Virus record (IMG/VR): IMGVR_UViG_3300007351_000034
From: a virus
DNA length: 38,120 bases
Direction: 5' to 3' (one strand)
Shown: positions 1-38,120 of the stretch, piece by piece
Numbering within the stretch: position 1 is the stretch's first letter
Layout of the letters: every line of letters starts with the position of its first letter
Position numbers and translations under genes: made by a program
The notes under the pieces: generated by a model
The model's database searches: none
Told to the model about the DNA's origin: nothing
Seen by the model: only the letters and a program-made list of their open reading frames with translations

Positions 1-99
1 CACGGGATACTTCGATGAACTCTGCCTTGCCGGGGACTGCCAGACTGCATTCCCTGGTTCATCAGGCGGCGAGGCGAACACCGCAAGCAACCTCGGGAC
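1..99. repeat. Terminal duplication, copy 1 (identical to 38022-38120); circular-assembly overlap
   Basis: The first 99 nt match the last 99 nt base for base. The duplicated segment lies inside a reading frame that is continuous across the junction. Confidence 0.9.
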
Positions 100-2533
100 C
101 GGCCTCAATATCTTCGACTCTAAGAGCGGAGTGGATCTCCGGTTCAACACCATCGCCGCAGGCTCGAACGTCACCATCTCGACCAGCTCAGACGACAATA
201 CGCTTGTTATCGCTTCCACGGGCGGAGGTGGCACGTTCGCATGGACGCCAACGACCAACTACGGTGCGGCCGCTAACTCAACCTCAACCCCCATCTGGTT
301 CCAGTCGGGCCTTCAGGCTTCTTCAACCTCGCATCTAGCAAACGCCTCGACCTCCCAGTTCTCCGTCACCGGCACGGCAACGACTACCTTCGCTGGTCCT
401 ATCGAGATGACCGGCGGTACGGGCCACTTCACCACCCACGGCATACGCGCGGACGCTTCTGACGGCCTGCACATCCATGCGAATAACTGGACGGACATCG
501 CCAATCTTGGAGCGGGTAATACCGCCAATGTCACTTTCTATGGAGCCGTGAACATCGACGGGAATACGCGCCTTGCAACATCACTCAACGGATTGCTCAA
601 GGCTTCGTCGGGAACCGTATCGGCCGCAGTATCCGGTACAGATTATGAAGTTCCTGTCACCGCAGGAGACGGCCTGACCCGCACACTTAACGACTTCGAC
701 TGTGATACCGCGTCGGGTTCTGTTTTCGGTTGCCTCTCCTCGACTGACTGGACGACATTCAACAACAAGCTTTCCTCCTACGACGCATGGACGCACCCAG
801 CAGCCGGACAGTCTGCGACGACCTCCCTCGTGCTGCTTTATGGGAATGCATCGACAACCCAGCTCTCCGCCAACCGCGCGTACATCGGGCAAACGGCCAC
901 GACCTCCTTCGCAGCAGACGGCGACGTGACGATCGGTGACGACCTCTTCATTGGCGCGACCGACTTCATCGACTTCGGTTCAGGTGACATTACTCTCACC
1001 CACTCGTCAGAAAACCTCACCCTTTCCTCGGGAGACCGCTTCAATGCGACCTACGCCTCAACGACCGCATTCTCGTCATCCTACGCGTCTAGCACGCAAC
1101 TCGGTATTAACGGCGATACCTTCACCGACCTCACGGGCACGGGCCTTACGGTTAGCGGCGGTGCGCTACAAACCACACTCGGCACCAGTATCGGTACGGG
1201 CGAAATCGACCCCGGTACCCAGAACACCGTGCTCACTACTAACGGCTCTTTCTCAGTGGGCTGGACCAAGCTCGACCTAGCGACCCAGGTGACTGGTACG
1301 CTCCCCATCGCAAACGGCGGAACCGGCACAACCACCGCACCTATCGGCCAGCTCCTCTATGGGGGAGCGTCAGCATACCAGTCTGTCGCTACCACGTCAG
1401 TAGCCTGTTCAGGTTCCGTATCATGTACGACGTTCACGGCTATCGGAGCGTCACCCATTACCATCTCCGGTACGGGCGGCGGCGGGGATTCTGCCTTCAC
1501 GATCGGCTCGAACCTCATCTACAACTCGACGACAACCGACGCGGTCGGTATCGGAACCTCTTCTCCCTTCGCGAAGCTCTCGGTGCATGCAAACGCTACC
1601 GAGTCTAAGACGACCCTCTTCGCGGTCGCCTCGTCTACTGCCTCGGCAACCACGACCATCTTCTCAATCTCGAACACCGGCACCGCCACACTCACCGGCG
1701 GAAATGCGGACAGCGCCAGTATCTTCGGCCCGGACGACTCGAACGCCTGGATTACCGGCTACGATGCGACGGATAAGAGTTTCGCCATCGCTTCCTCGAC
1801 CGCGCTCGGGACAGTCAATGCGCTCACTATCGCCAAGAGCACGCTGAACGCGACCTTCGCCGCAGCCCTCACCATCGCAGGCCAACTCGCCGGGGTGTCG
1901 TCTATTGACGCAACTACTGAGAGCACCATCGAGGCGGCGATTGATGCCCTCGCAAACTTGACCACCATTACCATCGGCGGGGATACCATCACTGACTTTG
2001 TAGGTACGGGCCTCTCGCTTACCGGCTCGACACTGGGGGTGAACCTCGCCGCGAACTTTGCCTGGACAGGCGTGCATGACTTCGGGTCGGCGGTCATTGA
2101 GATCACCAACGCCGCCGCTCCTACTCTCGATGCCACGGGTGAGATAGCGTGGGACACCACGTCGGGTCAGTTGAAGATTTACGACGGTTCTGCGACCCGT
2201 GTCCTTTCAAACGGCTATCTTTACCCGGCCTTCACCTACGCGACCTCGACCGCCTGGACCGGCACTACCACTATTCCGCTCGGCCCGGCATTCGTTGGTG
2301 AGACGTGGAGCCAGGTCATGTGCTTCACCGACACCGGCACGGTGAACGTTTCATTTAACGACGGCACAAACCGCATGGACCTCTTGAACGCCTCGACGAC
2401 GGTGGGAACCTTCAACCTCACCACCAACAACACCTTCACGGCCGCGGAGAAGCGGTACGTGGACGTGGGAACCCCCGCCACAAGTCCCACAAAGGTTAGC
2501 TGCACGGTTCGTAAGGCACTCACCGCTGACTAG
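2..2533 (+). CDS. Tail fibre / receptor-binding-like protein, downstream part of a gene that starts at 37882 and wraps across the junction (about 890 aa in total)
   Basis: Frame 2 is open from nt 2, upstream of the track ORF 131-2533. It is in phase with ATG 37882 once the 99-nt duplication is collapsed. The sequence is long and Ser/Thr/Gly/Ala-rich. Stop is TAG 2531-2533. Confidence 0.6.
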   Translation, partial: TGYFDELCLAGDCQTAFPGSSGGEANTASNLGTGLNIFDSKSGVDLRFNTIAAGSNVTISTSSDDNTLVIASTGGGGTFAWTPTTNYGAAANSTSTPIWFQSGLQASSTSHLANASTSQFSVTGTATTTFAGPIEMTGGTGHFTTHGIRADASDGLHIHANNWTDIANLGAGNTANVTFYGAVNIDGNTRLATSLNGLLKASSGTVSAAVSGTDYEVPVTAGDGLTRTLNDFDCDTASGSVFGCLSSTDWTTFNNKLSSYDAWTHPAAGQSATTSLVLLYGNASTTQLSANRAYIGQTATTSFAADGDVTIGDDLFIGATDFIDFGSGDITLTHSSENLTLSSGDRFNATYASTTAFSSSYASSTQLGINGDTFTDLTGTGLTVSGGALQTTLGTSIGTGEIDPGTQNTVLTTNGSFSVGWTKLDLATQVTGTLPIANGGTGTTTAPIGQLLYGGASAYQSVATTSVACSGSVSCTTFTAIGASPITISGTGGGGDSAFTIGSNLIYNSTTTDAVGIGTSSPFAKLSVHANATESKTTLFAVASSTASATTTIFSISNTGTATLTGGNADSASIFGPDDSNAWITGYDATDKSFAIASSTALGTVNALTIAKSTLNATFAAALTIAGQLAGVSSIDATTESTIEAAIDALANLTTITIGGDTITDFVGTGLSLTGSTLGVNLAANFAWTGVHDFGSAVIEITNAAAPTLDATGEIAWDTTSGQLKIYDGSATRVLSNGYLYPAFTYATSTAWTGTTTIPLGPAFVGETWSQVMCFTDTGTVNVSFNDGTNRMDLLNASTTVGTFNLTTNNTFTAAEKRYVDVGTPATSPTKVSCTVRKALTAD

Positions 2534-2534
2534 T

Positions 2535-3536
2535 ATGCGCATCTCCAAAGCAGTCGGGGTAGGGTCGGTACTCGCGCTCGCGACCTTCGCGCCGGTCGTG
2601 CCGCACGAGATGGAGCTGGCCTACTCCTACCAGCAGGCATACGAGGACCAGTTCATCACCTCGACCGGCACGCCCGGTTCGTACCTCGACCCGGTACGCA
2701 AGCCAGTACCCATCTTTGAGGATACGGACGGCAACGGCCTCATCTCCGTCTCCGTCTTCTACGACCGAGCCGGGAACGAGCTCTTCGTACAGATACCCGA
2801 CCGCCAGTACGCCGAGATGGGCCGGGAGCGGGGCCACGAGCGCAACCCGAAGCGCCACGAGTTCGAGTCGCTCCTGCAATCGCTGACCCCCGCGGCGGAG
2901 GCTGCGGTCGCCCTCGACAACACCGTGTCCGCGCAGAGCGTCGGGAAGGTCACGTCGCTCACGACCGCGATGACGGTAGCTGACAATACGCTCCTCATCA
3001 TCTCTTCGTTCAACAACGACACCCGCACCGGCATGACCGCGACCTACGACGGCGTGTCCATGACCAACGACGCTCAGTCTACCGGCGTCCTCCCGCAGTA
3101 CATCTTCTCCCTTTACGTCACGACCGGGAAGACGGCGAATATCGTCATCACCGTGAACGATGCAGCGACCGACGTGTGGGTGCGCGGCGCAAGCTGGACC
3201 GGCCTCGCCTCCCAGGCCGCCGAAGCATCTGCCAACACGACCGGCACCGGCACGAGCGCGACGAGCAACCTCACCACCACCTCTGACGACGCCCATGTGG
3301 TGGCCTCCCTCGTGAACGAGAACGGCAACGCCCAGAGTATGGGGACGAATACCCAGGACATCGTGGCGACCACCTACGTCGCCTACTCCCCGCTCGCCTC
3401 CGGCACGGCAGGCTCGAAAACGCTCACTGTGACGTGGACGGGCAGCTCGAACTGGTACTCGGCGGGGGCGGCGTATTCGCTCGCGCCTGCAAGTGCGGCC
3501 AGTAGTGTCGAGAGCGACCTAATCATCTTTGAATAA
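2535..3536 (+). CDS. Hypothetical fibre-module protein with signal-peptide-like N-terminus
   Basis: ATG lies 1 nt after the preceding stop. The N-terminus is hydrophobic (MRISKAVGVGSVLALATFAPVV) and the C-terminal half is Thr/Ser-rich. Antisense and alternative-frame ORFs here look like GC-driven artefacts. Confidence 0.6.
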   Translation: MRISKAVGVGSVLALATFAPVVPHEMELAYSYQQAYEDQFITSTGTPGSYLDPVRKPVPIFEDTDGNGLISVSVFYDRAGNELFVQIPDRQYAEMGRERGHERNPKRHEFESLLQSLTPAAEAAVALDNTVSAQSVGKVTSLTTAMTVADNTLLIISSFNNDTRTGMTATYDGVSMTNDAQSTGVLPQYIFSLYVTTGKTANIVITVNDAATDVWVRGASWTGLASQAAEASANTTGTGTSATSNLTTTSDDAHVVASLVNENGNAQSMGTNTQDIVATTYVAYSPLASGTAGSKTLTVTWTGSSNWYSAGAAYSLAPASAASSVESDLIIFE

Positions 3537-3538
3537 CT

Positions 3539-4135
3539 ATGTGGCTCCTCAAGAACATCATCCTACTCAAGAACTGGCTTGCGTTCTATCGCGGCTCCCT
3601 GCACCTCGAACTCCGCAATGGCCTGGTCATCGACCTTCCCACCCGCGATGACATCTGCATCGTGCATGAGGTGATTGCCGACCGCACCTACGGCCGCTTC
3701 ATCGGGAACGAGCGCACGATACTCGACATCGGGGCGCATATCGGCACGTTCACCCTCCTCGCGCTCAAGGAGACGAACGCGCGTGTCATCTGCTACGAGC
3801 CGTCCTCCCGGAACTTCGCCTACCTCACGCGCAACATCGAGCAGAACGGCTTTGCGAACCGCGTGGAGCTACACCGACAGGCGGTCGCCAAGGAGCCGGG
3901 CATCGCTACCCTCCACCTCTCGGCTGAAGGGGATACGGGCCACAACTCCCTCACCGGCAACGGGTTCGTCGTCGGCGGGACGGAACAGGTGGAATGCGTC
4001 ACGCTCGATTCCATCACCACCACGAACCCCTGCGACCTCCTGAAAATCGACTGCGAGGATGCCGAGCCGGAGATCCTGAGTTCGAGCGACCTGTCCCGCG
4101 TCGGGCGCATCGTCGCTGAAGCACCGTACCTATGA
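3539..4135 (+). CDS. FkbM-family SAM-dependent methyltransferase
   Basis: ILDIGAHIGTFTL (motif I-like) and LLKIDCEDAEPEIL are characteristic of the FkbM/Methyltransf_21 family. The gene is tightly packed in the fibre module. Confidence 0.75.
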   Translation: MWLLKNIILLKNWLAFYRGSLHLELRNGLVIDLPTRDDICIVHEVIADRTYGRFIGNERTILDIGAHIGTFTLLALKETNARVICYEPSSRNFAYLTRNIEQNGFANRVELHRQAVAKEPGIATLHLSAEGDTGHNSLTGNGFVVGGTEQVECVTLDSITTTNPCDLLKIDCEDAEPEILSSSDLSRVGRIVAEAPYL

Positions 4136-5124
4136 AGAAACTCCTCACCCTCTTCCTCGCCCTCGCGCTCCTCGCCCCGCACCCGGCGTACGCGCTCCTC
4201 TTGGATGACGTGGCGGGGGCGACCTTCGCCTTCTCCCTTTCCCGTTACCTCAAGACCGCCTTCGAGGGCAGTTCCGTTGTCCGGCTCCGCGAGAGCGCGA
4301 CTGCTGGCACGCAGGACTTCAAACTGAACGGTTCGAACGTGCTCGTGACGAACGACGTGAATGAGTACACCGTGACGCAGTGGCTCGCGCTCACGAGCGC
4401 GACCACCTCCTACGTCGTCTCGGTGTACGACCACACCGGCAACGGCAACACGTTCACCGCACCGGCTGGCATCAACGAGCCGGTCCTCACCGAAGGCACG
4501 TCCCTCAATAGTCTTGCGGCAATCGACTTTTCCGCCAGTTCAGAATACCGCCTCGAAGCGACAACCCTGGACATCGGTAGTGCCAATCCGATTGAGATAT
4601 TCGGCCTCACGAGGAGTGCCGGGTCGTTCTCTGCCACCGACCGCTACCTGTTCTCGAACGGAGCCGTCTCGCTCGCGGCTGCTGCGGTTGATTTGAACAA
4701 CTTCATCTGGCAGGCCGACCTCGGTGAAAACATCCTGAGTGCGAATGCACCTGTAGTTGATACGAACTACCAACTCTCATACCGCTACGACGGCACGAGC
4801 AACTTCATCATCAACGTCAACTGTACCGAGGAGGCGAACCAGGTGAACGCTGGCGGCCCTGCGGACTGGCGTACCGCAGGCACCGATGTCATCGGCAACT
4901 CTGCGTCGACGGCCGCGGACCGGCTCTGGGGCGGCCTTATCGCGGAACTGATTGTGTTCAAAACCGCCTACAGTGCAGGCGATGTGACCAATATTCAGAC
5001 CTCGATGGGTACGCAGGGAAACATCACCGGCTGCGCTGCCGCGCCCGCCGCAGACACCCCCTCGCTCCTCCGCATTAACGGCGGGACGTGGTGGACGCGA
5101 GGAGGGTCGTTAATCATTCGCTGA
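4132..5124 (+). CDS. Secreted or tail-associated protein, possible LamG/concanavalin-like jelly-roll domain
   Basis: ATGA overlap with the upstream gene. Sec-type signal peptide MKKLLTLFLALALLAPHPAYA. The C-terminal DRLWGGLIAELIVFKTAYSAGDV weakly resembles LamG-type domain ends. Confidence 0.5.
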   Translation: MKKLLTLFLALALLAPHPAYALLLDDVAGATFAFSLSRYLKTAFEGSSVVRLRESATAGTQDFKLNGSNVLVTNDVNEYTVTQWLALTSATTSYVVSVYDHTGNGNTFTAPAGINEPVLTEGTSLNSLAAIDFSASSEYRLEATTLDIGSANPIEIFGLTRSAGSFSATDRYLFSNGAVSLAAAAVDLNNFIWQADLGENILSANAPVVDTNYQLSYRYDGTSNFIINVNCTEEANQVNAGGPADWRTAGTDVIGNSASTAADRLWGGLIAELIVFKTAYSAGDVTNIQTSMGTQGNITGCAAAPAADTPSLLRINGGTWWTRGGSLIIR

Positions 5125-5125
5125 T

Positions 5126-5989
5126 ATGAACTACGGACTCGATATAGAGAAAGAGCTTTCAGAACACACCGAGGAGGATTGGATATTCGGCTCCACTTCC
5201 CTTCCCTGTATCGCCCTGATCCCAGAAGGAAAACGAGAAAAGTATCTCCCTGACGGAGAAATCCAGCGCGGAAAAGAGGACTTCCAGGACTGTGCGACCC
5301 GAGGACCCATCAACAAGGTCGAGACAAAGTTCACTTACCTCTACCAGAACGGTCTCCTAAGACCAGAAAATGCCTCGTGGCTCGAAGAGAATGAATACGT
5401 GAAAGAGGACCGCGTGCTGTTCTCCGACCGCTTCATAGCAATACTCAGCGGGACTACTCCCAGAGGAAACTCGCTCAAGGCTCCCATCCACGCCATGCAC
5501 AAGTATGGGCTCATCCCGAAGTCCATGCTCCCTGCGGGGAACCTCACCTGGGGCGAGTACCACGATCCGCGCTCCATAACCCCCGAGATGGAGCGGCTTG
5601 GTAAGGAGTTTCTCAAGCGGTTCTCAATAAACTACGAACGAGTCTACTTTGACACGTTCGATGACCTGATCGAGCAGGACATGCTCGTTGTCGGTGGACA
5701 CGCCTGGCCCAAGCCCGTGAATGGCGTATACCCCAGGACCGAGCGGAACATCAACCATGCCTTCCTCTACTTCAGAGACCGGTACGACATATTCGACAAC
5801 TACATAGAGGGAGAGGGTGATTTCATCAAGCGACTCGCAAAAGACTATGCGCTGCTCGGTTACGGCTATCGTGTCTTCATAACCGAGGAGCCGGGACAGC
5901 AGCTGACTAACCTCATGGAGCGGGCTGTCACGCTCCTTATGGAGTGGCGCGATTTACTACTAAAGCAACTCGGTGGACTATGGAAGTAA
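5126..5989 (+). CDS. Putative papain-like cysteine peptidase (candidate muralytic endopeptidase)
   Basis: 287 aa. FQDCATRG (Gln/Cys) and a later NINHAF...FDNY (His, Asn) arrangement resemble a Cys-His-Asn peptidase. It sits directly upstream of the CHAP and holin-like genes. Confidence 0.45.
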   Translation: MNYGLDIEKELSEHTEEDWIFGSTSLPCIALIPEGKREKYLPDGEIQRGKEDFQDCATRGPINKVETKFTYLYQNGLLRPENASWLEENEYVKEDRVLFSDRFIAILSGTTPRGNSLKAPIHAMHKYGLIPKSMLPAGNLTWGEYHDPRSITPEMERLGKEFLKRFSINYERVYFDTFDDLIEQDMLVVGGHAWPKPVNGVYPRTERNINHAFLYFRDRYDIFDNYIEGEGDFIKRLAKDYALLGYGYRVFITEEPGQQLTNLMERAVTLLMEWRDLLLKQLGGLWK

Positions 5990-6552
5990 TCTTTACGTGG
6001 GCGACCTTCTTGTTCCTTGCGCTTTTCGGTGGCCTGATGGCGTGGAAGCATCCCGAGGAAGAAGTCGTTGAGCCGATACTATTCATCCCCGAACCGCCTA
6101 AGCCAGTCGAAAAGACCCGTCGAGAGAAATTCTACGACTACGCCTACCAGTGTCTCGGACAGAAGAAAGGACTCGACCGCTCAATTCCCAAGGAGGTGAA
6201 CTGTGCTAATGCACTATCTCACGTACTTATCGGATTCGGGGTATCGGGACTTCCGATAAAAGGAATCGCCTCATCCGCAACACTTGATCGGTGGTTTGCA
6301 AAGAGTCCCGGGTTCGAGAAGGTGTCAGAACCCCAATTCGGGGACATCATCTCATCCCCCACCGGGTCAGGAAACGGGAAGATACGCGGCCACGTCGGAG
6401 TGGTTGGTAAGCATCAAATCATGTCTAACAACTCCCGTACCGGACTGTGGCAGAGTCACTGGACCCTGAAAGAGTGGATAGACTACTACCAGAAGTACGG
6501 CGGTCTCAAGACCAATTACTACCGTCTGCTATCCACAGCACAGGAGGGGTAA
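5980..6552 (+). CDS. CHAP/NlpC-P60-type cysteine peptidase/amidase with N-terminal transmembrane segment (candidate signal-anchored endolysin)
   Basis: Start placed at ATG 5980 (MEVIFTWATFLFLALFGGLMAW is a hydrophobic helix). NCANALSHV (Cys) and GHVGVV (His) motifs fit the CHAP fold. The track ORF starts at 5944 in the same frame. Confidence 0.6.
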   Translation: MEVIFTWATFLFLALFGGLMAWKHPEEEVVEPILFIPEPPKPVEKTRREKFYDYAYQCLGQKKGLDRSIPKEVNCANALSHVLIGFGVSGLPIKGIASSATLDRWFAKSPGFEKVSEPQFGDIISSPTGSGNGKIRGHVGVVGKHQIMSNNSRTGLWQSHWTLKEWIDYYQKYGGLKTNYYRLLSTAQEG

Positions 6553-6555
6553 AAC

Positions 6556-6825
6556 ATGGGAACCTCTCGGGGTATGAACCAAAAGAATCTCGGTGCGCTT
6601 TCCAGTTCCGTTAACCCTCAGGAGCTTTCGAGGACGATCGAGGGCGTTATGAAGGCGGTGGGAGGTGCGCTTGTCTTCTTCGGTGTCGCGTCGGTAACTG
6701 ACGTGAACACGCTTACAGGACAGATTAGCCAGCTCGTCACTCTCGGTTACGCATTCTTCGGCGTAGCGGAGGCGGCATTCGGCCTCATTCGAAAGATCAT
6801 CGTCGCCATCAACGAACGGGTATAA
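6556..6825 (+). CDS. Holin-like small membrane protein
   Basis: AGGAGG lies about 8 nt upstream of the ATG. 89 aa with two hydrophobic helices (GGALVFFGVASV and LVTLGYAFFGVAEAAFGLI). It is embedded between muralytic genes. Confidence 0.5.
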   Translation: MGTSRGMNQKNLGALSSSVNPQELSRTIEGVMKAVGGALVFFGVASVTDVNTLTGQISQLVTLGYAFFGVAEAAFGLIRKIIVAINERV

Positions 6826-6837
6826 CGGCTTATATTA

Positions 6838-6863
6838 CCGCTCGCTTTCATAGCGGCGTTTTT
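6838..6863 (+). terminator. Weak intrinsic terminator-like hairpin
   Basis: CCGCT/AGCGG 5-bp stem with a 9-nt loop, followed by CG then TTTTT (6859-6863). Confidence 0.35.
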
Positions 6864-7287
6864 GCCTGTTTCCGTTCAATCGCCGCCCATACTGGCAGTT
6901 TCTGGTGAACCACAGTTCACTGAAGCACCCACACATGCCCCTGTAAGCCCCAAAACTGGCCCAGGAGAGGATTTACTGGCGTCTGGGTACTTGGAGGCAC
7001 TAGCCAGGGATACTGCCCGTAGAAACGGCTTAAATGAGGAGCTTTTCATCAAGACCCTCGAATGCGAATCTGCTGGCTGGCAAAATATACAAAGTCAGAT
7101 ACCCGGAAACGGCCCTAACAATCGAGAGGATTCATGGGGTGTATCACAAATCCACCTCCCCTCACACCCGGAGATTACGAGAGAGCAAGCACTTGATCCT
7201 GAGTTTGCTATCGCGTGGATGGCGGAAGAATGGGTTAAAGGGAACGAATGGAAATGGACGTGCTATAGGAAAATGAACCCCGGCTAG
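6862..7287 (+). CDS. Lytic transglycosylase (SLT-domain) protein
   Basis: TLECESAGW (catalytic Glu-Ser) and WGVSQIH motifs are typical of SLT domains. The start is uncertain: TTG 6862 per the track, with no in-frame ATG before the catalytic region. Confidence 0.55.
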   Translation: MPVSVQSPPILAVSGEPQFTEAPTHAPVSPKTGPGEDLLASGYLEALARDTARRNGLNEELFIKTLECESAGWQNIQSQIPGNGPNNREDSWGVSQIHLPSHPEITREQALDPEFAIAWMAEEWVKGNEWKWTCYRKMNPG

Positions 7288-7361
7288 AAGTCGGGGTAAG
7301 TGCCTAGATAGGCATACAGTGAGAACGCGAGGCAGAGGATCGGGACGACTAGCTTGACCAC
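7284..7361 (-). CDS. Possible 25-aa hydrophobic peptide (GTG start)
   Basis: GTG 7361 overlaps the end of the 7349-7450 ORF. It encodes VKLVVPILCLAFSLYAYLGTYPDF. Below the track cutoff and speculative. Confidence 0.2.
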   Translation of the reverse strand: MVKLVVPILCLAFSLYAYLGTYPDF

Positions 7362-7450
7362 GGGTCGAGCCAGAAATCTTTGGTGAGATCCTTCCCCCAC
7401 ACGTACTTCCAGAGGAGGGCGAACACAAGCCCATAGAGGAGCATTCTCAT
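7349..7450 (-). CDS. Possible 33-aa hydrophobic peptide
   Basis: ATG 7450 overlaps the stop of the upstream gene (ATGA). It encodes MRMLLYGLVFALLWKYVWGKDLTKDFWLDPWSS. Below the track cutoff. Confidence 0.35.
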   Translation of the reverse strand: MRMLLYGLVFALLWKYVWGKDLTKDFWLDPWSS

Positions 7451-7638
7451 GTGCTGCCTCCTAGCTGGAGTTGCCCGGCGAACAAAGGGAGAATCACCTT
7501 TATCTGTGCCGAGCACACGGGACAGTCGTTTAAGATGACGGTCGTGACCATGACAGCCTCGCCGATCTCTTCGACATCTTCGTGTTTGGTGCGGAGCATG
7601 GGGCTACCGCACCGTGCGCATGAGGTCGATGACTTCAT
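7447..7638 (-). CDS. Small zinc-ribbon-like protein
   Basis: 63 aa with CARC and CPVC pairs. ATGA overlaps at both ends indicate translational coupling. Confidence 0.6.
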   Translation of the reverse strand: MKSSTSCARCGSPMLRTKHEDVEEIGEAVMVTTVILNDCPVCSAQIKVILPLFAGQLQLGGST

Positions 7639-7817
7639 GGATCACCTGTGGGTCTGGGGAGTTGGAAAAGGTCGAGCTGGCCGCCGATGCCGAGTTCACG
7701 GCACTTCTCGACAGACTGGCGTTGGGCCTCGCGCTCACGACACGAACGGTCGCTGCACACGAAGTCTCCGTTGGTCGCGCAGCCGCAGAAGTTGCAGCGG
7801 AAGACAATAGCTTTCAT
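7635..7817 (-). CDS. Small Cys-rich (zinc-ribbon-like) protein
   Basis: Start moved to ATG 7817, preceded by AGGAGG at 6 nt (MKAIVFRCNFCGC...). The longer track ORF (to 8006) overlaps the exonuclease gene. Confidence 0.6.
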   Translation of the reverse strand: MKAIVFRCNFCGCATNGDFVCSDRSCREREAQRQSVEKCRELGIGGQLDLFQLPRPTGDP

Positions 7818-7843
7818 TGAAGCCTCCTGTAGAACACCTGTCT

Positions 7844-8569
7844 TTATGCTAGAGACTTTATTTTCGTTTGGTGGGGGATAACTTTTTCCGTAGACCCGTA
7901 CTTGCTGATCCTGCACTCCCGACAGCGGTACTCTTGCCTGCGCGTCTTGCCGTTGGCCGAGTACACAAACCCACGCTTGTGGAATGAGGTCGAGCCGCAG
8001 ATACATCCATCACCGATGTTCGGATGGTTGATCATGTACGGTCGGAGCTTGAGATACACCTGCTCCAAGAGCACCACGTCCTGTTTGTTGTACGAGAGCA
8101 TCTTCTTCCAGGCTTTCTCATCCCCCGCAAGACATCCCTTCCATAGTGCCCAACCTCCTGTGTCCTCTTTCTGACCAAGACCGAGCATTTGTCCAAGATC
8201 GTTCAGTGAATTGCTTGGGAATCTAAAGTATTTCTTAGCCTCTAACTTAGTGTCTATGAACCGATAGTGTGAAGGTGGCTGTAGTCCTTCCTGTATGAAA
8301 AAGGCGTTCATGACCTTCACGTCGAAGGACTTGCCGTTGTGTGCGATCAAAATGTCAGCCTCGTCAGCCATATCCCACAACGCTTTCACTCGTTGTTTGT
8401 AGTTTAGTTCCGGCCCCACTATATGTACTTTCTTCTCGCCAAGTACCTTCCAGGCAAAGCATGCGAGTCTTGTGTGCTCGATTACTTCTAGCAGATTAGC
8501 TTCCCATTTTGGCCCCCATGTGTAGGCGACAATAGGGAGCGTTTCTAAATCGAATAGGATCGTTTTCAT
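7844..8569 (-). CDS. DnaQ-like 3'-5' exonuclease (DEDDy type) with C-terminal Cys cluster
   Basis: Start moved to ATG 8569 (MKTILFDLETL), which forms an ATGA overlap with the upstream stop. Exo I FDLET, Exo II HNGKSFD and Exo III YNKQD motifs are present, plus a C-terminal CICGS...CRECR. Confidence 0.65.
   Translation of the reverse strand: MKTILFDLETLPIVAYTWGPKWEANLLEVIEHTRLACFAWKVLGEKKVHIVGPELNYKQRVKALWDMADEADILIAHNGKSFDVKVMNAFFIQEGLQPPSHYRFIDTKLEAKKYFRFPSNSLNDLGQMLGLGQKEDTGGWALWKGCLAGDEKAWKKMLSYNKQDVVLLEQVYLKLRPYMINHPNIGDGCICGSTSFHKRGFVYSANGKTRRQEYRCRECRISKYGSTEKVIPHQTKIKSLA
7871..7882 (-). promoter_or_regulatory. Copy of conserved motif GTTATCCC(C)CAC (minus orientation)
   Basis: The plus strand reads GTGGGGGATAAC. 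It lies 53 nt upstream of ATG 7817, inside the 3' end of the exonuclease gene. Confidence 0.4.
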
Positions 8570-8844
8570 TCTTCTTCTATAAAGCCATTGTCCCAAAGTA
8601 CCTGTGTGAGCTGTTCCGAAATACTCTCCAGGAAGACGTGATCCAGCTGGGAGTTCATGACGTGCAGGATTTCATGTATGACCGTGCTGAGTGTCGTGGT
8701 GTCAGGAAGCCCGGTCTTTATGTGAATCTGGTGCCTTTCGTAGTTGGTCTGGCCCAGATCACCGTCATCGCTCCCCTCCCAATGCGGTGCGAATATCAGC
8801 TCGTACTCATGGGCTCCTATCTTCAACGTCTCGGGATAGGTCAT
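8566..8844 (-). CDS. Small HExxH (HEILH) metallopeptidase-like protein
   Basis: 92 aa with VIHEILHVMNSQLDH. Shares the HEILH core with the late gene 21127-21513. Confidence 0.55.
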   Translation of the reverse strand: MTYPETLKIGAHEYELIFAPHWEGSDDGDLGQTNYERHQIHIKTGLPDTTTLSTVIHEILHVMNSQLDHVFLESISEQLTQVLWDNGFIEEE

Positions 8845-8853
8845 GGGTATAGG

Positions 8854-9303
8854 CTAGCTTGCTTTCCTGCCCTTTTGTGGGGATAACAGATTTTCCAGTT
8901 CCACAGCCTTCTCCTCCCACTCCGCAAGGAATACCCTCGTTGCCTTGTGCGCCTTAGCCTCTCGTTCCCATGCCTGCACCTTCTCCCAGCGTTCTTCCCC
9001 GATCACGAGCCGGATGATGTGCCAGTACAGTGCCCCGTGCTGTTGCTTGAAGTAGAAATGATGCCGCTGACAGAGAAGTACGATATTATCCATGTCAGCA
9101 AAGCAAGCACTGTTCGCCCTCCCAACCAGGTGCTCTGCCTGGACCACGATCTGTCCATCCTTTCGGTATGGGCCGCATTCGAAGTATTTCTGGGGCAGAA
9201 GGTGCTCCTGTTGGCGCATGACGCACTCGCCGTCTCTCTTTATCGCGTTCAGGCGTAAGAGTTTCTGTATGCGCTCCTTCGCTTTTGTCTGAGCGGACTT
9301 CAT
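8854..9303 (-). CDS. HNH/His-Me-finger-like nuclease candidate
   Basis: 149 aa. AEHLVGRANS...NIVLLCQRHH resembles an HNH core. 4-nt overlap with the upstream gene. The product call is tentative. Confidence 0.45.
   Translation of the reverse strand: MKSAQTKAKERIQKLLRLNAIKRDGECVMRQQEHLLPQKYFECGPYRKDGQIVVQAEHLVGRANSACFADMDNIVLLCQRHHFYFKQQHGALYWHIIRLVIGEERWEKVQAWEREAKAHKATRVFLAEWEEKAVELENLLSPQKGRKAS
8877..8887 (-). promoter_or_regulatory. Copy of conserved motif GTTATCCCCAC (minus orientation)
   Basis: The plus strand reads GTGGGGATAAC. It lies 32 nt upstream of ATG 8844, inside the 3' end of 8854-9303. Confidence 0.4.
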
Positions 9304-9629
9304 ACCGCCACCGGGATAGCAAGAACGGCCTTCTTCTTGGGCCGGAGCCGGTCTGCTTGTTTATATTCCGTGAGGAGCGGGTAGAACTGGCGTGGATTGG
9401 GGATCTCCCCCTCACCGTAGTAGGCCCTATAAAACACCTCCCACCGCTCCTGTGAACGAATCATCAGCCCGAACACCGTGCGTACTAAAACATCGCTCCA
9501 CCACCTGCATCGTTCTGAACACCACTTCCCGCCGTGATCCTCGCCGTAGTTAAACTCCATCCTGCACAGCTCGCAGATAGGAAACACCCGTCCCGCAACT
9601 AAGCACCGCCCACAGTCTGATTTATGCAC
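9300..9629 (-). CDS. Cys-rich zinc-binding-like protein
   Basis: GTG start per the track. N-terminal CGRC-x9-CELC plus CSERC. 4-nt overlap with the downstream gene. Confidence 0.5.
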   Translation of the reverse strand: MHKSDCGRCLVAGRVFPICELCRMEFNYGEDHGGKWCSERCRWWSDVLVRTVFGLMIRSQERWEVFYRAYYGEGEIPNPRQFYPLLTEYKQADRLRPKKKAVLAIPVAV

Positions 9630-9704
9630 ATCTCAGGTGTCTATGGATAAGACCCCGAGCACCGTGTCTGAAGCCTACGTGAAATTCCTGAGAATACCTG
9701 TGGA

Positions 9705-10025
9705 TTACGTGTTCTTGAGTTCCTTCGTCAGCATGAAGTGCTGACTGGTGAGGACTTCCTGGATATGTTCGAGCCCTTTGATCGTGTTCTTCTTCCTGGT
9801 GAGGGTCTGTCCTTCCTCGGTAGCGTCCCACGCACGCTCACACTCGGCCTGGGACTTGTAGTTCTCTCGGTTAGCGGTCATCCAGACGGCTGCCTTGGCA
9901 GATAGATTCCCTACTTCCTCATAGAAGCGGTAGAGCCACACGGCACAGAAGTTTCGATACGAAGCGATCTCATCCCCTGAGAGACCTCCCTGCTCTACTC
10001 GATTAATGATCTGTTTGAACTCCAT
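9705..10025 (-). CDS. Hypothetical protein
   Basis: Start moved to ATG 10025 (MEFKQIINRVEQ...). The longer track version (to 10154) overlaps the neighbouring gene. No domain recognised. Confidence 0.5.
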   Translation of the reverse strand: MEFKQIINRVEQGGLSGDEIASYRNFCAVWLYRFYEEVGNLSAKAAVWMTANRENYKSQAECERAWDATEEGQTLTRKKNTIKGLEHIQEVLTSQHFMLTKELKNT

Positions 10026-10029
10026 ATAG

Positions 10030-10290
10030 CTATGAGTTGTACAAGTACCCGGACTGTTCAAAGAACCACGCTTCCTGCATTCCTCGGCGGTTTGGGGAGG
10101 TAGCAGAAATCTGCACGTCCCTATGACCAGGCCGTGCAGGCTTCCGGCCCCCATCTTCGCTGATCCTCACGCTCGTACCCGATGGCAAGTACAGTTCATC
10201 GAGAACAGTGGCGTAAAGCCACCTCACGAACATGCGGGCATAGCCATCTTGTACCCGTATCCAGGGACTTTGCTTGAAAGGAAGTTTCAT
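10030..10290 (-). CDS. Hypothetical protein
   Basis: Start placed at ATG 10290 (MKLPFKQSPWIRVQDGYARMF...). The same 11-nt start context, ATAGCTATATG, is used at 10025. Confidence 0.4.
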   Translation of the reverse strand: MKLPFKQSPWIRVQDGYARMFVRWLYATVLDELYLPSGTSVRISEDGGRKPARPGHRDVQISATSPNRRGMQEAWFFEQSGYLYNS

Positions 10291-10358
10291 ATAGCTATAG
10301 GTTAGGGGTGGGTTCTCTCTCATCCATATTCAAGTTAGTTAATTACCTTCTGTGGGTG

Positions 10359-10643
10359 CTATTTCTTTGGTACGAGCATCAACGTCGAGCGGTTCACCTT
10401 GAGAGGCAGCTTATTTTCCTCAAGGAGAGCTTCTATTGTTCGCGCCAAAAACATATCCGAGTGAGTAGACGGGTGGTGGTCAATAATTCTCTGTGATTGA
10501 CCCGTTCTAAGTACGGTTTCTATCAGAGCATAAGCAATGAGTGTGGAACGTCCGCTCGCTCTTTCACCCGTGTAGAGCCACTGCAACGCAGGCAAGTACT
10601 TCTTCTGTTCTTTGGTTAGAGTTAGTTTAATTTCTTTTCTCAT
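10359..10643 (-). CDS. Hypothetical protein
   Basis: 94-aa track ORF. GERASGRST is only a degenerate P-loop-like string. Confidence 0.55.
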   Translation of the reverse strand: MRKEIKLTLTKEQKKYLPALQWLYTGERASGRSTLIAYALIETVLRTGQSQRIIDHHPSTHSDMFLARTIEALLEENKLPLKVNRSTLMLVPKK

Positions 10644-10658
10644 AGGACAGGGTGATGG

Positions 10659-10766
10659 TTAGGGGCCAACATAATCACAACCGTTGCAGTGGCGGCAGTA
10701 CATGATGTATGGGTATTCACTCCCGTACATTGAATGGAACCCAAGCCAGCAGAGTAGTTTCCTCAT
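10659..10766 (-). CDS. 35-aa Cys-containing small protein
   Basis: Encodes MRKLLCWLGFHSMYGSEYPYIMYCRHCNGCDYVGP. From memory this pattern resembles small prophage proteins of the DUF1660 type. Below the track cutoff. Confidence 0.4.
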   Translation of the reverse strand: MRKLLCWLGFHSMYGSEYPYIMYCRHCNGCDYVGP

Positions 10767-10767
10767 A

Positions 10768-10935
10768 TCATTTCTCTTTAGTACCCTCTTGGGTGTCCTT
10801 GATAAACACTTTCAAGGTGCGCCCGTCGTCCTGCACGTCCGTGACTACCTCAATATCATCCTCCCACGCGACGAACACCCGGCCGCCGCCGTATCGCTTC
10901 TCTTTCGTCCAGTCGATTACTTCGATGCGGTTCAT
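10768..10935 (-). CDS. 55-aa hypothetical protein
   Basis: ATG 10935 overlaps the upstream stop (ATGA). Encodes MNRIEVIDWTKEKRYGGGRVFVAWEDD.... Below the track cutoff. Confidence 0.45.
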   Translation of the reverse strand: MNRIEVIDWTKEKRYGGGRVFVAWEDDIEVVTDVQDDGRTLKVFIKDTQEGTKEK

Positions 10936-11084
10936 ACGCTCTGGTCATTAGTGTGGTCGTTCTGGGAGAGGGAGCGGAGACGTTTCTCGGCCTTATACAT
11001 CTCCCGTAGCACAACCTCCTTCTCCCTCGGCCCGCTCCGTAGAAGAAGCTCGCGGACGGCTTGTAGTTTCTCGTTGTTAGTCAT
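10932..11084 (-). CDS. 50-aa hypothetical protein
   Basis: ATG 11084 overlaps the end of 11077-11376. Encodes MTNNEKLQAVRELLLRSGPREKEVV.... Below the track cutoff. Confidence 0.4.
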   Translation of the reverse strand: MTNNEKLQAVRELLLRSGPREKEVVLREMYKAEKRLRSLSQNDHTNDQSV

Positions 11085-11376
11085 GGTTGCGGAAGGTTTT
11101 GAAGGCATTGTCTACTTCCTCGTCACGCCGGAGATAGCCACCGTAGTATTTTTCTCGACCCATTTCTGCAACAAGCACGTCTGCATCTTCAGGAGTGATA
11201 CGTATGCGTACACTCTCCTCAACGGCAGAGACGACTTTTTCGATGAGGGTGTCGAGGAACTGCTGCACCTCGTGATACTGCGGCCCGGAAAGGTGCGTCG
11301 CCCAATCCGCAACTCGTGCCTCCTCCCGCGCATCCCGCTGCAACTGTTTTAGGTTCATAGTGTTCTTGTGTGGCAT
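11077..11376 (-). CDS. Hypothetical protein
   Basis: 99-aa track ORF. An alternative ATG is at 11358 (MNLKQL...). Confidence 0.55.
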   Translation of the reverse strand: MPHKNTMNLKQLQRDAREEARVADWATHLSGPQYHEVQQFLDTLIEKVVSAVEESVRIRITPEDADVLVAEMGREKYYGGYLRRDEEVDNAFKTFRNHD

Positions 11377-11388
11377 GGTGGTGTGGGT

Positions 11389-11565
11389 CTATTTGCACCT
11401 GATAATGCGGAAGCCGTCCGCAGCCTCGACGGTGCAGCGATTTCCGTCTACCGCCACATCCCCACTATCAAACACCGTGGCGGTGTATAGAGGCTCTCTC
11501 GTGTAGTACGCCAGTGCGATGAGGAACAGCACGATAACCAGCACAGCGACGAATGATTTCTCCAT
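11389..11565 (-). CDS. 58-aa membrane-anchored small protein
   Basis: MEKSFVAVLVIVLFLIALAYY... has an N-terminal hydrophobic helix. Below the track cutoff. Confidence 0.45.
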   Translation of the reverse strand: MEKSFVAVLVIVLFLIALAYYTREPLYTATVFDSGDVAVDGNRCTVEAADGFRIIRCK

Positions 11566-11579
11566 ACGTCAGATAGTGG

Positions 11580-12158
11580 TTAGAGCTTTTCTGCCTCTGC
11601 CTTCAGCTCGTTCGCCTTGGCTATCAGTTCATCGGCTTTGGAAAGGAGTGCGGTCTTCTGCTCATTGTCCTCACCAAGTTCGATGTCTCCTTTGCCGATG
11701 AGGTAGTTTCCGTTCTCTATTTCAATCTCCTGCACATTCTCTCCTGACCATTTGATGCCGAAGAATAGACCTGCCTTGAGTTTTAATGTGCCGAAGACCC
11801 ACGCGTTGCCGAAGACCCACGCGTTGCCGAAGACCCGCGCGTTGCCGAAGACCCGCGCGTTGCCGAAGACACACGCGTCGCCGTAGACCTGCGCGTTGCC
11901 GAAGACCTGCGCGTCGCCGTAGACCTGCGCGTTGCCGGAGACCCGCGCGTCGCCGTAGACCCACGCGTTGCCGAAGACCCACGCGTTGCCGAAGACCCAC
12001 GCGTTGTCCTCTACCGACAAGTTCGCTTCTTCTTCGATGTACCCGCCCTTCTCACCCTTTCTCGCGTCACCGAAGTCTTTGAGTGCTTCCACTTGGAACA
12101 GTGGTTTGCCGAACGGAGATACCTTATCTGACTTGATGAGCTTGTATTTGGTATTCAT
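11580..12158 (-). CDS. Hexapeptide-repeat (left-handed beta-helix-like) protein
   Basis: About 13 consecutive six-residue repeats (GNAWVF / GDARVS / GNAQVY) follow an N-terminal LFQVEALKDFGDARKGEKGGYIE region. The C-terminus is a coiled coil. Confidence 0.7.
   Translation of the reverse strand: MNTKYKLIKSDKVSPFGKPLFQVEALKDFGDARKGEKGGYIEEEANLSVEDNAWVFGNAWVFGNAWVYGDARVSGNAQVYGDAQVFGNAQVYGDACVFGNARVFGNARVFGNAWVFGNAWVFGTLKLKAGLFFGIKWSGENVQEIEIENGNYLIGKGDIELGEDNEQKTALLSKADELIAKANELKAEAEKL
11786..12018. repeat. Tandem 18-bp repeat (GCGTTGCCGAAGACCCAC-like), about 12-13 units
   Basis: Head-to-tail 18-mers with a few substitutions. They encode the hexapeptide repeats and generate the Arg-rich artefact ORFs in the other frames. 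Confidence 0.9.
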
Positions 12159-12206
12159 GTGATAGTGGTTAGAGGTGTTTATCTTTCGCAGATCTTCGTG
12201 GCTAAT

Positions 12207-12473
12207 TTAAGAAGATACTGGGGTGATTACTTCGTGTTTGACTTTTACACCTGGGAACTTTTCACAGCCTCCGGCAACCCAATCCATAAAATCCTCGTAT
12301 TTGCCGTCCGATACCCCATATTTTCTTTTTAGCTTACCTTCCAGGTAATCGTACCCAATCCATCCAAATCTCCCGGTTGGGATTTCAGAACGCTGGGGGT
12401 CTTTCCAATACGCTTCCTTACGCACAGCCTGGTCTTCCTTCCATTCATTCCAAAGTTTTATTTCTTTCTCCAT
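12207..12473 (-). CDS. Hypothetical protein
   Basis: 88-aa track ORF on the operon strand. Confidence 0.6.
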   Translation of the reverse strand: MEKEIKLWNEWKEDQAVRKEAYWKDPQRSEIPTGRFGWIGYDYLEGKLKRKYGVSDGKYEDFMDWVAGGCEKFPGVKVKHEVITPVSS

Positions 12474-12497
12474 AGTAGTAGGGGTGATTTAGGGGGA

Positions 12498-12878
12498 TTA
12501 CTGGGAAATCAGGCCAAATGGCATTTCGTGAGCGAGCTGTTTCTTAAGGTGTTCGCGCAAGTTTCCTCGCTTGTAGTAGTTTTCTTCTTCTGGTACGGCT
12601 TCTACCACCTCATCGAGACTCCCCTTCTTAACGAGACTTGCTGACGCCTGACAATCCCATCCGGTGTAGTCACAGCCGCCTGAAATATATGCGTGTTCAC
12701 CGTCTTTCATAAGCACAATATAGTGCCAGTCTGCGCCGTCATTTTCTCCGTAGACGGCCGCAAGGACGTTATCAATATCGTTTTTGTCAACATTGGCCAG
12801 TAAACACATTTCCTTTAAGTCCCAGTCAATCTCACGTTTTTCTTCGGCATTCTGCTCTATAATTTCTTTGTTCGTCAT
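12498..12878 (-). CDS. Hypothetical protein
   Basis: Start moved to ATG 12878 (MTNKEIIEQNAEEKREIDW...). The N-terminal 96 aa of the track ORF are low-quality and overlap neighbouring genes. Confidence 0.55.
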   Translation of the reverse strand: MTNKEIIEQNAEEKREIDWDLKEMCLLANVDKNDIDNVLAAVYGENDGADWHYIVLMKDGEHAYISGGCDYTGWDCQASASLVKKGSLDEVVEAVPEEENYYKRGNLREHLKKQLAHEMPFGLISQ

Positions 12879-12895
12879 ATACAGTAGGGGGATGA

Positions 12896-13048
12896 TTAGT
12901 GTAAGGAGAAAAGCATCATTGCCAGACCAAGAAGATACGTAACAGTTGCGGGAGTTGCAGGGTCGCTGAATTTCACACCTTTCGAGCCTATATATCCGAA
13001 TATTGCGAAGAAAAGTCCACTCACAAACAACCCAATTTGAATCTCCAT
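12896..13048 (-). CDS. 50-aa two-helix membrane peptide
   Basis: Encodes MEIQIGLFVSGLFFAIFGYIGSKG...TYLLGLAMMLFSLH. Below the track cutoff. Confidence 0.35.
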   Translation of the reverse strand: MEIQIGLFVSGLFFAIFGYIGSKGVKFSDPATPATVTYLLGLAMMLFSLH

Positions 13049-13062
13049 AAGTAAGAAGTTGA

Positions 13063-13359
13063 TTAAGAGTTCTCTTTAGAGAGGAGTTCAGCGATGATAG
13101 GTTTGCATTTCTTAACCTGCTCATCGAAGATTTTTGATAGGTCGTCGCTCGTAAATTCATCAACAATATCTCCGATAGGCGTATCTCTCGTTGCAGTATT
13201 TAAGCCGACAGCCATGAACGGTATGTGCGTCTTACGGCCATTTGGATGGGTGTAAATCATCTCAAAGGCGTTTCTCAAGAATCCCCAATCATCCCGATAC
13301 TGTCTGTACTCTAGTCGCCACTCACCCTGACTTACTGTTTTCGTTTTTTCTTGTCTCAT
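13063..13359 (-). CDS. Hypothetical protein
   Basis: 98-aa track ORF with an ATGA overlap to the upstream gene. Confidence 0.6.
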   Translation of the reverse strand: MRQEKTKTVSQGEWRLEYRQYRDDWGFLRNAFEMIYTHPNGRKTHIPFMAVGLNTATRDTPIGDIVDEFTSDDLSKIFDEQVKKCKPIIAELLSKENS

Positions 13360-13694
13360 ACAAGTAGTTCTTTAGAAGGGAGGGTTGGTGACTCTTTCCC
13401 GGCGATCTGCGCGGTCACGCGGTCTTTCGTTTCCCCGAGAAAGAGCTTGTGGTCTTTATCCGTGTCCCGAAGTTCCTCATAGTCCTCCCCGGTGAGCTGA
13501 TAGTCTCGGTGGAAACCTGCCGCACGCTGGAGGTCAGGAAGAATGGCCTGGATGTGGTTCCCCGAGACCGTTCCCTCTCTGAACACACCGACCTTCCCGG
13601 TAATCTGCGCCCGGATAGCTGTCGGCAGTTCGGTTTCATCAACAGAGATGAAGTCGTCTTTGCCATAGCCAATTTTCACGCGAAAATATTTCAT
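13356..13694 (-). CDS. Hypothetical protein
   Basis: 112-aa track ORF with 4-nt overlaps at both ends. Confidence 0.6.
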   Translation of the reverse strand: MKYFRVKIGYGKDDFISVDETELPTAIRAQITGKVGVFREGTVSGNHIQAILPDLQRAAGFHRDYQLTGEDYEELRDTDKDHKLFLGETKDRVTAQIAGKESPTLPSKELLV

Positions 13695-14488
13695 GCAAGT
13701 CCCTTACCGCTAGTAACTTCCCTCTGTTGTCTGTACCTGATCCACGCCGCCTCTAGCTTCGCCCACTTCTCTTTCAGGTCATTAGGAGAGTTAATCGAAG
13801 GGAAATAGGGCTGTCGGTTGGTCTGCGGGAGTAGCTTTACGACCGCCAGAACCTTCTCAAGTCCGTACTCGGCTATCAAAAACAGGCAGGCCGCGCGTTG
13901 TGTTTTATTGCCGTAGTACGTCTTGTTCTTCGGATCTACTTCCTCGAATGACTTAATGATCGAGCTGACGAGTTCGTGCTCCCCGCGCCCCGCGCTAGTT
14001 GTAGTGTCTTCTGTAGTGTCTTGTAGTGTCTTATTAGGTGGTTCACTTTTGGGACAGCTGGTCCCATTTTTGGGACTACGAGTCCCATATTTGGGACGAG
14101 ATTCGCCCTTCAGTCCCATTTTTGCGACAAGTTTCCCAAACTTCTTATGCGCCTTGATGACCGTGATGACGCTCCCGTGCGGAGCCTGTATAAGATTTAT
14201 GTAGCCTTGATCCTCTAGGTTCTTGAGCCACCTGAAATAGGTGCTGCGGCCCACCCCTAGTTCTTCCTTGACTTCCTCATACGTCACCGGCTTCCCCCCT
14301 AATACCTTTCCAAGCCCCTCCTCACTTATCGAGGTCATCTTGTCGATGAGCCACATATAGAGCCATACGGAAATCCCCATCCGCTCGATGTGCTTGGGAT
14401 CGAGCAAGTCGTTCTTGATGGTGATTCCGTATCCCTTCATAATGTGCAGTTGGCTTGACGGGCTTGTAACTACAGATTCACTACTCAC
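13691..14488 (-). CDS. Putative replication initiator / replisome organiser (winged-helix N-terminal domain)
   Basis: PVTYEEVKEELGVGRSTYFRWLKNLEDQGYI looks like a wHTH. A repetitive linker (PKYGTRSPKNGTSCPK) is encoded by iteron-like DNA repeats. The C-terminal domain is helical. Start is GTG 14488 or ATG 14440. Confidence 0.5.
   Translation of the reverse strand: MSSESVVTSPSSQLHIMKGYGITIKNDLLDPKHIERMGISVWLYMWLIDKMTSISEEGLGKVLGGKPVTYEEVKEELGVGRSTYFRWLKNLEDQGYINLIQAPHGSVITVIKAHKKFGKLVAKMGLKGESRPKYGTRSPKNGTSCPKSEPPNKTLQDTTEDTTTSAGRGEHELVSSIIKSFEEVDPKNKTYYGNKTQRAACLFLIAEYGLEKVLAVVKLLPQTNRQPYFPSINSPNDLKEKWAKLEAAWIRYRQQREVTSGKGLA
14001..14128. repeat. Iteron-like repeat cluster inside the initiator gene (candidate origin)
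   Basis: GTAGTGTCTT occurs three times (14001, 14013, 14023). Palindromic 16-mers follow: GTCCCATTTTTGGGAC (14061), GTCCCATATTTGGGAC (14082) and GTCCCATTTTTGCGAC (14113), plus a half site at 14047. Start-to-start spacing is 21 and 31 bp. Confidence 0.55.
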
Positions 14489-14752
14489 TCATAACGCTAG
14501 ATGATTGAGTCCCCATACCTTCACAGTCATGCCCGTTATAGGGTCTTTCACCTTTCCCATCTCGATAATCCCGTCTAAGTCGTTCCTTCTCGCACTTACT
14601 ACACTCGGAGCCTCCCACATCAACCTCCTGCACGCTTCTCTGTCACTCATCGGTCCCTGTTCGATGTACAGTCGAAGCAGGGACTGACACATAACCTCCC
14701 TCGTACTAGCGATGTCGTGGTATGCACGAATGCTGGTAGAGGTGGCGGTCAT
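14489..14752 (-). CDS. Winged-helix DNA-binding-like protein
   Basis: 87 aa. The pattern SVVSARRNDLDGIIEMGKVKDPITGMTVKVWGL resembles a MarR-type recognition helix plus wing. Confidence 0.45.
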   Translation of the reverse strand: MTATSTSIRAYHDIASTREVMCQSLLRLYIEQGPMSDREACRRLMWEAPSVVSARRNDLDGIIEMGKVKDPITGMTVKVWGLNHLAL

Positions 14753-14754
14753 GG

Positions 14755-15240
14755 CTAACTCATGGCTGCCGCTGCCGCTTCTTCGAGCGAAGCCGTCTCA
14801 GCATCTACTCCATCGAACGTAATATTCTCTGGGTTAAAGGTATCTTTCGGGTATTCGACCGACGTACCCTGGACTACCTTCTTCGCCGGCTCCATGATCC
14901 CCTTGTTCTCAAGGACAGTGCGGATGTGCGAGACGGCGAGTTCAAGTGCTGTGATCTGCATAACCACCTTCTCAGGAACCTTCTCCTCCCTCGGCGGGAG
15001 CTTGAACTTCTTCTGCTCCTTCCCGTTGTACTCCTCATCGTAGACCTCGACAGTCTGCGTCGTTCCTTCCCACTTATCCGGGCAGAACGGGAGGAACCCA
15101 TTGAGCCAGGTATTTCCGTACTCGTTAGTGAGGATTCCAACCCGCCATGACTGTTTGCCGAACTTCGAGAGAATCGGAGAGCCATCAGCCTTCTTATCGG
15201 TGTAATTGACCTTGGTGATCGTAAGTTTTTCTAGTGCCAT
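14755..15240 (-). CDS. Hypothetical protein, possible ssDNA-binding (OB-like) protein
   Basis: Start moved to ATG 15240 (MALEKLTITKVNY...), which avoids overlap with the nuclease gene. Beta-rich N-terminal half and acidic C-terminal tail. It sits next to a nuclease, as in recombination modules. Confidence 0.4.
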   Translation of the reverse strand: MALEKLTITKVNYTDKKADGSPILSKFGKQSWRVGILTNEYGNTWLNGFLPFCPDKWEGTTQTVEVYDEEYNGKEQKKFKLPPREEKVPEKVVMQITALELAVSHIRTVLENKGIMEPAKKVVQGTSVEYPKDTFNPENITFDGVDAETASLEEAAAAAMS

Positions 15241-15260
15241 ACAGTGTTCATTAATGCCTT

Positions 15261-16070
15261 TTACCGTCGTGCGGGACGTACATACGTTTGCTGTGCTCGA
15301 TATATCTCCAAGCACGCAAGGAACGCTTTCTTATCAGTCTCGTAATCGAATCGGTGCTGAACCTCGAACGAACCATCCTTCCCTAGTCGCACGATCGTCG
15401 CGCCGTCGTAGGGTTCATCACCCTCTGCTTCCGCAAGGAGACGGTACGCCGCAACCTGGAGCCAGTAGTCGATGCCGTAGATGCCGGAAGAGGTCTTGAA
15501 GTCGGCCATATACCTCCGGCCGTCCTTCCCGACGTAGGCGAAGTCCGCAGTCCCAGCGATAAAGAGTTCTGGGTTCGCCATGCGGCGTTCGGAGAAGAGG
15601 AAGTGGTCTACGTTCTTGACGGCCCAAGTGGTAAATGGCTTTATCGAACGAATGTCTGTTGGTGCATCGACGTAGAGTAAAAGTTCGTTTCTCTCTTGGG
15701 GCTGCCCACCCTGGTTCAGACACACATTGATGTACTCCTCCACCAGCGCATGAGCGTCTGTCCCATGCGCCCCAGCCTCTTCCTTCTTCTTGGTGTGGGC
15801 CTTCTGCGCTTCATCGAGTTCGGAAGGTGACACTAGGTAGTAGTCGCCGTCTCGGTCCGCGAACGTGTGGGCGATGTATTCGCAATTCGCCCGTATGTGC
15901 TCACAGACCATCCGCGCCGCCCACCCGATGAGTGCGGGCTTTGCGAGCACGTTCAGGATCGTCGTGATGCCGGTGTACTTCTTCTTCCCCTCAGGGTCGG
16001 CGAAGTAGTTGTGGTTCTTTTCGAAGTCCTCGGGGACGTACAGGTTGTCTTTGATTCGGATAAGGTTCAT
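15261..16070 (-). CDS. PD-(D/E)XK (RecB/Cas4-like) nuclease
   Basis: GTADFAYVGKDGRRYMADFKTS (D...D-x-K) followed by YWLQVAAY (QxxxY) matches the RecB-family nuclease core. Confidence 0.55.
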   Translation of the reverse strand: MNLIRIKDNLYVPEDFEKNHNYFADPEGKKKYTGITTILNVLAKPALIGWAARMVCEHIRANCEYIAHTFADRDGDYYLVSPSELDEAQKAHTKKKEEAGAHGTDAHALVEEYINVCLNQGGQPQERNELLLYVDAPTDIRSIKPFTTWAVKNVDHFLFSERRMANPELFIAGTADFAYVGKDGRRYMADFKTSSGIYGIDYWLQVAAYRLLAEAEGDEPYDGATIVRLGKDGSFEVQHRFDYETDKKAFLACLEIYRAQQTYVRPARR

Positions 16071-16324
16071 AGGCCACAGAGTTCGCTAACCTGCTCTTCT
16101 GTCGCGCCCCTCACCTCCAGTCCATGCTCCTGAATGAGATTGCAGTAGTAGGCGTTATCTCGAATAACCTCTTGCTTTGCGACCGCGATATTCGGCTCAA
16201 CGAAGAAATGGAGAATGTTGCAGAGGATGAACAGGAGCATGAGAGCTACCATCCACCGCTCGAACTTCGTGAATCCCTTAGTGCGTCGGGCGAGATACCG
16301 TGCCTCTAGGTAGGTCTGGTTCAT
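16067..16324 (-). CDS. Small membrane protein
   Basis: 85 aa with a hydrophobic helix (WMVALMLLFILCNILHFF). ATGA overlaps at both ends. Confidence 0.55.
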   Translation of the reverse strand: MNQTYLEARYLARRTKGFTKFERWMVALMLLFILCNILHFFVEPNIAVAKQEVIRDNAYYCNLIQEHGLEVRGATEEQVSELCGL

Positions 16325-16515
16325 ACACCAAGTTTCTTGAGGTGCTCAATCCGTTCGAATACCGGAGTGTTGTCATCGGGTACTGGCACTATCCGCCGGC
16401 ATGACGTGCAACCACCCCAAATGAGAAGGTTGGTGAAGTGAGACTTACTGTGGCAACGGTCGTGTATCTCTACCTTCACGTTCCGCAGCGGATTGTCCTT
16501 AGGGTCGTATGCCAT
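16321..16515 (-). CDS. 64-aa hypothetical protein
   Basis: Start moved to ATG 16515 (MAYDPKDNPLRNVK...), 1 nt after the upstream stop. Contains several Cys/His (CHSKSH, CTSC). Confidence 0.5.
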   Translation of the reverse strand: MAYDPKDNPLRNVKVEIHDRCHSKSHFTNLLIWGGCTSCRRIVPVPDDNTPVFERIEHLKKLGV

Positions 16516-16516
16516 A

Positions 16517-16705
16517 CTAGAAGACCTCGCGGGCCTCGTTATATGCGTCTCGATCCTCGTCTGCGTCCTGCCAGTCCCGGTATTCCGGACAGTCAAAGTC
16601 GTGGCGGGATACGCTCGTACACCCGTCCAGCTTTTCGCACTTCTCCCACTCGAACACTTCTCCGTGGAGGTCTTCGAGAGTGACTGCTTTGTTTGTATCT
16701 TCCAT
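16517..16705 (-). CDS. Small highly acidic protein
   Basis: 62 aa rich in Asp/Glu (DWQDADEDRDAYNE). First gene after the long non-coding segment. Confidence 0.55.
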   Translation of the reverse strand: MEDTNKAVTLEDLHGEVFEWEKCEKLDGCTSVSRHDFDCPEYRDWQDADEDRDAYNEAREVF

Positions 16706-16726
16706 ACGTTTGTGTGTTCCGCGTAT

Positions 16727-17296
16727 TCATCCGTCCCCTAGTAAGCGAACGGATGAGCACGAGGTACTAGGTGAGTAATGGAAGTCGTATTGAAAAAGAA
16801 GACAGTGCTTTGAGTGCTGGTGGGGATGGTGCAAGCTTTTTGTTTAGCTTTACCGCGGGTTACTTGCACACGCATACATCCCCCATCAACACTCAAGACA
16901 CACGCATTACTGCGTGCTCTAGAGAAGTACCGAATACAGACGGCAGGCTGGGCTAGCCGAAGGAGTAAGGAGCCTACGATCTCCAACCTAGGGCGGCGGC
17001 ACTACCATCTGTATTCGATACTCCTTTCCCGCCCCGAACCCCCAACCCATAGGGAGGAGGTACGCAAGATACAGTGGATACGGTGCACAGGGTTCCCGGC
17101 ACAGGCCGGGAGTTCGAGGCAGGAACGGTCGAAAACGATATAATGTGCGAAGTACCAGTATGTTTTACATCAGGGCCGAAGCCCCGTACTGGCACTACAC
17201 GTTCACGACCGGCTAGAGTGTCTTCCCTCTCAATGTCCGACTTCCTGATATAACTATACACCCGTCTAGGGACAAAAAGCAAGCGCAATGGGGTAG
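16727..17296 (-). ncRNA. Candidate large structured RNA (about 570 nt), class unknown
   Basis: No credible ORF in any frame. 24-bp helix 16923-16946/17002-17025 has 4 G.U pairs valid on the minus strand only. C(UUCG)G hairpin at 17171-17186 lies inside a 10-bp helix. GUAA hairpin at 16901-16916. An 87-nt irregular hairpin spans 16810-16896. A motif copy lies immediately 5'. Confidence 0.55.
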
Positions 17297-17307
17297 GTGG
17301 GGATAAC
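17297..17307 (-). promoter_or_regulatory. Copy of conserved motif GTTATCCCCAC (minus orientation)
   Basis: The plus strand reads GTGGGGATAAC. It lies directly after stop codon 17308-17310 and directly 5' of the structured RNA candidate. Confidence 0.4.
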
Positions 17308-17472
17308 CTAATACTTCATCCACCGAAGCACGGATCGGCGATAGATTGGCCGTTCGGTCCCCTTCTGTAGCTGCTCAACAATCTGGGAAATGGACAGTCC
17401 CCTCCCCCGCAGCTCCTTGACCGCGAGAATCATCTTTACATCAGGCTTCCGGCCTCTTAGTTTCGTTTCCAT
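17308..17472 (-). CDS. 54-aa helix-turn-helix protein (resolvase/psq-type HTH)
   Basis: Encodes METKLRGRKPDVKMILAVKELRGRGLSISQIVEQLQKGTERPIYRRSVLRWMKY. Below the track cutoff. 16-nt overlap with the upstream gene. Confidence 0.55.
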   Translation of the reverse strand: METKLRGRKPDVKMILAVKELRGRGLSISQIVEQLQKGTERPIYRRSVLRWMKY

Positions 17473-17867
17473 TTAGGTATAGCGGCAAGTCGCCACCTCG
17501 GTCGTTCTAAGACCATACGCTCGGCCTCGTGATACTGCAAGCTCTTCACCGCACTATGTGGTATACAATCGTACCCTGCCCCTGAAGCGAACGTGAGGAA
17601 CGACCTGAACGCCTTTTCAGCCTTCTTCTGGTAGAACTCTGACAGTTCGTGTCCTATGAAATAGGCGAGGTGATCTTCGGTTATTTCTTCAACGTCCCGG
17701 ATTTTGCAGGTCTTGGCGAAGCGTATGAGTAGCGAGCGGTACTGCCCGGCCTGGTACGGATGTATGCCAAACTTCCATTCAGCGTATTCGTCGATCAGCG
17801 CATAAATCTGGCCCGGCCCCGAAAAGATTTGGAGCATGGACTGATTATTAGTTGCAACATGTCTCAT
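17457..17867 (-). CDS. Hypothetical protein resembling an integrase N-terminal SAM-like (core-binding) domain only
   Basis: 136 aa. YAEWKFGIHPYQAGQYRSLLIRFAKTCKIRDVEEITEDHLAYF resembles phage integrase N-terminal domains. No catalytic RHRY region follows. First gene of the leftward arm. Confidence 0.4.
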   Translation of the reverse strand: MRHVATNNQSMLQIFSGPGQIYALIDEYAEWKFGIHPYQAGQYRSLLIRFAKTCKIRDVEEITEDHLAYFIGHELSEFYQKKAEKAFRSFLTFASGAGYDCIPHSAVKSLQYHEAERMVLERPRWRLAAIPKWKRN

Positions 17868-17939
17868 GGTAATTCTTTCTTCACTAAACCTTCATGAAGG
17901 GAGTGGATAGCAATGTTTCTTACAGAAAGCAAAGAGTGG

Positions 17940-17984
17940 GAAATAGAAAAGCCCCCGGAGGGCTTGGCGGCCACAACCGGGGGC
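17940..17984 (-). terminator. Intrinsic terminator on the minus strand, upstream of the first leftward gene
   Basis: Perfect 9-bp stem AGCCCCCGG/CCGGGGGCT (17949-17957 / 17976-17984), followed on the minus strand by UUUUCUAUUU. Confidence 0.5.
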
Positions 17985-18053
17985 TAGATAAGTATCACAT
18001 GCCTCCCTATCCTCTCCCGCCAAGCATGGGGATTACTCCCGAGAGGATGAATC

Positions 18054-18113
18054 GGTATTACCCCTCCCCTCCCCCGCTGTCAACACTTGACAGGAAATTG
18101 CGTAGTATTACAC
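18054..18113. promoter_or_regulatory. Back-to-back divergent sigma70-like promoters sharing the palindrome CTGTCAACACTTGACAG
   Basis: Plus strand: TTGACA 18086-18091, 16-nt spacer, TACACT 18108-18113. Minus strand: TTGACA 18082-18077, 17-nt spacer, TAATAC 18059-18054. The two -35 boxes form a 17-nt palindrome (18076-18092). Confidence 0.4.
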
Positions 18114-18174
18114 TGACACTAAGCCCGAAGGACGGATTTGAACATCGCGTCCCCGGCATAGCTAGCTACAAGCA

Positions 18175-18195
18175 GACGCCCCACGGGGCGTTTTT
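18175..18195 (+). terminator. Intrinsic terminator on the plus strand, upstream of the first rightward gene
   Basis: ACGCCC/GGGCGT 6-bp stem with a 4-nt loop, followed by a T-run (18190-18194). Confidence 0.55.
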
Positions 18196-18196
18196 G

Positions 18197-18207
18197 CGTT
18201 ATCCCCA
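18197..18207 (+). promoter_or_regulatory. Copy of conserved motif GTTATCCCCAC
   Basis: Begins 2 nt after the terminator T-run (18190-18194); 33 nt upstream of ATG 18241. Confidence 0.4.
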
Positions 18208-18240
18208 CCAATTACGCCCATACTTCCCTACTCTTAGGGT

Positions 18241-18390
18241 ATGGCATCCGCAGAAAAAGCAAAGAAACCGCTCTACAAACAGCGCACGACTATCAAGGAA
18301 GGGTTGGCAGAACTCCGAAAGGCATTCAAGAAGGGGTTCAAGCCAATGAACGATAAGGGCATACACAAATCGCCCCGAAAAAAGAAGTAA
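18241..18390 (+). CDS. 49-aa lysine-rich basic protein
   Basis: Encodes MASAEKAKKPLYKQRTTIKEGLAELRKAFKKGFKPMNDKGIHKSPRKKK. Below the track cutoff. First ORF after the motif. Confidence 0.45.
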   Translation: MASAEKAKKPLYKQRTTIKEGLAELRKAFKKGFKPMNDKGIHKSPRKKK

Positions 18391-18392
18391 TT

Positions 18393-18695
18393 ATGACCGG
18401 GGTGGGATACTTTCAAACACTAGAAGACTTCTACGCACGAGGCATAGAACTCATGCGGAAGAAGAACGCCGACTATGCCGGTGTAACTGACCCGTTTAAG
18501 AACTTTAGAAACGCCCAGTTGATAGGACTCACGGTGGAGCAGGCTATTCTAGTCCGAATCCTCGATAAGCTCGCTCGCATAGGCAACCTTATAGACAAAG
18601 AGGCACAGGTAGCTGATGAATCCCTCGAAGATACACTCATGGACTGCGCTAATTACCTGAATATCCTAGCCGCTTACCGATCCTCTAACCACTAA
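18393..18695 (+). CDS. DUF1599-like all-alpha protein (MazG/NTP-pyrophosphohydrolase-like fold)
   Basis: KKNADYAG...FKNF...RILDKLARIGNL...ESLEDTLMDCANYLNI matches my recollection of the DUF1599 pattern. Confidence 0.5.
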   Translation: MTGVGYFQTLEDFYARGIELMRKKNADYAGVTDPFKNFRNAQLIGLTVEQAILVRILDKLARIGNLIDKEAQVADESLEDTLMDCANYLNILAAYRSSNH

Positions 18696-18772
18696 CAGAG
18701 CATATGAAAGACTATTCTGACCCCCTCATATAAGAAAGTAATCCACAGCCATTTACCCCTCCCCGGATAAAT

Positions 18773-18798
18773 AATCAATGTAAATCAATTTAATCAAT
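18773..18798 (+). repeat. Three direct AATCAAT repeats at 10- and 9-nt spacing
   Basis: AATCAAT at 18773, 18783 and 18792. The last copy overlaps ATG 18797 of the putative terS. Confidence 0.8.
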
Positions 18799-19054
18799 GG
18801 CTAGCAAAGGTGGAAAGAGGCCGGGAGCAGGACGACCGAAAGGAACGACTGAGATCCCCAAAATAAGGAACTACTTTACCGCAGAGGAGATGGAGGTGTT
18901 TGCCCGTGGCCTGATGGAGCGTGCAGAGACTAGCGACAAGATAGCTACCTGGCTCGCAGATCAGATATTCGGGAAGGCGCACCAGACGATAGACGCGAAT
19001 GTGGGAGGGACGCTGACGATTACGTTTGACCCTGCTTTTAAGAAAAATGATTGA
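18797..19054 (+). CDS. Putative small terminase subunit / DNA-binding protein
   Basis: 85 aa with N-terminal GGKRPGAGRPKG. Positioned upstream of terL, separated only by an HNH insertion. Confidence 0.4.
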   Translation: MASKGGKRPGAGRPKGTTEIPKIRNYFTAEEMEVFARGLMERAETSDKIATWLADQIFGKAHQTIDANVGGTLTITFDPAFKKND

Positions 19055-19583
19055 ACAATGGAAGGATGTAGTCGGCTATGAGGGCTTGTACCAAGTCAGT
19101 GATATTGGACGTGTCCGCGGGAAGAACTTAAGGAAGCTCCACCTATCCACTACTCGCTACCCTATTGTTGATCTGTACAAAGAGAACAAACGCACCACTA
19201 AGTTAGTTCATAGACTGGTGGCAGAGGCTTTTATCCCACTGGTTCCTGGCAAGAACAATGTGAACCATAAGGATGGCAGTAGAGACAATAATGCAGTCTC
19301 GAATCTTGAATGGTGTACTCAAAAGGAGAATATAAAGCACGCTTTCGATGTTCTTGGGTATAAAAACAATTTCCAAACGAATCACCCTAAGCCATCACTC
19401 GGCAAGTTTGGTTCTCTCCATCATGTGTCTAAGCCAATCCTTCAAATCCTCAACGGTGATGTTGTTAAGCGTTTTGAAAGTGGAATGGATGCAGTAAGAG
19501 AAGGCTTTAGAAGCTCACACATAACTGAGTGCTGTCAGGGTAAGCGCAAAACACATAGAGGTTATGGCTGGAGGTACGCCTAA
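19047..19583 (+). CDS. Free-standing HNH homing endonuclease (NUMOD4 + HNH_3-type)
   Basis: WKDVVGYEGLYQVSDIGRV (NUMOD4-like). VHRLVAEAF...VNHKDGSRDNNAVSNLEWCTQKEN (HNH). C-terminal GYGWRY. Start at ATG 19047. Visibly more AT-rich than its neighbours. Confidence 0.8.
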   Translation: MIEQWKDVVGYEGLYQVSDIGRVRGKNLRKLHLSTTRYPIVDLYKENKRTTKLVHRLVAEAFIPLVPGKNNVNHKDGSRDNNAVSNLEWCTQKENIKHAFDVLGYKNNFQTNHPKPSLGKFGSLHHVSKPILQILNGDVVKRFESGMDAVREGFRSSHITECCQGKRKTHRGYGWRYA

Positions 19584-20961
19584 ATTACATGAGAAGCAGA
19601 TAGACGTTGCCCAATCTAAGGCACGTTTTAAGGTCATCAGGGCGGGACGACGCAGTGGGAAGACGACGTTCGAGATAGAGAACATGCTATTTAAGGCAGT
19701 CTCTGGCAAGGGCAAGAGCATCTTCTACGTGGCCCCCACAATGAAGCAAGCCAGGAGTATCGTATGGGAATCGCTAAAGGCTAGGCTCGGAGGTATCGGC
19801 GATCTGAACGAAGCAAGGCTAGAAGCAAAAGTGCCCACTGATTCCGGTGAACAGTCACATATTCACGTCTTTGGTTTCGAGGCGCGAGAGAACTTTCGTG
19901 GTATGAAGGCTGACCACATCACTTTCGATGAAGTCGATACTTGCAAAGATTTCTTTATTGGCTGGCAAGAGATATTCCGCCCTGCTCTCATTGACACCGC
20001 AGGCACAGCAGACTTCATCGGAACCCCGAAGAAAGAAAACCCTAACCTACGCCGCCTTGAGAAGGAATCAGAGAATGACCTAGACTGGCAGTGTTTTCAG
20101 TTCAAGACCTCAGACAACCCGCACATTCCTGTCGAGGAGATCGAGAAAGCGAAGGCCGAGATGGACTCACAGACCTACAAGCAGGAGATTCTTGCTGAGT
20201 ACGTCGAGAACGCCGGAGCACTGTTCAAGTACACCGCGCTCATAGACACGTTCACCAACACCATCACCAAATCCCCTGAGAAGTATTTGGTGATTGATGT
20301 GGCTGATGATGGCTCGGACACCACCAAGTTCTCCTTCTGGCAGGGACTAGAGGAATACCGGCGCGAGACATTCTCCCGGATGAACACGGAGAGTATCGTC
20401 ATGCAAACCCGTGAGTACCAGCAGGAAGAGCGTATCCCTATGTCGCAAACGATTGTGGATGCTATCGGCGTGGGTGCTGGGGTAGCAAGCAACTCCTTAC
20501 TCGACGGGATCGTAGGCTTCAAGTCATCCTACGGCCCTATTCGTACGGACATCGACCCCGTGAGACTTCCGAACGTCCACTACCTGAAAGACGCTCCCCT
20601 CACCTCGGAGTACAAGAATATCCGTTCACAGTGCGTGTTCACCCTTGCTGACCATGTGAACAACCACAAGATAGCCTCCAAGTGTACCGGCAGGGATAAG
20701 GAGGTGATTATCGAGGAGCTAGCAACCTATCAAGATGCCTCACAGGGCGATGGTAAGCGCATGGCAACCCCCAAGGAGGATGTGAAGGAGCTTATCGGTC
20801 GCTCCCCCGATGACAGTGATACATGGATCATGCGTATGTACTTTGTTATCAGAGAAAAGATGCTCCCCCACCAGTCAGAGGACGCTGCGCGGTTGTCTCG
20901 TGAGATCGAGGAGCGATTCTCTATTAACCAGTCCCGGCAGAGTATGAATAGCACGCGCTAG
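19564..20961 (+). CDS. terL: Terminase large subunit
   Basis: Walker A-like RAGRRSGKTT, Walker B-like HITFDEVD, and a C-terminal nuclease-like region with acidic residues. 465 aa, at the head of the morphogenesis module. Confidence 0.85.
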   Translation: MAGGTPKLHEKQIDVAQSKARFKVIRAGRRSGKTTFEIENMLFKAVSGKGKSIFYVAPTMKQARSIVWESLKARLGGIGDLNEARLEAKVPTDSGEQSHIHVFGFEARENFRGMKADHITFDEVDTCKDFFIGWQEIFRPALIDTAGTADFIGTPKKENPNLRRLEKESENDLDWQCFQFKTSDNPHIPVEEIEKAKAEMDSQTYKQEILAEYVENAGALFKYTALIDTFTNTITKSPEKYLVIDVADDGSDTTKFSFWQGLEEYRRETFSRMNTESIVMQTREYQQEERIPMSQTIVDAIGVGAGVASNSLLDGIVGFKSSYGPIRTDIDPVRLPNVHYLKDAPLTSEYKNIRSQCVFTLADHVNNHKIASKCTGRDKEVIIEELATYQDASQGDGKRMATPKEDVKELIGRSPDDSDTWIMRMYFVIREKMLPHQSEDAARLSREIEERFSINQSRQSMNSTR

Positions 20962-20962
20962 C

Positions 20963-21130
20963 ATGAAACGCCCTAAACTCTTTATCATCCGCAAATACGT
21001 GTACGCACACTCCGTCACCGACGCGATACGGAGAGAGAAAACCTACCCCGTCGAGGACGTGTGGTGGGATGACATGGACAAGCCAAATCACCAAGAGTCA
21101 AAAGAGCTAGGTTTTAAGCCACGAAAATGA
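20963..21130 (+). CDS. 55-aa hypothetical protein
   Basis: ATG lies 1 nt after the terL stop. Its stop overlaps the next ATG (ATGA). Below the track cutoff. Confidence 0.45.
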   Translation: MKRPKLFIIRKYVYAHSVTDAIRREKTYPVEDVWWDDMDKPNHQESKELGFKPRK

Positions 21131-21513
21131 TGAAGAAGCGCAAGAAGCCATTTGTAGTGACCCACGGCTCCTATCCGTTCGACGTGATGGTATGTATCGG
21201 GACTACTCACGCCGAGGTCATAAAGGCTCTAAACAAAAAGATGGGCAGAAAAATGGACAAGGAGGAAGCTGACTACCTTGAATTGCACAGTATCGGACGC
21301 ACTGTGATGCTGGACGGCGGCCAAACTATTCTAATGGCCGAAGATTTGAAGAATAATCCCGACTTCCATGCAAACCTATCGCATGAAATTCTCCATGCCG
21401 TTTCCTTCCTATTCGATCGGGTTGGCCTCCCACACACCACACAGGGCGATGAGGCTTGGGCATACCAAGTGGGTCATCTAACCAGAGAGATATACAAACA
21501 CCTCTATGCCTGA
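21127..21513 (+). CDS. HExxH (HEILH) metallopeptidase-like protein
   Basis: 128 aa with NLSHEILHAVSFLFD. Shares the HEILH core with the early gene 8566-8844. Confidence 0.55.
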   Translation: MMKKRKKPFVVTHGSYPFDVMVCIGTTHAEVIKALNKKMGRKMDKEEADYLELHSIGRTVMLDGGQTILMAEDLKNNPDFHANLSHEILHAVSFLFDRVGLPHTTQGDEAWAYQVGHLTREIYKHLYA

Positions 21514-22279
21514 CCTCTCCATCCTCATCCCCTCTCGCAACGAACCCTACTTGCAACAAACAGTAGACTCAATCTTCGAGAACTCGGAGGCTGATATTGA
21601 AGTGTTGGTGGGGTTGGACGGTGCTTCCTACGAGGAAACGGGTGCGTTCGCATTGAGAAACGAGTGTCGGGTGTTCGGTTCACCCGTCATCGGCCAGCGA
21701 GCCATGACTAACATGCTCGCCGAGGAAGCAAAAGGCGCATACCTTATGAAAGTGGATGCACATTGCTCATTTGGCCCCGGCTTCGACCGTATACTCCTCG
21801 AAACTATAGAGGACGATGTGATTCTCTCCCCGCTCATGTACCCACTCGATGTGCCGGGATGGACCATAAACCACCACAAGCCAATGTCTAACTTCGTGTT
21901 TGACGAGAACTTTGTGATGCAGTTCGCCCCGGAAAGAGAGGAAAAGACCCATGAGGTCATGTGCCTACAAGGTTCAGCCTTCATGCTCACCAAAGACCTC
22001 TACTTTGAACTCGGATTGGATGAAAAAGCATTCGGGTCATGGGGTTCCCAGGGTGTAGAGATAGGCTGCAAGGCATGGTTCAACGGCAAACGCTGTATGA
22101 CCACTAAAAAGACCTTCTACGGTCATCTATTCAGAACTACTGACGCTGACTTCCCCTACGATCGGGGAGAAAACCCAGGAAAACAGTCAAATGAGCTATG
22201 TAAACGCTTATTTGGCGAGCACCCTAAACTTGACTGGCTTAGAGAGAAGTTCTCCACACCACAAATGCCTGTAAGTTAG
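21506..22279 (+). CDS. GT-A fold glycosyltransferase (GT2 / ppGalNAc-transferase-like)
   Basis: LSILIPSRNE...VLVGLDGAS, a DxH motif (KVDAHCSF), and WGSQGVEIGCKAWFNGKRC, which resembles the WGGEN..E...R.W.CGG block of GT27/GT2 enzymes. Confidence 0.7.
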   Translation: MPDLSILIPSRNEPYLQQTVDSIFENSEADIEVLVGLDGASYEETGAFALRNECRVFGSPVIGQRAMTNMLAEEAKGAYLMKVDAHCSFGPGFDRILLETIEDDVILSPLMYPLDVPGWTINHHKPMSNFVFDENFVMQFAPEREEKTHEVMCLQGSAFMLTKDLYFELGLDEKAFGSWGSQGVEIGCKAWFNGKRCMTTKKTFYGHLFRTTDADFPYDRGENPGKQSNELCKRLFGEHPKLDWLREKFSTPQMPVS

Positions 22280-22502
22280 TAGCCTATAGACACAAGCCGC
22301 TATGGTGTTGTGGCGGCTCGGAGAGCGGAGTCGAGGCTACTGCAAGCTCTCTTAAATTGGCAGAGTATGGAGCCGAAAGGCTGTGAAGTATATCTGACAC
22401 CTCGCAGTCCGGTTAGAAACCTCGGGCCTTCGGCTCCTACACCAACGAGAGGCCGGACTGAGAATGACATAAGCGCAACCCCTGACTCAACATCGGGGGT
22501 TG
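22277..22502 (+). ncRNA. Candidate structured RNA / structured leader upstream of the portal gene
   Basis: Helices 22277-22285/22334-22342, 22295-22303/22310-22318, 22369-22377/22429-22437 (9 bp, perfect), 22405-22414/22451-22460 and 22476-22482/22496-22502. A GAAA hairpin lies at 22371-22382. Five G.U pairs are valid on the plus strand only. Confidence 0.35.
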
Positions 22503-22506
22503 TTGC

Positions 22507-22517
22507 GTTATCCCCAA
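22507..22517 (+). promoter_or_regulatory. Copy of conserved motif GTTATCCCCAa
   Basis: Follows a 7-bp hairpin by 4 nt; 36 nt upstream of portal ATG 22554. Confidence 0.4.
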
Positions 22518-22553
22518 CACAAGGTTGTATTTTGACGGCATTGTGCTAGGTGA

Positions 22554-24368
22554 ATGGCTAGCATACACGAGATTGTCAGGACTGCGGAAGATAGCTATCT
22601 CCGTGGCACTACCAAGCTTGGCGAATACGTCGAGTGGGACATGCACGACACGATCGAGCGGGTAGACGCCTACCTGAACTCTCGCCATACCTCAGGCCCG
22701 ACTGATTCACTAGGGCGGGAGAAGCCTTTCTTCAACATCGTCACGGCCGCGACGAACATCTGGTATCGCGCTACCGACCTCGACCGCAAGGACATCCGCA
22801 TCCTCCCGAGCAAGTCAGATGAGACTGCGCTCGCATTCATGGCAACCGTCCTCCTCCACAAGTGGATGAAAGAGGCTCGGTTCGGGGTATTCCTCAACGA
22901 TTGGGGCCGCGCACTCGCCCGCTACGGTTCAGCAGTCTGCAAGTTCGTCGAGAAGGACGGGCAGCTCGTGCCTTCGGTCATCCCCTGGAACCGGCTCATT
23001 GTCGATCCGGTTGATTTTGACGGCCTCCCCCGGATTGAAAAGCTCTACCTCACACCGGCGCAGCTGAAGCAGAACAAGCTCTACGACCAGCAGATGGTTG
23101 ACGATTTGCTCTCTGCCAAGCAGTCACGAGAAACGCTTGATGGCGAGCAGAAGGACAACCTCTCCAATTTCATAGAACTCTACGAGGTACACGGCTACCT
23201 CCCGGCGAATCTTCTTGAGGACGAGCCTGACGAGGAGGACGACACCTACGTTCAGCAGATGCATGTCATCGCCTACGTCGCCACCGGCAAGGGCGAACAT
23301 GCCGATTTCACGCTCTACAAGGGCCGGGAGAAGAAAGACCCGTACATGATCACCCACCTCATCAAAGAGGACGGTCGCACGCTCTCCATCGGCGCAGTCG
23401 AGTACCTATTCGACGCTCAGTGGATGGTCAACCACTCGATGAAGAACATGAAGGACACGCTCGACCTGGCCTCAAAGCTCATCTTCCAGACGGCTGACCC
23501 ACGCTACCAGGGTAAGAACGTCCTCTCAGCCATCGAGACCGGAGACATTTTCGTATACGACGACAAGAAGGGACCACTCACCCGCATTGCAAACGATAAG
23601 CCCGACATTCAGGCGTTCCAGAACTTCGCTAAGGAGTGGCAGGCCATCGGGCAGGAGCTGACCGCGACCCCAGATTCGCTTCGCGGTGCGACTCCCCCAT
23701 CGGGTACGGCTCTCGGCACGGTGCAAATCGTCACGTCCCAGGGACTCTCGCTCTTCGAGATCATGACCGAGAACAAGGGACTGCATGTCGAGGACATGAT
23801 GCGCGAGTACATCCTTCCCTTCCTCAAGAAGCAGATGGACACGAAGGACGAGATTATGACAATCCTCGACGACGAGCAGATCACCGAAATCGACGCCATG
23901 TGGGTGCCGAAGGAGGCAATCAAGCGATACAACCAGCAGATCAAGGATGAGCTTTTGAAGGACGACCCCGACCTCGGTGTCCTCTCCCCCTACCAGGCAG
24001 ACATGTTTGAGGGAGAAGTGCGGAAAGACCTCGCGCCTCTCGGTAATAAGCGGTTCTTCAAGGTCTCCGACATCGAGGAGAAGTCATGGAAGGACGCACT
24101 CAAGGACTTCGAGATGACCATCTCGGTCGAGGTCACGAACGAGCAGTCTGAGAAGCAGGCGGTACTTACGACCCTCTCTGCTCTCCTCCAGACCATCGCT
24201 GGAAATCCGATGATTCTACAAGACCCGAACGCTAAGCTCCTCTTCAACAAGATTATCCAGGAGACCGGTGTCATCTCCCCACTTCAGCTCTCCGCAGCAT
24301 CCGCACAGCCAGCTCCTCAGGGCTCTCCTCCGGGTGGAACTGAGGCATTAGAAACGCTAACTACCTAA
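22554..24368 (+). CDS. Portal protein
   Basis: 604 aa. First large gene after terL, followed by scaffold and capsid genes. The N-terminal region (GREKPFFNIVTAATNIWYRATDLDRKDI) resembles podovirus head-tail connector proteins as I recall them. Confidence 0.7.
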   Translation: MASIHEIVRTAEDSYLRGTTKLGEYVEWDMHDTIERVDAYLNSRHTSGPTDSLGREKPFFNIVTAATNIWYRATDLDRKDIRILPSKSDETALAFMATVLLHKWMKEARFGVFLNDWGRALARYGSAVCKFVEKDGQLVPSVIPWNRLIVDPVDFDGLPRIEKLYLTPAQLKQNKLYDQQMVDDLLSAKQSRETLDGEQKDNLSNFIELYEVHGYLPANLLEDEPDEEDDTYVQQMHVIAYVATGKGEHADFTLYKGREKKDPYMITHLIKEDGRTLSIGAVEYLFDAQWMVNHSMKNMKDTLDLASKLIFQTADPRYQGKNVLSAIETGDIFVYDDKKGPLTRIANDKPDIQAFQNFAKEWQAIGQELTATPDSLRGATPPSGTALGTVQIVTSQGLSLFEIMTENKGLHVEDMMREYILPFLKKQMDTKDEIMTILDDEQITEIDAMWVPKEAIKRYNQQIKDELLKDDPDLGVLSPYQADMFEGEVRKDLAPLGNKRFFKVSDIEEKSWKDALKDFEMTISVEVTNEQSEKQAVLTTLSALLQTIAGNPMILQDPNAKLLFNKIIQETGVISPLQLSAASAQPAPQGSPPGGTEALETLTT

Positions 24369-24370
24369 GC

Positions 24371-24742
24371 ATGGCAGAACGGGCAACGCTTAAGGACGTG
24401 CTCAACTACGAGCCGGACAAGTATCTTGCAGATGACGAGGTTGCACTGATCCAGAACGCGATCAAGTACAACCCGACGCTTCTCAAGGTACTCAGGAAGA
24501 TTCTCCTCCCGACGTACAAGGATATAGAACTCCCGAACGAGGAGCTTGAGTCGGACATCTTTAATCAGGGACGTGTATGGGCGCAGATCCCCGCAGAAGA
24601 AGCAAAGATTCTCGCCGTCGCACGACAGGACGCCATCGCATTCGTCATGAACGGCCTCGTGAAGCTCCGCGTTATCGCGGGACTTGAGGAGGAGTCAGAG
24701 GAATCGAAGGCCGAGCGTCGCAAGAAAGACTCAGCGAAGTAG
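24371..24742 (+). CDS. Hypothetical head-module protein
   Basis: 123-aa track ORF, 2 nt after the portal stop. Confidence 0.6.
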   Translation: MAERATLKDVLNYEPDKYLADDEVALIQNAIKYNPTLLKVLRKILLPTYKDIELPNEELESDIFNQGRVWAQIPAEEAKILAVARQDAIAFVMNGLVKLRVIAGLEEESEESKAERRKKDSAK

Positions 24743-24743
24743 C

Positions 24744-24754
24744 GTTATCCCCAC
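24744..24754 (+). promoter_or_regulatory. Copy of conserved motif GTTATCCCCAC
   Basis: Lies 1 nt after stop 24740-24742. Its CCCCA pairs with the downstream TGGGG. 56 nt upstream of scaffold ATG 24811. Confidence 0.4.
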
Positions 24755-24810
24755 TTTTAATGGGGTTGACACGCATATAGTGCATTTATCAGAGTTATCC
24801 ATCTCTCAAA

Positions 24811-25338
24811 ATGGACGAAAACAACCAGGACGGCTCGGAAGTCCTTGAAACAACCGAGGAAGTAGCAGAGGAGACTATTGAAACTCCTGAAGAGTCTGCG
24901 GAAGATCGCCTCACACGCATCGAAGCAGAGAAGGCTGAATTGGAGGCGAAGAACAAGCAATTGTACGAGCGCGCCAAGAAAGCTGAGGAAGCGAAGAAAG
25001 CTGAACCTTCCAACGAAACGAATCTCTCCCCCAAGGACTTCTTGGCACTTACTGAACATAAGGTGTCGTCCGAAGACTTCGACGAGGTTATCAGGGTCGC
25101 AAAGATTCTCGATAAGCCCGTCCATGAAGCACTCCGTGACGCAACGCTCAAGACGATCTTGGAGCAGAGGACCGAAGAGCGCCGTACCGCTTCAGCAACC
25201 AACACGCGCGGTTCGTCACGTGGAGCCGCTAAGGTTTCAGGAGACGACCTCCTGCGTCGGGCTGAGGCAACCGGCGAAGTCCCCGACTCTGATGAAGGGA
25301 TGAGGGCTCTCGCTCTGGCACGCGCTCAAGGCAAGTAG
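24811..25338 (+). CDS. Scaffolding protein
   Basis: 175 aa, very acidic and helical with coiled-coil character (EAEKAELEAKNKQLYERAKKAEEAKK). Located between the portal and capsid genes. Confidence 0.55.
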   Translation: MDENNQDGSEVLETTEEVAEETIETPEESAEDRLTRIEAEKAELEAKNKQLYERAKKAEEAKKAEPSNETNLSPKDFLALTEHKVSSEDFDEVIRVAKILDKPVHEALRDATLKTILEQRTEERRTASATNTRGSSRGAAKVSGDDLLRRAEATGEVPDSDEGMRALALARAQGK

Positions 25339-25347
25339 ACACAACGG

Positions 25348-25371
25348 GTGGGGTTAACACTTTAGCCCCAC
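25348..25371 (+). promoter_or_regulatory. Inverted pair of motif-like half sites forming a hairpin just upstream of the capsid gene
   Basis: GTGGGGTTAAC (25348) and TTTAGCCCCAC (25361) each differ by one base from the motif or its complement. GTGGGG/CCCCAC forms the stem. It ends 4 nt (25372-25375) before ATG 25376. Confidence 0.35.
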
Positions 25372-25375
25372 ATTA

Positions 25376-26233
25376 ATGGCAAATACACTTTCCACGTACA
25401 CTCTACGTGACAAGTACCTCAAGGCATCTCTTGAGACCCAGCTTCGCAACAACTCCATCGCGGCAAACATCTTCCGCGTGGATATGTCGGAGCAGAAGCG
25501 CATTCAGAATCCGTACATCACCCAGCAGACCGCCGCTATCCAGGCAGTCGCTGGTACGTACTCGGTGTCGGCGATGACGACCACCGATGACACCCTTACC
25601 GTCTCGGAAGAGGTCGTCTTCGGTACGCACGTCTTCGACTTCGAGGAGCGCACGAGCCAGTTCAACCTTACTGCTGATTTCCTCGATGACCTCGCCTACT
25701 CGGTGATGGACAAGGCCCAGCAGTACGCGCTCAACAAGGTGCTCGATGACGCTACCTCGACCTACACCACCCCGGCAGGTGGCTTCACCACGGCAGCTAA
25801 CATCCCGGTGATCGTCTCGAACCTTCTCTCGAAGGTCGCAGGCTACGCACAGGGTACGCCGAACCGCCACTTCCTCGTTATCGAGAACACCGACGTCGTT
25901 GGTGTCGCACAGGCAGCGTTCAGCTCCGGCTACAACTACGCTGACCAGGCACTCAACAACGGCCCGCAGTACAAGTACGGCGGCGTGGACATCTTCGTTG
26001 TCCGCACCGGCACCTTCGTCACCGCGACCCTCGGTACGCTCTCGGCTACCAACTCGGGCCACCGCCTCTTCGGTGTCAAGGGCGTCGCTACCTACGCGAT
26101 GCCGCGCGGCATCCGCTACGAGGAGAAGGGCGTCTCGGGCAAGACCGGCAAGGAAGTCGTCGCATACGCAATCTGCGGTGCGAAGGCATGGACCCCGCGT
26201 GCTGCCCTGTTCGTGGACATCACGATCGCCTAA
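25376..26233 (+). CDS. Major capsid protein (HK97-fold expected)
   Basis: 285 aa, immediately after the scaffold gene, followed by strong hairpins. The antisense 219-aa ORF is a GC artefact. Confidence 0.7.
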   Translation: MANTLSTYTLRDKYLKASLETQLRNNSIAANIFRVDMSEQKRIQNPYITQQTAAIQAVAGTYSVSAMTTTDDTLTVSEEVVFGTHVFDFEERTSQFNLTADFLDDLAYSVMDKAQQYALNKVLDDATSTYTTPAGGFTTAANIPVIVSNLLSKVAGYAQGTPNRHFLVIENTDVVGVAQAAFSSGYNYADQALNNGPQYKYGGVDIFVVRTGTFVTATLGTLSATNSGHRLFGVKGVATYAMPRGIRYEEKGVSGKTGKEVVAYAICGAKAWTPRAALFVDITIA

Positions 26234-26239
26234 CCATTA

Positions 26240-26297
26240 CCAGCTCGCTTTGCGGGCTGGATGGGAGAGGTGGATACCCACCCGTTGCGCCTCTCCC
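26240..26297 (+). terminator. Two hairpins after the capsid gene (attenuator/terminator-like, no U-run)
   Basis: CCAGC/GCTGG (26240-26260) and a perfect 8-bp stem GGGAGAGG/CCTCTCCC (26263-26297). Confidence 0.35.
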
Positions 26298-26326
26298 GCC
26301 CAGCTCGTAAGGCTAACCAAACTTAC

Positions 26327-26545
26327 ATGGCAAAGAAAGAGAAAGACGTTGTCGAGGAGGCTCCGGTCGTCCTTGAAGCCCCTGATCTCCCGCTTGAAGA
26401 GGTGGATGTCGTGTCCGCTCCGGCTGGTGATCGTAAGGCTCGTTGGGAGAAGTTTCTCGCAGACGCTGAGAAGCAGAACCCGGTCAAGTTCGCAGTCAAG
26501 AAGGCTAACGGTGAGTTCGACGAGATCCCCGAATCCTTCCGTTAA
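26327..26545 (+). CDS. 72-aa acidic head-module protein
   Basis: Start placed at ATG 26327 (MAKKEKDVVEEAPVV...). The frame is open all the way back to the capsid stop codon. Confidence 0.5.
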   Translation: MAKKEKDVVEEAPVVLEAPDLPLEEVDVVSAPAGDRKARWEKFLADAEKQNPVKFAVKKANGEFDEIPESFR

Positions 26546-26567
26546 TTACCAGTTAGTCCTTTGCTAA

Positions 26568-27086
26568 ATGGACATCCTCAAAACCATCATCGTCGCAGGA
26601 GCAATCTCCCTCTCTGTCGCTATCGGATTCTCCGTGATCGACAAGGGTGAGGTCGTCGGTGCGCTCTCCAGCCCGAATGTCCCCTCGTACTTGAACGTAC
26701 AGGGCTACTTCGTTCAGGGCGGTGGCGTTTCGACCGTAACTCCGGTCACCTCGACCGTGACGCTCACGCACGCCCAGATGGTTGACGCGAACGTCATCAC
26801 GTTCACCGCGTCTTCCACTCAGGCTGCGCTCACCGCGACGCTCCCTGCATCGACCACGTTCCCGCTTCCCGTAGAAGCAGGCTCGTACCGTTCCTGGGTC
26901 ATTGAGAACCCGTTCACCGCCGCTGCAACCACCACCACGATTGCTGCTGGTACGGGTATCGACCTCCAGGTGCCGGACGGCCAGAACGTCGTCATCGGTA
27001 TCAACAACTACGCATTCCTGACCTGCTTACGCGAGGCAAGCACGGACATTGTGTGCCGGGTCGACGAGACCATCCCCGCAGATTAG
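26568..27086 (+). CDS. Membrane-anchored or secreted beta-rich protein
   Basis: N-terminal hydrophobic segment ILKTIIVAGAISLSVAIGFSV, then Thr/Ser/Val-rich beta-type sequence. Confidence 0.6.
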   Translation: MDILKTIIVAGAISLSVAIGFSVIDKGEVVGALSSPNVPSYLNVQGYFVQGGGVSTVTPVTSTVTLTHAQMVDANVITFTASSTQAALTATLPASTTFPLPVEAGSYRSWVIENPFTAAATTTTIAAGTGIDLQVPDGQNVVIGINNYAFLTCLREASTDIVCRVDETIPAD

Positions 27087-27099
27087 TTCCTTCCTAGCC

Positions 27100-27152
27100 T
27101 AATTGGCTGGGGCCAGACCGGGAATACTCGTGGTCTGACGAATAGCCAATTA
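27100..27152 (+). repeat. Composite inverted repeat (9 bp + 6 bp stems) between two membrane-protein genes
   Basis: TAATTGGCT/AGCCAATTA (27100-27108 / 27144-27152) encloses CAGACC/GGTCTG. It ends 4 nt before ATG 27157. No U-run follows. Confidence 0.6.
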
Positions 27153-27156
27153 CCAC

Positions 27157-27603
27157 ATGAAGATACTTACCAATCACGTTCACCTCATCGTGCTTGCGGC
27201 CGTTATCGTCGCGCTCGGCGCATATTCCCTCTTCACGGCCCCGAAGGTCGTGGAAGGTTCGGTATATGACGCCACCGTTATCGGTGTCGCCACGAGTTCA
27301 GCTGCGGTGTCAGTCACCAGTTCGCAGACCATTCTTGCAACCACTACCAGCACCACCGGCACGAGCTACACCCGCGTGTACGCGACTGTCTGCAACCCCT
27401 CAACCACTGTCGTCTACCTGAACATGGACAACGGCAAGGTAGCGGCACTTGCGAATGGCGCGTTCACTGTCGCTATCGCTGCGGCATCCGGATACGACGC
27501 CTGCTTCGAGATCACCGACCGTAACCAGTACAGCGGCACTATCACCGCGTCGTCGACCAACCAGACGGCGGTAACGGTGTACGCCAAGCAGTACGTGCAG
27601 TAG
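27157..27603 (+). CDS. Membrane-anchored or secreted beta-rich protein
   Basis: N-terminal hydrophobic segment HLIVLAAVIVALGAYSLF. The body is Thr/Ser-rich and similar in style to 26568-27086. Confidence 0.6.
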   Translation: MKILTNHVHLIVLAAVIVALGAYSLFTAPKVVEGSVYDATVIGVATSSAAVSVTSSQTILATTTSTTGTSYTRVYATVCNPSTTVVYLNMDNGKVAALANGAFTVAIAAASGYDACFEITDRNQYSGTITASSTNQTAVTVYAKQYVQ

Positions 27604-27607
27604 CCCT

Positions 27608-27865
27608 ATGACGCCCGAGGACCGAGAAGCCATCGTCGCCGTCATCAAGGAAACGGTCAACGGGAAAATCGACCGCCTCAACGACAAGATGGATCGCCAC
27701 AACGAGATACACGAGCAGGACATGAAAGAGGTTCGCGCTCACATCGAGGAGACCAAGCCAATCATCGTTGCGTACCAGGGAGGAAGGGTTCTTGGTGAAC
27801 TCATCAAGTGGCTCGCGGGCGTCGGTGCAGCCGTATTACTCGTCTGGTCCTGGGTAGCCAAATAG
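27608..27865 (+). CDS. Small protein with C-terminal transmembrane helix
   Basis: 85 aa with a helical N-terminal part and the C-terminal WLAGVGAAVLLVWSWV. Confidence 0.6.
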   Translation: MTPEDREAIVAVIKETVNGKIDRLNDKMDRHNEIHEQDMKEVRAHIEETKPIIVAYQGGRVLGELIKWLAGVGAAVLLVWSWVAK

Positions 27866-27868
27866 CCT

Positions 27869-28609
27869 ATGTCTCTAGCATTCTCCGATACCAGCACCTA
27901 CAAGGGCATCATCCAGGAACTCGAACGGGAAATCGGGGAGGACTACGGATACATCTCGGGCAATCCAACCCGCCTCAAGGCCGCCACGGTATCGGTGAAC
28001 CAGGCGTACGACGACTACCTTCCACTGGCATTCCAGGGGTCAGGGACGTGGCAGTTCGACGACTCGAACCACACCGACTACCCCGAGGCACGGCATAACC
28101 TCGTATCAGGACGCAGGGACTATAAGTTCACCACCGACGAGAGCTCCAACCTCATCCTCGACATCCACAAGGTCATGGTTGCCGACTCCTCGGGGGTATT
28201 CCATGAGGCGAAGCCAGTAGACAAGCAGTCAGAAACCGACACCGATGGGCTGTGGGACGGCAGGGATACGGGGGGCTTCCCTATCAAGTACGACAAGACG
28301 GCCAACGCCATCTTCCTTGACCCGATTCCTAACTACAACTACACGGAGGGGCTGAAAATCTTTATCAACCGCGAGCCATCCTACTTCGTCTCTACTGACA
28401 CCTCGAAGAAGCCCGGCGTGCCAGGGCACCACCACCGCTGGTTCGTGATCCGTGCGGCTGAGGACTTTGCCCGGAGGAATAACCTCACCAACTACCCCGC
28501 GATCCGCGCGGAACGCCTGGCGATGGAGGCGTCAATCAAAGAATACTTCGGCTCCCGCAACCGGGACGAGCGGAAGCGATTAGAAGCAGCAAAACACTCA
28601 AACAAATAA
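27869..28609 (+). CDS. Putative head-tail adaptor (position-based)
   Basis: 246 aa. First non-membrane structural gene after the capsid block in a T7-like order (portal, scaffold, capsid, adaptor, nozzle, internal proteins, fibre). Confidence 0.4.
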   Translation: MSLAFSDTSTYKGIIQELEREIGEDYGYISGNPTRLKAATVSVNQAYDDYLPLAFQGSGTWQFDDSNHTDYPEARHNLVSGRRDYKFTTDESSNLILDIHKVMVADSSGVFHEAKPVDKQSETDTDGLWDGRDTGGFPIKYDKTANAIFLDPIPNYNYTEGLKIFINREPSYFVSTDTSKKPGVPGHHHRWFVIRAAEDFARRNNLTNYPAIRAERLAMEASIKEYFGSRNRDERKRLEAAKHSNK

Positions 28610-28610
28610 T

Positions 28611-29084
28611 ATGACTGATAAGAATGGAGTCGAAATCAGGGCCGGGCACCTCGTGAAGCGCGAGGGCCTGGTCCTGTACGCAGACGGACTGAAGCGCAAG
28701 GTTTCTAAGAAGACCTGGCTCGTCTCAAAGGTCGAGGACGGCAAGGTGTTCTACCAGGACGAGAACGGCAACGACACGCTCCTCCCATGCCCCAAGAACG
28801 AGGGAGCCTTCCTCATCGTAGGAGACGAGAGCGGCGTATTCCCCGAGCACCAGATTCAGACAGTGAATATAACCCTTGGCGGCGTGGGCCAGAAGTACCG
28901 CGTACACGGGGACGTACCCGAGAAGGATTGGAAGGACGGCGACATCGTACTCATCCACGGCACCGTGTCGAAGGACACCATCGACTCCGGGAAACTTGAA
29001 CTCGTGCCGGATTCGGTCGAACACAAGCACGTGCTCGTAGTGGTGGACGCTATCAGCCTTAATAACCGCGTACACAATGGCTAG
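28611..29084 (+). CDS. Hypothetical virion-module protein
   Basis: 157-aa track ORF, 1 nt after the upstream stop. Confidence 0.6.
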   Translation: MTDKNGVEIRAGHLVKREGLVLYADGLKRKVSKKTWLVSKVEDGKVFYQDENGNDTLLPCPKNEGAFLIVGDESGVFPEHQIQTVNITLGGVGQKYRVHGDVPEKDWKDGDIVLIHGTVSKDTIDSGKLELVPDSVEHKHVLVVVDAISLNNRVHNG

Positions 29085-29517
29085 CGCAGTATTCAACTCC
29101 TTCAAGGGCCGCATCCTGGGCGATAGCTCAATCGTCGGTACGGCTATCAACCTCGCCTCGGACACTATCAAGATGTCCCTGCACTCGTCCTCGTGGGTGC
29201 CGGACATCGACGCCGACGATCACTTCGACGACGTAGACAACGAGGTGTCTGCTTCTGGCACGTACTCGGCGGGTGGGGCCACCCTCACTGTCTCCTGCTC
29301 GACCGACGATACCGATGATGAGGGTGTGATGGACGCGACTGACGTGTCCTTCACCTCCGCAACAATCACCGCCCGCTACGCAATCATCTACAAGTCTACT
29401 GGTACGGCGTCTACCTCTCCCCTCGTGCTCTACATCGACTTCGGCAGCAATCAGACCTCGACCGCAGGAACCTTCACCGTCTCATTCGCAGCGGAGGGCA
29501 TTCTGAACCTCAACTAG
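29077..29517 (+). CDS. Conserved phage structural-module protein (family seen in many phages, function unknown)
   Basis: The pattern SFKGRILG...DTIKMSLHSSSWVPDIDADDHFDDV...ATITARYAIIYKSTGTASTSPLVLYIDFG is a recurrent phage family as I recall it. Confidence 0.55.
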   Translation: MASAVFNSFKGRILGDSSIVGTAINLASDTIKMSLHSSSWVPDIDADDHFDDVDNEVSASGTYSAGGATLTVSCSTDDTDDEGVMDATDVSFTSATITARYAIIYKSTGTASTSPLVLYIDFGSNQTSTAGTFTVSFAAEGILNLN

Positions 29518-29519
29518 CT

Positions 29520-30380
29520 ATGGCTACTGCGTTCGCATCCGCTACATCGGCCTCAAAGGAGCACAGCGGAGGCACCGATTCCATAACCATCAACATCCCG
29601 GCGAGCACCGCATCCGGTGACTTGCTCGTGGCAGTTGTAGGCATAAACGGTGCCGCGAACGAGATGACGGCAACTGGCTGGACTGCGCTTTTCACCACGA
29701 ATACTGGTACGAACGCGGGCATACGTTGCTTCTATCGGGTTGCTGACGGAACCGAAGGCGCATCAGTAGCCTTCTCTCAAGGTGCCGCTGCGGGTGCGGG
29801 TATGGCTGGATGGATTGCCAGGATCACCGGTGCATCATTCGCCGGAAGCGCAAACATTACGAGTACATCCGATTTCAACACGGTTGCGGCCACGAACCAC
29901 ACCTTTACGCCAGGCATAACGCCAGCAACCACAAACTCGGTGTATCTGATGGGTTCGTTTGCACGCGGTGACTGTACGCAGAGTACCTACGCAATCACCA
30001 ACAACAACCCCACCTGGACAGAGCGGGTTGACGAGCACACCGCAGCGTTCACAACCGATGTCGGTTTGTCTCTGGCTACTGCCACTCCGTCCGCTGCCTC
30101 CGGTTCAGGTGACTATTCGCTCGTCCTGTCAGCTTCACAGGAAGCGTGCGGTTTCCTTCTGAATGTGACCGAATCCGCAAGTGTCACCGTCTCCCCCTCG
30201 GTCGTCACCATGACCGGCAGCATCAACGCACCGACTGTCGCCGGAGGTGCAATCGTCTCTCCGGCTGTCATCGGGCTACAGGCCACCATCAACGCGCCGA
30301 CCGTCACTACCCCAGAGGCCGACTGGAAGAACCCGGATAAGACGAGCGATCTTGGCTGGGTTAACCCGAACAAAACATGA
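29520..30380 (+). CDS. Hypothetical virion-module protein
   Basis: 286 aa, beta-rich, with a C-terminal INAPTV duplication. Confidence 0.6.
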   Translation: MATAFASATSASKEHSGGTDSITINIPASTASGDLLVAVVGINGAANEMTATGWTALFTTNTGTNAGIRCFYRVADGTEGASVAFSQGAAAGAGMAGWIARITGASFAGSANITSTSDFNTVAATNHTFTPGITPATTNSVYLMGSFARGDCTQSTYAITNNNPTWTERVDEHTAAFTTDVGLSLATATPSAASGSGDYSLVLSASQEACGFLLNVTESASVTVSPSVVTMTGSINAPTVAGGAIVSPAVIGLQATINAPTVTTPEADWKNPDKTSDLGWVNPNKT

Positions 30381-30655
30381 CCGACGAGGAACGAATGATG
30401 CTACGAGAGTCCTACACCTTCATGAAATCCATGAAGGCTAACGCGACCATCCCCTTTGAAGTCCAGCAGGCCTTTAGGGAGCGGTTTGCCGACCTACTCG
30501 GGTTTTCGGTCAGTTCGACTGCGGCGAATACCCACGACCAGTCCGTGAACGAAGGCGGCGTTGGCACTTATTCGGTAATGGGCGACCCCGACCTGTTCAT
30601 CCGCGTGGTGTCTGCGTCCGGTGTGTCGTATGACATTCCCGCCTTCAACGTATGA
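30377..30655 (+). CDS. Hypothetical protein
   Basis: 92-aa track ORF with ATGA overlaps at both ends. Confidence 0.55.
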   Translation: MTDEERMMLRESYTFMKSMKANATIPFEVQQAFRERFADLLGFSVSSTAANTHDQSVNEGGVGTYSVMGDPDLFIRVVSASGVSYDIPAFNV

Positions 30656-32700
30656 TCAAGATTTCTAAGTGGCTCCAACCGAATACCTCTGACAAGCTCG
30701 GCACGATCTGGGCTTCTAAGAACATCAGCCTCGACCAGCCGGGGTATATCAAGCTATCCCCTCGGTCAGTCAAGCTGGCAGACACATCCACTACCCGATT
30801 CGAGTTGCCGGTTGCGATTGGTAAGTACGGCCAGGGTGAGTTTCAAGTCGCAACCACGGAATCAAATTTCGTGCTGGACATCGACAACCAGTCGGGAACC
30901 ATCACGCTTACGGAGGATACGGGAACGGGCGATCCCGCCATGACCGTCGATTCGCACGGCAAGTTCTTCCAGGGACGGTGGTGGGTCACAACCGATACCG
31001 CCATACTCTCGAAAGCGGCAAACGGAACCGCATCGGCAACATGGGACACATCCTCGGGAGAAACCGGACTGACCAGCGGTGTACGTCACTATCTTGAAGT
31101 ATTCGCCTCTCGCGTATCTCTGTGTGTTTCCAATAAGAATGTCGTCAAGCAGTACACCGCCAGTACCGGAGATCTGACAAACACGACCAACCTGACGATT
31201 CCCTCCGATTTCGAGATTGTCGGACTAGCCTACAACTACGGCAAGATGGGCGTAATAACCCGTATTGCCTCTGGCGCAGCGGATGGCGTGTCAGAAGCCA
31301 AGTTCTTCTCGTGGGAGGGTTCAACTACCTCGGCTACTGGTTTCGGTGTCGGCTCTGACTCCTGCATCGCTGTCTGTCCGTACAAGTCCTCATTCCTCGT
31401 GCTGACCCGTGCTGGGCAGATTAAATACTTCAACGGAGGCGGGTTTGAAGATATTGCCTCGTTCCCATTCTACTTCGACGACAAGATATGGAGCCAGCCC
31501 GGAGACTTCGATAACTACGGGGACGTGATGATCCCGGATGGAGATACGGTCTACATCAACATGGGCCTCCTTATGAATGCGTTTGACCGCAAGGGCTACG
31601 AATCTGCCGTCAATATGCCGTCCGGGGTGTGGTGTCTCTCACCAGCCGAAAGCGGATTCAACCTCTACCATCGCTGGTCGCCATCCAACTCGCTCGTCGA
31701 GCGTTTTGTAGTCTCTAGCGCGAACGTGAACACTTCAACTGACATAATGACGGTTTCCTCGGGTACGGTCCCTGCAACAGGAAACGTTGCCCGTTACATC
31801 TATACGGACGGAAGCGAAATCGGCGGCATCAAGCGCAATAACGATTATTACATTATCAAGCACACCGCAACGACCTTCTCCCTGGCCGAAAGCAAGGAGG
31901 AGGCACTGTCAGGCGTGAAGATCGACCTTACTGGCACGGGCGGCACAAACAACCACTTCCACTTCTATACGCTTGAGGACTACGGGCAATCGCTGTTCGA
32001 GAAGTCAGGAGCAATGGAAATGTTTGGTGAGAACAACGGCTTCTACCGCGACCTCATTATGGGTTCGCAGAACTACTCCAATTCACTCACGGCCACCGAT
32101 ACGATGTGCATGACCGTACCCTTCCTTGAAAGTCGGGGTTGGATAATCACTCCCAAGATTTTCTCTAGTGCCGTGAAGGACAACTGGCGCAAAATCACCG
32201 TGTTCTTCCAGCCGCTTAAGTCTGGGGATTCGATTGTAGTGAAGGGGCGCAAGCAAAACCTCTCCGGCCTCCCTATCGCCTCCCCCAATATCGAGACAAG
32301 CGACTCAGCTACCTGGGTGTCTACAACCGAATTTAACACCGGCACTGACCTCTCAGAAGCAAAGACCCATCTCGACGCAGGAAAGGAGCTTGAAATCGAA
32401 TTCACCGCAGGGGCGGGTGCAGGACAGACCGCGAAGGTGCTCACCATTTCGGAGCCATCCAGCGGTACGACCGTCGTATCCGTATCTGAGGAGATTCTGG
32501 GCGTGGTCGCGGGCAGGAAGTCCCACTACATCATCGACCATTGGGAGACGCTAGGTACTGCCACGTCCCAAGACGAGGGATACAAGCAGTTCACCCTCGA
32601 AGGGTCGTCGAAGTTCGCACAGTACAAGATCGAGCTTCGCGGAGACGACGTGACGATTGAGGACATCGCACCAGACCCGATTACGAATAAACCAAACTAA
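30652..32700 (+). CDS. Putative tail nozzle / tail tubular B-like protein
   Basis: 682 aa, beta-rich, the largest tail-module protein. It precedes two large coiled-coil internal-protein-like genes. Confidence 0.4.
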   Translation: MIKISKWLQPNTSDKLGTIWASKNISLDQPGYIKLSPRSVKLADTSTTRFELPVAIGKYGQGEFQVATTESNFVLDIDNQSGTITLTEDTGTGDPAMTVDSHGKFFQGRWWVTTDTAILSKAANGTASATWDTSSGETGLTSGVRHYLEVFASRVSLCVSNKNVVKQYTASTGDLTNTTNLTIPSDFEIVGLAYNYGKMGVITRIASGAADGVSEAKFFSWEGSTTSATGFGVGSDSCIAVCPYKSSFLVLTRAGQIKYFNGGGFEDIASFPFYFDDKIWSQPGDFDNYGDVMIPDGDTVYINMGLLMNAFDRKGYESAVNMPSGVWCLSPAESGFNLYHRWSPSNSLVERFVVSSANVNTSTDIMTVSSGTVPATGNVARYIYTDGSEIGGIKRNNDYYIIKHTATTFSLAESKEEALSGVKIDLTGTGGTNNHFHFYTLEDYGQSLFEKSGAMEMFGENNGFYRDLIMGSQNYSNSLTATDTMCMTVPFLESRGWIITPKIFSSAVKDNWRKITVFFQPLKSGDSIVVKGRKQNLSGLPIASPNIETSDSATWVSTTEFNTGTDLSEAKTHLDAGKELEIEFTAGAGAGQTAKVLTISEPSSGTTVVSVSEEILGVVAGRKSHYIIDHWETLGTATSQDEGYKQFTLEGSSKFAQYKIELRGDDVTIEDIAPDPITNKPN

Positions 32701-32701
32701 C

Positions 32702-34270
32702 ATGGCAGGAAAGGCAAAAACGAAACTGGTGAATGGTGTACGGACCGACATTGCGACGGGCCAACCGGCCACGCAGTCGACCGATACCCAGCAGAGGAAC
32801 CTCATGACTCTCAGCACCCTCCAGAGCAACCCGAAACCAGCGGTCATTCCTGCGCCACCGCCTGCTGTCGCGCAACCAGCACTACAGGGAGCAATTACTG
32901 CATCCCAGGATGCGTTCACCAGGAACCTTGAGCAGAGGAGACAGGAGGCAGAAACGGGCCGTACTGACTCGTTCCAGGCACTTCTTGACTCTCTCACAAA
33001 CTCTCCCGGCGTGACCCAGCTCACGGCACAGGAGTACGCTCGCAAAGGAGGTGTCGACGCCCTTGAGCCTCAGCTGTCACAGTTAAACGCCGACATCCTT
33101 GCGGAAGATGAGGGTCTCCGCATGTCCCTAAAAGAAATCGACAAGAACACCACCGGCCTAGAGACCTCGGCACTCGTTGCTGAAAAGAACCGCCTCAAGA
33201 CCGAATCCCTCGATCGTCAGGCAGCACTCGCGGTGAAGCAGTTCGCACTCCAGGGTCAGTACGATTCAGCACGAGCTATTGCCGACCGTGCCGTAGCCGC
33301 CAAGCTCGAAGCCCAGAAGCAGAAAAACGACCTTCTCACCCTTATCTACTCCGAAAACAAAGACCTCTTCACCACCGCCGAACAGCGCGAGTTCGAGTCG
33401 AAGCAGGCCGACCGAAATGCCGCGCTTCAGATGGAGCGGGATAAGGAGATGGCTAGATACAATCTCATACTTGAGAAGGAACTTGCGTCGTACAAGTCTG
33501 GCCTCGATGCTTCTGGTTTTGGGACGGCACCGGTACAGAGTTTTGAGGAGTTCCTTTCGGAACGTGAACAGCAGCTTGGTATGAATATTGACCCATCAAG
33601 CCCGAAGTACGCAGAACTCCAACAGGAGTACAACAGCACGGTTGCCAGCGGTGTCGGTGGGGGTCTCTACAATGAGTTTGACTATCGGACTGCAAATGCC
33701 GTGCTTAGCCTCACGAACAAATTCCAGGACGAGCAGGTTGTGAAGAGCTTCACAAACACTCAGCGGGCATTGAACATCATCAATTCGATTGATCCGAGCA
33801 CTCAGAATCCGGCAGACCACCAGACCGTGGTGTACTCATTCGCTCGCTCGCTCGATCCAGATTCGGTCGTCCGTGAAGGCGAATACGCAACCATTAAAAA
33901 GTACGCACAGAGTCTGACTGCAAAGTACGGTGCAGAGATCAGCAACGCAATCAATGGAACTGGCTTCCTCTCTCCGGGTGCGATTGCATCCATCAAGCAG
34001 ACGATGAATAGCAACTACCAGGCAAATCTTCCGCAGTACAACAACATCAAGAAACAGTACGAACGGAACGTGGATCAGGTTGCCGGTGTTCCGGGAACCG
34101 GTTCCCGCTATCTCATTAGTGCTGAAAGTGGTGTCCCGCCCGTGGACGAGGATGAACAGCTGTTCGATACCGTAATTACCGGTGCTCAACAACAGAAAAA
34201 TGGCTTCTTCAGTTTCCTTGCTGGAGCGCTTATTAGGCAGGTTCCTGGGGCAAGCCTCTTTAACCGATAG
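32702..34270 (+). CDS. Putative internal virion / ejection protein
   Basis: Start at ATG 32702 (MAGKAKTKL...), 1 nt after the upstream stop. 522 aa, Gln/Ala/Glu-rich with helical coiled-coil stretches. Confidence 0.4.
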   Translation: MAGKAKTKLVNGVRTDIATGQPATQSTDTQQRNLMTLSTLQSNPKPAVIPAPPPAVAQPALQGAITASQDAFTRNLEQRRQEAETGRTDSFQALLDSLTNSPGVTQLTAQEYARKGGVDALEPQLSQLNADILAEDEGLRMSLKEIDKNTTGLETSALVAEKNRLKTESLDRQAALAVKQFALQGQYDSARAIADRAVAAKLEAQKQKNDLLTLIYSENKDLFTTAEQREFESKQADRNAALQMERDKEMARYNLILEKELASYKSGLDASGFGTAPVQSFEEFLSEREQQLGMNIDPSSPKYAELQQEYNSTVASGVGGGLYNEFDYRTANAVLSLTNKFQDEQVVKSFTNTQRALNIINSIDPSTQNPADHQTVVYSFARSLDPDSVVREGEYATIKKYAQSLTAKYGAEISNAINGTGFLSPGAIASIKQTMNSNYQANLPQYNNIKKQYERNVDQVAGVPGTGSRYLISAESGVPPVDEDEQLFDTVITGAQQQKNGFFSFLAGALIRQVPGASLFNR

Positions 34271-34272
34271 AT

Positions 34273-36015
34273 ATGGCTACTCTTACAAAACAGCAGGTCG
34301 ACGAGTTGAAGAAGCGCGGTCTAACTGACCAAAAGATCGCAGAGTTGGCGCAGAAGAAGGGATACAAGCTTCCCGGACCTGGTTTCTTCGAGGGGGTGTA
34401 CCAAACAGTCACGAAGCGTGGCGAAAACGTCATGCAAGACGCGGCGACTTCTGCTCGCAGGTTCCAGGATGCCGGGACCGGTGGCCTTGCCACATTCGTA
34501 GAAAAACCGGCGATTCTCGGCCAGGCAGTAGGGAACCTCGGGAAAGAAGTCACACTTGCAGCCGGTGATATTGGTTTTGAGGGGCTGAAAACAGTCGGTC
34601 GCGCAACAGGACTCGACGAACCTGTCTCTCAGGCTGTTCAGTCTGGCCTATCTACTGCCCTAAAAGACCCTGTAATCGCACGGGGAGTGAAGGTGGCAAC
34701 AGATTGGTACACGTCACTCGACCCAGATTCACAAACAGCCGTCGACCAGCTTTTTGCGGTTGCATCGCTTAGTGGTACGAACCGTGCGGCGACAGCGGTT
34801 ACTAAAACCGGCACGCGAGCTGGACAAGCGCTTAGAGATGTCGATGTTAACGTCCGAGTCGGTGGCGACGAGGCCGTGTCAAAGCTTCAGGAAGGATACA
34901 AGAAGGTATTTCAGACTACGAAACCACTTCGTGAGCGGTACGCATTCGCACTCGATAAGGGAACGGACCCGGCAAGGATTCTTGCGGAACGCAAGCTGAC
35001 TCCGACTGTTGAGAACGGCAAGGTGCGGACGAACGAGATTGTAGATACTCTTGAAGAGGAAGTCTTCGAGAAGAGCGCGACCTTGGACGAAGCGCTATCG
35101 TTGTATCCGAATACAATCGCACTTGAAGATGTGCGTTCCTCAGTGAAACGATCTATTGGTCAAGACCCAACGCTTCGACGCGAAGGCCGAGTGGCGGAAA
35201 TGCAGGAACAGGCTGACCGAATCCTTAATGCCTACGTCGCCCAGGAAGGCATCGACCGGTTCACGCTCTCAGATCTTCAGGAGTTTAAGAAAGGCCAATG
35301 GGAGCTTTCCAAGAGGTTCAAGGAAACGGACCTGGGCCGCGCAGATGCACACTACGAAGTTGGTTCTGCACTACGTAGAACAATCGAGCAGAACGCAGAG
35401 GACGTTGCAGTTAAGGGTCTTAACCGCGAACTTGGACAGCTACAGGACACTATTAAGATACTCGAACGCGCCGATGGCGTGGCTGTTAAGGGCGGCAGGC
35501 TTGGAACACGTGTCGGCCAGTTGCTCGGGAGTATCGCGGGAACCCAGACCAATCTCCCACTTATCGGCCCAATTCTTGGAGCACTCGGTGGCGGTTGGCT
35601 CGCGTCCCAACTTCAAAAGAACGCAGTCATTGGTCCCATCAACCGTGCCCTCCTCAAATACTCGGAAGTGAAGCCGGACGACAAGGTACTGAAAGAGACA
35701 AAAAAGTTTATTGAGGACGTAAGGGCTGGAAAGAAAACGCTCCCGAACGATGAAGTCCTGGAGTTCCTGGGGCAGATCTCGGTTGAGAATAAGGTTCCGC
35801 TATTGCCGCCTGCCATTGAAAGTCTCTATCGCTCCCAGATTGGAAGTGGGCCGACGATTAACTTGCCAGCACGTACCCAAACAACGCAAGATGCACTCGA
35901 TGTTGCGGCGACAGCTGGTGATCGTGCACGAAGAGAAGTAGACGCGGCACGGACGAACCCGCGACGACTCCTTAATCCATCTGGAGGCAATCCTATCCAA
36001 ATGCCAGGTCAGTAG
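34273..36015 (+). CDS. Putative internal virion / ejection protein
   Basis: 580 aa, largely helical. Glycine-rich hydrophobic patch (LLGSIAGTQTNLPLIGPILGALGGGWLAS). Last gene of the rightward block before a convergent junction. Confidence 0.4.
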   Translation: MATLTKQQVDELKKRGLTDQKIAELAQKKGYKLPGPGFFEGVYQTVTKRGENVMQDAATSARRFQDAGTGGLATFVEKPAILGQAVGNLGKEVTLAAGDIGFEGLKTVGRATGLDEPVSQAVQSGLSTALKDPVIARGVKVATDWYTSLDPDSQTAVDQLFAVASLSGTNRAATAVTKTGTRAGQALRDVDVNVRVGGDEAVSKLQEGYKKVFQTTKPLRERYAFALDKGTDPARILAERKLTPTVENGKVRTNEIVDTLEEEVFEKSATLDEALSLYPNTIALEDVRSSVKRSIGQDPTLRREGRVAEMQEQADRILNAYVAQEGIDRFTLSDLQEFKKGQWELSKRFKETDLGRADAHYEVGSALRRTIEQNAEDVAVKGLNRELGQLQDTIKILERADGVAVKGGRLGTRVGQLLGSIAGTQTNLPLIGPILGALGGGWLASQLQKNAVIGPINRALLKYSEVKPDDKVLKETKKFIEDVRAGKKTLPNDEVLEFLGQISVENKVPLLPPAIESLYRSQIGSGPTINLPARTQTTQDALDVAATAGDRARREVDAARTNPRRLLNPSGGNPIQMPGQ

Positions 36016-36280
36016 AGGTCGAACTTCCGTGCGAGGAAATCTGCAACCACAAATCCTATCAGGATTTCCACCAGTATCATTATTCGCACCCTACACCTCT
36101 CGGTACGGGGTGTCAAATAACTTCCCCACGGGTCTACCTCAAGCGTGCCTGAACGCTGTTAAGAGCGAGTGCAATATCCCGCAAACGGATATTCATTTGC
36201 TTCATCTCTAGAATCAATGCGTGTGCCTGTTCCTCAGTCATATCTCGTAGGATACTTATAATCCCGGCTAGTATACCACG

Positions 36281-36300
36281 AGAAAAGCCCCCGTGGGGGC
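36281..36300 (-). terminator. Intrinsic terminator of the reverse-oriented moron
   Basis: GCCCC/GGGGC stem with a 4-nt loop, followed on the minus strand by UUUUCU. The A-run on the plus side makes it strand-specific. Confidence 0.55.
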
Positions 36301-36350
36301 CTCTCAGAACCTGCCGTGGCAGGAGTTGTAGTATAGCGTGGTTTATGCGA

Positions 36351-36968
36351 TTACCACTGTAGATACTCACCATCGTGGCCATCTACTATATCGAACGACT
36401 TTTCTACCCCGTTGATACTCCCCTTGATAGTCAGGTCGTCCGTAGTGCCAATGTTGTTGTAGTAATGATAGAGGCCACATGTCTTTAGACTATTCCATGC
36501 ATTTCCCCCACAGTTCGGGCCTTCGACATCCGAAGGAGTTAGCACTTCACCATTCCTCGCAACCGTAATTGTACCGTTTTCATCCTCCCACCAGTCGTGC
36601 AACTGGACTATAAATTGTCCGGCGTGATCTTCATCACTTTTCTCGCTAATGAAATTAGCGGTAAGTTTCTTGTTGACCCCAATTCCGTGTTTAGCTGCAT
36701 CTTCTTTCTTACCAGAAAGTGAAGGCCCATTATCTGTTCCGCCGCCCACCACGATCTCTTCTTCCTGCACAGATGTCTTTGTCTCGACAGCATCGAGACG
36801 TGCTTGTAGAGCTTCCACCTGCTGGATGAGAGATAGAAGTTTCTGCAACTCAGCTACCTGGGCAACGAGCGCGTCAATCTGTGCCTGTAGATCGACCGTT
36901 TGCGCCTTTGTTATAGACGGGAACGCGACGACCGCCAAAAGCATTAACCCCACCACGTACTTTTTCAT
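36351..36968 (-). CDS. Secreted coiled-coil protein (moron)
   Basis: Signal peptide MKKYVVGLMLLAVVAFPSITKAQT, a coiled coil (QAQIDALVAQVAELQKLLSLIQQVEALQARLDAVE) and a globular Cys-containing C-terminal domain. It is the only minus-strand gene inside the late arm, is more AT-rich, and has its own promoter and terminator. Confidence 0.7.
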   Translation of the reverse strand: MKKYVVGLMLLAVVAFPSITKAQTVDLQAQIDALVAQVAELQKLLSLIQQVEALQARLDAVETKTSVQEEEIVVGGGTDNGPSLSGKKEDAAKHGIGVNKKLTANFISEKSDEDHAGQFIVQLHDWWEDENGTITVARNGEVLTPSDVEGPNCGGNAWNSLKTCGLYHYYNNIGTTDDLTIKGSINGVEKSFDIVDGHDGEYLQW

Positions 36969-36976
36969 ATGTAAAT

Positions 36977-37005
36977 AGCCTACTCCCCTCCTGTAGAGCT
37001 GTCAA
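36977..37005 (-). promoter_or_regulatory. Sigma70-like promoter of the moron (TTGACA-17-TAGGCT)
   Basis: The minus strand reads TTGACA (37005-37000), a 17-nt spacer, TAGGCT (36982-36977), then 8 nt before ATG 36968. This implies a leaderless or near-leaderless mRNA. Confidence 0.45.
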
Positions 37006-37008
37006 TCC

Positions 37009-37019
37009 GTTATCCCCGA
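37009..37019 (+). promoter_or_regulatory. Copy of conserved motif GTTATCCCCgA
   Basis: 26-32 nt upstream of the 37046/37052 start of the fibre-module gene. Confidence 0.35.
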
Positions 37020-37045
37020 CTATTTGTTGCAAAAATCCGTACCGT

Positions 37046-37882
37046 GTGGATATGGCCGACAACTTGGAACGGGTGAAAGAGGTGCTTGCGAGAGCAGCTA
37101 AGACCGTAGAGGAAGAAAAGAAGTTCGCTCGCTACGAAGATGTTGAGCGGTTTTTCACCGTACTCACGGACGTAGTTCGTGCGATCGAGCCGAAACTCGC
37201 TGACGAACTCTCCACGAAGCTCGAAAAAGCACTCAAAAACGAGTCTTCAGCCCTGTCGGGACGAGTATCAGACCTCCAAGGTGAAATCAGAGACGCCGAA
37301 AAGCGCATGAAGAAACTGCTGAGTGAGGCTCAGCATTCCACCGGCCGCGAGAGGGAGAAAATGGTCGAAAGACACCAGAAAGAGCTGAACAAGCTCGTCG
37401 AGGGCTTCGCCAAGACCTTGAAGAACATCCAAAAGGAAGCTGAGGAGTACGCGACCGTCGACGACGTCGTTGGGTTCGTCCAGCGGGCCATCGAGCAGAT
37501 TACCGGCGAGGACATTAGGGACCAGCTCGAATCTCTCAAGGGAGAGGAGCGGCTTGATAAGTCAGCCATCAAGGGTCTTGACGAGGAGTTGGCCGAGATC
37601 CGTAAGACCAAATCAGGTTCATCAGGACCGAGCGGGATCACCGGCAAGGATGTGATTCAGAAGTACGACCTTTCCCCGTATCTAGATGGTGTTACTAAGA
37701 CTTTCGCTATTCCAGGAAACTGGACGGTGCTCGACGTTTCGGGAACCTCATCCCCCTACCAGTTCCGTCGTCTTGTTGACTACACCTTTACCAACCAGGC
37801 AATCACCTTCACGGATCAGGTGGACGCTGCGGGAAGTCTCGCAGAAGGTCAGACCGTGGAAATCCTTTACGTCATCGGATAA
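37046..37882 (+). CDS. Coiled-coil fibre-associated protein
   Basis: Track start is GTG 37046, with an in-frame ATG at 37052. The N-terminal two thirds are helical coiled coil and the C-terminal ~80 aa are beta-type. Its stop overlaps the fibre ATG (TAATG). Confidence 0.5.
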   Translation: MDMADNLERVKEVLARAAKTVEEEKKFARYEDVERFFTVLTDVVRAIEPKLADELSTKLEKALKNESSALSGRVSDLQGEIRDAEKRMKKLLSEAQHSTGREREKMVERHQKELNKLVEGFAKTLKNIQKEAEEYATVDDVVGFVQRAIEQITGEDIRDQLESLKGEERLDKSAIKGLDEELAEIRKTKSGSSGPSGITGKDVIQKYDLSPYLDGVTKTFAIPGNWTVLDVSGTSSPYQFRRLVDYTFTNQAITFTDQVDAAGSLAEGQTVEILYVIG

Positions 37883-38120
37883 TGAAGTACCTACTACTAG
37901 CCATTCTCATATTCGGTTTCGGAAGCGTTGCATTCGCAGCTCCCTATTTCAACTCGACTCGAACCATCATTCCCGAACAGGACAGCGCGTTCGACGTGGG
38001 AACCTCGTCAAAAGCATATCGCACGGGATACTTCGATGAACTCTGCCTTGCCGGGGACTGCCAGACTGCATTCCCTGGTTCATCAGGCGGCGAGGCGAAC
38101 ACCGCAAGCAACCTCGGGAC
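37882..38120 (+). CDS. Tail fibre gene, 5' part (continues at nt 2 after collapsing the duplication)
   Basis: ATG 37882 encodes MKYLLLAILIFGFGSVAFAAPYF (signal-peptide-like). The frame is open to the window end, so the ORF is missing from the track. It is in phase with 2-2533. Confidence 0.6.
   Translation, partial: MKYLLLAILIFGFGSVAFAAPYFNSTRTIIPEQDSAFDVGTSSKAYRTGYFDELCLAGDCQTAFPGSSGGEANTASNLG
38022..38120. repeat. Terminal duplication, copy 2 (identical to 1-99)
   Basis: 99/99 identity with the window start. Confidence 0.9.

What the first reader, a model, noticed from the sequence alone, without database searches (positions are those of the whole stretch)
16727..17307. About 570-nt ORF-free, ornately base-paired RNA candidate on the minus strand of the early arm
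About 600 nt separate the stop of the small HTH gene (17308) from the next ATG (16705), and no frame holds a credible ORF. Stops of all three kinds occur in every frame, so stop-codon reassignment does not rescue coding. Read on the minus strand, the segment forms several long helices. (1) A 24-bp helix, 16923-16946 with 17002-17025, has four non-Watson-Crick positions that are all G.U on the minus strand and A.C on the plus strand. (2) A 10-bp helix, 17151-17160 with 17187-17196, has one G.U (minus only) and closes a C(UUCG)G tetraloop hairpin at 17171-17186. (3) A 6-bp GUAA (GNRA) hairpin lies at 16901-16916. (4) A 7-bp hairpin lies at 17094-17111. (5) An 87-nt irregular hairpin at 16810-16896 has 10+7+7 bp with one G.U (minus only). 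(6) An 8-bp hairpin at 16727-16756 sits just before the next gene. So all six wobble pairs and both special tetraloops make sense only on the minus strand, which is the transcribed strand of this arm. A GTTATCCCCAC copy sits directly 5'. The size, phage context and complexity recall the large phage-associated RNAs of unknown function (ROOL/GOLLD-like classes), but I cannot establish homology by eye.
Basis: seen in the sequence. Interest (0 to 1): 0.8.

Follow-up and report, generated by a model that had tools for sequence, protein, structure and literature searches.

The report
Large structured RNA in phage leader
A complete 38-kb phage genome carries a roughly 470-nt, extremely base-paired, non-coding RNA domain just upstream of its replication genes; it matches no catalogued RNA family, a few related phage contigs keep its pairing through compensating mutations, and its function is unknown.

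Summary
Window 16706-17307 has no conserved ORF and is the most structured stretch of the genome. The 466-nt core (17245-16780, minus strand) folds at -232.7 kcal/mol against -156 for shuffles (z -10.7). The complementary strand reaches only -187 kcal/mol.

A 24-bp clamp (P1) pairs the two ends of the core. Inside it are five arms, three of them joined without linker nucleotides. A conserved -10 box places transcription start at the foot of P1. No terminator separates the element from the downstream gene.

Three further lineages carry homologous elements: L073/L074, L076 and L077. Window versus L073 shows 12 compensatory double substitutions and 1 disruptive one. Two P1 positions carry three different Watson-Crick pairs in three lineages. 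A 15-bp helix with a U.G and an A.C is identical in all three.

Rfam (4227 models), ARAGORN, GenBank phages and IMG/VR give no match, so ROOL/GOLLD membership is not supported.

Best reading: a new, rare family of large structured phage RNA embedded in the leader of the early/replication operon. The mechanism is inferred, not shown.

The parts
17297..17307 (-). GTTATCCCCAC motif directly after the HTH stop codon, about 50 nt upstream of the predicted RNA start
   Evidence: There are 6 copies in the window against 0.59 expected, all intergenic and several right after terminators. The same motif sits upstream of the element in L073, L074 and L076, with a variant in L077.
17253..17282 (-). Putative sigma-70-type promoter: weak -35 TTGCTT (17282-17277), 18-nt spacer, -10 TATAGT (17258-17253). 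Predicted start is about 17246-17245.
   Evidence: The -10 hexamer is conserved in register as TATAGT/TATATT/TATATT in window, L076 and L073. The -35 is too weak for the consensus scanner. Inferred, not shown.
17219..17245 (-). P1 clamp, 5' strand (8 + 16 bp; purine-rich UUGAGAGGGAAGA)
   Evidence: Pairs with 16780-16804 at mean pairing probability 0.97-1.00. Covariation is seen in three lineages.
16780..16804 (-). P1 clamp, 3' strand (pyrimidine-rich)
   Evidence: Pairs 17234/16789 and 17240/16785 each show three different Watson-Crick pairs in window, L073 and L077.
17213..17218 (-). P2 5' strand. With 16917-16922 it is a 6-bp helix closing the junction of arms A, B and C.
   Evidence: probability 0.98.
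17126..17211 (-). Arm A, with the C(UUCG)G-capped tip and the conserved strand UACUUCGCACAUUAUAUC
   Evidence: The core is alignable with L073 (78% over 49 nt). Its 8 aligned pairs show 3 compensatory double changes and a conserved G.U.
17026..17125 (-). Arm B: 26-bp uninterrupted helix with 8 G.U plus an irregular tip. It abuts arms A and C with no linker nucleotides.
   Evidence: mean probability 0.97. Single-sequence prediction only; no alignable counterpart in the relatives.
16923..17025 (-). Arm C: 24-bp uninterrupted helix with 4 G.U plus an irregular tip
   Evidence: I1; 0.99. Single-sequence prediction only.
16902..16915 (-). Hairpin D with a GUAA (GNRA) tetraloop
   Evidence: 0.97.
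16805..16901 (-). Arm E. The basal 15 bp (16881-16895 with 16811-16825: UGAGUGUUGAUGGGG / CCCCACCAGCACUCA) include a U.G and an A.C. The distal part varies between relatives.
   Evidence: The basal helix is identical in window, L073 and L077. A compensatory U-A to A-U flip lies just below it. This helix was the pattern that retrieved L077.
16722..16761 (-). Hairpin F in the 3' tail, ending about 17 nt before the start codon of the next gene
   Evidence: 1.00. Window versus L073 shows 4 compensatory double changes and no disruption.
16517..16705 (-). First downstream gene (62 aa, C4568_03695), reached with no intervening terminator
   Evidence: A homologue occupies the same position in L073.

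Best explanation
This is a genuine, strand-specific, evolutionarily maintained RNA structure that belongs to a previously uncatalogued, rare family of large phage RNAs.

**How I think it is made.** Transcription starts from a conserved -10 box, preceded by the phage-specific GTTATCCCCAC motif, at about 17246. It runs without a terminator into the replication-gene operon (62-aa gene, 64-aa gene, exonuclease, DnaD-like loader). The RNA is therefore made as the first ~540 nt of that early mRNA.

**How it folds.** The first ~27 nt pair with nt ~440-466 of the transcript to form a 24-bp clamp, P1. The clamp closes a 466-nt domain of five arms. Three of these arms meet without linker nucleotides and include 24- and 26-bp uninterrupted helices.

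**Most likely mechanism (inferred).** The element has two separable modules.
1. P1 and the covarying hairpin F are cis-acting leader elements. They bury the 5' end and keep the long untranslated leader compact, which would protect the operon transcript from 5'-end-dependent decay and from Rho. They may also offer a dsRNA processing site.
2. The arm domain is a cargo module. Its invariant 15-bp helix, with a fixed U.G and A.C, is a sequence-specific docking site for a protein or a tertiary partner. The other arms are fast-evolving struts.

**Layered probabilities.**
- RNA-level selected structure: about 0.85.
- Made as part of the operon leader: about 0.7.
- The specific two-module protect-and-dock mechanism: about 0.35.
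For: **Shown: thermodynamics and strand specificity**
- Core z -10.7 as RNA on the minus strand, against -187 kcal/mol for the complement.
- The same sense-strand advantage of 43-64 kcal/mol, and G.U:A.C ratios of 30:4, 43:5 and 43:5, hold in window, L073 and L077.
- It is the strongest structural signal in the genome.

**Shown: non-coding**
- No conserved ORF, while the neighbouring gene used as a control scores 1e-24.

**Shown: conservation of structure**
- L073's counterpart folds at z -13.1 and L077's at z -5.9.
- Window versus L073: 12 double substitutions keep pairing and 1 breaks it, 5 single changes keep it and 1 breaks it, 39 pairs are unchanged. Binomial 6.6e-5.
- Window versus L077 in P1: 4 double changes kept, 0 broken. 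Two positions carry three different Watson-Crick pairs.
- The arm E basal helix is invariant.

**Shown: context**
- Same orientation as the flanking genes, and no terminator before the next ATG.
- The -10 box is conserved in register.

**Supporting separable modules**
- In L077 the P1 homologue (1263-1350) encloses only 44 nt and directly precedes the next gene.
- The arm-E domain there (552-960) sits upstream of the motif and promoter.
Against: - Only three full lineages and two fragments were found, so no R-scape-type statistics are possible. Part of the alignment was anchored by hand on conserved flanks.
- There are no expression data, and the host is unknown. The contig is binned as Parcubacteria, which may be wrong.
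- The -35 element is weak and fails the consensus scan.
- Arms B and C rest on single-sequence prediction.
- The only two differences between L073 and L074 both turn G.U pairs of one predicted L073 stem into G.A. At least that stem of the L073 minimum-energy fold is doubtful.
- A 466-nt domain is far more than 5'-end protection needs.
- Uninterrupted 24-26-bp helices would be RNase III substrates in most bacteria.
- The arm-E domain of L077 is not at a 5' end.
Confidence: 0.5

Rival explanations
1. A free, trans-acting 'ornate' phage RNA that works like ROOL, GOLLD or OLE. The P1-closed domain would be released from the early transcript, for example by dsRNA cleavage at the foot of P1. It would then act as a stable particle: an RNA-only assembly, or a decoy or sponge for a host RNA-binding or dsRNA-sensing factor.
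For: - Size and complexity far exceed known cis leaders.
- The zero-linker junctions between arms A, B and C invite long coaxial stacks, reminiscent of the 'co-axial pipes' of OLE (PMC12286853).
- An invariant helix sits among freely varying arms.
- The arm-E domain occurs away from the leader hairpin in L077, so it is not tied to a cis position.
- It is phage-encoded, as ROOL and GOLLD are.
Against: - No own terminator or defined 3' end.
- No homology to any ornate class, and no tRNA neighbourhood.
- No conserved self-complementary loops were identified, though I did not test this systematically.
- Arm number and length are not conserved between relatives. That fits poorly with a precise quaternary assembly.
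Confidence: 0.25
2. A DNA-level or single-stranded-DNA element of replication. Examples are a single-strand initiation or priming signal, or a transcription-primed origin in the manner of ColE1 RNA II. It lies in the replication module, and G.T wobbles would be tolerated in folded ssDNA.
For: - It sits at the head of the replication operon. In L077 it lies just upstream of a DnaD-like gene (assigned by eye, no family search run).
- With DNA parameters the minus strand still folds at z -7.4.
- A terminase-related phage (L072) has an iteron/AT-rich origin-like region at a comparable place.
Against: - No iterons or direct repeats and no AT-rich unwinding stretch (GC 0.52).
- With DNA parameters the two strands are almost equal (-103.2 versus -94.4), whereas as RNA they differ by 45 kcal/mol.
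- There are UUCG and GNRA tetraloops, a promoter placed exactly at the foot of P1, and co-orientation with the genes.
- No rolling-circle Rep gene turned up among the ORFs scanned.
Confidence: 0.07
3. No selected function. Hairpins would have accreted by palindrome insertion or duplication in a long untranslated spacer, with the G.U excess coming from strand-biased C-to-T mutation of the non-template strand.
For: - Arms differ completely between relatives in number, length and sequence.
- Partial duplication is visible: GUAAUGCGUGUG next to UUGAGUGUUG in the window, and similar basal sequences of two neighbouring arms in L073.
- Very long perfect helices are unusual in functional RNAs.
- The family is rare.
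Against: - A mutation bias cannot produce 16 compensatory double substitutions against 1 disruptive one.
- It also cannot produce three different Watson-Crick pairs at one position.
- A 15-bp helix with fixed non-canonical pairs stays invariant while flanking proteins have diverged to 57-66% identity.
- All three lineages keep strongly negative z-scores (-13.1, -9.8 and -5.9).
Confidence: 0.08
4. Protein-coding sequence under a variant genetic code, or a self-splicing intron between two exons.
For: Stop-free runs of up to 110 codons exist on the minus strand.
Against: - Every minus frame has at least two kinds of stop codon.
- The frames are interrupted by stops in L073.
- None of the three longest ORFs in the region, looked up as exact sequences, is in the protein collection.
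- No group I or group II model matches even at E<10.
- The flanking genes are complete, with their own stop and start, and the upstream gene differs between window and L073.
Confidence: 0.02

Closest known systems
ROOL and GOLLD RNAs (large ornate RNAs of phages and prophages)
   Same: Phage-encoded, several hundred nucleotides long, ORF-free and multi-helix, with no known protein partner or function. GOLLD also combines a conserved part with a poorly conserved part (PMC12286853). Here the analogue is an invariant arm E base and P1 against variable arms.
   Different: - No covariance-model match, and no tRNA island nearby.
- Long uninterrupted helices closed by a 24-bp terminal clamp, rather than pseudoknotted compact folds.
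- Embedded in an mRNA leader with no terminator.
- Arm number is not conserved.
- Known from only 3-5 contigs.
OLE RNA
   Same: Similar size class (about 600 nt) and potential for long coaxially stacked helices. OLE forms 'long co-axial pipes' (PMC12286853).
   Different: OLE is a cellular RNA of extremophilic Firmicutes with dedicated protein partners (established knowledge). There is no model match here, and the context is a phage.
5'-terminal stabiliser hairpins and RNase III-processed leaders of phage early transcripts (ompA-type 5' stem-loops; T7, lambda and SP82 early-RNA processing sites; named from established knowledge, not tested here)
   Same: A helix that begins at or next to the 5' end of an early polycistronic mRNA. 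It has a purine-rich 5' strand and is long enough (24 bp) to be an RNase III substrate.
   Different: Those elements are single hairpins of about 30-70 nt. Here the 'loop' of the leader hairpin carries about 414 nt of further arms in the window and about 650 nt in L073, but only 44 nt in L077.
ColE1 RNA II and single-strand origins of rolling-circle replicons
   Same: Several hundred nucleotides of strand-specific multi-hairpin structure next to replication functions.
   Different: - No evidence of an origin: no iterons and no AT-rich tract.
- The strand asymmetry is strong only with RNA energetics.
- The element lies upstream of protein genes that it is co-transcribed with.
phi29-type packaging RNA (pRNA)
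   Same: A phage-encoded structural RNA transcribed early, with no coding role.
   Different: pRNA is about 120-170 nt and has defined intermolecular loop pairing. There is no model match, and this element sits in the replication arm, not at a genome end.

Membership tests
ROOL | Match to the family covariance model (sequence plus structure) | tested here: not met
   No hit at gathering score in the window. No hit at E<10 in 16400-17700 or at E<5 in L073/L077.
ROOL / GOLLD | Usual location near tRNA islands in phages or prophages | tested here: not met
   ARAGORN finds no tRNA in the whole window or in L073, L074, L076 and L077. Typical context taken from PMC12286853.
GOLLD | Match to the family covariance model | tested here: not met
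OLE | Match to the family covariance model | tested here: not met
HEARO / IscB omega-RNA, TnpB omega-RNA, IS110 bridge RNA | Model match and an adjacent nuclease or recombinase gene | tested here: not met
   No Rfam hit. The flanking ORFs show only a sub-threshold HTH_7 match and an integrase core-binding-like fold, with no HNH, RuvC or DEDD domains.
Group I / group II self-splicing introns | Catalytic-core model match, and flanking exons that join into one ORF | tested here: not met
   No model hit at E<10. The flanking genes are complete and independent.
tRNA, tmRNA and tRNA-like elements | Cloverleaf or tmRNA detected by ARAGORN or Rfam | tested here: not met
   L073 alone contains a perfect T-arm-like GGGGUUCGAUUCCCC but no cloverleaf.
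Iteron-type replication origin | Arrays of direct repeats plus an AT-rich unwinding element | tested here: not met
   Only three chance-level two-copy direct repeats in 16600-17400. GC is about 0.52.
Single-strand origin / ssDNA initiation signal | Orientation-specific folding of one DNA strand, used for priming | tested here: inconclusive
   With DNA parameters both strands fold well and almost equally (z -7.4 and -6.8). Priming cannot be tested in silico.
Large ornate phage ncRNA (descriptive kind, not a homology family) | More than 400 nt, ORF-free, many helices supported by compensatory change, encoded by a phage | tested here: met
   466-nt core; no conserved ORF; 16 compensatory double changes against 1 disruptive; complete phage genome with terminase and replication genes.
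Large ornate phage ncRNA (descriptive kind) | A discrete transcript with its own ends | not testable with these tools
   The promoter is inferred and no terminator was found. This needs RNA-seq or RACE.

The most novel reading that the evidence does not exclude
A new class of ornate phage RNA built on a different principle from ROOL and GOLLD. A conserved leader hairpin (P1) would serve as a docking frame into whose loop a variable set of long, coaxially stacking dsRNA struts has been inserted: 44 nt in L077, about 414 nt in the window, about 650 nt in L073. One strut would carry an invariant recognition helix. Released early in infection, the particle would act in trans. It could be an RNA-only architecture, or a decoy that soaks up a host dsRNA- or RNA-binding factor such as RNase III or an RNA-sensing defence protein.
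Probability: 0.2. Interest if true: 0.85.

Novelty: new variant of a known kind. Interest (0 to 1): 0.62.

Why it matters
Very few bacterial or phage RNA classes longer than 400 nt are known, and each of ROOL, GOLLD and OLE has proved structurally surprising (PMC12286853).

This element would add one with an unusual construction:
- A terminal 24-bp clamp.
- Linker-free junctions between long perfect helices.
- An invariant helix with fixed non-canonical pairs.
- Arms that turn over quickly between relatives.

It sits at the head of a phage replication operon. It is therefore a direct handle on how an uncultivated groundwater phage controls or protects its early transcripts.

The separable arrangement in L077 suggests how large RNAs might grow, by insertion into a leader hairpin.

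The element is short enough to transcribe in vitro, so chemical probing, RNase III assays, oligomerisation tests and cryo-EM are all practical.

Tried and rejected
**Database searches with no match**
- Rfam at gathering score (whole window) and at permissive E-values (region and homologues). Only chance miRNA-precursor-like hits to long hairpins.
- BLASTN (11-nt words) of the window region and of the L073 and L077 regions against 50,697 GenBank phages: no match.
- blastn and nhmmer of the RNA against 71 IMG/VR loci sharing a 44-69% identical terminase: no homologue. The element is therefore not a feature of the wider phage group.
- Five further IMG/VR scans all found nothing: the upstream protein alone, the protein alignment, the arm E pattern, a degenerate arm E pattern, and a promoter/P1 pattern.
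- Protein searches with the 64-aa and HTH neighbours returned only the window's own proteins.

**False or unhelpful leads**
- The genome-contig scan gave two hits, L078 and L079. Both lie in stretches without the neighbouring homology and read as coding DNA; I discarded them as chance after reading the sequence, without running an ORF or family search.
- An exonuclease relative (L001) has a different gene order and no comparable gap.
- A scan for similarly structured DNA upstream of terminase in relatives found only L072. There the signal comes from GGTATGGCA iterons and an AT tract, which is origin-like and not homologous.

**Hypotheses tested and dropped**
- Antisense or target-guide role: no complementarity of 13 nt or more to the rest of the genome.
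- Coding role.
- Iteron-type origin.
- An RNA-binding role for the co-occurring 136-aa protein. Its model (pLDDT 70.7) most resembles integrase core-binding domains, which bind DNA, but only at E>1.

**Method note**
MAFFT alignments of the variable arms were not structure-consistent. I therefore counted pairs with ungapped registers anchored on conserved flanks.
Full report
**1. What is in the sequence**

The window is a complete phage genome. Its two ends share a 99-nt direct repeat, so the unit length is about 38,021 bp. It carries a terminase and structural genes on the plus arm. An exonuclease, a DNA-polymerase exonuclease subunit and a DnaD-like loader lie on the minus arm. NCBI holds it as part of a 'Candidatus Parcubacteria' metagenome bin, so the host assignment is uncertain.

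There are 602 nt between the stop of a 54-aa HTH gene (17308) and the ATG of a 62-aa gene (16705). Stop-free runs of up to 110 codons exist, but every minus-strand frame has at least two kinds of stop. None of the three longest ORFs here, looked up as exact sequences, is in the protein collection. In the closest full homologue the corresponding frames are broken by stops, whereas the neighbouring gene used as a control matches at 1e-24. The region is non-coding.

**2. Is the structure more than chance?**

Yes.
- The 602 nt fold at -271.1 kcal/mol on the minus strand against -193 +/- 8 for dinucleotide shuffles (z -9.8). The plus strand reaches -221 (z -6.1).
- The core between the two strands of the closing helix (17245-16780, 466 nt) gives -232.7 against -156 (z -10.7). 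Its complement gives -187.4.
- A 300-nt sliding scan of all 38 kb on both strands puts the strongest signal here, on the minus strand only (z -7.2). Two other intergenic regions I folded reach only z about -2.
- The minimum-energy fold has 30 G.U pairs against four A.C 1x1 mismatches. On the complementary strand the proportions reverse.
- With DNA energy parameters the two strands are nearly equal (-103.2 and -94.4). The asymmetry is therefore specifically what RNA pairing rules predict.

**3. Anatomy**

- **P1.** 17245-17238 pairs with 16787-16780, and 17234-17219 pairs with 16804-16789 (8 + 16 bp). P1 clamps the two ends of the domain.
- **Outer junction.** Inside P1 are three branches: a 6-bp helix P2, a GUAA-capped hairpin D (16915-16902), and arm E (16901-16805).
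- **Inner junction.** P2 closes a junction of arm A (17211-17126, tipped by C(UUCG)G), arm B (17125-17026, 26 bp with 8 G.U) and arm C (17025-16923, 24 bp with 4 G.U). There are no unpaired nucleotides between A and B, between B and C, or between C and P2.
- **3' tail.** A 75-nt tail follows, with a 10-14-bp hairpin F (16761-16722) ending about 17 nt before the next start codon.
- **Confidence.** Predicted pairing probabilities are 0.95-1.00 for all of these except the upper part of the arm E base (0.47).
- **Upstream.** One of six copies of GTTATCCCCAC lies at 17297-17307 (0.59 expected). A -10 box TATAGT lies at 17258-17253, which puts a predicted start at the first base of P1.
- **Downstream.** No intrinsic terminator lies between the element and the next gene.

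**4. Relatives**

The upstream 136-aa protein has three homologues in 5.8 billion clusters (57-66% identity by MAFFT; 55-63% by BLASTP). Their contigs gave the first three relatives below.

| Locus | What is held | Source |
|---|---|---|
| L073 | Full element, 1376-2149 | Protein homologue contig |
| L074 | Same lineage as L073; only two differences; 5' part only | Protein homologue contig |
| L076 | First ~125 nt | Protein homologue contig |
| L077 | Full element, from a 32-kb Hainich groundwater contig with different flanking genes | Two-block pattern from arm E, the only true hit in the JGI metagenome collection |

- Nothing was found in IMG/VR (six scans), in GenBank phages, or in 71 loci with a related terminase.
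- Two hits in GTDB genomes lack any neighbouring homology and read as coding DNA; I treat them as chance.
- The homologous regions are also exceptionally structured and strand-asymmetric. L073 gives -330.8 against -253 (z -13.1). L077 gives -348.7 against -307 (z -5.9). The sense strand is favoured by 64 and 43 kcal/mol respectively.

**5. Is the structure conserved by compensation?**

Only parts are alignable between window and L073: the promoter with the P1 5' strand, the core of arm A, the base of arm E, and the P1 3' strand with the tail and hairpin F. I used ungapped registers anchored on the conserved flanks. The 61 homologous pairs break down as follows:

| Class | Pairs |
|---|---|
| Identical | 39 |
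| Single change, pairing kept | 5 |
| Double change, pairing kept | 12 |
| Single change, pairing broken | 1 |
| Double change, pairing broken (curable by a 1-nt slip) | 1 |
| Pair gained | 2 |
| A.C shared by both | 1 |

Twelve of 13 double changes keeping a pair has binomial probability 6.6e-5 at a generous null of 0.375.

Against L077, the P1 helix shows 4 more compensatory double changes and none broken. Pairs 17234/16789 and 17240/16785 carry A-U/G-C/U-A and U-A/G-C/C-G in the three lineages.

The basal 15 bp of arm E (UGAGUGUUGAUGGGG / CCCCACCAGCACUCA) are identical in all three, including one U.G and one A.C. The distal part of the arm is unalignable and even differs in topology.

Caveats:
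- Three lineages are too few for formal covariation statistics.
- Arms B and C have no alignable counterpart.
- The two L073/L074 differences both convert G.U to G.A in one stem of the L073 minimum-energy fold, so that stem is probably mispredicted. An alternative extension of P1 (GGGGAGA with UCUCUCU) is available there.

**6. Modularity**

In L077 the P1 homologue (1263-1350) follows a motif variant and a -10-like box. It is followed by the same CAUUAC and then the next gene, but it encloses only 44 nt. The domain holding arm E (552-960, closed by its own helix) lies upstream, directly after a small zinc-ribbon-like ORF, so called from its cysteine pattern read by eye.

In L073 a sub-domain with the same closing helix and arm E is nested inside P1, together with extra arms. 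That core is 683 nt, against 466 nt in the window.

So there are two conserved modules: the leader hairpin P1 (with hairpin F in two lineages), and an arm-E-bearing multi-arm domain. The second can sit inside or outside the first. The number and length of the other arms are free to vary.

**7. What it most likely is and does**

Shown:
- An RNA-type, sense-strand structure that selection has maintained.
- Non-coding.
- Physically the leader of the replication-gene operon.
- A member of no catalogued family.

Inferred:
- The transcription start.
- Co-transcription with the operon.
- All function.

My preferred model has two parts. P1 and hairpin F act in cis. They bury the 5' end and compact a 540-nt untranslated stretch that would otherwise be open to 5'-end-dependent RNases and to Rho. 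P1 may also be a dsRNA processing site. The arm domain is a cargo whose invariant helix, with its fixed U.G and A.C, is a specific docking site.

The main rival is a released, trans-acting ornate particle or decoy. It explains the size and the invariant helix better, but it lacks any evidence for defined ends.

A DNA or ssDNA replication element is disfavoured. There are no iterons and no AT-rich tract, the RNA-specific energetic asymmetry is large, and the promoter is placed at the foot of P1.

Neutral hairpin accretion is contradicted by the compensatory changes and the invariant helix.

**8. Comparison with what is known**

The element works like, or at least looks like, the small club of large ornate phage and bacterial RNAs. 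It fails every membership test I could run for ROOL, GOLLD, OLE, HEARO, pRNA, introns and tRNA-like elements. Its construction also differs: terminal clamp, long perfect helices, leader location, variable arm count.

Large catalogues of candidate viral structured RNAs exist (PMC10690425). This family is absent from the IMG/VR collection scanned here.

I rate it a new variant of a known kind (a large structured phage ncRNA of unknown function): real, rare, and not yet understood.

Noticed in passing
window 1-99 and 38022-38120: The contig ends share a 99-nt direct repeat, so the window is a complete, circularly closing ~38,021-bp phage genome, although it is deposited in a 'Candidatus Parcubacteria' bin.
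   Followed up: partly
window 8877-8887(-), 17297-17307(-), 18198-18208(+), 22507-22517(+), 24744-24754(+), 25348-25358(-): GTTATCCCCAC occurs six times (0.59 expected), always intergenic. Twice it directly follows a terminator hairpin, and it sits 32-57 nt before a start codon. It is conserved upstream of the RNA in L073, L074 and L076, as GTTTATCCCCA in L077, and upstream of the 141-aa gene in L075. It may be a phage-specific promoter or operator element.
   Followed up: partly
window 17457-17867(-) and 17308-17472(-): The 136-aa protein upstream of the RNA models as a four-helix domain. Its best PDB matches are integrase core-binding domains, though only weakly (E>1, TM about 0.5-0.6). It has no catalytic domain, and its last codons overlap the start of a 54-aa ORF with a sub-threshold HTH_7 (resolvase-type) match. 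The pair co-occurs with the RNA in three lineages.
   Followed up: partly
L073 2000-2014: GGGGUUCGAUUCCCC is a perfect tRNA T-arm-like stem-loop inside an extra arm of the L073 element. ARAGORN calls no tRNA, and the window has no counterpart.
   Followed up: partly
L073 1563 and 1569 versus L074: The only two differences between these near-identical contigs are U-to-A changes. Both hit G.U pairs of the predicted stem 1417-1430/1558-1571, so that stem of the minimum-energy fold is probably wrong.
   Followed up: partly
L077 967-1038: A 23-codon ORF encoding a hydrophobic peptide (MKTGIIVSLLMWYGIISGLKLLF) lies between the arm-E domain and the P1-like hairpin. It may be a small membrane peptide or may be chance.
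   Followed up: no
L072 4990-5330: A terminase-related IMG/VR phage has many direct and inverted copies of GGTATGGCA flanking an AT-only tract upstream of its terminase. This looks like an iteron-type origin or operator region and is unrelated to the element studied here.
   Followed up: partly
window 25201-25800(+): Folding z-scores of about -5 to -6 occur on the plus strand inside and just before the ORF 25376-26233. I did not examine this further.
   Followed up: no
L073 1842-1860 and L077 847-865: In L073 and L077 the sequence CUCAUCGUAAUGAG can form a small local hairpin. That hairpin competes with the base of arm E, because AUGAG pairs either upstream or with the distant CUCAU. The window has a separate GUAA hairpin at the same place. 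This may be alternative pairing or a remnant of a duplication.
   Followed up: no

Follow-up and report, generated by a model that had tools for sequence, protein, structure and literature searches.

What kind of control is encoded in the 373-bp gap (17868–18240) between the two gene arms of this phage genome? Textbook models of phage developmental switches come nearly all from a few cultured phages, and the lineage studied here is uncultivated. In the 38,120-nt stretch of DNA analysed (hereafter the window), the gap holds two predicted back-to-back promoters of the sigma-70 type, and in this genome and its closest relatives each promoter heads a short RNA that ends in a predicted terminator. 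With a probability of about 0.6, we read the gap as the central divergent control module of the phage, combining a rightward RNA that resembles an sRNA with a leftward leader that would act as a cis-acting attenuator. An earlier sequence-only reading had described a divergent control region with back-to-back −35 boxes and, on each arm, a promoter followed by a short terminated RNA and then genes; both descriptions are borne out, the latter for this genome and its closest relatives, and every sequence feature it listed is present, with four corrections.

Promoter architecture and conservation of the gap

Relatives of the locus were found through g136, the first leftward gene (17457–17867, minus strand), whose homologues occur on eight metagenomic contigs at 46–63% amino acid identity, giving nine loci with the window. 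The region and its flanks, searched as DNA against GenBank phages, returned no homologue, and the terminase matches cultured phages at 35% at most. By blastn, nhmmer or tblastn, neither the upstream genes nor the gap turned up in any of 71 IMG/VR loci carrying terminase relatives (44–69% identity), which also have another gene order upstream of TerL. Neither g136 nor its family profile matched anything in IMG/VR or in 185,579 species genomes, and so no prophage or host clue is available from this gene. Relatives of g100 are distant and non-syntenic, and contigs with g49 homologues end short of the gap. No Rfam family reaches its gathering score anywhere in the window, with chance-level hits only at E ≤ 10 over 17400–18700; the Rfam C4 family and ARAGORN likewise gave no match.

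At the centre of the gap lies the interrupted inverted repeat CTGTCAA-CAC-TTGACAG (CTGTCAACACTTGACAG, 18077–18093), formed by two abutting back-to-back −35 hexamers. The sequence-only reading had placed a 17-nt palindrome at 18076–18092; the repeat stands at its corrected position, as 7-nt arms flanking CAC (7+3+7), so that its reverse complement is mismatched at the three central bases. On the plus strand, TTGACA (18087–18092) and TACACT (18109–18114) are separated by 16 nt, and this promoter (18087–18114) is the sole 10/12 sigma-70-like site in the 38-kb window. On the minus strand, TTGACA (18083–18078) and TAATAC (18060–18055) flank a 17-nt, purine-rich spacer (GCGGGGGAGGGGAGGGG; promoter 18055–18083). 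Both promoters had been proposed with perfect −35 boxes, which they have; the leftward −10 is poor, matching at only 3/6 positions and lacking the usual final T, and was therefore not listed by the promoter scan. The predicted starts, ~18121 (plus) and ~18048 (minus), lie ~73 bp apart.

TTGACA is under-represented in the window (10 copies against 16.7 expected), yet two copies sit only 3 bp apart in the gap; 5 of the 10 are intergenic and in promoter-like settings. The full arrangement is shared with relatives that have only 55–63% identity in the flanking protein. Because the hexamer is depleted yet paired here, and because the layout recurs in such diverged genomes, the arrangement is, on sequence comparison, more than chance. 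In L111 and L113, identity is 87.5% over the promoter core, against 64% over the g136 gene and just 53–55% over the non-functional spacer of the rightward promoter; the leader RNAs are 60–86% identical among relatives, compared with 61–68% for the g136 gene. As judged from the eight metagenomic contigs, these comparisons show a gap under selection. A 151-aa open reading frame that crosses the gap (17894–18349, plus strand) is not a gene, since stops interrupt it in relatives.

Conservation does not extend to the palindrome as such. CTGTCAACACTTGACAG is identical in L111 and L113; L126 instead has TGTCAA and TTGCAA spaced 24 nt apart, and clade B, a sister clade, lacks the second hexamer, so the palindrome is, on this comparison, a by-product of two adjacent −35 hexamers rather than a conserved element in its own right. 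The sequence-only reading had suggested checking related phages for both the palindrome and the terminators; the terminators are retained (in five clade-A leaders and three rightward RNAs), and the palindrome is gone from L126 and clade B. Exact-pattern scans of IMG/VR and JGI metagenomes with the palindrome, with or without its G run, found it in unrelated contexts only.

In every relative the leftward −10 has C as its last base (TAACAC, TATACC, TATATC, TACGCC; TAnnnC), which is atypical for sigma-70. A promoter class defined by TTGACA or TTGCAA, 16–17 nt with a purine-rich 3′ spacer, and TAnnnC is present in all relatives covering the leftward site, and three further sites of this class occur on the minus strand of the window (37005, 36116 and 18778). 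CCCCTCCCC was considered as a genome-wide motif and rejected (13 occurrences against 11.5 expected with one mismatch allowed); its exact copies are accounted for by the purine-spacer promoter class and one coding RGRG.

A covarying leftward leader with an exchangeable 3′ hairpin

The predicted leftward RNA (17941–18048, minus strand; ~108 nt) is a folded leader not described before. It contains four helices, all on the minus strand and all with compensatory double changes: P1 (18041–18048 with 18009–18016; 3/8 columns), the P1a GUAA hairpin (18029–18040; 1/4 columns), X (18017–18025) with X′ (17962–17970, in the loop of T; 4/9 columns) and the terminator stem T (17977–17985 with 17950–17958; 4/8 columns). 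A linker, GAUACUUA (17989–17996), and a U tract (17941–17950) complete the leader. Two of these elements had been recognized from the sequence alone, and both are present: the helix ATCCTCTC/GAGAGGAT around GGGA-GUAA-UCCC, and the terminator, whose 9-bp arms enclose an 18-nt loop and precede the tail UUUUCUAUUU (−24.4 kcal/mol). In clade A, each of the five hairpins is rich in GC (−21 to −32 kcal/mol) and runs into a U tract.

X:X′ forms an 8–10 bp loop–loop helix that bridges the 5′ domain and the terminator-hairpin apex, and is paired at 72/72 positions (8 sequences, 7 sequence versions). Shifting the 3′ partner by 1–3 nt lowers pairing from 37/40, 66/72 (72/72 with corrected L128 coordinates) and 37/40 to ~50–60%, and just 2–18 of 300 shuffles per sequence give a perfect long-range helix of 9 bp or more. 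G-U pairs are seen only on the minus-strand reading of the helices, and the conserved fold is therefore that of an RNA and strand-specific. Pairs were counted on helix strands located by exact string match, because MAFFT misplaced the helices and the covariance-model alignment misaligned L126 and L113 and contained two spurious reverse-strand rows. The covariation is drawn from nine loci, among which two or three near-duplicates leave ~6 independent sequence versions. A covariance model built on the window alone finds all clade-A members, and the leader is present at 9/9 loci bearing a g136 homologue, with g136 as its syntenic partner throughout.

The expression platform swaps between lineages. 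Where clade A has hairpin T and its U tract, clade B has, at the same position, a 10-bp helix (GUUACGCCUC/GAGGCGUAAC) that hides the ribosome-binding site. This helix sits after an AUACUUA linker, carries X′ in its loop and covers GGGAGG 7 nt before the AUG; it covaries to GUUCCGCCUC/GAGGCGGAAC and is paired at 30/30 positions. In clade B the fold runs directly into the Shine-Dalgarno sequence and start codon (AUG) of the g136 homologue, and neither a terminator nor a box intervenes. Such an exchange of terminator and ribosome-binding-site helix is typical of cis-regulatory leaders, and, as far as sequence can tell, the clade-B arrangement points to a cis-acting riboregulator rather than a modifier of polymerase processivity.

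We propose that the weaker leftward promoter (TTGACA-17-TAAYAC) produces the ~108-nt folded leader, whose 5′ domain (P1 and the GUAA-capped hairpin) would expose the 9-nt strand X for pairing with X′ at the terminator apex. Since X′ would also form the inner stem of the terminator hairpin, two states can be envisaged, an extended terminator hairpin and a kissing or pseudoknot fold. The leader would thereby act as a cis-acting attenuator setting how much transcription reaches g136 and the helix-turn-helix (HTH) gene, and a second hairpin over the ribosome-binding site would set their translation. The direction and the effector of this putative switch are both conjectural. The overlap of X′ is confined to the apical inner stem of T (in clade B, of hairpin h), and X:X′ of clade B lies clear of the Shine-Dalgarno-sequestering helix, which counts against the proposal. 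Because P1, X:X′ and basal T have no nucleotides in common, all three may also coexist as one static fold rather than a switch.

Between the terminator and g136, a segment (17868–17940, minus strand) is conserved in L111, L113, L114 and L126, with 71–73% identity in L111 and L113. It contains a CCCAC box (17936–17940); TTGCTATCCAC (17903–17913), which is a degenerate copy of the genome-wide GTTATCCCCAC box described below and is invariant in the window, L111, L113 and L114; and a palindrome or hairpin, CCTTCATGAAGG (17889–17900), that overlaps the weak Shine-Dalgarno sequence of g136 and has a counterpart in L111 (CUUCUUCAU/AUGAAGAAG). The g136 start (ATG 17867) is backed by a conserved N-terminus. 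Its structural model (pLDDT 71) resembles the core-binding domain of tyrosine recombinases without the catalytic domain, with matches to XerA (probability 0.94) and the lambda Int core-binding domain, all at E > 0.1. An HTH gene (54-aa product) follows g136 in the leftward arm; the two encode small, putatively DNA-binding proteins that are candidate regulators at the GTTATCCCCAC boxes. The region 16706–17307 is a 600-nt gene-free stretch.

The rightward RNA and the repeated box

The predicted rightward RNA (18121–18196, plus strand; ~76 nt) comprises a 5′ hairpin (18130–18152), an invariant stretch (18153–18175) and a terminator (18172–18197), and its fold has a z score of −2.3 against shuffles. 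In the three-sequence alignment of the window, L111 and L113, the 23-nt centre CCGGCAUAGCUAGCUAsAAGCAG is invariant except for one base, and both hairpins vary in sequence around it. The centre includes UAGCUAGCUA and the 10-nt palindrome TAGCTAGCTA (18159–18168), itself invariant, which had been picked out earlier along with the terminator before g49. The latter is confirmed as a stem at 18176–18191 followed by U5; it was missed by a pattern scan and predicted by RNAfold (−15.6 kcal/mol). L111 and L113 have a different sequence version of it in which pairing is kept, and all three RNAs end in a GC-rich hairpin and U tract, a predicted intrinsic terminator. By nhmmer, the RNA matches only these three genomes and is missing from L126 and clade B.

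Read by eye, the promoters of L111 and L113 are TTGACA-18-TAGATT and TTGACA-18-TAAGTT, and TGn precedes both −10s. A second −10-like hexamer, GACACT, lies immediately 3′ of the rightward −10 in the window (18115–18120), and such a hexamer is found near +1 in all three genomes (GACACT, TATTGT, TGTGAT). With its own promoter, a U-tailed terminator and a conserved seed left unpaired, features by which sRNAs are recognized, the rightward RNA looks like a trans-acting sRNA on sequence criteria, and the stand-alone RNAs that the sequence-only reading had offered as an alternative are a good fit on this arm. In the window, L111 and L113, a scan for duplexes turned up no conserved target near start codons; pairing of the seed with the leftward leader or phage start regions was rejected, as no site is conserved.

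Directly 3′ of the rightward terminator, 43 nt before the ATG of g49 (18241), lies a GTTATCCCCAC box (18198–18208, plus strand). The box occurs 7 times in the window against ~0.3 expected, every copy oriented with its downstream gene and two directly after terminator-like hairpins, and it is also present in relatives; the copy at the rightward terminator is kept only in part in L113 (GTTATACACAC) and L111. A box or box-like motif stands 43–46 nt ahead of the first gene of each arm. No −10/−35 pair of a known type was assignable 3′ of the box, and reading the box as a MotA-like −30 element, which calls for a −10 ten nt further on, was rejected, since just 2/7 copies fit. The copy after the terminator suggests separate, phage-specific control of late genes. 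We propose that the near-consensus rightward promoter yields the ~76-nt sRNA-like RNA, that its terminator would insulate the operon of packaging and structural genes from the strong promoter, and that the operon is probably activated via the GTTATCCCCAC box and less probably by read-through.

The first rightward gene, g49, encodes a small, very basic protein. TerS-like, HNH and TerL genes lie ~0.6–1.3 kb downstream of the gap, and tandem TAATCAATG repeats (18772–18799) are found directly upstream of the TerS-like gene.

Competing explanations and known systems

The sequence-only reading likened both arms to lambda pR′-tR′ with Q antitermination or to the HK022 put RNAs, and named small Zn-ribbon proteins as antiterminator candidates. 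In lambda, pR′-tR′ (6S RNA) couples a strong constitutive promoter to a short terminated transcript before the late operon, which is opened by Q antitermination. The rightward arm is similar in its strong host-type promoter, its short transcript, its intrinsic terminator before the first late gene and the −10-like hexamer within the initially transcribed region. It differs in that a box follows the terminator, and in that the ~76-nt RNA has an sRNA-like invariant single-stranded stretch and is confined to three close genomes; moreover, no Q family is present among the matches listed. HK022 putL and putR are mutually similar structured RNAs directly downstream of divergent early promoters, separate from and upstream of the terminators they suppress, and act via the β′ zinc-binding domain (PMC9378689). 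The RNAs of the gap also lie immediately past divergent promoters, with two domains in ~70–110 nt and a −10-like element near the start. Unlike put, however, the leftward and rightward profiles each match only their own kind, the folds differ, the second leftward stem–loop is the terminator itself (in clade B, the Shine-Dalgarno-sequestering helix), and no similarity is seen in sequence or in Rfam.

Processive antitermination on both arms, with a Q/N-type factor or put-like RNAs permitting read-through, is thus unlikely. The layout of promoter, short terminated transcript and long operon on each arm would suit it, as would the −10-like hexamer at ~+1 in three genomes, which could cause a sigma-dependent pause as for Q-type factors and putL (PMC9378689), the boxB-like, GNRA-capped hairpin ~8 nt past the leftward start, and the small, very basic g49 protein. 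Yet no known Q/N antiterminator, sigma factor or RNA polymerase family is found among the matches listed for 63 ORFs (Pfam; PHROGs, best 25), the matches of the Zn-ribbon proteins are weak and generic, and the two RNAs are mutually unrelated; the lambda-Q/put comparison holds only in part. The leftward terminator hairpin belongs to the conserved fold itself, and terminator logic does not hold for this arm in general, since in clade B the same fold lacks a terminator and occludes the Shine-Dalgarno sequence; on the right, the GTTATCCCCAC box past the terminator offers an alternative route to late expression.

It is also rather unlikely that both transcripts are free trans-acting sRNAs, with the genes served by phage-specific promoters at GTTATCCCCAC (right) and TTGCTATCCAC (left) and no cis control of g136. 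Strong predicted terminators end both RNAs, the motifs ahead of each first gene are similarly spaced, TTGCTATCCAC is invariant in four genomes, and X′ is displayed in an apical loop like the recognition loops of antisense RNAs; in Gifsy-1, moreover, the short form of IsrK acts in trans on its own long, read-through form and turns on its translation (PMC4825925). In clade B, however, the fold is fused to the translation start region of the g136 homologue (Shine-Dalgarno sequence and AUG) and is thereby part of the mRNA, and the strict synteny of leader and g136 and the failure to assign a −10/−35 pair of known type downstream of the box also count against this explanation. A DNA-level account, in which the palindromes at 18077–18093 and TAGCTAGCTA are operators for dimeric phage or host regulators and the RNA structures are incidental, is very unlikely. 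It would draw on the identity of TGTCAAGTGTTGACAG at 16/16 bases in three genomes, central GTG included, on the invariance of TAGCTAGCTA, on the recurrence of TGTCAAGTGTTGACA in unrelated intergenic regions (twice in L115/L121) and on the small DNA-binding proteins encoded right beside the region. Against it, promoter and leader remain in L126 and clade B, which have lost the −35 palindrome, and conservation of a DNA site predicts neither pairing that survives double substitutions nor G-U pairs on one strand only; at TAGCTAGCTA, operator and RNA explanations are compatible. Least probable is a packaging (cos/pac) site or replication origin just upstream of the terminase genes. Proximity to the TerS-like, HNH and TerL genes, the inverted repeats and a homopurine/homopyrimidine tract in the gap would fit, but the TAATCAATG tandem repeats are a better candidate for packaging and the gene-free 16706–17307 for an origin, terminase relatives at 60–67% identity lack the region, and the strand-specific RNA covariation would be left unaccounted for.

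The preferred reading, a cis-acting attenuator leader beside an sRNA-like RNA, has parallels among riboswitch and attenuator leaders. T-box, TPP and r-protein leaders have interchangeable expression platforms. As in these, a conserved sensor domain precedes a conserved gene, the regulatory hairpin keeps its position but serves as a terminator in one lineage and as a ribosome-binding-site-sequestering helix in the other, and a pseudoknot or loop–loop contact joins sensor to platform. In contrast to them, the competing helices here share only 3–6 apical pairs, and the leader is phage-borne, lies ahead of genes for DNA-binding regulators rather than metabolic genes and has no known ligand. P4 CI RNA (seqA/seqB/seqC) and P1/P7 c4 are antisense RNAs with complementary boxes in an early-operon leader; short complementary boxes likewise pair within the early leader here, coupled to predicted premature termination. 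Unlike P4 CI and c4, there are only two boxes, both inside one ~108-nt RNA, with no Rfam C4 match, and no sign of lysogeny functions appears among the matches listed for the 63 ORFs (Pfam; PHROGs, best 25). IsrK is similar in design, with one promoter giving both a short terminated RNA and a longer read-through mRNA in which structure blocks translation; the sequences are unrelated. In phage T4, a leader pseudoknot lies upstream of gene 32, which encodes a self-regulating nucleic-acid-binding protein. The likeness is that of a phage mRNA 5′ leader with a pseudoknot before the gene of a nucleic-acid-binding protein; the folds are unrelated, and autoregulation of g136 is only a guess.

We tentatively raise a further possibility, that the leader represents a new class of phage riboregulator, in which a pseudoknotted sensor controls a terminator or a ribosome-binding-site-sequestering helix through a loop–loop helix, which may respond to a host factor, a small molecule or a phage protein such as g136, and which, with the GTTATCCCCAC box and the purine-spacer promoters, would belong to an undescribed early-to-late programme. 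If the RNAs are static terminated transcripts, the gap would be an ordinary divergent promoter pair with insulating terminators. In either case this compact control region belongs to an uncultivated lineage, lacks both an Rfam match and a close cultured relative, and has non-coding parts that are better conserved than the adjacent protein gene; the repeated box and unusual promoter class provide handles on the timing programme of the phage. Should the leader be a true switch, it would represent a new family of regulatory RNA whose genetic read-out, the first early regulators, is clear, as well as a small portable part for synthetic control.

Relatives of the control region

The window appears to be a phage genome, ~38 kb long. 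Its minus-strand genes (~7160-17867) encode a PD-(D/E)XK-type exonuclease, a DnaD-like/HTH protein, an RNase-H-like exonuclease and many unknowns, and the plus-strand arm runs from 18241 through g49 (49 aa, basic), g100 (DUF1599-like), a TerS-like protein, an HNH endonuclease, TerL (19564-20961) and the structural genes. No GenBank phage matches the window at the DNA level, and no cultured phage has a terminase more than 35% identical to its own. The 71 IMG/VR loci related by terminase (44-69% identity) lack the 373-bp intergenic gap that separates the two arms (17868-18240) and its adjoining genes, and pattern scans for its palindrome in IMG/VR and JGI metagenomes returned unrelated contexts only. 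Relatives were obtained with g136, the first leftward gene, as query; searching by protein sequence and then by profile yielded eight homologues (46-63% identity), every one on a short ENA/Logan contig. The g136 family profile has zero matches in 185,579 species genomes or IMG/VR. The comparisons span only nine loci, some mutually close, in two groups: clade A (the window, L111, L113, L114 and L126) and clade B (L125, L127, L128 and L129).

Against L111 and L113, the promoter core is 87.5% identical, the rightward RNA 72-74%, the leftward terminator-to-ATG segment 71-73% and the leftward leader 60-75% (86% against L114), compared with 64% for the g136 gene and 53-55% for the rightward promoter spacer. 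The functional non-coding parts are therefore constrained at least as much as g136, while the spacer, expected to be free, is unconstrained. A 151-aa ORF spanning the gap was rejected as a gene, being broken in relatives.

Relatives encode GroEL-like (Cpn60) and GroES-like (Cpn10) chaperonins on the rightward arm beside the control region (L125:12-1571; L126:758-1018), which the window lacks. The gene adjoining the control region is variable. Relatives have as first rightward gene a Cys-rich ORF that looks NinG/HNH-like by eye (L111:1-335; L126:1390-1800). In the window, an HNH/NUMOD4 homing-type endonuclease (19026-19583) lies between TerL and the TerS-like gene (18797-19054), immediately 5′ of which tandem TAATCAATG / AATCAATKTA repeats (18772-18799) may form a terminase-binding or pac site.

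Structure of the leftward leader RNA

The leftward RNA extends on the minus strand from a predicted start at ~18048 to a U tract at 17941. Helix P1 (AUCCUCUC/GAGAGGAU) encloses P1a, a hairpin with a GUAA loop, and segment X (GCUUGGCGG), which lies immediately 5′ of the P1 3′ strand; a conserved linker, GAUACUUA, leads to the terminator stem T, a GC-rich 9-bp hairpin followed by the tail UUUUCUAUUU. The loop of T contains X′ (CCGCCAAGC), a perfect complement of X. All relatives retain this long-range helix, which occurs in seven sequence versions: the window's own pair, GCUUGGUAG/CUACCAAGC, GUCUUGCAGG/CCUGCAAGAC, CUUGGCAG/CUGCCAAG, GCUUGCAGGC/GCCUGCAAGC, GCUUGCUGGC/GCCAGCAAGC, and GCUUGGCGG/CUGCCAAGC with one G-U pair. 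Pairing of X with X′ holds at 72 of 72 positions and is lost when the partner strand is slid by 1-3 nt. Double compensatory changes occur in 3/8 columns of P1, 1/4 of P1a, 4/9 of X:X′ and 4/8 of T, all helix counts being made on strands located by hand, since some members are misaligned by MAFFT and by the single-sequence covariance model. Since G-U pairs are seen solely on the minus-strand reading, the fold belongs to an RNA rather than a DNA site. With the window sequence as its sole input, a covariance model recovered the other four clade A leaders (E 1e-25 to 3e-5) and nothing credible beyond them, and the leader has no match in Rfam.

Clade B keeps the order of elements (X-bearing domain, AUACUUA-like linker, 5′ arm, X′, 3′ arm), and its arms form a 10-bp helix, GUUACGCCUC/GAGGCGUAAC, that covaries to GUUCCGCCUC/GAGGCGGAAC in L128 and L129. 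The 3′ arm includes the Shine-Dalgarno sequence GGGAGG, 7 nt 5′ of the AUG, and no U tract follows, so that a helix sequestering the ribosome-binding site (RBS) stands where clade A has a terminator. Exchange of a terminator for RBS sequestration is a pattern of riboswitches and protein-binding leaders, and it is mainly on account of this swap that we take the leader for a cis-acting regulator. With X left out, the terminator hairpin gains 3-4 inner pairs and a small loop exposing CCAA or GCAA; the clade B counterpart of this extended apical stem is hairpin h, of 5-6 bp. X:X′ would compete with the apical stem, giving two alternative states. As X′ is transcribed before the 3′ arm of T, X may capture it first, and we would guess that capture slows hairpin closure and favors read-through, the opposite effect on termination being possible too; an effector occupying the P1/X domain might then restore termination.

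Divergent promoters and the rightward RNA

All features listed in the sequence-only reading were found in the window, and RNAfold predicts both of its terminators; a pattern scan found the leftward one only as a shorter alternative hairpin and missed the rightward one. The 17-nt palindrome assigned to 18076-18092 is present as an inverted repeat, but at 18077-18093, with 7-nt arms flanking a non-palindromic CAC. Both of the opposed -35 boxes are perfect, but the leftward -10 is poor and lacks the final T (TTGACA-17-TAATAC). The rightward TTGACA-16-TACACT is the sole 10/12 sigma-70-like site across the window. The genome as a whole has fewer TTGACA copies than expected (10 against 16.7), which makes two of them 3 bp apart notable. 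The palindrome is a by-product of these abutting -35 boxes and does not stand as a conserved operator. The 15-mer TGTCAAGTGTTGACA also occurs at intergenic promoter-like sites in unrelated viral and metagenomic contigs (L115:144-164 and ~250, L121, L072/L077, L073, L117, L119 and L120; twice in L115/L121), so abutting -35 hexamers may arise repeatedly.

Three other promoter-like minus-strand sites share the leftward promoter's design of TTGAYW, a purine-rich 3′ spacer (e.g. GGGGAGGGG or GAGAGGUG) and TAnnnN. These sites (37005..36977, 36116..36088 and 18778..18750) have TTGACA or TTGATT, 17 nt ending in GGAGGGGAG, GAGAGGTG or GGGGAGGGG, and TAGGCT, TAGGGT or TAAATG. An mRNA from the site at 37005 would be nearly leaderless; the site at 18778 points leftward, in antisense orientation to g100 and g49, and its transcription would enter the control region. 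The clade B leftward-promoter spacer, GGTGAGCGAGAGGTG, almost equals the reverse complement of ACGCCTCTCGCTACC, the 5′-arm region of the Shine-Dalgarno-sequestering helix ~150 nt downstream (L125:2600-2625 and 2738-2752; L127:75-100 and ~180-195). It would be an anti-sequestor provided a transcript starts further upstream, and otherwise one of a pair of inverted DNA sites.

On the rightward side, conservation sets in precisely where transcription is predicted to start, (U)AAGCCC at ~18121. A 5′ hairpin differs in sequence per genome and keeps its pairing, the stretch CCGGCAUAGCUAGCUAsAAGCAG is invariant save one base, and the terminator arms are ACGCCCC/GGGGCGU in the window and GCGCGUCCUC/AGGGCGCGU in L111 and L113. 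Judged by sequence, this RNA has the anatomy of a trans-acting sRNA; no conserved target for it turned up in the phage sequences. It is confined to the window, L111 and L113; in its place L126 carries another structured stretch, and clade B has repeated CCCCAC motifs.

A repeated box and the organization of the region

An 11-mer box, GTTATCCCCAC (core GTTATCCCC), has seven copies in the window against ~0.3 expected, at 18198-18208, 22507-22517, 24744-24754 and 37009-37019 (plus) and 17307-17297, 8887-8877 and 7882-7872 (minus). All lie at gene boundaries and share the orientation of the downstream gene, usually with 43-67 nt between box and start codon. The first copy immediately follows the rightward terminator, 43 nt before g49, and another follows a terminator-like hairpin ahead of the gene at 22554. 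On the leftward side, clade A keeps three elements 3′ of the terminator: CAUCCCACUUUUUG, an invariant UUGCUAUCCAC that is a degenerate copy of the box, and a hairpin (CUUCAU.../...AUGAAG) overlapping the Shine-Dalgarno sequence. Probably a phage regulator binds the box, or the box belongs to a phage-specific promoter. The modelled g136 structure (pLDDT 71) is similar to the tyrosine-recombinase core-binding domain and the next gene encodes a 54-aa resolvase-type HTH, so the first two leftward genes appear to encode small DNA-binding proteins, plausible as box-binding regulators.

After the HTH gene, every relative has a gene-free stretch of 600-1000 nt, preceded by the box and a promoter-like TTGACA/TTGCTT-17/18-TATAGN (window 16706-17307, minus; L111:1376-2150; L125:3385-4277; L126:2643-3662; L128:3277-4103; L129:719-1327). 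The box at the start of the window's 600-nt stretch is an arrangement conserved in six relatives. These stretches share detectable DNA similarity (nhmmer E down to 2e-14), have no Rfam match and are candidates for a large non-coding RNA or replication origin. Intergenic 22280-22553 (plus, 274 nt), before a 604-aa gene, also looks highly structured (GGAGCCGAAAGGCU, GGGCCUUCGGCUCC) and ends in a hairpin, AACCCC...GGGGUU, and GUUGCGUUAUCCCC; it may be another terminated RNA followed by a box.

The proposed architecture of promoter, short terminated RNA and genes on each arm is right for this subclade. The analogies to lambda Q and to put failed where membership in those classes could be tested. 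Family searches of the 63 ORFs detected no Q/N antiterminator, sigma factor, RNA polymerase, integrase or repressor; processive antitermination by some other factor is a less likely reading. The evidence best supports a divergent promoter pair, with an sRNA-like rightward RNA whose terminator would insulate the late operon and a leftward pseudoknotted leader that would act as an attenuator for early regulator genes. Divergent promoters, attenuators and phage sRNAs are known kinds of element; what is new here is the leader RNA motif, the promoter class and the box.
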